From assembly GCF_000002075.1 (NCBI RefSeq), contig NW_004797492.1, positions 43,821 through 107,820 of the forward strand: DNA of 64,000 nt, in the 5' to 3' direction. Every line of letters begins with the position of its first letter. Position 1 is the first letter of the stretch. The notes under the pieces were generated by a model. The model was not told where the DNA came from and did no database searches. It saw only the letters and a program-made list of their open reading frames with translations. The stretch is from Aplysia californica (taxonomy: Eukaryota). Made by a program: the position numbers and the translations under genes. This document shows, piece by piece, positions 1 through 64,000 of this stretch.

Positions 1-627
1 TCTCCCTCTCACACACATACATATACAGAAACGCAAGCACACAATTTCGCGCGCGAGAACGCCCCCTCCGCCTCAAAATGCATTCTTTGTTGCGCGGATT
101 TTAAATTGCTTTGGCAATGGCTCCGTTATATTTTTATTTTCTAAAGAACCCCAAAATGATCACGGAATATCAACAGACGCTTCAGCACGCCAAGAGCTAG
201 TTATAGGTTGAACTCAAACGTTTTGAGGCTTTCTCAGATAAATAAAACGTCCCATTATTGGAGAGGGTACAAAGATCTTTGTAGAGAGGCGGCTGGATAG
301 CTTTGACTTTCGGTAAATAGAATGAAATGAGGATTTGCGACCCCTCGGCAAACTTCAAAACCGTTAGGCCTCCTCTTGAAACGAAATAAATGGTTTTTGG
401 AACGTCTCGGTATTTAGCATGAATGCTCCTCGACCACGCGATAAATGCGCGTCACTTGTGTACATTTTTATTTTTATATTTTATATTTTATTTTAGTGAT
501 TTATTATGAATTTAATTGTAGTTTGTTGCTTATAATTGGCAATAAAATGTATTTATTTTTTGTGAAATATAAAGACCAAATGAATTTTTCAGGACCCACA
601 ATGCCATTTATCGTTTTGTCTGCGCAT

Positions 628-712
628 AACATGGCGGCGCCATGCCTCGCTATTTACACCTCTGAATCAGCGAATAATCGGGCGGTTTTAGTCTGTCCGG
701 CCCGTAGGAATG
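628..712 (+). promoter_or_regulatory. Probable TSS region and first exon of USPL1-like gene, ending in ATG|GTAAAT
   Basis: CpG-containing patch with a YY1-like AACATGGCGGC (628-638). ATG at 710-712 is directly followed by GTAAAT, a phase-0 donor compatible with the exon at 4773. Confidence 0.45.
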
Positions 713-3700
713 GTAAATATAATATTTCCTTTGATATAAATGTTTATTGTAATTTGTAGCATCTGCATTAACCTCTAAACGCATGCATGTTGTAGAATTA
801 TGCCCAAGCGTCTTTATCGACAAGTGTACCAATTCCGGCAAAATGTGAAGAGTTGAGTCCTCTTTTCAGCGATGAATGGCTTAGGTCGAGTGCTTGGATT
901 GTTGCAGAATTGTTTCAAACTCTCCTTCAAGCTTAGTTTTGTTGTTGGTTGTATTAATTACTAACATGAAATCAGCAAGAGAGACAAGTTCATTCTTACT
1001 GGCCTGTTTTTCTTGGGACTTATCCCATCTTCTTTCACACATGATTATGATCTGCTGGGCCTTCATTGGCTTGATCTTCTGGGCTAAGCTGTTAGTGTTA
1101 GGGAACAAGTACTTCTGTCTCGTTACATAGATCGAAGGATTCTTCCAATTGGACTGTAACGTGTGCTACAGTTTTAACAAATTGTTGGAGATCTATTATT
1201 AAGTTTGTTTCTTCATTCCTTCATTCTTATGCAATTGCCAGATCTAGAAGTTGATGAGGTTTGGTTTAGGACTGGGGGGAGGGATTTCTGATTTGTTTTT
1301 GTTTGAGTTGTAGGATTGTAGGCTACTTTAAAAGTGAGGACATTGATTTACCATTGCTGTGCCCAGGCCCAGAGCTCTTTTCTTAATTTTGAATTTGTTC
1401 CTTTTGGCACCTGGGTAAGATTATTTTATAATTTGGTTAGAGACAGAGGAGTGAGGGTACCTGTAATGAGCATGCCGTAAACACCATCTTTCTACATTCG
1501 CAGTCAGAGAAAGAAACATGCACTCCTGATTACACTGACTCCATCCAAAAGTTTTAAAAAAATGCCAATAGCAGTTGCAGTCATGCCGCTAATCAACATC
1601 TAGATTCTATATCTATGGCAGTCTGCACTGTAGATCTAGGTTGCACTCACCAGCTTTCTTTGCTTTTTAGGCAGGCCCTCCTTGCTCATCAAAAAGGTGA
1701 CATGATTATGTTGCAGCATAGATAGGGATCTGATTACAACTGAGAATGATAGCCACCAAGTCCACCCCAATCTTAGTACCAGTGCAATTATTCTCTTGCC
1801 TTGGACTGGTGTTAATTCCGAAAGGTGTAGTGATGATAGCTTGTTGTGTTCATGATAGGGGTATCCACAGTTGTTCCAAGTTTTTGCAAAGTTTTGTCTT
1901 GATAAGGAGTAGGAATAGTTTTTTTATGTTGCACTTGAAGAAAATGAGAAGAAAAGGTTGTCAGGAGTCATGCTTCGCTGGATAACAAACTTATGATATT
2001 GATTTTGTTTTTCAATGGCTACTGTGGACTGTACTGTAGAGGTAGGTTCTTACCCTCAGCTCTGCTGACTTTGTTTGGTCAGCCTTTTTTTTTTCTCGCT
2101 CAAGAGTTAGGCCCTATCTTTGTTCAGATAATGAATGATAAGAAGGCCTAGGCTAATTTGTCTCTATTTTTGTTGTAGTGGCACTTGTTTACAGACAGCG
2201 TTTTGTTTTGGCCGGCTCTATTTCTCAGAACGTTCTGGAAAATAAACTTCAACTCTTATTTCCGTCCTCGAGATTTAAGCGAATGGAATGGCCTGTGTGA
2301 GTGTGTGTAAGGTGTGAACCGGGGTGGAGGGATTTTTTTACATGAAGGATTTTACTTTTTGCTGGGTGACTAAATGCAAAATAGGTTACTGCCAAGGTGG
2401 AGCAGTCTTGTTTTCTCGCAGTTCCTTTTGAAGGTATTTTCAATCAGGTAACATTGCCCCAACCACAACTGAAGTATCTCAATATTCAGATATTTAAAAA
2501 TCTGTAGCTCTAGAAATTGAATTTGATGCAAAAAATGCTTCTTCCCAGTCCTCGTAAAATGGCAGAATGAAAGGATGACGCCTAAATCTCGCAAATAACC
2601 CAAAAATCTCGAGATCGGAAACCGTGCGGAGAAATAGCGTTCATCTTTATTTTCCCTAACGTTGGGAGAAATAGTTACTTCGTTTTGTTTTTGGCCATAG
2701 AGGTTGTCTTATTTCGGAAAACGACATTTGAAAGGACTGGTTTTTGTGACTGAATGTGTAGCACAATGTAAATTGTGATTAAAGCTGTTTCATGTCGTTA
2801 TATTGAGATTGTTGCAGAAAATTTCAGTTAAAGATATTTAAAGTATTCTTGTGTAATTATTTAAAATAAAACATTGTATAAATTTATGTAATTATTGTTC
2901 AGCTGTTTAATTTATGTGTTTTAATCAACCAAATTATGAATAATGTCTATGGAGAAAAATACAGTTTATAACTGATCAATTATTATGCGTCTATATAGGT
3001 GAAAGTTTAGTTGTGTTTAAAAGTTTTTCATTTGCTATCTTGTAGGTTTCTATTTTTTTGTCTTTTTTGTGAATCTCTGCAACTGATGATGTTTCTCCTG
3101 AAACTGAAATGAGCAGGGGTTAAATGTGAGTATTTGCGAGAGGATTCTCTCCTTGGACCACATCTTGTGTTAAAGCAGCAAATGGCAGTTCTGATGCAGC
3201 AGAGCGTATTTTGCTGGTGGCACAAGTGGTTGTGATGTTCCTGTCAGCTCATAAAGATGATGATGATGCTTATGATGTGTTATTTGCAATGTCTTTGCTT
3301 GCAGGTGTAGAATTATGAATGGTGGTGATTCTGTCTCTTGGGCAAAGAAACCAGCTATACCCTTCAGCCGCAAAAGAGCGGTGTTAAAAAAGGCATTGCA
3401 TTTGACTTCTTCGCTATCTTTGTGTGGTGTCTCCTCACGCAGACGCACACTGTCCGTGTCTGTTTTGTTTTGTTTTGTTCACGTTTTGTCTCGGTGAATT
3501 GATATTGGAAGGATAATGTTGGGGAAATGATAGGGTGGTAAATTGTTTTCATTTTGAAGACAGTGTTATGTTTCATGTTTGTATGTTTTCTTTTGATATT
3601 GGATAAAACCTGTCTTTTTAAAAAATTGGTATTTGTTTTGACTTGAATTAACATTGGTTGCACTACTGGAAACAAGATTTTTATGGGGAAAACATTTTAT

Positions 3701-6700
3701 TGTTTACATGTGTTTGAGTTTCCATTTCTGTGGTACTTACAGATTTTATGCTAGACATACGTGTATAGATGTATTTTGTGTTGAGTGTTCTGTTTGTTTT
3801 GTTGCTTACATCATGTTGTAGTGAATGGATTGAGAGAGGTAAGTAATGTAAGCCTTACAACCCGATGGATATATAGAGGCTGTTGCTTGTCGTGAAAAGG
3901 GACAGCTTGCTAGTAATATGAGTTTCCAAATTTTATGTTGGCTGCTGTTTTTAAACTGTTGTTTACAAGTAATGCAAAAGCAATTTCACACGTTGCAATG
4001 GTTTGAAGTTTTGAAAACAGACTTGCCTAGCGAAGTTAATCAGGGTTGGTTTTAAACAATTTGAAACTGTTTTGCATTGTGTGTAGTCTACTTTGTAGCT
4101 GTACCATTTGTTTTTGATAAAAGGTTTCGAAAGGGCATCAAAGTTCTGATGGGAACCTTTTTTTTATCTAAGAAAGTTGTGGATATTATGTTCTGAATTG
4201 TATTTGCAGTCTCTGGATTGCGTTTCTACCCGAATACCAGTATACTAAATTCAAAGTGGCGAAAGTTTTTTTCTGGTAAAGTTTGGTTTGTAGGTTCAGC
4301 ATCTTCTACGGGTGGACAACCCTTGGTTGGTTTTCAAAAATAATTCTTTTTATTTATTTGGAACCAGTAGGTATGCGTTTTTAGCTCTACACTAAAACTG
4401 CCTGGAGATAATGACTAGCGATGTGTCTGGATTTCTGCCTAATGTATAACATCGGTACATTTTGTTGAGTCTTAACCAATTTCTGTGTCAGATCTGGGAT
4501 TGTACTGATATCAGATGTGTGAGCTAGGCAAGTCTGTCTTGCTCAATGGTAGGTTTTCCAACTGATGATGTTAGTAGATATGTATATTAGTATATGAACT
4601 TCAATTGCTGCGATATGGATATAGCAAGGTTTGTGTGGTGGTGACAGCATATGGAGAGGTGATGTATTGAGGCTGGTTCTCTTTAGCATCAACTTTGTGA
4701 CCTTCAAGTCATTATTTGTCTCTTGTGTAAAACGCTCATTTTCTTATTGTAAATGTCTTGCTTTTGTTTCAGACTGTTGACCATTCCTCATTATCGAAGA
4801 AGAAGACGTGTCAAAAGTGTGCCCTGCAGGGTGTTCACAGCCCACTACACCTGTTTCAGCTGAATGACGAAGAAGCCCTGTGGATGTGCAAAAATGTGGA
4901 CGTGAGTGCCGTTTAAAAATAATAAATTTATGGGAAGATTTCATAAAGATGATGGATTGTTTTATTGATAAAGGGATCTGATCTTTAAATTCATTCAGTT
5001 ATCAGCGTAAGTCAATTTTGTTTTATATTCATGAGGTATATATATTTTTAAGTAGAAAACAATGCAGTGTTTGGTTGCAACTATTGTATTTGTAAAATGC
5101 TCAAAGCCTGTGTTCTTTAATCAGGGTTGAGTGCTCTATAAGTGTCATATATTATTATTGTGAGCAGTGGTGATGACTGGAAGATGAAGTGGGTTTTTAA
5201 TACCGAATAAAGTTCTAGAGAATTAATTTGTCACGACAAAAGTATTCGAAATCACTTGATATGATATTGATACAGTGTGTAGCTTTGACCCGTTGGCCAG
5301 TGAGGTGAAAGAGTTCTACAGCTGTCGTCCTTTCCCTGTCTCAGTTATGAACTGACAGTGTAATTGTTTGTTAGTAGTTTCTGGAATTGTTTAAGTGCTC
5401 GTATGTAGGTCACCTTTAAGTGGTGGATAATGCATTTCTAAGAAAAGTGGCTTGAAGGTTATTTTTGAAAAATCAAATTTTCTCTGTTTTAAAATAATTT
5501 TTTGTAATTTTGTCTTTCAGTGCACATTTATGCCATCGTCCAACTGGGAGAGCTTAGTCGTGAAAAGGAGCATCTCGGAAATTCCTACCCCTTCTTCGAG
5601 GAGGAAATTCAGCTCTTTGTCTTCTCGCTCATCAGCATCATCAGTGAACTCTGTGTGCAGTGCGCCTGTGCTACAAGTTAAATCTGACTTGGCTTTTCAG
5701 TCACGATCAAGCACACCGGCATTGAAGCATTATCGTCAAGGTGATAGGCCCGGCACGTCTGCACTCTCAATTGCAGCTACTGGTTCATCAGTGTCTGTTT
5801 CATCTGTAAGGAAATCCATAGACTCTCCCGTACCGGCTGCTTCTGAGGCGGTGTCGGAGGTTAAAGAGCACAAATCTATTATACCTGTTGCACCATTTCT
5901 TTGTGGACACGCTCATATCTTCTCCTCGTTCGAAACAAAAAGAATCGAGGATCGAAGACAGGGGAGAGTTCAACAGTCATTCCTACCACGAAGCAGCAGT
6001 CGTTCTGGTGTTGGGAAACAACTGTTACCCGTGCGTTCTCGTGAGAGGGGAGACCCTGTCAGTTCATCGCAAAGCTCTCGGCCTGCAAAACGTAGAGGAA
6101 GTAGTTTGGATTCCGACTCTCAGTCCAGTAGCAGTGGGTCATCTTACTCCAGGCCTTCCTCCCCTTCTGGCAGTTGCGAAGTGGTGAGAGGGAAAAAAGT
6201 GAGGAAAATAGTGGTCACTCCGGACACTCTCAACAAGATAGTCAGCGGCGAGCTCAAAGTGCAGATAGCTAAAGCACCTGGGGCAAAGTCTTCGTCTGTG
6301 GTGTTAAATCCTGTCGGTGGGAAAAAGCAAAGTTCCCGACTCACTCCGTCTGGGGATATCCGTGTCAGCAGCCAAGGGCCAACCTCTCAAGGGGACCGTC
6401 TTGAGGAACAGGCAAGGGGTGGTGTTGCTGCACCCGCTACAACCAACGGTGGCTTTGATTTCGAGGTCACCCCTGTTGGCACGTTGGATGCGCTGCTGAA
6501 AAGCCAAAGTGCCCAGCAGAGTCTGTCGTCTCTTCAGTTGCCATCAGTAGGCGCTGTCCAAGATCCCAGTCAACTGAAAGCTCACATAGAGGCCATCAAT
6601 TCTCACATTCAAGCTATCAACGCGGCTCTGGCAAACAGTAGCTCTCCATTACTGATCAGACCTGCAGAGATTTCGAGGCCAGTGACTTCAGCAGGTACGA

Positions 6701-9700
6701 AGAATAAAACATCTGACCCTGTAAGCTCTGACAACTTTGAACAGGGCACTGTCCAGGGAGAAGCCTTCGCCGAGAGCGATTGTGTGGATTCAGATTTCAA
6801 TTTACAGGACTTGTTTGGACCAAGTGAAGGGGAAGGACATGCAGATTGTGTCTCCACAAGCATGATCCATTCGGATTTTGTGAACTTTGATGGGAAGGAG
6901 TTTTTGGATATGTGAAGAGACTGCATGCGTTGCACACATGAACTTGCACTGCTTTGTTGATCATGATTTTCTTATTTTCCCTATAGCAAGGTAAGCTACA
7001 AAATGCCAGTAACTGGGAATTTGAACCAAGAGAATCCCTCAGAGCAGGAATCCCCTGCAGTGAATGATGGTGGGGGGAATATGGCCTCGCTCACAGAAGG
7101 TACAGCCACTTCGTCTCTTCCACCAGCGCCAGGCGTGGCTTCAGACAGTGCCAACCAGACGTCATCTGAATCGGCATCTGACAACACCGGTGGCGAGGTG
7201 TCCAGCACCACCGCGGACAATGAGGACCTGGCCGATAACGAGGCCGTCACGGATGCCTCAGACAATCTGCAGTTGCCGGAGCCCGTGGAGTCCACGTCCA
7301 TGGACATCTCCGACTCTCTCGATGGCTTCAAAGATGGCACCGTGAGTCCCCCGCCAGAAGAGGGCCAGGCTCCCTCCTCAAAACACAGCACGTTTACAGC
7401 CACAAACTCTGCGTCCTCCTTCAACAACGGGTTTCAGAGCGCTTTTGCGGCATTCGCGTCTGCTTCGTCTCAGAGCTTCACAGCGACGGGGCAGCATGAA
7501 AGCAGTGCCAATGTATCCGGCACAGCTGCGGGCAGTTCAGCTTATGACGCGGTCAGCACCACAGAGGCAGACCCTGCGGGGGAAGCGTCATCCACCTCGA
7601 CGGATGCGATTGGCTCCACCACCGCCACGGAGCTGCTTGTGTCGTCGGCCATTGACTCTAGTCTGGTCACCACCACCGGAGACAGCACCAGCGGCAGCAG
7701 GATAATGGCGGATGTAGACAGCAGCAGTGTCGTGGCCAGTGAGGCGATGACCGCCATGTCGTCTACGGTGACAGAGACTGCAGACATTGCGGCAGAGAGT
7801 GGTTTCTTCCAGGCTGCTGAGGAACCCTGTGACGCACCACCTGCTAACATTGAAGTTCCGGCCGTCGCAACGGACTTCGAGTCTTCCCCCTTGCCGGGAT
7901 CTTCAGCAGGGGAGGGTTTGACACTGCAGGAATCTCCGCTTGAAGAAGCAGCGTCTTTAGCAGCTGAGGAATCGACTGTGGGGCAAGAGTGTGCAGAAGC
8001 ACAGGAGTCCTCCTCAGGGCAACAGTTGTTACTGGAGACTTTGACAATGTCACAAGCTGAACCAGAACAAGTTGCCGCGGAGACAGGTGCTGCTGGAGAG
8101 CCCACTCTAACCGAGGAAGGACCTGTTGTGACTCAGGCAGAGGCTGTGGAGATTCGAGAAGAGCCTGTGGTGACTCCAGAGGAAGCCATGGTCACTCAAG
8201 AAGAACCCATGGCTGCTCAAGAAGAGCATATGGTGACACAAGAAGAACCTATGGTGACTCAAGAAGAGCATATGGTGACTCAAGAAGAACCTGTTGTGGG
8301 TCCGGAAGAACCTGTAGTGAGCCAGGAAGAACCTGTTGTGACTCAGGAGCCCGGTATGGCTTTGGAGGGAACTGTGACTCCTGAAGTTCCAGTCGTGGAT
8401 TCTGAGCCCACTACGACGGAGGAGTCTGTGGGCACACAAGAACCTATGGCCGTAGAAGAGCCAGCGGTAAGTCAGGAATCTCTGGCTGTTACTTCCGATC
8501 AACAGGAACAACCTCAGGTAGAAATGGTCAGTACAGATGAGCAAGCTGCCGTTGGTTTTCCCGAGCAATTGACCTCGAGTGAAGCTGTGGCTGCCTCATC
8601 AGCGGCTGAGCAGCAGCAGCAGGTTCAGTATTCCGAGAGCCAGCAGCCAGAGGTGCCGTCGCAAGCCGTGTCGGATTCCGTGTACTTCATCCAGATGACG
8701 GACGCCTCCGGGGAAATCGTCACGTCCATCATTGACCCCAACGATATCTCCGCCTACTCTGACTCGATTGTGTACAAACAGTGCATGAAGGCGGACGGTC
8801 AGCTGGAGACCACCATCGTCAGCTCGGGGGGCGTGCTCATGGAGCAGCAGCAGGAGACGGAGCAACAACAGCAGGCCGTCCAGCAGGAGGTCGCTGAGAC
8901 CCAGCAGGAAGAGCAGCAGCAAGTGATTTACGCACACGATCTGAACGGCCAGCTGACGCCCATCGATTCGGCGCAGTCGGCCAACGACGTGGCCCCGCCG
9001 GGCAAACAGTTTGTGTACATGCAGGACTCTAGCGGCCGCATCATCCGCACCATCATGGACGCCAATCAGACGATGGTTCCCGGCCAACAGGTTTACTACA
9101 CACAGAGCGAAGACGGGCAGATCATCACGTCTGTTATGGACTCGGCTTCGGCTGGGATGACGGACGAAGCTACGGCTCAGCAGCAACAACAACAGCAGCA
9201 GCAGCAAGATATGTCCAGCCTAGAGACGCAGCAACAGCAACAACAGCAGCTGCTTCAGTCGACCCCTCAGGTGTCGACGAGTGCGAGCTCCATGGTGGCA
9301 GGCACCAGTGGCTTCTCCATCGATAACAGCATGAGCGGCCTCAGTATGCTGGCAGAGCTCTCCCACCTCACTGCCGGACAGGGTGAGTGCTTGCTTTATG
9401 TTTGTCACGGCCCTGGTCTAGTACTTAGGATGTTGGGCTCGCTACTGAAAAGTCGTGGGTAGTTATTGTCTCCTGCTACGATGACTGATTTCTCAGTTCT
9501 TACGCAGGAAGTCAAAAGATTTCGTCCATTCAGTAACGTCCCCTGCTTTGGGTTAGGTTGAAGGGAAGGCAAGATTTGTAAAATGTGAGGAAACGAGGTG
9601 AAATCGAAGAAACTGCCACTTTTCTGCTGGTTTGGCAATTTTATTGTAATTCTTGTGTTTAGTTACCGAAAGACATTGATTAAAGACACCAAAAAATGTA

Positions 9701-12700
9701 CATTTTCAGTTTCCGAGGACTCTCAAACTATGGAAGTTTTACCAAACTTTGGCAACCATTTTCTCGCTAAATTTACTTCTGAAACCAGGCAACCCCTACC
9801 ACTTTTAATTGAAAAAATTTGGACTTTATATTCAAGATAGATGAATACGATTTTCATCAACAACAAGATAAATGAACAAGCTTCAAAACGATACCAATAA
9901 CTCTGCTTGCCCTAAAACTGACGAGCGCCTGATTCCACAGCATCGTGACACAAATGTGTTGTTTGTACTGACTCGCCACAACCTCCTCCCGCCCACCAAC
10001 TCCGTAACATCCAACATTACAAGTATGTTAGGGACACGCCTCCTGTATGCTGCAACAGACCTATGCATTGTGCTAGAATGTGTCGAGAGAAAAAAGAATT
10101 AACTGAGATTTATTTATTTCCTCATTCGGGACACCTTGTGTTCTTCAGCTTCCACGTCCAGCCTGCCTGAAGCGAGAGGGGCGTCGAGCACAGACAGCAA
10201 CTCGCAGGATGCAGACATGGAAGAGTTCCGGCCGGTTGCCATGGTGACCAGAAGGGTAGCTGGGAGTGAAGGACAGGAGGGTGTCGATGCAGTGAACTCT
10301 GACATCGCGGGGCTTCGTGTGAGCGAAACGGACGCAGGCGCCACTGGTTAGTAGCTGTCCACGAGCGTGTTCCATTATGGAAAACTATGCATGGCTGTCA
10401 ACCAGTATGTGAAAAACTTGTTTAATACGTTTACATCAGTCTGATTATACAGATGTTTTCACGTCAGAAAATACATTTTTTGTTTTCTAGTATAGCTCCT
10501 CACAGACTTGTCAATGCTAAAAAAAAAGTAAACTTTCAAGACTAGATTTGTGAATAAACATTGAACACAAAATCCATAAAATCTATTGTAGTTTTGTTAT
10601 TTACCATAGTTATCTACTGATCATGGATGTATTGGATGCAACAAAATGTGTGTGAATGGTCTGGAGAAAAGTAGCCCACCCTCTTAACATGTTTTTTTAA
10701 AAAGCCTGCAGCTATGTTATATATTACAGTTTTAGCCTCCTTCCTCTTTTTACTTTCCGCCTTTTCATATTTAGGGAGGTGATTTTCTTTGAATTAGGGT
10801 TTATTGTTTTTGTTGTTTGAAAACACCTAGGGGGCTCCAGTTGAGAGTGAACTCAGGTTAAAACAACAACAGAGTGAACTCGGGTTATAAAACCATTTTC
10901 ATTAAGCAGCGTTGGCGATAACTTTTATTAGGGTGACTGTTGGGGAGTTTCCTTGAGCAGGGCGCTATAAATGAAGTTAAAAAGTAGCTTGCGGGGCAGT
11001 GGGTGACCAGTTGTTGGTGTGTGTAGATGGTCAGATCATGTGATGTTTTATGAATGTTTATGTGTTCATGTATACCATTAGGGTGTACAAGTCACGATCT
11101 TCTGCCTACGAACACAACACATACCACTAAATTCCTACCTTAATAGGATCCGCAAGGATACCCCACCCGACTGCCCGCTGTGCGACTGCCAGGATGAAAC
11201 AGTACCACACCACCTCTTTAACTGCCCAGCACTTTGTGACCTGCGTAGCACCTACCTACCTGCCTCCCCAAACATCGGAAATACTCTATACAGCGACAAA
11301 GCACAGCTGATTAAAACCTGCAAATTCTTTGCCATATCGACAGACCGAAGGGCTTGAACCCAAATGGCCGCTGGATCGGAAAAGTAAAGTAAAGTACCAT
11401 TAGGGTGCAAAAGTTCTCCAGAGATGGATAGGTCGAACACAGAAGACTCGAAATCATGCAATAGTTGAACTGTACCCGTGGTCCCGTTTTTTGTGGTTTT
11501 TTTCCTTCATCTTTGTAAGATATCCATCGAACTACTGAGGCTGGTCCCAATGATTTCTAGCTATCCACGTTAAACAGTAAATAGCTTTTGTAACTCTTAC
11601 TAAGACTAAACACTGACTTTACCTCTCCTCCTCGTCCTCGTCAGGCCCTCAAGAGTCTATCAGCAGCAAGCTGATCGCGGAGATGAAGTGCGGCTACGTG
11701 TCCCCGGCCATGACGGTGTCCAAGGACAACCTGTTTGTCCAGTGGCAGAACCTGGACGCCATGTGCTGGATGGACGTGGTGCTCATCATGCTGGTCTACT
11801 CACCCACGCTGCGGCCACTGGTCAACCTGGAGCCCACGCACGAGCTGGCCTCCACCTTGCTCATCACACTGCTCAAGGCCAATCGGCAAGCTCAGGTGAG
11901 TGCTTCGACTAGTGGTAGAATATCCTAGACAGGTCACTCCTGATGTTAGGGGTAGAAGTGTTCTCAGTTTTCTGGGACTTTGTGGCCCCGACCTTGCTCG
12001 TCACACTGCTCAAGGCCAATCGGCAAGCTCTGGTCAGTGCTTAGACTAGTGGTAGAACGTCCTGGACAGGTCACTCCTGATGTTAGGGGTAGAAGTGTTC
12101 TCAGTTTTCTGGGACTTTGTGGCCCCGACCTTGCTCGTCACACTGCTCAAGGCCAATTGGCAAGCTCTGGTCAGTGCTTAGACTAGTGGTAGAACGTCCT
12201 AGACAGGTCACTCCTGATGTTAGGGGTAGAAGTGTTCTCAGTTTTCTGGGACTTTGTGGCACCGACCTTGCTCGTCACACTGCTCAAGGCCAATCGGCAA
12301 GCTCTGGTCAGTGCTTAGACTAGTGGTAGAACGTCCTAGACAGGTCACTCCTGATGTTAGGGGTAGAAGTATGACTTTGTGGCCTCCACCTTGCTCATTA
12401 CACTGCTCAAGGCCAATCGGCAAGCTTGGGTCAGTGGAGGTTTGGCAAGATCTTAAGGAAAGGTATTCTCAACTTTGTGGAGAGGAGTGGTTACGCTTGT
12501 TTTTTCATCGTTGCTTCTATTCATTACACTGCTCCAGGCTTATAGACAAGACCTTTTTTTTGTATTGTGCAGGCGCGTTGGGGAAAAAATTACTCATTGC
12601 AAATTTATTTGAGCAGATATTAATGTACTTGTTGAGGGTGATATTGTCTGGATCCTTTGTTTTTCTCATTGTTCAAAAGTGGCTTTATTGAAGTGCAATT

Positions 12701-15700
12701 TGATATATAATGTGTATAATGTAAAGTAAAATATAGGAAAGGCCAACATTGGGTTAAATGGGTTTTCTTCCTTTGTTTTCTCTATCAACATGTACATCAT
12801 TGTTGAATTTTTGTTTTTCTTCTGTTTGATTCAGGTATTACTTCAGAATTTGCTGAAGAAGAACGGAGGGTCTGAAATCTCTGGCTTACAGACGGGTGCT
12901 GGCAACACAGTGTCCATGCAGGACCCCAAGACCTCCAAGCTGGTGTGCAAGGAGAACATGGACGAGATCGGCAAAGCCATCAACATCCTGTACGCCATGC
13001 GGGAGAAGATCTGGCAGGCCCTGCAGCCTCGACTGCGCTGTGAGCGGGGCAAACACAACAGCCCCGTGCTGGTGCTGCCGCTGCTGGTGAGGGAGAAGCC
13101 CATCATCAAGCAGATGTTCACCATGAACTACCGCTACGTGTTCAAGGTACGTGTTGTGAGAACTAGATGTGTGTTCAAGGTACGTGTTGTGATATAGCTG
13201 TGTGTTGTGAGAACTAGATGTGTGGTCAAGGTACGTGTTGTGATATAGCTGTGTGTTGTGAGAACTAGATGTGTGGTCAAGGTACGTGTTGTGATATAGC
13301 TGTGTGTTGTGAGAACTAGATGTGTGGTCAAAGCACGTGTTGTGATATAGCTGTGTGTGTTGTGAGAACTAGATGTGTGTTCAAGGTACGTGTTGTGATA
13401 TAGCTGTGTGTTGTGAGAACTAGATGTGTGTTCAAAGCACGTGTTGTGATATAGCTGTGTGTTGTGAGAACTAGATGTGTGGTCAAGATGTGTGTTGTGA
13501 GAACTAGATGTGTGTTCAAGGGATACGTGTAGCAGAGATATAGCTGTGTGTTCAAGGTATGTGTTGTGGAACTGTTACATGTTCAAAAATTGGTTGCTCT
13601 AACATGGACATCATTTAGAGAAGTTGCTGTGAGATGTTATTGTGTTCACTGTTAATCCACTGAGATGTCCTGGCTTTGTGATTTCTTTCTCTGTGATTTA
13701 AAAAAAACAAATTTTCTTGCTCCCCCCCAGTGTGAAAAATGTGGGTATTCACAAGACGACAGTCACTCCAAAATCCTCCCCACAATCCCAGCAGTTCCTG
13801 AAGATTTCAACATGACTACGCCATACTTCGAGAGGAACTGCTTTGAGTGCCAGGCGCCCAGTCAGCGCATGGTTATGAAATTTGAAGGGTTAGTCCTGTT
13901 TGTGATTTGAACATGTTGTCAATGTTTTCTTCGGAAAGGCCTTGCATTTTTGTATACCATCAAGCACGCACATTGCGAACATATTTTCAGGTCCCGAATT
14001 TTTTCTAATACACGTATACTCTTTGTATTTAAGATATGTACCAGGGGTAATTTGTACATGGTAAAAAGATTTCTGTGGCCTGTCAATTTAATTCTTTGCT
14101 TGTTAGATTGAAATTGAATTCTGTCCATAATTTTGTGGAAAATAGGAAATTTGGTTTCCATTTTAGCTTTTTGTATTGTAGCTAGTTAGTCCATATAAAT
14201 ACGGTTGTTGGTGATTGCACTAACTAAGCCGGCCAAATCCTTTCTGAATAAGGAGATTGGTGGTATACGGTGCATACAGGAAAGTAGTCTTCTGTTCACT
14301 TCGTAGAGCTGGGCATAATATGTGCTTAGTCGTGGCAGGAAACTTACACTCTGCATCAAGTAATTTTGTACTGACAAAAAAAGAATCTGTGAAGCACGGC
14401 TGTGAAAACAGTGGTTTTCATGGGAAGCCATGGTGTTCTTTTGCCATTTTTGTCAAAATCATGATTTATGGTCAAGGGTCAAGGTCAGTAGTATTTATTT
14501 TCATATTTGTGTGAGTTCTGTGTAATATTTTTATGTGATTTTAAAATAAAATAGCACAATGTTATGTGGTCCTGTATAATTGCCTCCTTTTGTCATGCTG
14601 TTACAATAAGCAAGAGGTGCCAGTTTCCAGTCTTTCTTGACACTGATACATTGCTTTTTCCCTCATTTGTTTGTCTCAGGCTACAAGATTTTGTCCAGAT
14701 GCATTTCGTCAAAGGTCTGCCACACAACAGATTTGATGAACTCAGCTTTGATTTCAACGGAGACCACTATGAAGTCACGGCCGTCGTACATTATAAAAAC
14801 AATCCTGACCATTTTATCGCCTGGGTGCGAAATGCCCCAGGTAAGTACTACTTTTTTGTTGCTTTGTAATTTGTGTCTTTTTGGCCATACACCAAAGCCA
14901 AGCTATACTCCCAAGTCAATGGGAATTATGGGAACACAATTTGATATCTTCTTTACCTTTGTCAAAGGGATTGCACTAACTAAGCCGGCCAACTCTCGTA
15001 CATGTATGGAGCATGTTGGTGGTATACGGTGCATACATCATTTCACTGTCTTCTCACTGACCTAGCTGTGCCAGATTGTGTTCTGTGACAGTTGTGGGAA
15101 GATTGTTACATTGTCTCATGTAGGTGAAAGGATTTAGTTTTGAAAAATCTTGGTCGGAATATGACATAGCAGTAAGTTATTTGGTCTTCTTTGAGCAGTT
15201 TGGCAACCTGCTTATTTGAAAAGCGTAAAAAAAATTATGAGCGTGAAAAATGTTTTCAAGGGAGAAAAGGGTTTCTGAAAGTCCAAGGGGTTGCAATGTA
15301 TTGGAAAGGTTTGAGAGCAGACACTGGATGTCAGATCTTTTCACCTTGGTAATTTTTAAAGATTAGGGAGTCTCTTGGCTGGGTTAAGGGATAGAAGAAG
15401 ATGTCTGAGAACAAATAAGGAAAGAATTCACCATTCCAGAATGTTTCCTCCCCTTTCTTTTTTCTTGCTGCCTTGTTACCACCTTCAGTAACTTATTCTT
15501 TTGGTGTACAGATCAAAATCTTCCATTACATGGGGTTGCACTAACTAAGCCGGCCAACTCTCGTACATTTATGGAGCATGTTGGTGGTATACGGTGCATA
15601 CATCATCTCACTGTCTTCTCACTGACCTAGCTGTGCCAGATTGTGTTCTGTGACAGTTGTGGGAACATTGTTACATTGTCTCATGTAGGTGAAAGAAGGA

Positions 15701-18700
15701 TTTAGTTTTGAAAAGTCTTGGGATTCTTGGTCGAAATATGAAATAGCAGTACGTTATTTGGTCTGCTTTGAGCAGTTTGGTAACGCGCTTTTTGAAATGA
15801 GGATAAAACATTTTAGCATGAAAAATGTTTTCAGGGGGAAAAGGGGTTTCGGAAAGTCCAAGGAGTTGTGATGGAAAGGTTTGAGAGCAGACGGTGGAAG
15901 TCAGATCTTTTTATCTAACTAATTTTTAAAGATTAGGGAGTCCCTTGGCTGGGTTATGGGACAGATGAAGACGTCTGAGAACAAATAAGGAAAACCTTCA
16001 CCATTCTAGAATGCTTCCTCTCAGGCCCCCCCCCCCCCCCCCCCTTTTTTTTTTTCATTGTCTGTTTGATTGGTTGTTCAAAAAAAGGATGTTATGCTGC
16101 TGTGTATGAAAAAAAATTCTGAGAAGACTTGGATCTTGCTGCCTTGTTACCACCTTCAGTAACTTATTCTTTTAGTGTACAGATCAAAATCTTCCATTAC
16201 ATGGGGTTGCACTAACTAAGCCGGCCAACTCTCGTACATATATGGAGCATGTTGGTGGTATACGGTGCGTACATCATCTCACTGTCTTCTCACTGACCTA
16301 GCTGTGCCAGATTGTGTTCTGTGACAGTTGTGGGAAGACTGTTACATTATGTCTCTCTAGATAGAACGAGGACTCGGGGACTGAATTAGTGGTACTTCTG
16401 GACAACAATGGTTGAAGGGAAAAAAATATTTTCCACTATATAAAACTGTCCTTTCTTAGTATGAGCATTATGCTTTTGCCCATGGCAGATGGTACCTGCG
16501 CTTGTTGTTCATTGGTTAGGCTCTTTGCTGTCGCATAAAATGCACATCATGAAATTATTTAATAGTTTACCAACACACACATAAGGGTACATACATCCTC
16601 AAATACAAAATTTACCATCACAGGGTAGCGTTGAACAAAACGTGTCTTTACTTTTCTCAAACACTCTCTCATGTCATAGAATGTTGTGTAGCTGCTTTTT
16701 GTCTCTGGACCTACAATCGAATCTATTTTAAGCAGCCACCTGTCCAAGGGAGCACTAGTTAGAAGACAAATATTGCTCAAAGACTTGCACTAACTAAGCC
16801 GGCCAACTCTCGTACATGTATGGAGCATGTTGGTGGTATACGGTGCATACATCATCTCACTGTCTTCTCACTGACCTAGCTGTGCCAGATTGTGTTCCCT
16901 GACAGTTGTGGGAAGATTGTTACATTGTCTCATGTAGGTGAAAGAAGGATTTAGTTTTGAAAAGTCATGGTCGGAATATGAAATGGCAGTAAGTTATTTG
17001 GTCAGCTTTGAGCAGTTTGGTAACACTTATTTGAAAAGCATAAAAAAAGTTTTTTTTGTGAAAAATATTTTGAAGGAGGGGAAAAGGGGTTTCTGAAAGT
17101 CCAAGGAGTTGTGATGGAAAGGTTTGAGAGCAGATGGCGGAAGTCAGATCTTTTCATCTTGGTAACTTTGAAAGATTAGCAAATCCTTTGGCTGGGTTAA
17201 GGGGCACAAGAAGACATCTGAGAACAAATAAGGAAAGCCTTCACCATTCCAGAATGCTCCCCCCCGGTTTTTTTTCTTCTTTGTGTTAAATAGGCTGTAA
17301 AAAAAAAGAATATGCTGCTGTGTATGAAAAGAAATTCAGAAAGGGCTCAGATCTTGCTGCCTTGTTACCACCTTCAGTAACTTATTCTTTTGGTGTACAG
17401 ATCAAAATCTTCCATTACATGGGGTTGCACTAACTAAGCCGGCCAACTCTCGTACATANNNNNNNNNNNNNNNNNNNNNNNNNNNNNNNNNNNNNNNNNN
17501 NNNNNNNNNNNNNNNNNNNNNNNNNNNNNNNNNNNNNNNNNNNNNNNNNNNNNNNNNNACTTCTTCTTCTTGCACTTTGCATTTTTTAAATGTTGTTTCG
17601 ACTGTTAAAGACTTCCAATTTTTTCCTCAACAATAGGTAGCCATCTCGTTCAATTTCATCTGTTTATAGCAAGTAGCATAAACATACATGAGAGAACATT
17701 AGTTAAAAAACATTCTTCTCAAAGACTTGCACTAACTAAGCCGGCCAACTCTCGTACATGTATGGAGCATGTTGGTGGTATACGGTGCATACATCATCTC
17801 ACTATCTTCTCACTGACCTAGCTGTGCCAGATTGTGTTCTGTGCCAGTTGTGGGAAGATTGTTACATTGAATCTATTTGGAACGGTCACCTGTACAAACA
17901 ACCACTTTACACTTCTTCTTCTTGCACTTTGCATTTTTTAAATGTTGTTTCGACTGTTAAAGACTTCCAATTTTTTCCTCAACAATAGGTAGCCATCTCG
18001 TTCAATTTCATCTGTTTATAGCAAGTAGCATAAACATACATGAGAGAACATTAGTTAAAAAACATTCTTCTCAAAGACTTGCACTAACTAAGCCGGCCAA
18101 CTCTCGTACATGTATGGAGCATGTTGGTGGTATACGGTGCATACATCATCTCACTATCTTCTCACTGACCTAGCTGTGCCAGATTGTGTTCTGTGCCAGT
18201 TGTGGGAAGATTGTTACATTGAATCTATTTGGAACGGTCACCTGTACAAACAACCACTTTACACTTCTTCTTCTTGCACTTTGCATTTTTTAAATGTTGT
18301 TTCGACTGTTAAAGACTTCCAATTTTTTCCTCAACAATAGGTAGCCATCTCGTTCAATTTCATCTGTTTATAGCAAGTAGCATAAACATACATGAGAGAA
18401 CATTAGTTAAAAAACATTCTTCTCAAAGACTTGCACTAACTAAGCCGGCCAACTCTCGTACATGTATGGAGCATGTTGGTGGTATACGGTGCATACATCA
18501 TCTCACTATCTTCTCACTGACCTAGCTGTGCCAGATTGTGTTCTGTGACAGTTGAGGGAACATTGTTACATGGTTTTGTAGACATGGGTGGTTAGCGGGC
18601 GCTCTGATGTAGGAGCATAGTTTGCTCCTTCTTACTTATCGAAACGTTTATCGTCCTTATCTCCTTCCCCCCCTTTTTTTTTTGTTGGTTACTCTCTTGT

Positions 18701-21700
18701 AATATTTCTAATCACTTTTATGGCCTAATTGTTTTGCAAATGCCGTGAAATATGTACTAAAATTTTACTTTAAAAAAAAAAAGCAGCTAAGGTTACTGTG
18801 GGTTTGATTAAGATAGAAAACTGTTCGAAATTAAAATTATTTTGATTCCTTGCTGTTTCTCTTTCTAAAAAATCCCCAAAGAATTTACGGCACATATGTG
18901 ACTTTTTTTTGTTTAGCTAGTGTTGTAAATCTACTACAACTTTTGTTATTTGAATTCCCCACTTTGGAGTATATAAAGTTTTTGTTTTGGATTTCATTTT
19001 TCCTTTTAAAGTCCGTACTGGACGTAGGTTTATAAAAAAAATTCCCATTGTGTTTTCCAAAGTTATGGTTTTGGATTTGTTTGATCCCAGGCCCTTACTG
19101 GATGGAGTGTGACGACCTGAAGTCTGTGATCACACGCTACCAGCCCGTGCTGCCCAACATCCCGCCCAGCCAGGTACACATGGTGATGTGGGAGCGCCGG
19201 CTCACGCCGCAGCACACGCTGGTCATGCGTGACACGGAGGATACGCGCGTCCTGGCCTCCCTCGTGCTCACCGTGCAGCAGCCCGCGGGCATGTCCGGCA
19301 CGCAGCAGGGAGCGGATGCTTCAGGTCATTGGGGGGGTTTGTGTGTATGTGTATGGCTTTTCTTTTTGTGTGTTTGTGAGTGTATGTGTGTGTGTGGCTT
19401 TTCTTTTCGTGTGTTTGTGAGTGTGTGTGGTTGGCTTTTCTTTTTGTGTGTTTGTGAGTGTGTGTATGTGTGGCTTTTCTTTTTGTGTGTTTGTGAGAGT
19501 GTGTGTGTATGTGTGGCTTTTCTTTTTTGTGTGTTTGTGAGAGTGTGTGTGTGTGTGTGGCTTTTTGTTTTGTGTGTTTGTGAGAGTGTGTTTGTGTATG
19601 CGTGGCTTTTCTTTTTGTGTTTGTGAGAGTGTTTGTATCTGTGTCATTGTGTTTGTGAGAGTGTGTGTGTATCTGTGTCATTGTGTTTGTGAGAGTGTGT
19701 GTGTATCTGTGTCATTATGTTTGCGAAAGTGTGTGTATCTGTGTCATTGTGTTTGTGAGAGTGTGTCGTGCTGTCATCTTTGTGTTATTTATAAGCAGGT
19801 GTCATGGAAACAACTTGGTGATGGTTTCAATTCTGAGGGTTTTTTGTTTGACTTACTAGAAGGTGTGACTTAACTCACTTGCGACTGGGCCCTTTCACCA
19901 GCCACAAGCGTTGAAGACTGGCGTTTTGGGGGGTATTTCAATAAATCACCACAACTCTCAGAATTACCCTATTGTAATCATTTTTTGACACAGTAAAGTA
20001 ACATTCAAGCTTAATCTAATACAAAAAACTAAAGTTGTCTAAGTGTAATACTTTAATTTGTATGGTTTTTTAAAGATTGGCATGAATTTGATTTTCGAAA
20101 AATTTCCAGAGACGTGACAAGTAGAATGAAATTCACTGCAACAACAAAAATAAAAGTTCAAAGTGTTCTGGTTTGATTTGTATACATGTGCAAGTGTTTG
20201 GTGAAAATATAAAAGCTGGTCTGTGCATTGATTCAGACCCATACACTGAATTACATGAGACAGATGTACGGCACGACGTTGTGATTTCGTTGCGCGAAAA
20301 ACAACACCGGTACTAGTGCTAGATCTAGCCCTAGAACTACGACTCGGGCCGTGTTCGGGTACATATCCAGGATCCTAACTATTAGACACATCATATTCTG
20401 AGACACTAGAACTAGTAAAACGCACAGAAGTATAGAAAACGGCGAAATTATGTGATTCTTGTTCATGCGACTTCTTCGACCGTTACTACGACGCGACTGT
20501 CGGATTACTATGAGCTGTATAGAAAAAAACAAAGCGCGAGTTCCGGTCTGTTCAACCCCAGTTGGGGTCACTGTCCTTCACCTTCAATAACTTAAAAACT
20601 ACCAGCCCCAGAGATACGAAACAAAGTCTAAGTAGCTCAGGCTTGGCCAAACAAGGGTACGAGGCGGGTCTCGCGATCCGTGCGTGATTTGTAGAGCGAA
20701 AAAAAATTTCCAAAGTTGGTCACGTCATGGCGGGGGTCACGCAACTGTTGTGTGACCCGTCTGAAGTGAGTTAAAGATCACTTGGGGAGCTATCAGAATA
20801 CTGTTATACAAATTAAGATCTTCCTTTCCTTTGTCAAAGGACTTGCACTAACTAAGCCGGCCAACTCTCGTACATGTATGGAGCATGTTGGTGGTATACG
20901 GTGCATACATCATCTCACTGTCTTCTCACTGACCTAGCTGTGCCAGATTGTGTTCCGTGCCAGTTGTGAGAAGACTGTCACATTATCCGTTGGGGAAAGA
21001 AAAAATTAATTTGTGAGGTGTAATTATGGTCTGAATCTGAGAAGAGGCAAGATTTTGAACGTCCAGGGAGCAAAAAGGTTGCCTTTAAACAGAGAGACTG
21101 CCAGGTGGCTAGAATCCTCCTGAGAACTTGGATAAATTTGCTCTGACCCGGGAATACCTGTGAATTAGAGAATATCTGTAAATTGCTCAGGGACAATTTA
21201 TAAAGTTGTTTAATATTTTAAAGTTTAGTAGTGAAATCCAGTGAAGTGTTGTCATGTGAGTTTGTTCCATTTGGCAGGTGTGCCCAAAACCACAGCGACA
21301 GGTCTTCCTTCTTCAAGCCCGGCGGGCGCCACGTCTGCCAGCACACTCCTGTCGGGCCTGATGAACCAGACGCAGACGTTCTCCCCGTACACGCGAGGTC
21401 GTGGCAGAGGCGGGCGGGGCACCCGGGGGGCCAGGGGCACGGGCCGGGGCAGGGGAAGCAACACCATCATCAGGCAGCGGGCGCCGGTCAGCAGCAGCAT
21501 CCAGCTGACGGGGGCGGCTGCCACGTCNNNNNNNNNNNNNNNNNNNNNNNNNNNNNNNNNNNNNNNNNNNNNNNNNNNNNNNNNNNNNNNNNNNNNNNNN
21601 NNNNNNNNNNNNNNNNNNNNNNNNNNNCTGTGCCCGTCCAGCGGCCCCGAGGCTCGCCCCAGATTCTGCGTCTGCCCATGTCGGCCCTGGCCAACTCTGG

Positions 21701-24700
21701 CCTGTCCTTGAGGGGAGCCTCCACCACGGGGGCCGGCACCAGGCTGGTACTGGTGGGCGGGAACAGCGGCGGTCAAGCGGGCAGCGTGGCGGGCTCTGGC
21801 TCTGGGGGCACCACCAACAAGGTGATCATGGTTCGCTCCCAGGGAGGCAGTATGAGCAACATGTCTCCCCAGCAGCTGCTTCAGCTACTGCAGGTACGTA
21901 GGCACGCAGGCACGCACACTCACAGGGGGGACTGTCACAAGTGGGTGGTGGGTGGCTGCTATTTTTCTTTCCTCTCCAACATGTTTTGTACTTATCTCTC
22001 CTCTCAAACATGTTTTGTACTTATCTCTCCTCTCCAACATGTTTTGTACTTATCTCTCCTCTCCAACATGTTTTGTACTTATCTCTCCTCTCCAACATGT
22101 TTTGTACTTATCTCTCCTCTCACACATGTTTTGTACTTATCTCTCCTCTCCAACATGTTTTGTACTTATCTCTCCTCTCAAACATGTTTTGTACTTATCT
22201 CTCCTCTCCAACATGTTTTGTACTTATCTCTCCTCTCAAACATGTTTTGTACTTATCTCTCCTCCTCCTTTTCTTTGTCTACATCTCTCTAGTGTTACAC
22301 ATCTAACCTTCTGCACTTAGATGACCTCTTGTTATGCAAGTACCATAAAATTGACTAAATCTAAAGGGACTGTTGAATTTGTCGTAGACGGCCGCCCATT
22401 GTCAAGGAGAAAAATGGTTGGCTTAGATAGGTGGATGTTTTAAACAGTGTTTAGGATATAGTCAAATAACAAGAGTGGGATTGGGAAGTGATTCTTTGTA
22501 GAGATGATTGTCTTGGACAAGGTTTTCACTGTGATAATGGCTTGCTGTCTTGGACAAATGTGACTGTCATAATGGATCAGAGGTGATAGTTCCTTCAGGC
22601 TTGGGTACAGGTTTGAAAATCATGACATTTTGGTGCAGTAAAAAGGCTTGCTAGATTTGATGGGTTTTATTTTTAAAATAAATTAGAAATGTAGATTGGT
22701 TTTTTAAAATCAGTTGTTGACTTCAATATATCTGAGAGAGTTACATGCATGTTTAAAACTCTTGAAAAATGTGGTTACTCGAGAGATTTATTTAATTTCG
22801 TTGCTTTAGATTGATTTTTTTTTGTGGTGTGTTTTTTTATTTGCCAGCGACGGTTTATCGTTCTCTTGCTTGAAAGGAGGGCGCCACTGTTAAATCCTAC
22901 TTTTTTTTCTCTCTCTGTTGTTTCTGTCCGTCTGTTTTACTTCTTCCCTGCAATATATGACCGTTGTTGTGTGGATGTGCTTCTCTTAACTCAAATTGTA
23001 TGTCCACAGCGAACAGGAGCCATTAGTCAGTCTGGAGGTGTCCGGGTCACGACCACGCTGGGCAACGGTAGTCAGGTGTCGGCTGTGACCCAAGAGAGCG
23101 ACACTTCGGTGGGGACGGGCGTGGAGGAAGGCGCCTCTGCCGATGTTGCTGGCACGCAGACCACTTTGGAGCATGAGAGCACCGAGTCAGCAACAGAACC
23201 TCTGGGCGAGTCGGGCGGTGCCGACAGCCTGATGGACGTCTCGGAGGGGAATCAGACGGCAGGGGAGGCTGATACATCGGCTTATTTAAACACAACGCTA
23301 CCCTCGGCGGGGTCAGAAAACGCGACAGAAGCAACCACCATCTCATCCACCTCCACTTCTTCGGAAAATCCCATCGTCTTATCTCCGGAGCCGCCTGTGA
23401 CAAGTTCTGTGAGTGCTGTCGATGTGGCCGGCGAGCCGCAGCAGCAGTCAGCAGCTACCGTTGCTGCTGCCGCGGGGAATGTGAAAACGCTGACCCTGAG
23501 TGAAGGTCAGGCCAGTTCTGGTGGCGCCCGCTACATTTCCATCCCCAACCCCAACGGCAAGGGCAGCATTCTCACCCAGCTGGTGTTGAAAGGCGGCAAA
23601 ATGGTTCTAGTCCCTGTCACCAAGAACGTTCCCGCACAGGAAGCGGGCTCGTCGGTTCTCCGGATCCCCGGCTCCACAGCCGCGGGTTCCCCTACCGTGT
23701 CCATCCGTGTCCCGGGCGGTTCGAGCCAGTCCTCCCTGGCGTCTCTGGTCACCTCGGCCATCTCGTCTTCGGCCACGAGCACGCCTCAGGCTGTGCAGCA
23801 GTCCCCCACGGTGAGCATGCTGACCTCACAGACGCCGTTCGCCACGCTCGCCGCCACCACCGCGTCTGTCAGCACGTCCACGGCTAGCACGCCGGGTGTC
23901 CGCTATGTGTCTATCCCGGGCAGCAGCGGCAGCAAGAGGACCATCCAGCTGATCAGTGTACCGCGGGGGGCGCCCGGTGCCGGGGGTACCTCCTCTTCTG
24001 TGCTCGGGGGCTCGCAGGCCGGCAGCCAGAAGACAATTATCGTGAGTCCCAGCGGGGTGCAGTCTTCCACCTCCCCGGCCACCTACGTCACGCGGCTGGT
24101 CACCTCGGCCGACACAGCGCAGCAGCAGCCGGGGAGCGACGAACAGCCGCAGCAGCAGATGGTGAGCTCGCAGCAGGGCAACATTGTGATCCGTGAGCTG
24201 AAGAGTGACGGCACCACCACCACCACCACCACCCTCCCGCCGCCCACAATGGCCGACTCGGGGGCTCAGACCCCCACGGTGCTCCGCCAGGTGAGAGATG
24301 GGCTGGTGGCAAATCCCGGTGCTTTCTTGTCCTATCTCCATTTTTAATAACCGTGAAAAACAGTTCAGAACAGAGTGAGCTTAAAGAAGAAGACAAATTT
24401 TCACTGTTTAATAAAAATGGAGATACAACAAGAAAGCACTGAGGTCACGAGATTCTAGAACTAAATGGCAGAGTGGTCTTTGTGTGTACAGCTGGCCCCA
24501 TTCGACTTTACCAGTCAACATTGATCATTTTTTTACTGTTTGCTATTTGAAGCGTGGCAGAGCCATTCGAATGCCGTGTGATTTTTAAAATATTTTTGAA
24601 AGGGAATGGATTTTTGTCTCATATTTTTCAAACCGTCATACAATTACAGCATATTATATCTAAAATTGAGATAAATACAGAAGTACTCTGTACTTGAAGG

Positions 24701-27700
24701 TTACGAGACAGGAGGGATAAGAGGAGCCAAGTTACGAAACATGCCTGTAAAGAGAGTATCCATTACGATTCAATAATCACCTGTCACATATTGAAGTGCT
24801 TTCTTTTCTCAAACTAAGCTTCCCCCTTGGATTGTGGGTGCTCTGGTGTGATTTGCTCTTTTTTTTCCTATGACACATCTATCGCCCTTTTCTCTACTCT
24901 TTTTTTTGTTTGTTGTACTCTCTTGTGATACCTCTTAATCTTCCCTCACTTTTAAGACCTAAGTGTGTTGCAAGTGCTGTAAAACTCTTTACTACCAGTG
25001 TCTGTGATGTAGAGAATTTTCGAAAGCAGGAAACCGAAGTACAATTCCCAAGTTTGAATTTTTATGATCTCAACAAGTCTTTCTGCTGGGGTGTTGTATC
25101 ATTCCAAGTGCAGGTTGACCCTGACAGGCAGGGTCGGGACCCACCACCACCTAAAGGAATTTTTTTTGCTTAAACAATTCTTTCCTTGGCGCTTATATGA
25201 CCTTATGCAGTTGCGAGCGCTGTAAAACCTTACTAAAACAAACATAAAACAAACCCTCTCCCCATACTGTGGGTGGTTTGCTGGTGCTCTGGTGTGGTTT
25301 GTTCCTTCTTTCCTATCAAACATCTGTCGTCTTTCTCTCTCCTCCTTTTTTTGTGTATGTTACTCTCTTTTAACACCTCTAATCTTCAGCTCTTATATGA
25401 CCATATTGTGTTGCAAGTGCCGTAAATGGCACTAAAACTCTTTCCTTTGCGCTCATATGACCTTATGCAGTTGCGAGCGCTGTAAAACCTTACTAAAACA
25501 AATATAAAACTAGCAAACTCTCTCCACAAAGTGTTGGCTCAAATTAACTTCCCCCCCCCACCTTACAGGAGTTGCTGTCTGCCCCCGGGAGCTCCACAAT
25601 CACCATCAGCCCGGAGAACGTGGTGAGCAGCCGAATCTCGTCCACGCCAGGAATCTCACTGCTCCGCGACGTGTCCCTGCGCTCGTCGCTGGGCTCGCCG
25701 GCCAACCAGGTCATCCTGACCTCGGCCTCCGGGGCCACCTCCATCCTGGCGCCCGTAGACTCGGCCACCGGCCAGCAGAAACAGGAGAGCTTCAGGTAGG
25801 TTCCTTTAGCAGACGTGCCTAGTTCAGTGCAGCCTCTCTATGACGACCTTCGATATGACATCTTCTGTATAGCGAGATTATTCCCAGGTAGCGATTTTTT
25901 CTTTTTATATGATTAGTAATTTTTGGTTACCTCTCTCTATGACGACATATTTTGTCTGGTCCCGATGATGTCACTATAGAGAGACTGCACTGTACTAGGA
26001 GACCTCCGTTTTTTTATATTTACACCACCCCCCCAATGAAAGCACACCAATCAGATGTGCTTCTTAAATCATTTAATTTGTTATCTTGAATTCTGTTTCC
26101 ATCGGGTTTATGCAACTTATCGTAAATGACTTTGAATGTGCACATTTTTCATTTGCATTAGTTGCGTGGCTTATTGTAATTGATGAGAAACTATGTACAA
26201 GGAACATTTTCAGGGGAAATATCTTGTTTCATAAAAAAATAATCCACAAAAAACAGTAAAAACCACAGAGAAAAAAATCCAGTTGCAAGGTCACACAAAA
26301 TTAACTACACAAACTTGATGACATCCGATGCCGAAGGACAAACCTGGTGTGTTCTTCAGGTTCTTTTTAGAGTGCCACACCCTAAAGCACTCTCCTTTGC
26401 ACAGATGAAGTCTGTGGGGCCACACAGTACAAACATTTCTAGTGCGTTTGCCTTGTCCCGGTTTGCTGCAAACTCTGCAGTTCCTGTCTTGTCCTGCTGA
26501 TTCCTGGTAAAGATTTGAAGGCGCAAGGCGTTCAGTGGGCTGAACCTCAAGAGTGGAGGTAGAAGGCTGGGAGGTTGGCTGCATGAGTCGGCTGGCCGAT
26601 GAGGTTGTCCTTGAACTGAACCAGAGGCATTCGCTTGTAGGTGTTGTCTCGAGTACAAGTGAGGTTGAACAAGGTGCTTGAGTTGACTTTCCCTTTGATC
26701 AAGACCCACTGCAATCATGACAGCAAAAAAGTTGAGAAGTTCTGGTCGTGTGACATCTTCCATGCGGTGGAATGATGAGTGATGCTGCAAGGGAGTGCTG
26801 GCATTTTTCCTCTTCTTACCATAGTCCTTTATATTGTTGATAAGTATATCCAAAACTCTAGGTGTCAGAAGCGCAAATAAACAGTCCAGTTTGCATGACT
26901 GACTAGTGACCAGTTCGTTGTTTACACCATGCGACTGCTCTTGCGAATAGTGAAAAATGATTGCTGTGGTCCGGCTGTCCACCTTCCATTTCAGTGGTCC
27001 TCCTGTCCACCTTCCATTTCAGTGGTCCTCCTGTCCACCTTCCATTTCAGTGGTCCCGCTGTCCACCCTCTTCCATTTCAGTGGTCCTCCTGTCCACTCT
27101 CTTCCATCTCAGTGGTCCTCCTGTCCACCCTCTTCCATCTCAGTTGTCCCTCTGCTAACTGAGGCTGAGGTGCGGCTTCAGGTTGATTTTCAGCCACAAG
27201 TAGATTTAATTCATTCTGCAAATTGCATCTTTTGGGTCGGGACTGTCCCTTTCCCTTTCCTCCAGTGTTGGAGGTGTGAGTAGAGCGTGCTGTAGGCCTA
27301 CACTTACTAGATCTAGAATTTCCAGCTCTTGGCCTTTGGTCATCAAAATCACTGTCCTCACTGTCACTGAGAGTACTAGAGACACTGTACTCGTCACTAG
27401 GTTTACTCTCGCATTGCGAGAACACTGAAGACATTCATTGTTTTCAAGCATTTCAACGGCCCGTGCAGCACAGAAACGTCTTGTCGGGCGTGTCCCTGGC
27501 GGTTCTGGGTCCATAGTAACGATAAACAATTCGTTTGACTCAAGAAAAAAAAGAAATTCTCGCTTCAGTCGTTGGAAATACCGCCTTTGTCAAAACAGAC
27601 GCTATCGACTGACAACCCGGAAGTGTTTCGAGTCGACCTATAATAACTTGGACAGAATGCTGGACTGGAAAAGAATGTGTATTAGTCGAGCCGCATTTAA

Positions 27701-30700
27701 GTCAGGCCACGGCTTCTGGCCCGAGCTGCGTTTTGCGGCTGGAAGCAGCCGATGAGTTAAATGACCTTATTGTGTTGCAAGTGCCGTAAAACTCTTACTA
27801 AAACTAAAGGGTACATTGTGACCTATTTTCTCCACCTGTCCCTCTCGTTTTCCCCCCAGGTACATCTTGCCCGGCTCCAACAGTACTCAGACAATCCTGC
27901 AGACGTCTGGCCAGAGCGTGGGCAAGTCGTTCACCGCCCTGTCTTCCTCGGGCACCATCATCGGAGGTCAGCTGACCCCTGCGACCCCGTCTGCCGCAGT
28001 GGACCCCAACCTCCTGAGCCCGGCGGAACCCATGATGGTGGACAGCGCGGGCCAGACGGGCCCCACCATCAGCCTGTTGGCCCCGCAGCGACGAGCCAGC
28101 CAGGAGGTGGACAGCACAGAGTACATCCCACTGGGCACCAGGGGCAGGGGGAGAGGTCGCGGCCGGGGGAGAGGTCGCGGGGGGCGCATGCCTCGGGGCA
28201 GAGGTCGCCAGCAGCTGGTGTGGGGCAGTGGGAGCGACACAGAGTACAGCCCCTCCTCCTCCACGTCTGCCGCTACGACCTCCTCCTCCTCCTCCGCGGT
28301 ACTTTCGGGGAGAGGAGGGAAAGCCAGCGCCGGTACACTGTCGGAGCTGCGGCAGATCGGGGCCCACGTGATCGAGTCGAGCAGCGAGGCGGTGGACGGC
28401 GTACCCGTTGTCTCCATCCCAGATTTCACAGACGCTGGCACCCAGGCAGAGTCTGTCAGCGCTGCCGAGTCGTTAGCGGCGGAAAATGCCGCGGCTGTCC
28501 TCAGCACGGCAACGACCAGTTCCGTGGAGGGCGGCCATCATCAGGCTGAGGGCGTGTCTCTTCTGGCCCAGCAGTCACTGCTCCAGGAGGGTAACCATGG
28601 CGACGACAGCGACGCCTCGGCCCAGAACCAGCAAGAAGGCCCGCGGGTCATCACTCAAAGTATTCCTTCCATCAAGGCCAACCACGGCTTTGACATCCTC
28701 ACACAGGGCATCCTGGGCTCGGCAGCCAGCGGGCGCCAGGGCGTGGCTACCTCCCCCAAACCCAAGACAGGCCGCAGTCTCCTGACAGGCGCACCGGCCA
28801 AAATCTCGTCGTTAACCACGTCTGCCGGTCTGTCGGCCCTGACATCGGCGGCGTCAAAGACCCAGGCCAGCTTGTCCATGGGCCACTCGGTGAGCCAGGC
28901 GGAGATCGAGACTCTGATCCAAGCTGCCGAAGCTGCGGCAAAACCGGCCAAACTGGCATCGTCTGGTGCAGGGGAGTCAGCACAACCGTCGCAGGCTGTG
29001 TCTGGCGAGGAGGGGACGTCGGTGGAGGACCCAGATTCTGCTCTCGCGGGAGAGTTTGGATTGAGTCCACGAGCGGAGGATCAGTCAGAGCTGAACGTGC
29101 CCCAGCAGAGTGCTGACGAGCCTGAGCGTATGGACACGGAGGAGGAGGAGGAGAGAATCGTCAACGTGGACGAGTCGAAAGTGAGTGCGGCCGAGCGGTA
29201 CCGCATGCCCACAGAACTGTTCCAGCCGGACGAGGAGTCTCCGGAGAAACCCGTGAGACAGGAAGAGCCCGTCGGCAAACTGGGCTCGGAACTGCCCATG
29301 AAGATTTTTCAGGAGTCTGAGGTGGGGCCGCAAGAGGAGGCGAGAGTGAGCGAGGATATTGTCGTCTCGCCGGGGGAAGATTTAGACCAGCTGAGCAGCC
29401 CCAAGCCGTCCGTGGTGCCAACAGAGAAGGTGAAGGAGGTGGGGGTGGGCAAAGATGTGGAAGATCTGGTGGACATTGAGTCAGCGGAGGAAGGCGTACT
29501 CAGTCCGGCGGTAGTAGAGGAGTCTGTGCCGGCTCCCAAGAAAAAGGGCGGGAGACGAGGCCGGCCAAAAGGTGGAGGGGCGAGGAGGAAGTCGAGGAGC
29601 ATCAGCGCATCGGACAAAGGAGAAGACGGCGAGGAGCAAAGTAAACGGAAGGAGTCGGCAGCTGGGGCGCTCTCGCCTTCCAAACTTTCCCTGGGGGAGC
29701 AGATCTCCAAGATAGCGTACAGCATGAAGGCTGGCAAGGAGGCTGCAGGGGGTTCGAGTCCCGCAAAGAAGTCTCCTGTGAAGTCTGTGGGTGGGTTTGC
29801 CACTGACTTGCTCATGGAGACGGAGAGAGAAGAAGCGGAGGAACTCAGTAAACAGAATCTGCTACGGGAAGAACTCGGTGAAAAGACTCAAGTTGAGGAA
29901 GAGCAAGGTAAGGAGAACCCTCCGGAAGAAATTTGTGAAGAGAAGAAGGAAGTTGAGGAGGTGGTGGAGGAGAAAGTGGAAGATTCATCTGTACCAGAAG
30001 TGTGTTCCGACATTGTGGCCAAGGAGGAGAAAGAGGAGGAGGAGGAGAAGGCAGACACTTGTGTGTTGAAGCAGTCGGAGAGTATGGAGGTTGACGTGGT
30101 GATGGAGGAGGCAGAAGAAAGTGGCGAGGTGACAGACAGCAAGGAGGTGAGTGTTTTGAACAAAGTGCCTGCGACAGACTGGAGGAAGTGGGTCTACCTG
30201 CCGGCTGTGGTACCCTGCCCTAAGAGGAAAGTGGTGTGGTCGGAGGGTGGCCACGGGGAGGAAGGTGAAGAGGAGGAGGAGGAGGAAGAGTGTGCTTATT
30301 CGAGACCTTTTAATTACAGAGTTCTTTCCGGAAAACTCAGGAAAATGTGTCCTCGACACGCATCCTTGGGACCACGACAGGAGTCATTCACCACACCACC
30401 GATTGTGTTTGAGGCGTTTGACGCGAGGACAGACAAGAAGCCTGAAGACCCGCACGCTGTGGTTGTGCGTAGGTCGAGGAGGGCCCTGGAGAGGCCGCGG
30501 CGTGACCCGGCCAAAGACCCACGGGTCATCCCGCTAATGGCGGACAGCGATGCAGACCCGGCGTGTATTGGCGGCTCGGTGGTGAGCAGCGCCCTCATGG
30601 AGCGCGAGATGTTCTGTGGCGTGGTGGTGAAGGAGCGGCGGGATCTGGTGGACTGGACCTGTGGGGCCGACGAACTGGAGGAAGACGAGGAGGCGGACTC

Positions 30701-31526
30701 TGGGGTTGGGGACGAAGATTTCCGCAGGCACTACCAGCTGCAGTTGTTTACCGGCTTGTTCATCCAGGCCGGGGATTTCAGCTCTTTTCTGTCCGAGCCG
30801 GAGGATGGGGAGGAGGAGAAGGGGCAGGAGGGTGGGGATCTACATTCCGTGGAGGGTCAGGAAGACAGTAAGGTTGAGGAGCTGGCTTCTGTTGTCGGCG
30901 GTGAGGGTTCAAATCTGGTGAAGGAGGAGGGTGGGCAAGTTGATATTGGTGACAACGGTAGTCAGGAAGTCACAAAAGTCAAGGGTCGTAGAGGTCGCAA
31001 ACGGAAGAAGAGAAGTGGAGGAGGAAGCATGGATTCTCCAGATGTATTACCCCTGAAGTGTGCCCGCTCCTCGCAAAGTTCAGAAGGCATGTCCTCCCCT
31101 GATATTTCTTCCCCGATGTCGGTGGACCCCCTCAGCAAACCACTGTCTGCCAACGGAGACAAAGACAGTGCCGCCAGCACGGCGCGGCTCAACGGAATCG
31201 ACGGTGCCAAGTCTGTGACCTCCCCGACCCCCAGTGTCGAGCTGACCTCGCAGGGCTTGGATCCTCTGTCCCTGTCAACTGGCACGGGAGAGAACCCAGG
31301 TCAAGAGCCGTCTGCGTTTGCCTCCCCTGCGCGCCGCTCGGGCCGCACCCACATACCGTCCAAGAAAGTGCTGGACGCGCAAGAGGACGCGACACCCCGC
31401 AGTGGCTTGAAGGGACGCCGCGCCTCGCAGGCCAGCTCTGATGAGGAGCTCTCCGACTACAGCGCTGGGGGGGAGGCAGCCGCCGCCCTGAAGAAAGGGA
31501 AGAAGACTCCGCTGTCGCCGTTGTGA
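710..31526 (+). CDS. USPL1: USPL1-like SUMO-specific isopeptidase (peptidase C98), greatly extended (about 3,670 aa). Exons: 710-712?, 4773-4901, 5521-6720 or 6911, 6991 or 6987-9382, 10149-10346, 11645-11895, 12835-13146, 13731-13888, 14680-14840, 19091-19324, 21278-21893 (contains gap), 23010-24290, 25569-25795, 27860-31526
   Basis: GT-AG junctions phase correctly. N-terminal CQKC...LFQLNDEEALWMCKNVDCTF resembles the USPL1 N-terminal Zn-finger. Catalytic motifs: QWQNLDAMCWMD (Cys), MHFVKGLP, DHFIAWVR (His), YWMECDDLK (Asp), HMVMWER. Confidence 0.9.
4773..4901 (+). CDS. USPL1: USPL1 exon encoding the N-terminal CxxC...C Zn-binding motif (not in the ORF track)
   Basis: tttcag acceptor and gtgagt donor. 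43 codons TVDHSSLSKKKTCQKCALQGVHSPLHLFQLNDEEALWMCKNVD join in frame to CTFMP at 5521. Confidence 0.85.
8122..8350 (+). repeat. Coding 21-nt (7-aa, VTQEEPM-like) tandem repeat in the acidic region of USPL1
   Basis: Repeated gtgactcaagaagaacc-like units in ORF 7003-9462. Confidence 0.85.
9600..9940. mobile_element. Copy of a MITE family also found at 41338-41760 and 63714-64000
   Basis: Ends in ctgacgagcgcctgattccac like the 41760 TIR. Shares aaactatggaagt...tttacttctgaaaccagg with 63920-63985. Left boundary is approximate. Confidence 0.6.
11086..11394 (+). mobile_element. 5'-truncated non-LTR retrotransposon (ORF2 C-terminal CCHC region and tail)
   Basis: 13-bp TSD taccattagggtg (11073-11085 and 11395-11407), (AAAGT)n tail, and PDCPLCDCQDETVPHHLFNCP motif. 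Confidence 0.85.
11645..11895 (+). CDS. USPL1: USPL1 exon with catalytic Cys
   Basis: NLFVQWQNLDAMCWMDVVLIMLVYS; cag|gtgagt donor. Confidence 0.9.
11854..12436 (+). repeat. 137-bp tandem repeat (about 4.3 units) duplicating the exon 3' end and donor site
   Basis: Units start at 11854, 11991, 12128, 12265, plus a partial at 12388. Confidence 0.95.
13138..13570 (+). repeat. About 51-bp tandem repeat duplicating the donor ttcaag|gtacgt
   Basis: Repeated gtgttgtgagaactagatgtgtg(t/g)tcaaggtacgtgttgtgatatagct. Confidence 0.95.
14215..14351 (+). ncRNA. Intronic box H/ACA RNA, divergent paralogue (copy A)
   Basis: Hairpin tgcac/gtgca, H box ACAGGA (14276-14281), second hairpin, ACA (14346-14348) plus 3 nt. 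Shares both pocket strands with the other copies. Confidence 0.85.
14680..14840 (+). CDS. USPL1: USPL1 exon with catalytic His
   Basis: FVQMHFVKGLPHN...YEVTAVVHYKNNPDHFIAWVR; cag|gtaagt donor. Confidence 0.9.
14971..15113 (+). ncRNA. Intronic box H/ACA RNA copy B
   Basis: 143 nt: hairpin, H box ACATCA, hairpin, ACA+3. Confidence 0.85.
15536..15678 (+). ncRNA. Box H/ACA RNA copy C
   Basis: Near-identical to copy B. Confidence 0.8.
16207..16349 (+). ncRNA. Box H/ACA RNA copy D
   Basis: Near-identical to copy B. Confidence 0.8.
16785..16927 (+). ncRNA. Box H/ACA RNA copy E
   Basis: Near-identical to copy B. Confidence 0.8.
17425..17458 (+). ncRNA. Box H/ACA RNA copy F (5' part only, cut by the assembly gap)
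   Basis: ttgcactaactaagccggccaactctcgtacata followed by Ns. Confidence 0.7.
17727..17869 (+). ncRNA. Box H/ACA RNA copy G
   Basis: Lies within a 352-bp tandem unit. Confidence 0.8.
18079..18221 (+). ncRNA. Box H/ACA RNA copy H
   Basis: Lies within a 352-bp tandem unit. Confidence 0.8.
18431..18573 (+). ncRNA. Box H/ACA RNA copy I
   Basis: Lies within a 352-bp tandem unit. Two substitutions weaken the lower stem of hairpin 2. Confidence 0.75.
19091..19324 (+). CDS. USPL1: USPL1 exon with catalytic Asp
   Basis: PYWMECDDLK...IPPSQVHMVMWER. Confidence 0.88.
19337..19780. repeat. TG-rich compound micro/minisatellite
   Basis: gtgtggcttttctttttgtgtgtttgtgag-like units. Confidence 0.9.
20843..20985 (+). 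ncRNA. Box H/ACA RNA copy J (next intron)
   Basis: Same RNA in intron 19325-21277. The gtgagaaga variant converts a G-U pair to A-U. Confidence 0.85.
21972..22262. repeat. 29-bp minisatellite, about 10 copies
   Basis: ctctccaacatgttttgtacttatctctc. Confidence 0.95.
24828..25510 (+). mobile_element. Cluster of SINE/LINE-tail-like dispersed repeat copies
   Basis: ggtgctctggtgtg...cctatcaaacatct...gtgttgcaagtgccgtaaaactcttacta recurs at about 27761, 36075, 44995 (+) and 39555 (-). Confidence 0.65.
25825..25992. mobile_element. Tc1/mariner-pogo type MITE
   Basis: TIRs cagtgcagcctctctat / atagagagactgcactg, TA on the right flank. Confidence 0.8.
26291..27760 (-). mobile_element. Internally deleted, frameshifted piggyBac (PGBD4-like) element
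   Basis: Minus-strand fragments: acidic N-terminus, LFALLTPRVLDILINNIKDYG...VTRPELLNFFAVMIAVGL, and C-terminal CRD RNCRVCS...RTRNVCTVWPHRLHLCKGECFRVWH. TTAA at 27757-27760. No catalytic DDD core seen. Confidence 0.85.
26975..27150. repeat. 26-29 bp minisatellite inside the piggyBac relic
   Basis: ctgtccaccttccatttcagtggtcctc, about 6 copies. Confidence 0.9.
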
Positions 31527-31709
31527 CCCGCCGCAAAAGATTGAGTCATCTTGCAGTGTGCGGATATGAGTACGATGGTGCCACTTCATCCAGCTCGCCA
31601 ACATAACATTTTTCTTTTGTGTCCCCATGCAGTGACTTGGACCTCCCCAGTTTCTGTGGCCTGTACTTGTTGACCTTTGATGTGGTGTGAAGTGACAGCC
31701 TGACATGAG

Positions 31710-31874
31710 GAGCGCAGTGTTGGTGACAGCTCGGCTGACTTCACCACCTGAGCGCAGTGTTGGTGACAGCTCGGCTGACTTCACCACCTGAGCGCAGTGT
31801 TGGTGACAGCTCGGCTGACTTCACCATCTGAGCGCAGTGTTGGTGACAGCTCGGCTGACTTCACCACCTGAGCG
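31710..31874 (+). repeat. 40-bp tandem repeat x4 in the USPL1 3' UTR, each unit a hairpin
   Basis: gagcgcagtgttggtgacagctcggctgacttcaccacct. Confidence 0.95.
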
Positions 31875-32741
31875 TGTTGATCTTGTCATGTGTGCATCGT
31901 GAGAGACACCAAGTCACAAAACCAGCCATCAGCCTTGTTGAATTTTGTTGTGGGGGGGTGGGGGGATGTTTGCAACAACAAAAGGTTTGGGGGGGTGGGG
32001 GGTTACATTATTCCATTTACACTTCAAGACCAGGATTTCTTGTATCATAGACTGATCCATAGCCCATGTGTATTTGTGTTAGTTTTTTTGTTGTTGTTGA
32101 CTTGCTACAGCTGTGAATGCAGTGTGTCTACGTATGTTGGGAATCCTGTCTGTTCTTGTAACACTGCTGCTGTATCAACGGTTTGTTTGTAGTAGTATGG
32201 TCATGTTGTACCACCACAAATTAGTGGAGTGGTTGGTTTTTTTTCTTTATATGTTGTTGTTCATATTGTGATTTGAAATGGCCACCAAGTTTTGTCGCAT
32301 TTTATCAATCATGTCAGAGGGTGAGTTCATTCCTTTGTGATCCCACGCAGGCTCGCAGAAATAAATAACCCAATCTGTTGATTATCTCGTCAAAAACTGA
32401 GCAGACTTGTGCTCTTTCTCTCCCCATCCCTCCCTCCACAAGCAATTTTGTCCCCATAACTTGGTCTCTCGCCTGGCCTTTCACTGGTTATGTTTTGATT
32501 TCTGCATTGGGAATGATCGTGTGCGGGCATTTTGTATAGATACGACACACTGCCCGGGGGGGGGGGGGCGCAATTGTTGGAGCTTGATCAGCCTCTTTAT
32601 TATAGCAGTTAATTTATTTGTAAGTTGACAAATTTTCCTTGCTAATGTTCTAATGTATAAGTATGCTTTGATTGAGGACAGCGATTTCCTGCATTCAGTG
32701 GGTGGATGTGAAATGTTGATCTGTAAATGCAACTACAAACA

Positions 32742-32882
32742 GAATGTGTGGAATGCCAAATGTTGAATGTGTGGAATGCCAAATGTTGAATGTGTGGAAT
32801 GCCAAATGTTGAATGTGTGGAGTGTGAAATGTTGAATGTGTGGAATGCCAAATGTTGAATGTGTGGAGTGTGAAATGTTGAG
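32742..32882. repeat. 23-bp minisatellite
   Basis: gaatgtgtggaatgccaaatgtt, about 6 copies. Confidence 0.9.
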
Positions 32883-35397
32883 CTGTAAATGCAACTACAA
32901 ATGAAATGTGCACAGTAAATTATACGCTGTAGTGACCTCTTGCAATAGAAACCACCCAGACTTTTCTGTGGTTCCCTCATTGTGTATAGCTCTACTCATC
33001 GGCCATCGTAATCATTTTGCTAAAGATGACATTGTCATATTGTGTGAGAATCTGTCCCTGCTTTAGTCTCATGATTAGCAAGAAAAATCTAGAGGCTGGC
33101 CTGGGATAGGAAAATAAGGTTTGTTGGTGGCCTGTACCCCGGTCCATGGTGAAAAAGCAGGCAGTGTTGATGATGACCACTGGTCACCACCCTGGCCTCA
33201 TGGGGTAGCTCTTGAGGGCACCCGGTTAGCCCAGTTGGTACATGTGTATCATGCTAGACTACGGAGCAGATGGTCATGGTTTGAATGTCAGAATGGGTGT
33301 TCTTGAACTAGACTAGAGTCATTTTGCTGTGTTTTCGAGCCCCTCTGCCCATTAGGCTTGGTCCTACCTGTGTAAGTTGGAGATTCCTCCAGGCTCACTC
33401 ATGGTTGTCCGTGACTTTGCCAGGAAATTTTCTCCGTCTAGCTGACCAGGTGCTGGGACGGGTTTGTTTTTCTGTGAAAAATGTTCATTTGTTGTTGTTG
33501 TTACAACACAAGAAAAGGTGGAACAAATGTTGAGTGAGCCGTCGACCGTTACCATCATGTATGTATGTGTCTAGCTACCACTTTTCCCCATATATTGTCA
33601 GTATTGCAGTTGTATTCCTCCAAGTCATGTAATGTTTCCATAATGATGCCATGCTGAAATGTTTGGGTTTTTCTGCATACATAAGTTGTCATTGTGTGTA
33701 TGATATTGCTGCTTGCTGTTCGATTCTTTTGTCACTCTTATCTTTGTGTCTACTTAGTTTGGTCTCATTTTCTTTGCACATGTTTTGAATGTTAATTCAT
33801 TTGACTAGATTGTGACCTTCGTACGAGTTGGTCTATTGTCATGTTAGTCCTGTGTAAATCCCAAACACTTTGATAATGTCCAGGTCAGTTTTGGGTACGG
33901 TGGCCTCGTCAATGAATGTTTAGTTTGTACATAGCCATCTCATCTTATGCTTTTGGGTGGGGCCTGTGGGTAGGGAAGGAATGCAGATCCCTGTTTAACA
34001 ATGATCAATTGGCCAATTATGATGCAGAGATTTGCTTCGTTTTGGATGTCCTTGGCCAGGGTCATTCCTTGAAAAGTGGCAAATGTGACGCGGAGATGGT
34101 GTCCTGCCGAAAAAAATCTTCAGTGATCTAGCCTTTTTTGTTAGATATAAATCTTCCTCTAACAAAAACTACAGAACTGAAGAATGGCTTTATCATCTGC
34201 TTGAAATGTTGTTTTTCCAGCAGTGGATCATCCATGTGTAACGTTGGTCACCTTTTGTGGAAAAGGCCTGTCGTGTTTGTGGGTTCTGTGAGTTGGTGGA
34301 GCAGCAGACATCTCTCTCTGTCTGTGTGTCTGTCTGTCTGTCTGTTTCTGTCTGTCTGTCTGCTGTTGCTGTTGGTAAGCTGGGCGTGAGGCCACCAAGC
34401 TGTAGAGATGGCCTGTTGTTTGTTACTGTTACCATTATTGTCACCCATGGGTATTTGTACAAAGTTGTAAAGCGCCTCTTACAGACATTCGTTTTCCATT
34501 TTGGGCCATCCAATTGAAAGTAACTCATTTAACACAGGGATGAAAGATAACCTGCTGAAAAAATATCTCAGCAACGGTAGAGCCAGTCCGGATTTTTTTT
34601 TAGATAAGAGGAAGGTTGTATCTGACCAAAAAGAGTAAAGAATGGCTCAATCAGTGCTTAGAATTTGTTGAGGCCATCCCCTCTGTGCTGTGTGTGTTAC
34701 TTTCCTTGGAATGACCGTTTCTGTCTAGATTCATCATGTCATCATGTATCTCACCTCCTTCAACCAAGTCCTTGTACAAAAATTATATATATAAAACATG
34801 AACAATTTTTAGAAATACCAGAGAAGATTCTTGTGTTGGTCGCTCTGCGGTATTATTGTTTTGTACAAGTGTGTGCTACCGTTCCAGAGTTGAAGAAAAC
34901 TTAACAGGAAGAGAATCAAAGTCAATGGCTTCGTTCACGCAGTCAGCTCATTGCCATACACATCTAGATCTTCATGTACCAAGAGACACAAGCTTTTTAC
35001 CTTTTCTTCTTTCTTAGTTTCGATATGTTACAGTTTTTGGGGAAGGGTAGGCTTCGTTTTAGGTTTCAATTGAATTTTGATCAAATTGTTGTAAGTAAGG
35101 AATTTATTTTGTGTCTGTTATGGATGCTCTGATTCTGACTTGGTGAGATGTGCAATTGTTATGCATGCAGTACAAAGTTGATTCCTATATATATACATAA
35201 ATGTTACATACGCCACTATTTATTTTTTAATCTTTAGGGTTTTCTGTGAACAGCAACTTTTCCTTGGCCCACACAACTGAAAAATGATCAAGAGCACAAA
35301 GCTTTTCATGGCTTGTGTGTTGGGGGGGGGGGGCACTCGATTGGCTCAGCGTGTAGGACTAGATGACTAGAACAGGTGGAAGGGACTGTTGTGAACA

Positions 35398-35465
35398 GGC
35401 GACTGTGGTGTAGAGGTTACGCACTTGGCTGTCCCACGCAGGAGACTCGAGTTGGATTCCCAAAT
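35398..35465 (+). mobile_element. tRNA-derived SINE head
   Basis: A-box-like tgtggtgtagagg and B-box-like gagttggattccc; no complete cloverleaf. Confidence 0.5.
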
Positions 35466-36485
35466 AGAGAAAAGATTTTTTATCAAGTATCGGTCTTTCT
35501 GCTGGGATGTTGTAAGGTTCATGAGCCTCAGGTCAGCTGTTGGTTTTTGTGGTATATTGAAGAACACATTCTAATGGGAGGTTGTGTGTCTTGTTCAGGG
35601 TAGAGGGAAGAAAGAAAAGCTTGTGAAGAACTAGGGTGACTTGAAGTTAAACACAGGGGGGGGGGGGGGNNNNNNNNNNNNNNNNNNNNNNNNNNNNNNN
35701 NNNNNNNNNNNNNNNNNNNNNNNNNNNNNNNNNNNNNNNNNNNNNNNNNNNNNNNNNNNNNNNNNNNNNGGGGGGGGGGGGGGGGCAGCCTTAATTGATA
35801 GTTTCCCTTTCTTCTGTTGTTTCATGGATGTTGGGGTTGAAGTCTCTTCTTTTTTTTTTTTTTTGGTCATTTGTCATTGAATAAAACAGTTATACGTCTT
35901 TGAGTCAGTATTGTCGCTCTGGTCTCTCGGTTGTTTGTTTTTTTGTATACTTTGTTCAATGTTGTACTGAAGTTGGTTATTACAGCACAAGGAGCAGAGG
36001 TCACGATTTTCTGGATAATCCAGAGGTCTGAGTGTCTGGAAGTATCTGGCACTATATTATTCAAAAAGATATCGGTTGTTGGCAGGTGCTCAGGTGTGGT
36101 TTGGTCCTTTCCTATCGAACATCTGTTGTCCCTATCTCTCCTCCTTTTCTTGTATGTTTCTCTATGAACCCCTCCACTCCATTCTTTGGGCACTTGTAGT
36201 ATGACTGTGTGTTGCAATGGCTGGAAAACTGGAAAAAACTAACTCTTACTACTACTATTACTGCTGAACTCCCAAGCCCTGTCACTGGCAAGGTTGGTGA
36301 CACACTCACAGCTCAGAAAAAGTCGTGTGCTGCTTGCCAAGCCAAGCCACTTGTACTTGTATGTTTAAGAGAGCAAGTGATGGAAATCTGAACTCCGAGA
36401 GGGGAAGGTTGTTTTTTAAAGTAAAAGTTTTACAGCACTTGCAACACATTGGGTCAAATATTTTTATTTTTAGTAATAAGCTGAC

Positions 36486-38266
36486 ATTGTTAGTTTTCCG
36501 CGGGAAAATGGATCAACCGTGCTGCGGAATAAGATTTTTTGCAGAATTTTGGAAAAAATTGTAAGCATTATTCATGTTTTCAGACGTAGAATTTCGAGAG
36601 AAAAAAAACAAACTCAAGCGAGCTCCGAGCTGACGATGTTAGAGTGATCTTCTGGAAGCCGGAAATTAGAGCGTTCTTTTTTTTTTTTTGAAACAAAATT
36701 GATCTTGATCTAGATTCTTCTTTGTTCTAGTAGATCTAGATCTGAGGTTTTACGGCACTCGCATGGCTGGCAACTGCGTATATAGGTCATTATGGGCGTC
36801 AAGGGGTGGATGTCAACAGAGAGGTCTAAACGGGGGATCAGGTTTACTCTGTTCACCTCTCTAGCCTCAATAATAGGCTACTAACTCTACTTAGACTATC
36901 AAGGCACCCTGAAAATAGCAATTCACAAAAGAGTGACAAACATACAAAAGAAGTAGAGGAAATGATAGTGATAGGAAGGATGAGGAAAGAAAAAGCAGCA
37001 GTTCCCCCAATTCCCTATACTATGTTATTCCGACACGGTATGATGAGCATGACGTTGATAAATCAACCCCTGTACCTTTCTTCTGTGCATAAGAACATGT
37101 TCATATCCCCCCTTTGGGAATGGCGTAAAGACAGCTTCAGGAAGTGGCACTACCCTGTCTGCTAGATTCTATTGTGCATGCGCTATTGTATAGGAGTACT
37201 GGCGAGACGAGATTTTTGTCTTCAATGCCTCCTGACAATCAATGACATACAATGGAAACCTGATATAACAGGGATGGTGGGAGTAGAGAAAAAATCCTGT
37301 TATATCCGATCCCTGTTAAATCTGAAATGCAAGGAAAGTGAGCATTTGTGGACTAATCTAGCAGTACTTATTCATGGGTAGTTTCCCTAGCCACAAGTAC
37401 CCACGAACAGGAGTTTTGGCATCAACATCAGAAGAGCTTGGTCCACAGAATCTGCATCGGGTGGTCTTATCTTCTTTCGATCGAGAGCAAACTTTTCATT
37501 GGAGTATGCTGCCACTATCCTCTCTCTATCATTGTAATGGTGGGAATCGACCCTTGTGGAATGTCGAACTGAAGATAAATCTCTGCCAGTGGAGCTTGCT
37601 TTTTGTCAACAGTCTGGATTATTTCGTATTTTTTGTCAATTGAAAGGCACTTTCTCTTGCGCTTGACATCGTTGGTGACCATAATGAAAGAAGTAGGCTT
37701 AGATCTAGGCCGACCGGTCGTCCCCTCTCTCTCTCTCTTACTTTTTACACATTGTTAACGAGCCTTTGTCCCTGCTATAACCGGTTGGGCTCCGATGAGG
37801 CCCTGTTATTGCCGATAACTTTTAACAGAGACAAAGAGTAGGAAAAAACGGGGATTTTAATCCCTGTTATTACCGGATCCCTGTTATTACCGGGCCTGTT
37901 ATATATGGTTTTCACTGTAGCTCAAACTGCCAGCTCACCTGATTTTGAAATTACCGGCCTACAATGTCTCGTTTCTTCGAGTCACACTTTTTGCTGGTAT
38001 TTTATGCTATAGTTTATATAGGCTTGTGTTTCTAAACAAAAATACAGACTGTATGCTGCTAATTTCTGGGGGTTTTAAAATTCCATTTACTGTGTCTGTA
38101 GTGCTACTTCTTAGCTTATGATTAATTGATACTTAATTGGTACTTATATTTTTTAAGCAGTATGGAAAAAGAAATTTAGACAGGGTCGCAATCCTTGCAG
38201 AATTTTGTCATTTTGGGGTAAAATTCTGCGCAGAATTTTGAAAATTTTAATGCAGAAAACTACAAT
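36486..38266. mobile_element. Putative non-autonomous DNA element with imperfect TIRs, hosting a nested Tigger
   Basis: attgttagttttccgc.. at left vs ..tgcagaaaactacaat at right, with subterminal gcagaattttg repeats at both ends. Confidence 0.45.
37250..37917 (-). mobile_element. Tigger/pogo deletion derivative
   Basis: TA-flanked TIRs caatggaaacctgatataacagg / cctgttatatatggttttcactg. Minus-strand MVTNDVKRKRKCLSIDKKYEIIQTVDKK (CENP-B-type HTH) starts at 37682. Confidence 0.85.
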
Positions 38267-39120
38267 ATCAGAATAAGTGCCTAAGATTAGAGTTAGATCA
38301 GAGTTGTTACAAGAGAATAACAAACAGAAAAAAAAGAGGTAAGGACCATAGAAGTTTGATCGGAAAGGAGAAGCAAATCACACGAGAGCACCTGCCAACC
38401 GCCCAGTGTCTGATACTGATGCATCTTGAAAGCAACACACTGTAAATGTTAAACAGGTAAAATGCCATTGCCTTACGCTAGGAGAATATTTATAAGTACA
38501 TACAGTGGGGTTCACTTGAAATGAAATCCGCTTGATTTTCTTTGGTTTAATTTTAAGGCAAAGACAGTACAGAACAAGATGGGCCACTCAGCCAAAAAAG
38601 TCCGCCGGAAGTTCGCTCTTTGCTTCTTCAGATGGCGCTGCAGTCTGTTTTGAAGCTCTCTTTCATTTTTCCAGAAGAATAGGAATAGCACCTCTTTGTG
38701 TGCGCAGATCGACTGCTGTTCATCAGCAGTTCGGGTTCGTTCAGTAAGGAGTTTTAGTTTTTTAAAATTTTAATGACCTCGTTTTTCTTTCTAAAGTCAA
38801 ATTAAACGAAGAAAACAATCACCCTTTGTTTTTTGTCGGCGTAACCATTTTAAAAAAGCGTTCTTCAGAAATTTACTCAAAAACTTGCTAGTTTCACTCT
38901 GATATTTAAAAACTCAAGTAGGGTAACTCTGTTCGCAAAGGGTGCATATTTGCGAAGAGGGCGCCACCGAATTTTGAGGACACTTTTTTAATTGGCTCAA
39001 AGAGAGGAGTGGACCCTCTTGTTATGTAGACTCTGATTAAGGCAAGGCTGGTTTTTGGTTTAAAAGTTGCTCAAAAATAGAAGGGGGAAAATTGGGATTT
39101 TCTTTTCTTTGTTTTCCCCT

Positions 39121-39235
39121 GTGTTTGTATGAACCATGTTGGACTATGTGGACTCCAGTGTTTGTATGAACCATGTTGGACTATGTAGACTCCAGTGTTT
39201 GTATGAACCATGTTGGACTATGTAGACTCCAGTGT
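39121..39235. repeat. 37-bp tandem repeat x3
   Basis: gtgtttgtatgaaccatgttggactatgtagactcca. Confidence 0.9.
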
Positions 39236-41337
39236 ACTATAATTAATAATAGTACAACAACAACAACAAAAAAAGAACATTGTTCAGAGAAAAAAAGGTT
39301 GTTGGATACTTTATTGAATGTTTTGAGGGATAACTTTATCTTGTCAAACTTCCGTCTGCGTAGATACATTTCAAATAAATGACAATGCAAATTATGGTGA
39401 ACAATAACTGAAATGAGACTCTTCTTTTGAACTAACCGTGAAAACAAAAATATATACATACATTACATATGTATACAAAAACAATACATATAGTAACAAT
39501 CAGGACCAATTGAGCAGCTTCTGCTACCATCTGTTTGTGGCTCACCAGAAGGTTAGTTTTTCTGTAAGTTTAACGGCACTTGCAACACAATTAGGTCATA
39601 AAAGTGCTGAAGGTTAGAGGTCACAAATGAGCAACACACAAAGAAATGGGAAAGAAGGTGCACAGCACCTGCCAACCACCCACACCAGAATGAGATACTC
39701 AATAAAAATTTCTCCCCATTCTCAAATGGATCTCAGGGTATCCTAACAACATGCACCAGTGAAGTGCTCAGTTGCTGCACCAGTGAAGTGCTCAGTTGCT
39801 GCACCACAGGGGCCGCTAAAGTGTCTGTCTGGACAATACACACGACACCACACAGGGATGCCACCAGGGTTTTGTGGAAAAACTTGGAAATTTACCTACT
39901 TGTATTTGCGAATACAGTAAATAGACACAATGAATATATATGGGGTTCAACAGAAACAAATGCTGAGAATGATAAGTTTTTTTATAGCCAAAATCATGGA
40001 CAAAACAGCAACCCTGATGCAGACGGCATCACTGAAAACCCCAGGAGTAGTACAAACCAATATTGCAGAGCTCAAGTCAGAAATTGCACCCATCAGATTA
40101 GAATCTGTGTCCACAAAGACAAAAAGTAAAGGCCTACATTATTCTTAAATTGATCTAGTCTGGTACGGATAATTCAAACACGTGGGAGACTGAAAAATGT
40201 GTTCAACACACTCATAATTCCGATTGTCTGGGAATAGCAAATTGTACAAGCTATCTCTACTATCTGCAATTTCGAGTTTTCCGTGTTCGTGTTTCTTCTG
40301 TGCCCAACTGTATTATCTTATCGTATCTTATCTCACTGAACTGAGTCTGAGTGTCAGTGTCAGGCAGGCTCATCAGGAAAAGAGAGATACAAATTCATTA
40401 ACATTAACATTCTGACAACCTGAAGGGGATGACTTTTTTTCCCCAAGCTGCACGGCAAACCCACATATTAATTAAAACCGAGGTTTTGAAAGGAATGGTT
40501 TTTTAAAGCTTACCAAAATAATACTCCCATGGAATAAAGCAACATGAAACTGGACATGACATATGTCCACCACTTCCAACCACCCTCCTTCACTGATGGA
40601 TAAAGAATCTTAGCCTACACGATAACTAACAGACTTCCTGCAAAGACTGAGAGCAAAAACGTAAAAATATTTTGATTTCAAAGTAAAAAGAACCTCTTTT
40701 AAGAGTGAAAAATGTTTGTAAAATAAAACTGCGTTCTTTTCTGGTCCTCAGCCATTGCAGAGTCTGTGTCATGAGAGAAAATACTGGGGCTTAAAGCCTT
40801 CTGAATAATACAACAAAGAAAAATTTGAGATCCTGGAAGAGAAACTGAAATACAACAAAAATGGCAAATACTAATAGTAATAACGCAGGAAATATCCGAT
40901 AAATTGTAAATGGCAATAGCCAACACGTCTAAGTTGAAACATCTGCTGCTACTACTACTAAACTTTATTTTATAAAAGGAAGAAGAAAAAGAATCTACGC
41001 CCAAAATTGCTACAGCGAGGGCATTTGATGAGCATCTTTCAATCAATGGCTACCATTCAACAATCAGTAGGGACTACTTTGTAAATATGATATTGTCATT
41101 GTCAATCTCCTATTAAAACAAAACAACTTTTGGGTATGCCAAAGTTTAAATTTAAATGAAAGAAAGAAAAAATCCACCACATGTGAAAGCCCTCTCTGAG
41201 ACCGAGTTAGATCAAAGAAGACAACACATACGTGACAAGTGTATTATATTCCCAACAAACACACCAGCCCAAAACAACATGTTGATGGCTGGGTGCAACA
41301 CTACGACAAACGTCAACAAACGGTATGTGTGTGTTAT

Positions 41338-41760
41338 CATGGTGGAATCAGGCGTCCTCAAAATAATGATAATGAAGAAACCGCCATTCTCACGCTTTTT
41401 GAGAAATTTTTGTCAATTTTTTTTCTTCTGAGGCTCAGGGTCTTTAAAGAGCATGAAAAACACATTTCTATATGTGGATTTTACCAAAAACTGGTGATCA
41501 AAGAACCAAAAAAAAAAAAATGTAAATTTGCAGTTTTCAAAAGCACCCAAACTTTGGAGTTGGAGCTCACCAAACTTTCTTGCAAATTTTATCTCTGACA
41601 CCAGGCGACCCCACCTCCTTTAATCACAAATATCTCAATTTCTTTTCAACAGAGATGGGTATTTTACTTTTTATCAAAAGCAAGGCAAATGAACAGGCTT
41701 TGAGATGATACCAATAGCTCTGTATGCCCAAAAAACTGACGAGTGCCTGATTCCACCGTG
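41338..41760. mobile_element. MITE of about 420 bp
   Basis: TIRs catggtggaatcaggc / gcctgattccaccgtg, with related copies at about 9600-9940 and from 63714. Confidence 0.75.
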
Positions 41761-41864
41761 ACCTATATATATGGTAAAATGCTGTTTGTCGGAGCCTTGT
41801 ATCCAGCCACCAAAGTGGAGGTCAGAAAAACACGACACCATCTGAGGGCATTTTTCTCACACTA

Positions 41865-42210
41865 TAGTAACAATAGTAATAATAATTGCATTATATAGCG
41901 CATATCCACACTCTACAGTATGCTCTATACAAACAAACTATTATTACCCCAGTGGACCCGGTGACACACACAAACATTCTCAGCTTCCCGGGAAGCACAA
42001 AGTCCAAGAAGCTGAAGAAGCGTTCAAACATTAACAAACAGACAAAAAGGATCTTTCGCTGTCTATAGCCAGGTACCCATTCCCACCTGGGTGAAGTGAG
42101 GACAACTTGTGTTAAGTGCCTTTCCCAAGGACACAACGTCCGGCCGTTGATCAGATTCAAACCCAGGACCTTGCGGTCCGAGAGCCTAACCACTAGAGCA
42201 CCGACGCCAC
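41865..42210 (-). mobile_element. tRNA-derived CORE-type SINE
   Basis: Minus strand: A/B-box head, gttgtgtccttgggaaaggcacttaac core, cacccaggtgggaatgggtacc, and a gcgctatataa...(ATT)n tail. Confidence 0.75.
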
Positions 42211-43519
42211 AAACCGTCCAGGACCCTGAAGTAACACATCAGCAGTGGATGCCAACAGCAAACACAAACACACACGTGCGCACACACACACACAAGAACA
42301 CGCACACAGGCTCAAGAACAAGTAGGCACTAAAAAAAAGCAACACCAACAACACATTGCAAAAGTGTACACCTGGCACCCACACGCTCCACGCCTCTGTC
42401 TCTCACATTCTCTCATGGACCCCCTGCTCAGCCTAATCTATTCTTCCAGCATCTTTCTCATAACCACAAAAGTTGGGCCTAAATAGCAGGAGAAACTTAA
42501 AAAATCTAGAGAAATCTTTTCTCCAAACATCTATAGAGGACTGATTGGGGAGCCAATATTGCCAGTCTATTTCAGACCCAACAGTCAAAATAAAGAGAGA
42601 AAGACAAAATAATGGATTGGGTGGNNNNNNNNNNNNNNNNNNNNNNNNNNNNNNNNNNNNNNNNNNNNNNNNNNNNNNNNNNNNNNNNNNNNNNNNNNNN
42701 NNNNNNNNNNNNNNNNNNNNNNNNNNNNNNNNNNNNNNNNNNNNNNNNNNNNNNNNNNNNNNNNNNNNNNNNNNNNNNNNNNNNNNNNNNNNNNNNNNNN
42801 NNNNNNNNNNNNNNNNNNNNNNNNNNNNNNNNNNNNNNNNNNNNNNNNNNNNNNNNNNNNNNNNNNNNNNNNNNNNNNNNNNNNNNNNNNNNNNNNNNNN
42901 NNNNNNNNNNNNNNNNNNNNNNNNNNNNNNNNNNNNNNNNNNNNNNNNNNNNNNNNNNNNNNNNNNNNNNNNNNNNNNNNNNNNNNNNNNNNNNNNNNNN
43001 NNNNNNNNNNNNNNNNNNNNNNNNNNNNNNNNNNNNNNNNNNNNNNNNNNNNNNNNNNNNNNNNNNNNNNNNNNNNNNNNNNNNNNNNNNNNNNNNNNNN
43101 NNNNNNNNNNNNNNNNNNNNNNNNNNNNNNNNNNNNNNNNNNNNNNNNNNNNNNNNNNNNNNNNNNNNNNNNNNNNNNNNNNNNNNNNNNNNNNNNNNNN
43201 NNNNNNNNNNNNNNNNNNNNNNNNNNNNNNNNNNNNNNNNNNNNNNNNNNNNNNNNNNNNNNNNNNNNNNNNNNNNNNNNNNNNNNNNNNNNNNNNNNNN
43301 NNNNNNNNNNNNNNNNNNNNNNNNNNNNNNNNNNNNNNNNNNNNNNNNNNNNNNNNNNNNNNNNNNNNNNNNNNNNNNNNNNNNNNNNNNNNNNNNNNNN
43401 NNNNNNNNNNNNNNNNNNNNNNNNNNNNNNNNNNNNNNNCCCTCCCCCCCACACTACAGAACAGCACTTCCTTCTCCTCGTTTGTCTGTCCGTCCGTCCG
43501 TCCATCCGTCGTTCCTCTT

Positions 43520-46500
43520 TCAGTTCCTCATGAAATACACCTGGTCCTTAGACTTGGCGGCCGAGAAGATGCACTGGATTGCGGAGAACACCACTTTAGG
43601 CGGCTGTGCGGCGTCGACGGCCACGTGCAGATCCCGCTTGGAGTAGTAGTCGACTAGGGGCTTGGTCTGTCGGTGGTACGAGTCCAGGCGTTTCTTCAGT
43701 GCCTCCGCGTTGTCGTCCGATCTCCTCACCAGAGGCTCCCCGGTGATCTGGAAACGCGAAGGACTTATAATAATAATAGTAACAATATGATGATAATAAT
43801 GACAATAATAACAATATAATAATAATATGATGATGATGATAGTATAAAATGAAAATGATGATAATACCAACAACAATAATAATAACAAAGATCACTTCTA
43901 TAGCTCCCACCCAGCACCTAGCCACTTCACAATTGAAAAAATTGGACAATAAAAATCGACAGCAAACACAATGACACATTTCATACATATATATCAGCCC
44001 ATTCAACATGTACACGTATGTTTGTAATTAATTGCATTTGATCTCCCAAATGGGACTCTGTGCTGTTTTTTCCACTGGTTTAAGGACGACGTTCTAGAAG
44101 ATGTTTTTGCAACTTGTGCCTTTGCATACTCTTAACAGGGAGAGTATAATAAGGCTTTCTTAAAACCTCTCTTGGTTGTACATTTTTATCTCGCCTGTAC
44201 AAAAACTGAAGGCATGGACTCGGCGCACAAAGGGTTAACAGAAGCAAAACTCACGTCGTCAGTCATGGAAACCTTGGGTGGATTGAATTCCTCGTGGTAG
44301 CTCCGCCCACTCTTGATGTGGAAGAGGCGGCCGGTGATCCGCCGCACCAGGAGCGAGTCGTCGATGGAAAACTCCACCACAGAGTCCAGGGGGGACTTAC
44401 GCTTCTCTAACAGGTCGTCCAGCTGTCGGGTGGGGGGGGGGTGGAGTCAGACGGGGAATGGGGAAGGAAAAAGTAAGACATTTATGCTTTGAAACTTGAC
44501 GTTCAAACCAAAATTCCATCTATAATGAAGAAACAATCTTGTTCTGTGAACATCTTTGAGATGGGCAAAAATCTTGGTCTTGCCCTGAGATTTAGTCACA
44601 TTTTCCACAACTTGAATTTACTGCTTACATAAATTATACTAAATTATAGAGAAAGTTCTTTTAATTCTTGATTAATACGCACATAGGTACCGTATAAAAA
44701 AGAATTTTGACACATGCTGCGTTACCTTTTCAGCTTGAGGAATAGTGCGAGGGAAGCCGTCGAGGAGGAAGCCATTACGGCACTCCGGCTTGTCCAGGTT
44801 GGAGTTGACCATCTCCAGCACCAGCTCGTCAGTGACTAGCTGACCGGCGTCCATCACGCCCTTGATCCTCTGGCCCAGCTCACTGCCCGAGGCCACCACC
44901 GCCCTCAGCATATCACCTGTGGGGAACATCACAACGTTTGTGACAACAGTCTTCATGGTGGGTATTTTTGCTCATAATCATAATACAAACTGGTGCGTGG
45001 TTGTCGGGTGCTCTGGTGTGGTTTGCTCCTAATTCTTTCCTATCAAACATTTATCGCCCATTTCTCCCCCTTTTTTCTATGTAATTTACTCTCTATTAAC
45101 ACCTCTAATCTTAAGCACCTATTTGACCTACTTCTAAAAATATAATACATTTTTCTTCAGTTATACACCATATTTTTTTAAGTCAATATTTTATTTTCCG
45201 ACATATTTCTCACTTAGGAATGGATGTAATAAAACTACCGAAAGATGAAAATATTCCTTGCGCAAACTGCTTTTTCTAGCAATTGTAGAAACCTAATTAT
45301 TGCAGTGTCCGCATAATTATAGCTTATACTGTAATCTGAAAGACCTACAGATTTAAAAAAAATCATTTAACTTTTTTTCGCTTCAGAAAGATTGCACAAA
45401 TAACAAAGAAAAAATGGTGGCTCTCCATTGTTTTGTTTTATGGTATTTTTGGATTCTTGTAGCTGCATGAACCATCACAGATAAATCAAATATAGGAATA
45501 ATTAGAGTAAAAGCATTATCTGCCAGTGCCTGAAGAGAGCACGGAAATTCTTGCCTTTATACGACCAAATGCTAACACGACAGACCTACCTGTTGACAAG
45601 TGACACACACAGTACTTTTCTGCCAACATCGGGGCCTTGGGAAAAAGAAAAAAAAGAAATGATTCATTACAAAAATCTAAGTGCAATGTCATCATGCAGA
45701 ACCCCCCCCCCCCCCCCCCATCTAAATCTATTATATTTCATAGCTTCAATTCAACCACAAAAAACTCAAACCAACCAAACTGAAAAATTTAGTGAAAATT
45801 TCATGAGAAAAAAAAAAGAAAGAAAAAACTATCTGCATCCCCAGTAACAAGTCAAAATAAAATTAACTCTATCTCCCTAAAAAACAACTGGACAAGAACA
45901 TTCCAACACTCAAGGTCATATATAAAATTTTATACATTCAAATATAAAAATATAATAATTACCGGAAAATTTGACGGCCGAAGGTAACATTTTAAGATAA
46001 GATTAAATCTAAGGAAGCAAGCTAACTGACAGCATAAAATAAGTAAAAATAATCCAATATAATCTAAAATTTAAAGAAAGGGAACAAGTGGCAAGGGAAG
46101 ACCAGATTAAAGAAAGAATTTAAATCAGAAAGTCATTTGTCGTCTCATGAATTATGATGGTAGGTTTTAAAAGTAAAAGGCCTTTCATATCATTAATTAA
46201 TAAGGCCACCTCTATTCTCACCCGGGGTGAGAATAGTGCAGGCGGGTCTTGTGGCTATTCTCACCCGGTGCGCGTGTCAACAAATTTTGCATTCACCCTA
46301 AACCACAGAATTCTACACTGTGATAACAGAAAAATTGTAGAATTCTGTGCTGTGAACAAACGTTCCATTACAACTGTACTTGTAGCCTACTAAAAGCGTA
46401 CAATTTTGTCTGTGGGCAGTGGAGAGAGAGAGTGAGAGAGAGAACAAAACAAAATGGCGACCCGCGTAGTTGGGCTCGATTCGAAAAGTTAAATAGCCGT

Positions 46501-47258
46501 AGCATCTTTGTAGACAACCAAATTAATTTACTTTTGTGTTTTAACATCATTTTTTAACTTTGTTTTGGTCAATTTGATCGTCCACACCGATAGACAGTAT
46601 TCAGAAAGAGACAGAGAGAGAGAGAAGAGGGGAGGAGTAGATCTTGCGAGAACTTCCGGGCGGGTGAGAATAGCCACTTTCAATTAATAATGACATAAAA
46701 AAACATGACCTCTAAAGTGGACTCTGTATTTTCGGATTGTCACGATGACTTGGTTTCCACTTGCTGTGTCCTCAGCTGAACAAGCTGACTTATTGACAGT
46801 GAATTGTTGTCACTACAAACATTTGGAACTTGCGCAGACAGGACTGCCTTCATTCATAGCAGACTATAAATAAGGCCACAACTGTGTTTGTATTTATTCC
46901 ATTTCAGTCACATCTCTTCTAATCTCCACCCTTTCTGCACTCTTCACTGTCCATATCATACACGTTTGACCCTCTTGACCCGCTAAATGCCGATAGACAG
47001 GGTCAGCTATACTAAGAGGTGTACGATGTATACCTAGATTCTAGATCTAACTATCGCTTTCACTACGTTTGTTTCACCTCACTTTCGCCGGCCCGTCGGA
47101 TCTCGTGAATTCATTCTAGAACGAGAATCTATATCTACATTAACACGATACTTCTTAGAACTTACTTGAGTGCCCTTTCCAGAACCTGGCGGTCCTAGAA
47201 GAATGGCATTGATGCCATTAGATTCATCGCGGGAGGCAGGTTGTGGTGCAGCCGGCAT
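43520..47258 (-). CDS. AK2: Adenylate kinase 2 (241 aa). Exons 47258-47166, 45635-45590, 44916-44726, 44422-44255, 43747-43520
   Basis: P-loop [60 protein letters not shown], and RRSDDN. All junctions are GT-AG and in phase. Confidence 0.96.
46184..46699. mobile_element. MITE-like inverted-repeat element in AK2 intron 1
   Basis: tcattaattaa..ctattctcacccg at left vs cgggtgagaatagccac..ttaataatgac at right. Confidence 0.55.
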
Positions 47259-49870
47259 TTTGAGACAAGACGTGTGTTCTCAGACTCACTGATGTGCCCG
47301 TAACCTTAGGCCTATGAAAAGGTGCAGAAAAAGGTCAAAGTTAAAATCAAGAACGGGATTTTGATGATAAAAAAACAAGAAGTCACTGCTTCAGAAACAA
47401 AACAATAAAACATTGACAAACTGAAAATGAAAGAAAAGATCGAATGAATGATAGAGAAAAGGACTAAACAGATGAGATGAATATAGAAAAATAAAGGTAA
47501 GGACGTAATAAATGGAAAAAGCTTTGAATAAACTACAGAAGAATTGAAAAAGGATGGCCCAACATTAAAAAACCCAACGCACTCGTGGCAGGCTTTTTTT
47601 TTGTTAACGGCAAAGAGGTTATAAATAGAACTCTTTGGTTTACGGTCAAAGGGAAATAACCATGAAATAAACATGCCGAAATAGTATATCCTACCTATCT
47701 CCCTTGATTACGAGTTCTATCAATCTGAACCGCCTGGACGCAAAGAAACCCGAGTATTAAAATAGTTAAAAGAACGTATAGATTCTAAACCTATGTTTTG
47801 TGGATCTTTAAGCTTCAGCCTCGTCGTCTCCCTTCTACATAACCAACTTCTTTACACTCTCGTCCTCCTCCTCTGCATTCTTCTCCCCATCATTCTCTTC
47901 CTCCTCCGAGAGCGAAAGAAAGACATTAACACAAAGAGATGTATGTTATTTAATGTAATATAAAAAAATATTTACTTTGGTATGATTATGTAATATTTAC
48001 TTTGGTATGATTATGTAATATTTACTTTGATATTGTTGTGGAGGGTTACCATTTTGGCACGATTTTAACAAATTCCCAACAATCAAACATTAGTTTTTGT
48101 TTTAGTCTCGACACTTGCTACAAAACATGTCAAAATTAAAAGTGCTGCAGATGAGAGGTGTTTCTACTACTGCTAGAGTGTGAGAGTACATGTATCATAA
48201 TAGAAACAAAAGAAGGAGGAGAGAAAAGGATGATTGATGTTTGCTAGCAAAGAAGGAGCAAACCTCTCCAGAACACCAGTCAACCTCCCACAAATCAAAC
48301 CTTATCATATGACTTTTAATTCACGTTCACGACTGGAAAGGTTTGCTGAAACACATCGAAGCTGCACCCACTAACCCTCCACAAGAATCAGACAAACCTC
48401 ATTGTTGTAAAGAGTAGGCTCTTTTCCATTGCACGCAAATGTGAGTTCGATTACCAAGTGGGAAAACTATTTAATCGAGTAGCCTACTTCAATTGCAGTG
48501 TCTGTGTCAGTGGGAAAGTTATTGATTTAGCAAGTTTTGTCCAAATTATCTAAAATGGCCACCCATTGTTCGGGACAAAAGTGTTTGTCGTAGAACAGGT
48601 GGATGTTTTGGACAGTGTCATTATACTTTAGAAAAAAAAAAGCAAGCGGGGAGTGGGAAGTGTCCATTTGTACAGGTGACCGTCTCAGACGGGTGACCGA
48701 TAGAAAAGGTTGGACTGAACCTCAGTTACTGTGAGGGGGATATGTCTGGTATCTTCATCCATCTGTCTGCTGGGGATGTTGTACGTTGTATCCCACTCAG
48801 CCCGCGCTGGCCCCGACAGTCAGGTGTGAAACAGCCCGCCTCCTAAATTGTCCAGATTGTGTCCATGGGATATACAGTATAACACAGATAGCTTGAATCC
48901 ATTGGGACCGGCCTCGGTAGTTCGAGGGATCCGCAGTTCGAGGTTTATCTTACAAAGATAAAGAAATAAAAATTTAAAAACCGGAAAGAGGGCACATTTC
49001 GACGGATGCGTGATTTCGAGTCTTCTGCGTTCGACCAATCTGCCTTATGCTCATACTGTATAAGGACATTTTTACAAAACTGAAATAAATGACAGGAGAA
49101 AGATGTGAAAAGGTGGGAAAGAATTTCTTTCATCATGATGAATATTCTCTGTACAGACAACGTAAGGAGATAAACACAAAAATACACAAAAACATGCACA
49201 TGTGAATGATAAGAAAAATTCAAATTCAGTAGTTTATAAGTTTATTATTTAAAAAACAACCCTTTTTTCACAGCAACAGCCATGTAAGGAGAAAGAAAAT
49301 GACATCAAATCATCTAAACACAATGTGAAAACTAAAAAAAAGACACCATTAAATGACCATTTTTCAGTTGATTTGCTTCTCTTTACTCAAACAAACAAAC
49401 AAACAAAACAACATCATGAATGGAAGACCCGAGTGTGCTGAAAGACAAAACTTACAAAACATAATCTATGACACAATACCTTTCACTACAGACAACAACT
49501 CAGTTGGTATTTCTGTGGTGCAATGGTAAGGCTCATTGCCACTGCACACAAAAGACATGGGTTCAACGCTTGGGAATTAACAAATATTTGACTTTCTCCA
49601 CCTCCATCTCCTAGGATGTTGTATCCTGGGGGTTGGGGGGGGGGCAGGGTTGAAGCCCCCACGTCTGACTGAAATGATAGAAATGATAATTCTACCCAAC
49701 TGAGTTGTGTCAATGGGGTGCATCAAACACTACCAATCATTTCTGTCACACAAAAAATTGCCCTAAAGTGGGATGGCCATGTACAAAGATTAACTGTCAG
49801 ATGTAAAAGCAATCATGAATAGAAGATGAGTAGGCTGAAAGACAAAATCTTCTTTAATAAAACAAACTAT

Positions 49871-49950
49871 TTAACCCTTTCACTGCCAGTCCTGCTCTGT
49901 AACTCCACCTAATAGTTCAAGAGTGTTGTGGCTGGCAGTGAAGGGGTTAA
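49871..49950. mobile_element. Tiny piggyBac-type MITE
   Basis: TTAA-ccctttcactgccag ... ctggcagtgaagggg-TTAA. Confidence 0.75.
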
Positions 49951-50891
49951 AGCAATTCTTTGCACTACAAACAACATTTCATCTCTACCTACAGTAACTG
50001 ACAGGGAAACTCGTACTGTACTACACGTGTTACATTACATACTGCAGCACAGACTCCAGGAGGATGAGATTCAGATAAGTTTACCTCTTCATTTAAATAC
50101 AAAAATGAGCTCCAAAAGTGCAGTCTACACATCAAGGTATGAGCAGTTCCTTTTGGTCAACTGTAAAATATAAATACTTTCAGTCCATTTGTCTGTCTAT
50201 GTCTCACTCTCTTAAGATATGTGAAGTCCACTTAAAAAGCTTAAAGAACACAGTTCATCATAACTTAGGGGGAAACTGAAAGAAAGTAGTTCCCCTAATT
50301 TTTTTCTTTGCCATTTGAGTAATCTCTCTAAACTGAGAGTACAGCTAAACCAGAGTTTGAACAGACTCTACTGTCTGACACACCTTAATACAAGAGCACA
50401 TTTCAGTAAAATACTTAAACCAGTGAAATTCTTCCAGTCTCAAGCTTGACTTTAGAATGAAAGACAGAAATGTGCCAACTGTAAGATCTTACAAAATATA
50501 GGGTACATTGAATATTTAATATCAGTTTACAGTAATATCTTGTGGCATGGATTGATTTTTCTCCTATTCCAACGGGTTTAATTTCATTTTCCATTCCATA
50601 AATTGAGGCATTCGAGGGAGACAAGTCTTCCTCCTACTATCTTTAACGTGATGGGCCGGAGCACACACCTGAATGTGACTGCCCTTACACACCCTTCAAT
50701 GGATCAAATGCATGACTCGACATACATGGTGTATATCTAGCAGTCGACGCAAAGGAGCTCAGATGTACACGTCTTGAACAGTTCAAGAAGGAAAGGCTTG
50801 GATGATCACCCCTGTGACCTGAAAATGAACCCATTCAGTAGCATGTTTTACAATATACATTATATCCTCCAAGTGCGAACAATCTTTCCCC

Positions 50892-53082
50892 TTAAGCCAT
50901 AATCTTCAGCTGGTACAAATCAGCCAGCACTGTTGACTTCCCACTGAGACCCCCATGGAACAAAACTTTATTGGGCAAGACAAAACAAACATGCCCGGCC
51001 CTGCCCACGACAGACGTGTTGAGCTTGTAGAACACAGTTGGTGACTTGAGGGAAATCAGAAACATTTCACCGACAGGCTCACGGCTTCGACCATCGAACG
51101 TTTCACCACCGTGGACCAGCAAGCAATTCCCCCCTGCTGCTGTTATATGATTTTTTCTTCCACACGGAAGTTTTGACATGGGAGATTGTAGTCTGCCATG
51201 CAATGTTTCTAAAATTTTGGAGATAACACTACATTGATTCCTTGCTGTTCCCTTAAAACCCTGAGCCTTTTCCAACAATTTGTCATCCCTCCCGCCGATA
51301 ATAAATATTTCATTTCCAACAATGTCGGCCGTGTGTCCTGACCTTGACGTTGCTTCTCTGCTATACTCTCTGTACCTGAATGCCCCAGACAGAACATTCC
51401 CACTCAAGATGAAAACATTGCCATGTTTTTTCTGTATCCTGAGGCTTCCCTCTCTGCCTACGATGATAACGTCCCCATTGATCAGCTGGCAGGCCGTATG
51501 TGAGCTCAGCCCAGCACCTTCAGGGAAGCCAGTGTGCTCCATCTTCAACCATTTGTCTTCTTGAGCGTCGAAAACATTGACATCAGCCGTCCTCCTCTTT
51601 CCATCCCAGCCACCAATAAGGATCAGATACCTGTCCTCTGAGACAACGGCTGCGTGGTGGCTTAGAGCCGGACTGCCGGGGGTTCGGAGCTCAGCCCACA
51701 TCGTTGATGTGAGGTCCATTCTGAAGAGTTGATTTGATGGTTTTGTTGACCCACTTTCTAAAATCCCTCCATGGACATATAGGGCCCCTCTGATCACAGC
51801 CCCGATATGAAAGGCCGCTCTTGGACCTAACGGTACAACTGGCTCCCATTCCAAACTAACAGTTGGTCCGACTGACGATGATATAGATGTAGTTGATGAT
51901 TTCCTTGAAGTCTGAAAAATGCACAATATGATAGAAGGAGTGAGAAACTATGAAAGAACAAAGGTTTTTTACTTTCTAAATTTTTCCCCAGATTGTAGGT
52001 AGCTGGTAAAAATTTTAACACATTCCATCTTTTTCAGTGAAGTCTATTAGATGAGTACATTTTAAATTTTGTTATTCTTTCATTCTTGCTTTACATGCAT
52101 AATCTGTCACTTCTTACAAAGGTAAAGCTTAAGCACATTCCTGGGAAGAAACATTCACAAAAGAAAAAGTATAAAATTTCTTGCATGTCCATATTTTCAC
52201 TTCGGGCCCTTAATCGGCAAAACGAAAACTTAACTACAGGAAAATTCAGTGCATATGTTACAATTAGGTTTTAACCGTGTTAAAGGTAAAAATCTGATCA
52301 ACAAATATTTATTAACAATCAAAGAATCTGCGGTAATGAATGTAAGTTCAATTAATTGCAAATTATTTGTATGAAAAGAAAAATTCTCCTTCTGCTGAGA
52401 ATAAAGAAAGTGGGAAGGTAATGAGTTTAAAAAGGTTCCACAATCATAGACACCTAATTTCTCCCCATCTCTGTTACTTAAAAATGTAATGAAAAATATT
52501 ACAAAGTGGGATGTTTGGGAACAGTTTATTATCAATGTTGAGTCGAGAACTGCAATAAAAGGAGAAAAGCGGCACCGAGTAATAATTTTTAATAAGCTTT
52601 GTAAATGAAAAATCTCATTTTCTGAGATTAGGAACTACTGCAATGATCAACCAGATATCATATCACCTAAATGTGGAACTAAGCATAAAGCTTGGAGCCC
52701 CCCCCCCCCCACCCCATTATTCTTTTTTCAAGTTTACTGGTTGCTGATCTACTAATTTGTCAAAGTTGTTTGGAAATCTTAGACAAAACCTATATATCAT
52801 AAGAACAAATCCTCTGTCTAGGTCTAGTATAGTACAAATTTTCTTCCCAGTCGGTTTCCTTCTCGGTTATTAGGCTAATCCCTGATAACATTATGATTAT
52901 GATTATGATTATTATTAATTTCTTCCTTCCCAGTCAGTGTGTCGTCAGTGAGTGAAGCGACCGCTGCATTCTCGCGTCAAAACGTTCGCTTCCACTGTTG
53001 TGTAAGAAAGACGTTTTAAAAAATAATAACTTCACGGCAAACTAAGAAAACAGCGTGCCTTTACTTTTCTAGCCGTAGCCAT
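50892..53082 (-). CDS. KLHDC9: Kelch domain-containing protein 9-like (about 345 aa). Exons 53082-53065 and 51911-50892
   Basis: Kelch repeats with RAAFH, IGGWDGKRR, AGLSSHT, VGREGSLRIQKKHG, TSRSGH, HGGETF and RAGH. MATARK|gtaaag joins in phase 0. Confidence 0.88.
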
Positions 53083-53400
53083 TGCGGACGTCACTGTTGT
53101 ATTTGGAAAAACAGAGAAAACTCTTCAATTAGGTTTTCGTTCAGCGTCCATTACTCTTTGTTGCGAGGGACGCCATCTCTTCTCGCCAGCCCGCTCTGCC
53201 AGAACAAGCCCCGGATGTTCACAAGCGTCACAGCGACCTCATGCCCATAATGCTATGCGTCGAGATGAACGACTTCGAGAAAGGAGAATGGTCGCTCAGT
53301 AAACAAGAGAACGAAGAAACAACTGAAAAAACGTCCTGAATACTTGCTTCCAGTACGATGCTTCACTCTGTATTGACCAAAATCTGTTAGTACGTACAAT
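53083..53400. promoter_or_regulatory. Putative bidirectional promoter (KLHDC9 / ZNF800-like)
   Basis: CpG-rich patch between divergent genes with CRE-like gacgtca and YY1-like cgccatct. Confidence 0.45.
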
Positions 53401-56400
53401 GCAGAAGTGATTAATGTTATTTAGATTTATTATATCATTCCCCCAAGGCGTTTGTTTGAGATGTTAGGGCTGGCAAATTGTGCAGTCTTCCTCGTCTTTC
53501 TAGGTTCTCCCTTCCTTTCTCTCGTTGAGTGGCCGGAGTGAACAGCCGTTCGCTGTCTCTAGGTCATTTTCCAATTCCCCTTTCTAGTTCTCTATTTTAG
53601 AAAATGTATAAAAATTCACTATTGTAGACTTTGCTAAGATGGGCTAAAATTAGCAATATTTTTCTCTGATGATAAGAGTACACTCACTGGACACACTCCT
53701 CTCGTTCCACTCCTCTCCTCTAGAATTAGATCAGGACCACCCATCCCAATGAAGCGTGTGTGTGCTGCTGTGATTGTAGCTATAACACTATTCAATGCTT
53801 TACAAACATGTGGCCAATTGTGAGAGTAAGGAATTCTATTGAATCAATAAATGTGAGACGTCTACTCACATATTTTGGAAGTATTGTTTTAAATCCTGTT
53901 CTGGAGATATCGATCTATAATTATAGCTGAATGTTTACTTGAGGCGAGGGTGTTGGCCCTGAACTCTGATGATTCACAAGTAATGTCACATGGTACAATG
54001 AACATGAATGGGCAAGGGAATTTTTGGGATTGTATTAAAAGACTGAAGTTACGAGGCAGAAAATTGGCTGCTAAGGCAATAGCTGAATGGCTAGATTTGG
54101 AAGTTAGCGAGAGAGAGGATACTTCGAGATTCATCAGATGTGAACATAGCATTGTCATAGATCTACTTTTCTGTGAATATCCTAGTTTGTTCGGAATTTC
54201 TAAAGGGTAATTTTAGCAGCGGTAAATATCTTCCTTTACCCTCCCGAGGATCAGTTTTGTAGCCATTTTGCCTTCCAAATGCTGTCCAAAATTTATCTGG
54301 AAACCATACACCTCATTTTAATTTGAACTCTATCCTTGTAGCTGCACATTTGCTCTACTGGAGTCTTCTCACTAACACTTCATGCCCATACCTTATTCTG
54401 CAAGGTAGGCTGGCCTGTTCCTAGCAATATTCCATCTTTGAATATTTTATTCACATTTGTTGGATGTGGATAACAAGAGTTGGGATTGGCCCAAAAGTCC
54501 TCTCTTTTTACCTGAATCCAGGGTTGAGGTTCTGGTTTAGCCCTAACCAGTAATCATATAGCCCTTCTTAACTGGAATTTAGCAAAAGTGAATAAAGTGT
54601 TCGAAACGGGAATATTGCCGTATCTTTATTGTGTCGGTGAGACCTCAGCAAATATATATGAAGCAGTTTAGTCTACCTGTAGGCTCTCTTTTTCAACTTT
54701 TTAATGCTCAACCTTTTTTTTTCCACAAGTAGACTAGTAGTTATTATCTGTTGCTAGCCGTTCAAATTTTTATCTTTTACCTGAATAGTATTATAAGGCC
54801 TATGGGAGTACTACTAGCAGTAAGTGTTTATGAATTACTCTGACTAGATTTAGATTGGTCTACGACTACTCGGATTCATTTTACTCCAACTGGAATGTCG
54901 ATTAATCACAAGGCGTCCTGTTGTGTAAATTGGCTGAATGATTTAAATGTTTGCACCTGCAGCTATGCTCACTTTTCAGCTTTCAGTAATTGTCATCTAG
55001 GTCTAATGAATTGATCGCTCAAGCTGCAGTCAGTCAAGCTATTTGTGAACTTAAGGTGCCGGTGGCTGTTTTTGTGGCTTGGATTTAGTGCTGAGAAGAA
55101 GAGGTGTTCGTTAACTTCATTTTATTTTGAGATGGCTGAGATATATTTTAGGACCATTTGATAATGCATTTTTTAGATCTGTCTTTTTCCTTCCTTTCAA
55201 GTTTTAGTATTATTTAACTTTTTTGTTCTTTTTGGGGCTTGCAGAGTTTTGTTTTCGTGTCCAGCAATGTTTATCATATATTATAATAGTATGTTACTTT
55301 GTGTGGATTAATTTATACTTGACTTCGTTTTGATTTGGGACCATATTCCTGAACAGTGTCAAGATAAAGATAAATTTTACGAGGATTTAGAGCTTTGGGA
55401 GATGGCGTGCATGCAAATGTGAGTGGTTTTCAAAGTGACTAATTTGATTTTGCCCCAGAGTTTCTTTTGGTTTTTGTTGCTCTTTTTGAATGGATTTTTT
55501 TAGATTTTCTCTTTTCGAAATTTATCTACCATGCTGTCTTTTGGGGTGTATACTGTATTTATTTATAGGACTTTTTTGAGTTTGTTGTCCTTATTTTAGA
55601 GCACACAGTGTTTATAAAATTTTTTTCGTTTCCAAAAGTTGAAATTGTGAATTATAGATATTATATGAATAAGGAATAAATTTCCACTCATTATGGTAAT
55701 AACTTCTGTTCTCCATGGGGTTTGCAGAAGGAATGTAATGTGTGATTAGGGTATCTGCAATTTAGTCGATACTATTTGGATACAGATGTTGCTTTTTGTC
55801 TCATTCTTCTCTATGTTCTTTGCAATAGTAATGAAGACATGGAATATTGAATATTTAAAAAAATCCAGACTTACCCTCTTACACCGGGCTGGAGAAGCCT
55901 GTTGTTTATCACTTGGGAAGCATTTTGGTGAATCTTTTTTTGTGTGCCTTGGCCACAACTTGGTGGAATTTCACTGACATGAATGTTTAGAAACTTGCTA
56001 ACTTGTTGTGTTTGTATTTAGAAATAACTTCCAAAGAGGTCCCGGCTCTTCTGTCCTTGTAACGTTTGTTGTAAGGGTTGCTTTCGATTGCAAGGTTGAC
56101 CTGATCTGCTTTTCATTTTGTATTACGATAGGTCTAAGTACATTGACTCCTGGGTGACTTTATTGGCATCAGTTGGGTGAACATATGTTTATTACTTTGT
56201 GAGCGGCTTGGCACTAGCATTGTCAGTATGTTAATCAAAAAAAGATCGAGCCTCCTCTGAAAAACCTTTGTGTATAACTCTGTTTATGAATGATTGTTGG
56301 TTGTTTAAGGGTGCAACTGGTACATCAACATTCTTTTTTATCCCTCTTTTGCAGGGCTGCACATCATTACAAATTTGGCGAAATTGTGATTTTGTTTTGG

Positions 56401-57207
56401 TTTCAGTTTTATGAAAATATGATGACACCTTTGATTCCGATTTTTTAAAGATTGTTTGCCGTTCTGCAATCCCAACCCATCCTCACTTCCTGGTGTACAA
56501 GAAGGAAACCAATTATGCTACAACAGTCTATGCCACTTCGTCAGATGCAGCTGTCTACTTTTATCACCCTCTGTGCACAGAGCCCTTGTAGTCACTCAGT
56601 GCCACTCTGCCCTGAGAAAAACATCGGTTGCCCCACAGCCAGGAGGAAGATAAACATTAGTTTGACAAGGTGTTACAAATTCCTGCACTTTGTGTTTTCA
56701 GGGACTAGGCCATGGAGAATATTTTGTTAAAAAATGGATCATTGTTTTGAAACTATCAGGTGCAGCATGAGGCATTTTGTGTAGTCATGTGCAATCAGGA
56801 TTGTTACTCGTCCAGTCGGTTGTTTTGTTTTTGCAAGCGTCAAGCCAACAATTGATATCTAACACATACCCCTTTTAAAAAAACAAACAACAGGACATCA
56901 ACAAGTGCAGAGTCTCTGTCACGACACTTCTCATTCATCCTTGAACCTACAACCCCTATCCTCGACACTACAGGGGAAATGATTCTCCATGGCCTTAGTA
57001 GATTTTTTAGTCGTTACCTCAATTTTTACATGTTGACAACTAAAACATTTACTGGTGTGTAAGCAGCTCTGCTTTTGTATCTGTCCGTCTTATTTCGTTT
57101 CCCTGCACGAGATGACCTTCAAGGTACCGGTGTGTTTCTCTGTACTCATTTTAAGCAAAAGATTCACCAGGGGTTGTCTGTTCTGTTTCAGAGAGCAACG
57201 CGACCAG

Positions 57208-60200
57208 ATGTCCAGCAAACGGCAGAACTCATCTCCCCAGGAGGACTTGTCACAGGTGAGGCAGCCCATCCAGATCAGCGGCAAGCCCGTGGAGCAGGTG
57301 CTCAACAGCGTCCATTATGGCAGCCCCGAGCTGCGCTGTCTGCTCATGGATGAGTGCGACCTCATCTTCGAGTGCAAGGTCTGCCGGGCTCTGTTCCGAG
57401 ACTTGCCCAACTTCATCTCCCACAAGAGAAGCTACTGCACCGAGTCCTGCCTGGAGAGCATGCACATGGCCATCTGTAGACTTCCCGAGGAGAAAGTCGT
57501 CGTGGTTCAGCCGCAGGCCCCAGAGGAAACTGAGGCTCAAGAGGGCGATGCGTCTTTACGGGACGCTGGGCTGGTTCGAAGGACCAGACCTAGCCGCCCT
57601 AGCTTAGAGGAAACTGTTCAGCGAATACAGAGTGGGGAGTTGGGCAGGTCTGAGGCGTACAGAGTCTACACGGAAGCTGCAGAGAAACTCCAGAGGCAGA
57701 AAGAAAGCATGAAAGTGGCCACTGTAAGAACCACCGCAATACCAACCAACAAAAATGCTGTCTTTATCGATGTCAACGTGACCCCTGTAAATATTCATGA
57801 GCGGCAGAACAAAGCGAGTGCTTCTGGGAAAGGAGAGGGTGACAGCAAGACGGCGTCCGGACAGAAAGTTGCGACGAGGAAAGCCGGCGAACGGGCCTCG
57901 AACAGCAAGCCCCACTCATCTCAGGCGACCCGGAAGTCTATACGAGAGCAGAAGCACTCGTCGGAGCTACAGAAGCTTCTCATGCAGCAGTTGAAAGACA
58001 TCCAGAAGGAGAAGAGTAAGACGTCCATGAACGCTGACAGCTCCCAGCACAGAGGAAAGGAAAAACTGACAACTGAAGCTCAGGGCAAACTGAAAGAGAA
58101 AACTTTGACGACTCAGAACAAAGTGAAGGAGAAGGTGAAATCTGAGAGTCAAGAGAAAGTCAAGGAGAGAGTATCGTGTGAGGCTCCGCGGAAAGTCAAG
58201 GAGAGAGTATCGTGTGAGGCTCCGCGGAAAGTAAAGGAGAGAGTATCGTGTGAGGCTCCGCGGAAAGTAAAAGAGAAGGATGTCTCAGAAGGGGAGCAAA
58301 AACTGAAAGAGAAAGTGACACCTGGCAGCAGTATAAGAAAATCTGTCAATTCCGAGGGAGGTCACCTGAAGGTAGCTGGTCAGAGTCCGGGCTCTGCTCT
58401 CCCCCAGACCACTCAGAGGTCAAAGGGTAGTAGAGGCACCCGAGCGAGGGCTGACCTCAAAACCGTTTCGTCAAGACGATCAAACACGCCCTCTTTGACA
58501 GTGGCTCAGAAAAGGAATGCTGTGTTCACGACTAAAGCCATCAGTATAGCTAAGAGCAGGACGAGGAACGCCAACAAAAAATCCCTCATCTGCTCCAAGT
58601 GTAATTCGGCTTTCAGCTCAAGAAAGAGCTTGTCCTTTCACATGAAGGTAAATCATTCTGATAAGAAAACGTTTTATCCCTGCCCTTATTGCCCGAGTGT
58701 TTTCTACTACTTTTTCGGAGTCACGCGTCACTTGTTCAGGAATCATTCCAAATCAACTGCGGAAATCGACAGGATGAGAGAGAAGCTGCGGGCGAAAGCG
58801 TACAGCAAAACAGTCCCGCCCGTTCCCCAGATACAGAAGTCTCTGATGCAGGAGTCGAAGGGAGTCAGGAAAAGCTCACGAGGCGTTGCTCTCGTCCACA
58901 CCATCAAACCGGCACGCACCACGGCGAATAGCGATGCGCTGTCGTTCAAGGGAGACAAGCAGTTGCCGTCGCTCTCTAGAAAATCCGATCGGCAAGAGGG
59001 GAAGATGTCACCAAAACCAGCCACTTCAAGTGGGAAAAGTGAAGTGAAGAGTGGTGCTGTGAAACCCTCGCTTGATTCTTCTTCTCAAAAACAAGAAACC
59101 GCGTCAGAAAGTCGTGCGGAAAGACTCAAGAGCAGAACTGTGAAGAAAGTAGAGGAGAGCGAGCCCAAAACTTGTCCCCTGGAGGTGTCTGTTGAGCCTG
59201 GCACTGGTGGGACCTCCACCCCTGTCCCGAGTCCCACGCCTTCCGCCTCGGCCAATGACGACCACCAGGAGGGGCCGTCTCGCACATGTCCCAACTGTGA
59301 GCGCTCGTTTGGACGTAAGATAAGTTATGAGAACCACGTGAAGGCTTGTAAGGGTAAGGACTCTGCCGTGCCTCATTTGGCGGGGGCGGTGCAGGCAAAA
59401 GACGATCAGTCTTCTGTGGGAAAAGAGAGAGAGAGAGATGTCAGTCTTTCGAGAGGACAGAGGCAGGCAGGGGGTCAGTCTGCTTCCTCTTCGCCATCGG
59501 TTGAGACCAGGACGAGAAAGGTGGAACAGATATCACCGGGCCGGAGCAAAACGCTGGAGTCAAAACTCATAGCCAATGGTAGCAGGGCAACCCCGAGCAG
59601 AGGCCGGCCGTCTAGTACCGATAGATGGCGCCATCGTAGACCGGACGGGTCTCCTGCATCGTTCCTACGCCGGGCACAGTCGAACAGTGCTGACCGCAGC
59701 AGGAATGTACGGAGACGAGGCTTGAGCGGCCGGGAGAAGAGGGACTCGTCGGTGGAGAGCACACAGAGCAACGTGGAGGGCCGGGCCCGGCGCGATCGCC
59801 AGTCGGTTCTCTCGAGGTTCGCCAGCTCTGCCGATAAGAACAGGACCACGTCTTCTGTCCTTGTGAGGGGGAACCGACGTTCTGGAGGTCAGCCTTCTGA
59901 CGGGATATCTCCGCGCCCGGTCAGAGACGGCAGAAAGTTAACCTCAAGAGGATTGGCTGCTTTGGCGAAAAACGATGAACCTTCCAAGCATCCCACTTTA
60001 CTTGTAAATGAAACCAGCTGTAAACAGGAAGGGGAACAACATTTCTCTAAAGCTGAGGAGTCACGCTCCGGTGTAGCAGCTCGTGCGGGTGGGGTTCCCA
60101 GTACCTCCGAACTATCCAGTCTGTCTCAGAACCCACCTGGTGAAAGTTGTGGGAAGAGCCATGAGCAGACAGCCTCTCCCAACAAACAGAATAGTCATGT

Positions 60201-63132
60201 GGAGTTGCCTTCTGTGAAACGAGAGGTAGTAAAGACAAGTTCACGAGGTGCACCAACGCAGCAGAGTCGTGTTGTGAAAAGTGAGGAAGATTCTAATACA
60301 CTCACCAAAAGTACGAGACATTTCAACAATCCTCCGTTAACGGCAAAGCAGGAATCTCCAGACAAAGATGAAAAAACTCAAGAGCCAAAGCAGTTGTCAG
60401 TCATTCCAGCATTGGCAGACAGACCGAAGCGCAAACGCAAGGTGCCCAGTAAGAATCGGGATGCGGAGGAAATGCTGTCCAAAATTCACAATACTCAAAG
60501 AGGACGGAAAAACATGGCTGATGAATTTTCTCCAAGTTCAGGTCCAAGTGCAAAACGCATAAAGTTAGAAAAAGCTGTTGGGAAAAGCTGTTCAGGGGAG
60601 AAAGTGAAATCAGAGATTGTTGGGGATACCAGCAAGACAATGGATGTGAGTGATGAAGAAAGCGTGACCAAAGGTGAGAGCGTGAGTGGCTCACCAAACT
60701 CACGAGAGAAAAAGCTCAAACGTTACAGCGACACACGAGTGAACAAGCTGGTGGACGAAGCCAATCTGACGTGTTTGGATTGTGGGGAAGTTTTCTCCCA
60801 GATTTTCAGCTTGCGGAGGCATATCATAGGACACCACCTGAAGTCGAAGGAAGTGAACGACGAAGGATGTACGGCCAGAGATGAGTCTGTGGAAGACAGC
60901 GCCGAAGAAGAGGAGGACGTGGATGTTGGGAAAGGCAAGGGGAGAAATATTTCCAACCGCATCTACGTTGTCGGTAAGTCAAACTCGCGAGGTAAAACAC
61001 TGAAATGCTACGATCACGTGCAAGTGAACAAACTGGTGGACGAAGATAACATGCGTTGTCTAGCTTGTGGGGAGGCTTGCTCTCAGAGGTTCAACCTGCG
61101 GAGACACATCATCCGCCGTCACCTCAAGTGGTGCCGCTATAAGTGCAAGTTTTGCCCGTTTAAATGCTTCGACAGGTCCGAGTGTACCACTCACATCGTG
61201 CGTTGTCACAGAAGCATCTCCAGGGGCAAGGAGACCAAGGCCCTCACTCGCTTCATCATCGACCTGGCCAAACAGGGCTCGGAGGTACGCAGTCTCAAGA
61301 AAAACCAAACGTTGCAGCGCAAGCAAAAAGCACAGAGCTCTGCTGAGAATATTTATGCTCGTCCAAACGTCCGGAAGGTGCCGCGACTGTCTCAGAGAGC
61401 CGTTGTAAAAGATGCAAATGTCCCTGAGTGCTCAAGGAGGAATCAGGACGATGATGATTCTTCTGCATCTCCTTCTCTCTCTCCAGAGGCAGCACCGACT
61501 GGGAAGTCTTCGATCTCTCAGGGAACAGACAGCAGGAATCGTGTTGTTCAGTCAGACGTTGTTTCGAGGAATTCTCCCGCTGTGAGGGCAGCAGTGGTGG
61601 GGGAGAAAGGGCCGGCAGTCAGTGCAAGTAAATCTCCACTCTCCTCCAACAGACAGATGAAAGAAAGCAAAGCAGAAGTAAAGGCAGTGACGGAATGGGA
61701 ACAAAGGAAACCAGAGGTGAAGGCCACGGGTACTGCGGTGAGAGAAAGCAGACTGAAGGGGGGTGGTGGTGGTGCCTCAAAACCTACGTCTGCCTCTGGG
61801 GATTCTTCACAGTCCCCGTCAAAGGAGAGCACCACGTCCATCCCAACCAAGGACTTATCTGGCAAGCCTGTAAGGAAAAACCTGCCTTTCAACATCTCCA
61901 CTAGAAACTCGCCGCGAATGTTTGACACACGCCCTTACATCGACACAGTGGACAATGATGATGACCTTATTTCTGGCTCACAGACAGAGGTGGGTGAGGT
62001 AAGCTTATCATCCACTCACAGGCAGCCCAAAGACGCGTGCGGAAAGGAGGAAGAGGAGGACTCTGACATGTCTTCTCATTTGTCGGAAGAGGAATCTGTT
62101 CCTCTCGCTGATACACCCTCTTCCACTGAGGATGCTGTTGAGAGGAATATTTTTGATACGATGAGAGAGGAGGTGTCAAAGGTCGACGGTAAGGATGCAC
62201 AAACTAGACAGTCGACTCGAACGGTTGAGAAAAATCAAAATTGTTTTGAGATGGATGTTGAGAGTGTCGGTGTGCCAGAGTGTGAGGTGGCAGCGGTGGG
62301 TGTGGACGGAGGGTACACGGTGCAGGTACAGGCCCCACAGGAAGAGCCCTCGTGCGTTCTCGCGCTGTCGCAATCCAAAAAGGAACCGGTTCAGTTTGTG
62401 GCGTCGGTTGTGAAGGTCAACAAATTTGCAGATCAGGCTGGTTCAGTGGGCAGCACGGGCAACATTTGTGAGGTATTGTCTGTGATCAAACCCCCGACTT
62501 TTCTGAATTCCTCTACTGTTACCTCCACCGCTGCGATTGGCTCGTCAAAAGCTACAGTGTCTACGACAGGTGCGCAGACCGGCGGTGCTGCACAGGGTGG
62601 AAGTAGCAGTTCTCCCAAAGTGGTGTCTCCAACGCTCTCCGTAAAGCCGGCAGCGATAATAGTGCCGCAGAAACCAGCCACTGTACTAGCTGGGAAAACA
62701 GGGTCGTCGCACATTCCTCCTCCCTCCGCCAGTACTCAAATCTCTGCGGCAGAGGAAGAAAAGACGTCGTCACGTGTGAGCAACGTCGCCCCTGGCAGTT
62801 CTCTCCGCCTCCCAGGCACCACCACCACAACAATGACGACGACCAAAGGCAGCAAAGTGGTCGTGTTCTCTCGCTCGGCGGAGGCCGTGGAGCCGATGGT
62901 GACCACGCGAACGTCCAGCAAGTCTCTGGCCATGTTGTCGTCATCCTCCGGAGCCTCGGTTCTCAAAGTGACGCCCAGCGAGGGCGGGGTGTCTGTGACC
63001 CTGGCCAGCTCAGAGCCGCCCGCGGGAGCCCCTCCCTCCAACTCTAAGTCAGCAGTAGCGCTCGCTACGGCAACCTCAGGGGAAGGAACGGCAACCCCCA
63101 AAACCTTCGTCATTCAGCAGCACTATATCTGA
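57208..63132 (+). CDS. ZNF800: ZNF800-like C2H2 zinc-finger protein (about 1,974 aa) in one large coding exon, acceptor at 57191/57192
   Basis: N-terminal QPIQISGKPVEQVLNSVHYGSPELRCLLMDECDLIFECKVCRALFRDLPNFISHKRSYC matches the ZNF800 signature. Several dispersed C2H2 fingers, including HLKWCRYKCKFCPFKCFDRSEC. Confidence 0.8.
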   Translation: MSSKRQNSSPQEDLSQVRQPIQISGKPVEQVLNSVHYGSPELRCLLMDECDLIFECKVCRALFRDLPNFISHKRSYCTESCLESMHMAICRLPEEKVVVVQPQAPEETEAQEGDASLRDAGLVRRTRPSRPSLEETVQRIQSGELGRSEAYRVYTEAAEKLQRQKESMKVATVRTTAIPTNKNAVFIDVNVTPVNIHERQNKASASGKGEGDSKTASGQKVATRKAGERASNSKPHSSQATRKSIREQKHSSELQKLLMQQLKDIQKEKSKTSMNADSSQHRGKEKLTTEAQGKLKEKTLTTQNKVKEKVKSESQEKVKERVSCEAPRKVKERVSCEAPRKVKERVSCEAPRKVKEKDVSEGEQKLKEKVTPGSSIRKSVNSEGGHLKVAGQSPGSALPQTTQRSKGSRGTRARADLKTVSSRRSNTPSLTVAQKRNAVFTTKAISIAKSRTRNANKKSLICSKCNSAFSSRKSLSFHMKVNHSDKKTFYPCPYCPSVFYYFFGVTRHLFRNHSKSTAEIDRMREKLRAKAYSKTVPPVPQIQKSLMQESKGVRKSSRGVALVHTIKPARTTANSDALSFKGDKQLPSLSRKSDRQEGKMSPKPATSSGKSEVKSGAVKPSLDSSSQKQETASESRAERLKSRTVKKVEESEPKTCPLEVSVEPGTGGTSTPVPSPTPSASANDDHQEGPSRTCPNCERSFGRKISYENHVKACKGKDSAVPHLAGAVQAKDDQSSVGKERERDVSLSRGQRQAGGQSASSSPSVETRTRKVEQISPGRSKTLESKLIANGSRATPSRGRPSSTDRWRHRRPDGSPASFLRRAQSNSADRSRNVRRRGLSGREKRDSSVESTQSNVEGRARRDRQSVLSRFASSADKNRTTSSVLVRGNRRSGGQPSDGISPRPVRDGRKLTSRGLAALAKNDEPSKHPTLLVNETSCKQEGEQHFSKAEESRSGVAARAGGVPSTSELSSLSQNPPGESCGKSHEQTASPNKQNSHVELPSVKREVVKTSSRGAPTQQSRVVKSEEDSNTLTKSTRHFNNPPLTAKQESPDKDEKTQEPKQLSVIPALADRPKRKRKVPSKNRDAEEMLSKIHNTQRGRKNMADEFSPSSGPSAKRIKLEKAVGKSCSGEKVKSEIVGDTSKTMDVSDEESVTKGESVSGSPNSREKKLKRYSDTRVNKLVDEANLTCLDCGEVFSQIFSLRRHIIGHHLKSKEVNDEGCTARDESVEDSAEEEEDVDVGKGKGRNISNRIYVVGKSNSRGKTLKCYDHVQVNKLVDEDNMRCLACGEACSQRFNLRRHIIRRHLKWCRYKCKFCPFKCFDRSECTTHIVRCHRSISRGKETKALTRFIIDLAKQGSEVRSLKKNQTLQRKQKAQSSAENIYARPNVRKVPRLSQRAVVKDANVPECSRRNQDDDDSSASPSLSPEAAPTGKSSISQGTDSRNRVVQSDVVSRNSPAVRAAVVGEKGPAVSASKSPLSSNRQMKESKAEVKAVTEWEQRKPEVKATGTAVRESRLKGGGGGASKPTSASGDSSQSPSKESTTSIPTKDLSGKPVRKNLPFNISTRNSPRMFDTRPYIDTVDNDDDLISGSQTEVGEVSLSSTHRQPKDACGKEEEEDSDMSSHLSEEESVPLADTPSSTEDAVERNIFDTMREEVSKVDGKDAQTRQSTRTVEKNQNCFEMDVESVGVPECEVAAVGVDGGYTVQVQAPQEEPSCVLALSQSKKEPVQFVASVVKVNKFADQAGSVGSTGNICEVLSVIKPPTFLNSSTVTSTAAIGSSKATVSTTGAQTGGAAQGGSSSSPKVVSPTLSVKPAAIIVPQKPATVLAGKTGSSHIPPPSASTQISAAEEEKTSSRVSNVAPGSSLRLPGTTTTTMTTTKGSKVVVFSRSAEAVEPMVTTRTSSKSLAMLSSSSGASVLKVTPSEGGVSVTLASSEPPAGAPPSNSKSAVALATATSGEGTATPKTFVIQQHYI
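58156..58275 (+). repeat. Coding 36-nt repeat (KVKERVSCEAPR x3)
   Basis: Visible in DNA and protein. Confidence 0.95.
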
Positions 63133-63713
63133 TGTGTGCAATGTTGTAGAATGGTGCAAACTTGGTACTGTAGTGTGTATATATTGTAAAAATGAGAGGA
63201 TGTGAGGCTTTGATGTGATGAACGAAAATTTTAACTTTGACAAGACAAGCCGCCTGCACATGCATTCAGGTGTTAATATTAATATTGTATGTGTGGGGGG
63301 GGGAATGTTGTGGTGTCGAAAAAGAACAGCAATCTCTGCCCGTCTTCTAGACTTCTCTCCAGTGGCTCCCCGTAAGACGTAAGAGGAAGAAGAGAATAAA
63401 TCAGAGTGTGTGAAGGTTACAATCTATGACTTATGTTTGCTTACTCTGGTTTGCTTTTGTGGTTCCTCGTTGGTCGACTCACTGTAGAGAAGTTGAGAAG
63501 ATGAGCAGAGATTGCTGTTTGTTTTTGACAAATTTGTTCCCCAGCACCATCGTTAAGGGAATAAGCTGGCCTTGGCAGTGAGTGTGTGGTGTCGGCAGTC
63601 AGTAATTACGTACGTTATTTCATCGAGCAGCGTGAGGTGGAAGAGGCGCGGACAGTAACAGTAGTGTCGGCTGGTGTCACGACGTCGTTATTGACGTCAT
63701 ATGTGTGAGACAG

Positions 63714-64000
63714 CCTGGTGAAATCAGGCGCTCGTCAAAATAATGACATTTTAAGAAAAGGGTTTTTATTTTTGCAGGTTACGGAATTTTGGTCAAATTT
63801 TTGTTGGTTTTTTTGCTCATCACCTTTTTTGTCCATTTAAAAAAATTTCAGTGCGGATTTTACTGAAAATCATTGATTGAAAGCACAAACCATGTTAATT
63901 AACAGTTTCCACTGACTTTCAAACTATGGAAGTCACCAAGCTTTGGCCGCCATTTTCTCCCTAATTTTACTTCTGAAACCAGGTGATCCCATCACCATCA
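63714..64000. mobile_element. MITE copy (same family as 41338), running off the window end
   Basis: cctggtgaaatcaggcgctcgtcaaaataatga left end. Confidence 0.65.

What the first reader, a model, noticed from the sequence alone, without database searches (positions are those of the whole stretch)
14215..20985. Amplified array of at least 10 box H/ACA guide RNAs inside the introns of the Cajal-body SUMO protease gene USPL1
Seen: a 137-143 nt element recurs at 14215, 14971, 15536, 16207, 16785, 17425 (gap-truncated), 17727, 18079, 18431 and 20843. All copies are sense to the host and lie in three consecutive introns around the catalytic His and Asp exons. Each has hairpin - ANANNA - hairpin - ACA+3 nt, and high identity is concentrated within those limits. 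Known: this is the H/ACA sno/scaRNA architecture, and USPL1 is a Cajal-body protein needed for snRNA transcription. Inference: a dosage-amplified guide RNA co-transcribed with an RNP-biogenesis regulator. I do not know of USPL1 being described as such a host.
Basis: partly seen in the sequence, partly recalled or inferred. Interest (0 to 1): 0.92.

Follow-up and report, generated by a model that had tools for sequence, protein, structure and literature searches.

The report
Intronic H/ACA snoRNA cluster in USPL1
Three neighbouring introns of a sea-slug-type USPL1 (SUMO protease) gene carry about ten sense-strand copies of one small RNA built like a pseudouridylation guide for ribosomal RNA; it is a real but fairly ordinary intronic snoRNA gene cluster, a layout already known from flies and rice and seen elsewhere in this same genome.

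Summary
There are eight near-identical 143-nt copies, one copy cut off by the assembly gap, and one diverged 137-nt paralogue. All lie on the + strand in three consecutive introns of a Peptidase_C98 (USPL1-type) gene. BLAST and a covariance model find the element nowhere else in the 927-Mb genome, so it is not a SINE or MITE. Copies are 96.5% identical inside the 143 nt but about 61% identical in the 100 nt on either side. All have hairpin, H box (ACAUCA or ACAGGA), hairpin, ACA. The 5' hairpin's stems and pocket are almost invariant even in the diverged paralogue, while its apical part has changed but still pairs. Its pocket lies 14 nt from the H box and pairs (7+3 bp) around 18S U1217, the equivalent of human 18S pseudouridine 1232. 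The 3' hairpin's target is unresolved. There is no CAB box and no snRNA target, so nothing supports a Cajal-body scaRNA or a functional tie to USPL1. USPL1-like genes of Haliotis, Mactra and a third mollusc assembly lack the element. Evidence for a discrete ~140-nt RNA is thin. An earlier scan note reports similar H/ACA clusters in domino/EP400 introns of this genome. Verdict: new members of a known kind; moderate-to-low interest.

The parts
14215..14351 (+). Diverged H/ACA paralogue (137 nt): same 5' hairpin guide, H box ACAGGA, different 3' hairpin, ACA at 14346-14348. Lies in intron 13888-14678.
   Evidence: (R1 105.5 bits). A 171-nt transcript contig covers 14205-14375 with 0 mismatches.
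14971..15113 (+). H/ACA copy 1 of the main family (143 nt), 130 nt after the His-exon donor.
   Evidence: 180 bits
15536..15678 (+). H/ACA copy 2. G>C at element position 131 breaks one pair of the 3' lower stem.
16207..16349 (+). H/ACA copy 3.
16785..16927 (+). H/ACA copy 4.
17425..17458 (+). First 34 nt of a further copy, cut off by the assembly gap.
17459..17558 (.). Assembly gap (100 N, length only estimated). The two sides are not in register for a 100-nt gap. Copy number across it is unknown. Not filled.
17559..18573 (+). 2.9 tandem units of 352 bp, 99% matches overall. Each holds one H/ACA copy, at 17727-17869, 18079-18221 and 18431-18573. The third copy has U>A in the putative 3' guide strand and G>C in the lower stem.
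20843..20985 (+). H/ACA copy in the next (inferred) intron, about 290 nt before a putative acceptor at 21277.
13729..13887 (+). Host exon (Peptidase_C98 profile positions 131-186).
14679..14841 (+). Host exon with the catalytic His region (Peptidase_C98 profile positions 190-238).
   Evidence: (E 9.4e-17)
19091..19323 (+). Host exon with the C-terminal part of the protease domain. The start is shown by transcript contigs; the end is a putative donor CAG|GTCATT.

Best explanation
These are genuine box H/ACA snoRNA genes arranged as an intronic gene cluster. The cluster arose by local tandem duplication inside a USPL1-type host gene in the lineage of this heterobranch mollusc.

Inferred mechanism, from the established snoRNP pathway: each copy is transcribed as part of the host pre-mRNA. 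Dyskerin, Nop10, Nhp2 and Naf1/Gar1 bind the two hairpins and the H and ACA boxes. Splicing and debranching release the intron, and exonucleases trim it back to the protected ~140-nt core. For the intron with eight copies, cuts between copies are also needed; otherwise snoRNA-capped longer RNAs remain.

The mature snoRNP most likely uses its highly constrained 5' hairpin to convert 18S U1217 to pseudouridine. That site is the counterpart of human 18S pseudouridine 1232. The 3' hairpin is less constrained, and its target is open. The best rRNA candidates are 28S U1747 for the main family and 28S U1728 for the paralogue.

Having many copies per host transcript may compensate for a weakly expressed host. 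This is inference.
For: Shown by tools:
- Locus restriction and single orientation: BLAST gives 10 hits and covariance model R1 gives 9, all in this locus on the + strand.
- Sharp selective boundary: 96.5% identity in the core against 61% in both flanks when pairs within the 352-bp tandem are left out (65%/63% over all pairs), although three unrelated flank types exist.
- Architecture: hairpin-ACAUCA-hairpin-ACA, with 93.6% of cells paired against 35-48% when partners are slid. Pair 78/133 occurs as G-U, A-U and G-C.
- Constraint pattern: the paralogue 14215 keeps 22/22 and 23/25 positions of the 5' lower stem, pocket strands, base of the upper stem and H-box region. It keeps only 9/23 apical positions, which still form a stem, and 25/67 in the 3' hairpin. 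Among the main copies, 2 variable columns fall in the 5' hairpin and 10 fall from the hinge through the 3' hairpin.
- Target of the 5' hairpin: the pocket top is 14 nt from the H box. It pairs 7 WC + 3 bp around 18S U1217 (GCC-UG-CGGCUUA). 88 of 2000 shuffled guides do as well.
- Site identity: U1217 lies 16 nt 5' of the GAC-U-CAAC uridine, as human psi1232 (fragment CC-psi-G, 1230-1233) lies 16 nt 5' of m1acp3psi1248.
- Conservation of that site: psi1232 is 98% modified in human and was found in all nine vertebrates tested (PMC6182160; PMC6984369; PMC10164566).
- Rfam: the only families returned on this strand are sub-threshold SNORA70 matches to the 5' hairpin of both paralogues. The SNORA70 consensus carries the same AA.UAAGCCG strand.
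- Host: it is expressed and spliced as modelled. One 171-nt contig matches 14205-14375 exactly. A polyA raw-read run placed 2 of its 4 reads inside copy 14215 and none on the exons.
- Known layout: intronic H/ACA clusters are described for Drosophila and rice (PMC2780460; Huang et al. 2004, cited in PMC5932544).
Against: - No Rfam family reaches its gathering score.
- No orthologue was found in any other species, so there is no between-species covariation. All covariation comes from young paralogues.
- Folding z-scores are modest, -1.4 to -2.3.
- The target match on the 3' guide strand is only 3 bp. The junction was chosen among several, so the roughly 4% shuffle figure is optimistic.
- The same 5' strand also has 11 contiguous bp with 18S 1326-1336, so the assignment is not unique.
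- The 3' hairpin's best 28S sites map to human U2419 and U2400, which are not known pseudouridines.
- A discrete ~140-nt RNA with an end 3 nt after ACA was not shown. The available runs are polyA libraries or contigs of uncertain type. Some contigs run from a copy into the spacer.
- Some copies carry stem-breaking changes and may be decaying.
Confidence: 0.8

Rival explanations
1. The eight-copy intron mainly yields longer snoRNA-capped RNAs (sno-lncRNAs of the SLERT type) or acts in cis on host splicing. Its product is then not, or not only, free guide snoRNPs.
For: Two or more snoRNAs in one intron are the known precondition for sno-lncRNAs (PMC11028025). In run X9, contigs cover a copy plus 96 nt of upstream spacer and the 3' part of a copy plus about 120 nt of downstream spacer, at depth 3-7 against 11 on exons. 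The intron stretch outside the array (14854-14967) has depth 0.
Against: This rests on three low-depth contigs in one run whose RNA nature is only guessed. They could be pre-mRNA or DNA carry-over. Drosophila intronic H/ACA clusters do give individual snoRNAs (title of Huang et al. 2004, seen). The reading does not exclude ordinary guide function.
Confidence: 0.1
2. A Cajal-body scaRNA that modifies spliceosomal snRNAs and is functionally coupled to its host USPL1. This is the spirit of the first reader's reading.
For: USPL1 is a Cajal-body SUMO isopeptidase needed for snRNA transcription (Schulz 2012 and Hutten 2014, as cited in PMC4802181). The element is co-transcribed with it.
Against: Neither apical loop contains UGAG (loops GUACAUGUAUG and UUGUGU). 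No pocket-compatible match was found to this genome's U1, U2, U4, U5 or U6. The highest scores use the strands of the lower stem itself and leave no stem. The constrained pocket fits 18S. USPL1-like genes of three other molluscs lack the element.
Confidence: 0.04
3. A recent, functionless tandem duplication of intron DNA, or decayed snoRNA pseudogenes, that merely looks like an H/ACA RNA.
For: The 352-bp units are 99-100% identical, so very young. Several copies carry stem-breaking substitutions. There is no cross-species conservation and no clear mature RNA.
Against: Flanks have diverged to about 60% and fall into three unrelated types, while the 143-nt core stays at 96.5%. The old paralogue keeps exactly the guide-relevant parts of the 5' hairpin and lets the rest drift. 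All defining boxes and distances are intact in every full copy.
Confidence: 0.05
4. A dispersed mobile element (SINE or MITE).
For: It is short, repeated and structured.
Against: Genome-wide BLAST and covariance-model searches find it only here and only on one strand.
Confidence: 0.01

Closest known systems
[quoted passage not shown] 2004, J Mol Biol 341:669; 2005, RNA 11:1303) and in rice
   Same: Several H/ACA snoRNAs, often isoforms made by tandem duplication, lie sense-oriented in introns of one protein-coding host, with more than one per intron.
   Different: Different phylum, host gene and snoRNA family. Here up to eight near-identical copies share one intron. I could not read those papers' text, only titles and a secondary statement.
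Rfam SNORA70 (U70), RF00156
   Same: The 5' hairpin has a similar lower stem, the same pocket strand AA.UAAGCCG (complementary to 18S CGGCUUA) and a similar H-box region. It is the only family returned on this strand for both paralogues.
   Different: Scores are 18.4 and 14.5 bits against a 40-bit threshold. The 3' hairpin is unrelated. One guide position differs (C for U), which shortens the match to that 18S site. No RF00156 hit was found anywhere in the genome. Homology is a hypothesis.
SNORD116/SNORD115 tandem arrays in SNHG14 (mammals)
   Same: A locally amplified, near-identical snoRNA family is co-transcribed from one host (abstracts).
   Different: Those are C/D box RNAs, one per intron, in a non-coding imprinted host and without rRNA targets. 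Here they are H/ACA RNAs, many per intron, in a coding host and with a plausible rRNA target.
H/ACA-ended sno-lncRNA SLERT
   Same: Two or more H/ACA snoRNAs share one intron, which can protect the intervening RNA.
   Different: No stable spanning RNA has been shown here.
domino/EP400 intronic H/ACA clusters of this same genome (scan note s1-758145)
   Same: The same genome, the same layout, and amplified H/ACA families in introns of a nuclear regulator gene.
   Different: Other families and another host. I did not examine that locus.

Membership tests
box H/ACA snoRNA | Hairpin-hinge-hairpin-tail secondary structure | tested here: met
   The minimum-free-energy folds of four copies give two hairpins. 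93.6% of cells are paired on the named structure, against 35-48% when partners are slid.
box H/ACA snoRNA | H box ANANNA in the hinge directly after the 5' hairpin | tested here: met
   ACAUCA in all main copies and ACAGGA in 14215, starting 2 nt after the lower stem.
box H/ACA snoRNA | ACA triplet after the 3' hairpin, 3 nt from the RNA's 3' end | tested here: inconclusive
   ACA is invariant in all 9 full copies, lies 1 nt after the stem, and conservation stops about 3 nt later. The RNA's real 3' end was not mapped.
box H/ACA snoRNA | Pseudouridylation pocket whose top lies 14-16 nt before the H or ACA box | tested here: met
   5' hairpin: 14 nt (element base 51 to the H box at base 65). 3' hairpin: 15 nt for the best model.
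box H/ACA snoRNA | Bipartite complementarity of the pocket to rRNA around a U, ideally a known pseudouridine | tested here: met
   The 5' hairpin pairs 7+3 bp around 18S U1217, the equivalent of human psi1232. The 3' hairpin is inconclusive: its 28S U1747 and U1728 sites map to human U2419 and U2400, not known pseudouridines.
box H/ACA snoRNA | Stable ~130-150-nt RNA bound by dyskerin, Nop10, Nhp2 and Gar1 | not testable with these tools
   The only hints are a 171-nt contig over 14205-14375 and 2 polyA reads inside copy 14215.
H/ACA scaRNA (Cajal-body-specific) | CAB box (UGAG) in the terminal loops | tested here: not met
   The apical loops are GUACAUGUAUG and UUGUGU in the main copies and UCUGAAU and AUA (minimum-free-energy fold) in 14215. 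None contains UGAG.
H/ACA scaRNA (Cajal-body-specific) | Pocket complementary to a spliceosomal snRNA | tested here: not met
   A scan against this genome's U1, U2, U4, U5 and U6 gave only matches with wrong geometry or matches that use the lower-stem strands. Minor-spliceosome snRNAs were not tested.
Rfam SNORA70 (RF00156) | Covariance-model score at or above the 40-bit gathering score | tested here: not met
   18.4 bits (14215) and 14.5 bits (14971), covering the 5' hairpin only.
SINE/MITE-type dispersed repeat | Many copies genome-wide in both orientations | tested here: not met
   All BLAST and covariance-model hits lie in this one locus on the + strand.
USPL1 (Peptidase_C98), the host gene | Peptidase_C98 domain across the exons | tested here: met
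   Four exons hit PF15499 at profile positions 2-50, 62-126, 131-186 and 190-238. tblastn with proteins that their sources name 'Ubiquitin specific peptidase like 1' [Mactra antiquata] (P0011) and 'Ubiquitin-specific peptidase-like SUMO isopeptidase domain-containing protein' (P0001) maps the same exons.

The most novel reading that the evidence does not exclude
The eight-copy intron is processed into H/ACA-capped sno-lncRNAs, or it titrates H/ACA core proteins co-transcriptionally. Either way, output of the Cajal-body regulator USPL1 would be coupled in cis to snoRNP assembly capacity. A second unexcluded point: a lineage-specific U-to-C change in the guide gives the 5' pocket strand 11 bp with 18S 1326-1336, next to the helix-34 ac4C/psi region. 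That could add a second 18S contact or a new modification site.
Probability: 0.1. Interest if true: 0.65.

Novelty: new member of a known kind. Interest (0 to 1): 0.35.

Why it matters
It adds unannotated H/ACA snoRNA genes to a neurobiology model-type mollusc genome, since no Rfam family captures them. It gives a candidate guide for an 18S pseudouridine (human psi1232) that was only recognised in 2016-2018. It is also a clean example of snoRNA birth by local tandem duplication and of host switching: USPL1 is the host here but not in three other molluscs. It does not reveal a new mechanism, and the appealing link to Cajal bodies is not supported.

Tried and rejected
- Rfam at gathering thresholds on the whole window: no hit. 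In E-value mode the only hit at an element on this strand was sub-threshold SNORA70; a SNORA67 match at E 7.7 lies on the minus strand of copy 16785, and the other five were chance matches to unrelated families elsewhere in the region.
- RF00156 on the whole genome: no hit.
- snRNA targets: rejected on geometry. The U5 U58 and U1 U135 'matches' pair with both strands of the 3' lower stem.
- 28S U3513 and 18S U1710 for the 3' hairpin: rejected, because 6-9 nt are left unpaired at the pocket top.
- My first guess, from memory, that the 28S sites equal human psi1847/1849 or psi2826/2830 was wrong. RNase T1 fragments in the Taoka supplement place them at human U2400 and U2419, which are unmodified.
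- Orthologue search. Short contigs holding the His exon of closer relatives (L027/L028 at 88% exon identity, L029-L032 at 69%) gave only E 0.35-8 matches without boxes. A third mollusc assembly (GCA_000327385.1; L033), the Haliotis rubra gene (L154) and the Mactra antiquata gene (L155) gave nothing. P0001 and P0006 could not be located as genes.
- Metagenome pattern scan with the two guide strands: more than 120 hits. None of the 80 loci fetched scored with the model, so they are chance.
- Only polyA or untyped runs were available, so RNA ends could not be mapped.


Full report

Yes. The repeat finder returns a family of eight 180-nt copies between 14936 and 20987, and Tandem Repeats Finder returns a 352-bp unit present 2.9 times at 17559-18571.

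Trimmed to that core, seven distinct main copies and the diverged copy align over 143 columns without internal gaps among the main copies. Full main copies lie at 14971, 15536, 16207, 16785, 17727, 18079, 18431 and 20843, each 143 nt. A 34-nt stub at 17425-17458 runs into the N gap. A 137-nt paralogue sits at 14215-14351. All are on the + strand.

**2. The assembly gap (tested as asked)**

The left edge of the gap stops at element position 34. The right edge, at 17559, starts in the spacer of the 352-bp unit, at a point that lies 41 nt after a copy's end in the later units. One interrupted copy would need about 150 nt rather than the nominal 100, and any number of extra units would also fit.

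Continuity and copy number across the gap are therefore unknown. The stub is counted only as a stub. The gap lies in an intron, so frame is irrelevant. It was not filled.

**3. Is it a dispersed repeat?**

No. BLAST of one copy against the whole 927,310,431-base assembly gives 10 matches, all in this locus and all on the + strand. A covariance model (R1) built from the eight aligned sequences finds 9 matches at E<=1. These are the same places, with the eight main copies at 174-180 bits and the paralogue at 105.5 bits.

**4. The host gene**

Exon-by-exon translations, taken by reference and not joined, hit Pfam Peptidase_C98 (the USPL1 SUMO isopeptidase family) at profile positions 2-50, 62-126, 131-186 and 190-238.

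A HMMER search with the 54-residue His exon finds 148 relatives. Their sources name three of them as follows:
- P0001: 'Ubiquitin-specific peptidase-like SUMO isopeptidase domain-containing protein' (UniRef A0A2C9KSI5).
- P0011: 'Ubiquitin specific peptidase like 1 [Mactra antiquata]'.
- P0006/P0149: an uncharacterised Haliotis rubra protein.

tblastn of these proteins on the window maps exons at 7003-9387, 11644-11898, 12832-13155, 13729-13887, 14679-14841 and 19091 to about 19320.

Transcript contigs from three runs join 13887 to 14679 (GT..AG) and continue after 14841 with letters that occur at 19092. So three things follow:
- Copy 14215 lies in intron 13888-14678.
- Seven full copies and the stub share the one intron 14842-19090.
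- Copy 20843 lies after the last protease-domain exon. A donor-like CAG|GTCATT at 19323 and an acceptor-like TTTGGCAG|G at 21277 make it intronic, but that intron is inferred, not shown.

The genome's size and contig number match my memory of the Aplysia californica AplCal3.0 assembly. That is memory, not a tool result.

**5. Is the core more than a duplicated piece of intron?**

Yes. Among the eight main copies, mean pairwise identity is 96.5% in the 143-nt core. It is 65% in the 100 nt upstream and 63% in the 100 nt downstream, or 61% on both sides when pairs inside the young 352-bp tandem are left out.

The upstream flanks fall into three unrelated types. In a three-way alignment of whole units the core is 93-100% invariant while the spacers are mostly 53-90%. 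Something keeps exactly these 143 nt alike, either selection or conversion confined to them.

**6. Anatomy**

Each copy folds into two hairpins:
- A 5' hairpin with a lower stem (UGCACU/GGUGCA), an internal loop and an upper stem (GCCAAC/GUUGGU).
- The hinge ACAUCA (ANANNA); this is ACAGGA in the paralogue.
- A 3' hairpin.
- ACA, 1 nt after the stem.

On the structure I named, 93.6% of cells form standard pairs, against 35-48% when the partners are slid by 1-3 columns. Three pairs show changes on both sides. Pair 78/133 occurs as G-U, A-U and G-C. These sequences are young paralogues, so this is weak covariation.

The pattern of constraint says more. The paralogue 14215 keeps 22 of 22 positions of the 5' lower stem, 5' pocket strand and base of the upper stem. 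It keeps 23 of 25 positions of the 3' side and H-box region. It keeps only 9 of 23 apical positions, which nevertheless still form a stem (UCCUU/AAGGA instead of CUC/GAG), and only 25 of 67 positions in the hinge and 3' hairpin.

Among the main copies, 2 variable columns fall in the 5' hairpin: one in the apical loop, and one that keeps a U-G pair. Ten fall from the hinge through the 3' hairpin, and two more fall in the tail after ACA. The 5' hairpin's guide-relevant parts are thus the most constrained part of the element.

**7. Targets**

I took 18S, 28S, U1, U2, U4, U5 and U6 from this genome with Rfam models. I then scanned them for bipartite pairing around a U, with the pocket top 13-16 nt from the box.

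*5' hairpin.* Both guide strands abut the upper stem, and the pocket top is 14 nt from the H box. The only good match is 18S U1217: 5'-GCC-UG-CGGCUUA-3', with 7 Watson-Crick pairs on the 5' guide strand and 3 pairs on the 3' strand. 88 of 2000 shuffled guides score as well, and the junction was chosen among a few, so this alone is only suggestive.

U1217 lies 16 nt before the U of GAC-U-CAAC. In human 18S, psi1232 lies in the RNase T1 fragment CC-psi-G (1230-1233), 16 nt before m1acp3psi1248 in AC-psi-CAACACG. So this is the same site.

Three papers bear on psi1232:
- It is 98% modified in human cells (PMC6182160).
- It is seen by cryo-EM (PMC10164566).
- It was detected in all nine vertebrates examined (PMC6984369).

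The same 5' strand also has 11 contiguous pairs with 18S 1326-1336 (CUUAGUUGGUG). A U at 1324 would then sit in the pocket, but 4 guide bases would be left unpaired at the pocket top. That U corresponds to human U1339, 2 nt after ac4C1337, and is not a known pseudouridine. I treat it as a secondary, unexplained complementarity.

*3' hairpin.* The best geometry-compatible matches are these:
- 28S U1747 (ACA-UG-GGUCAGU, 7+3 Watson-Crick, 15 nt from ACA) for the main family. 64 of 2000 shuffles do as well.
- 28S U1728 (CCA-UG-UGAACAG, 7+3, 13 nt from ACA) for the paralogue. 46 of 2000 shuffles do as well.

The two sites are 19 nt apart in one conserved stretch, which is a notable coincidence. I mapped them to human numbering with the Taoka fragments as anchors: AUCmUUG at 2336-2341, UAmGmCmAAAUAUUCAAACG at 2349-2365, then Am2388, Um2402, Cm2409 and Gm2411, all landing on the right letters. 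They correspond to human U2419 and U2400, which are not pseudouridines in human. The two models also do not use homologous guide positions. The 3' hairpin's target is therefore unresolved.

*snRNAs.* No acceptable match was found. The top scores (U1 U135, U5 U58) pair with both strands of the 3' lower stem and would leave no stem. Neither apical loop holds a CAB box (UGAG). So there is no support for a scaRNA.

**8. Relation to known families**

No Rfam family reaches its threshold. With permissive settings on 921 nt, the only families returned are SNORA70 for both paralogues, at 18.4 and 14.5 bits against a 40-bit cut-off. The matches start exactly at the element's first base and cover only the 5' hairpin.

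In that alignment the SNORA70 consensus carries AAUUAAGCCG where the element has AACUAAGCCG. This is the strand complementary to 18S CGGCUUAAUU. A distant relation of the 5' hairpin to SNORA70 is therefore a reasonable hypothesis, but family membership is not met. RF00156 finds nothing anywhere in this genome.

**9. Expression**

No listed holder is on record as RNA except three polyA raw-read runs. On 13600-15300 the results were as follows:
- The host exons are well covered and spliced.
- In X4, one 171-nt contig (depth 6.4 against 28 on exons) matches 14205-14375 exactly. That is the paralogue plus 10 nt upstream and 24 nt downstream.
- The polyA raw run X21 laid only 4 reads: two inside copy 14215, one over the 3' part of copy 14971 and its spacer, and none on the exons.
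- In X9, contigs run from a copy into its spacers, while the intron outside the array has no depth.

This shows transcription of the region in the sense of the host. It hints at stability of the core, but it does not show a discrete ~140-nt RNA.

**10. Is USPL1 a conserved host?**

No evidence for that was found. R1 with filters off finds nothing better than E 0.25, and those matches lack boxes. The loci searched were these:
- A 21-kb locus around the USPL1-like gene of assembly GCA_000327385.1 (Lottia gigantea by my memory of that accession).
- The whole Haliotis rubra gene (21 kb) and the whole Mactra antiquata gene (54 kb).
- Short contigs around the His exon of two closer relatives.

Rfam finds no snoRNA in any of those three gene loci. 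The hosting and the amplification are therefore lineage-specific.

Its follow-up called that layout known from flies and rice. [quoted passage not shown] 2004). No paper in the held library names USPL1 as a snoRNA host.

**11. How it most likely works**

*Shown:* sense-strand intronic position in an expressed, spliced host; all H/ACA sequence and structure features; locus restriction; selective conservation of the core and especially of the 5' guide; complementarity to a conserved 18S pseudouridylation site.

*Inferred from the established snoRNP pathway:* co-transcriptional binding of dyskerin, Nop10, Nhp2 and Naf1; release by splicing and debranching; exonucleolytic trimming; nucleolar pseudouridylation of 18S U1217.

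*Open:* how eight copies in one intron are separated. The choices are endonucleolytic cuts, as in plant and yeast polycistrons, or persistence as snoRNA-capped RNAs, as reviewed in PMC11028025. Also open are what the 3' hairpin does, and whether the multiplicity serves dosage.

**12. Verdict**

This is a real, previously unannotated H/ACA snoRNA family in an intronic tandem cluster. It is a new member of a known kind. The Cajal-body reading is not supported. Interest 0.35.

Noticed in passing
window 13151-13516: A 51-bp tandem repeat (7.1 copies, 93% matches) starts right at the end of the host exon 12832-13155 and fills part of the following intron.
   Followed up: no
window 11900-12420: ORFs with nearly the same translation recur every 137 nt just after the Cys exon. 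This suggests a 137-bp tandem duplication that copies exon-like sequence. A relative's protein (P0001) aligns weakly to 12382-12486.
   Followed up: no
window 13961-14017: A ~40-55-nt stretch in the intron matches many unrelated, highly covered transcript contigs (depth up to 551) with 2-4 mismatches, on both strands. It is probably part of a dispersed repeat.
   Followed up: no
window 19340-19766: A TG-rich minisatellite (43-nt and 34-nt units, 85-90% matches) lies directly after the last protease-domain exon.
   Followed up: no
window 21528-21627, 35670-35769, 42625-43439: Three further assembly gaps. The first interrupts a putative RG-rich exon downstream of the array.
   Followed up: no
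window 27822-31523 and 57037-63129: Very long open frames on the + strand (1234 and 2031 codons). Whether they are C-terminal USPL1 exons or other genes was not examined.
   Followed up: no
G000:C516:518000-552000 (own genome, not the window): U1 and U2 snRNA genes alternate in a tandem unit of about 3.08 kb, at least 7-8 times. The same pairing is seen on C2468.
   Followed up: no
G000:C2100 (own genome): In the rDNA contig, two full 18S copies lie only 1.5 kb apart (17013-18862 and 20347-22197) with no 28S between them. This is probably an assembly artefact.
   Followed up: no
window 15120-15135 and the same place in the other long units: A donor-like UAG|GUGAAAG motif sits 7-10 nt after the ACA+3 end of several copies. 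Contigs in run X9 read through it unspliced. An earlier scan note (s1-759977) also flags AG|GT motifs between copies.
   Followed up: partly
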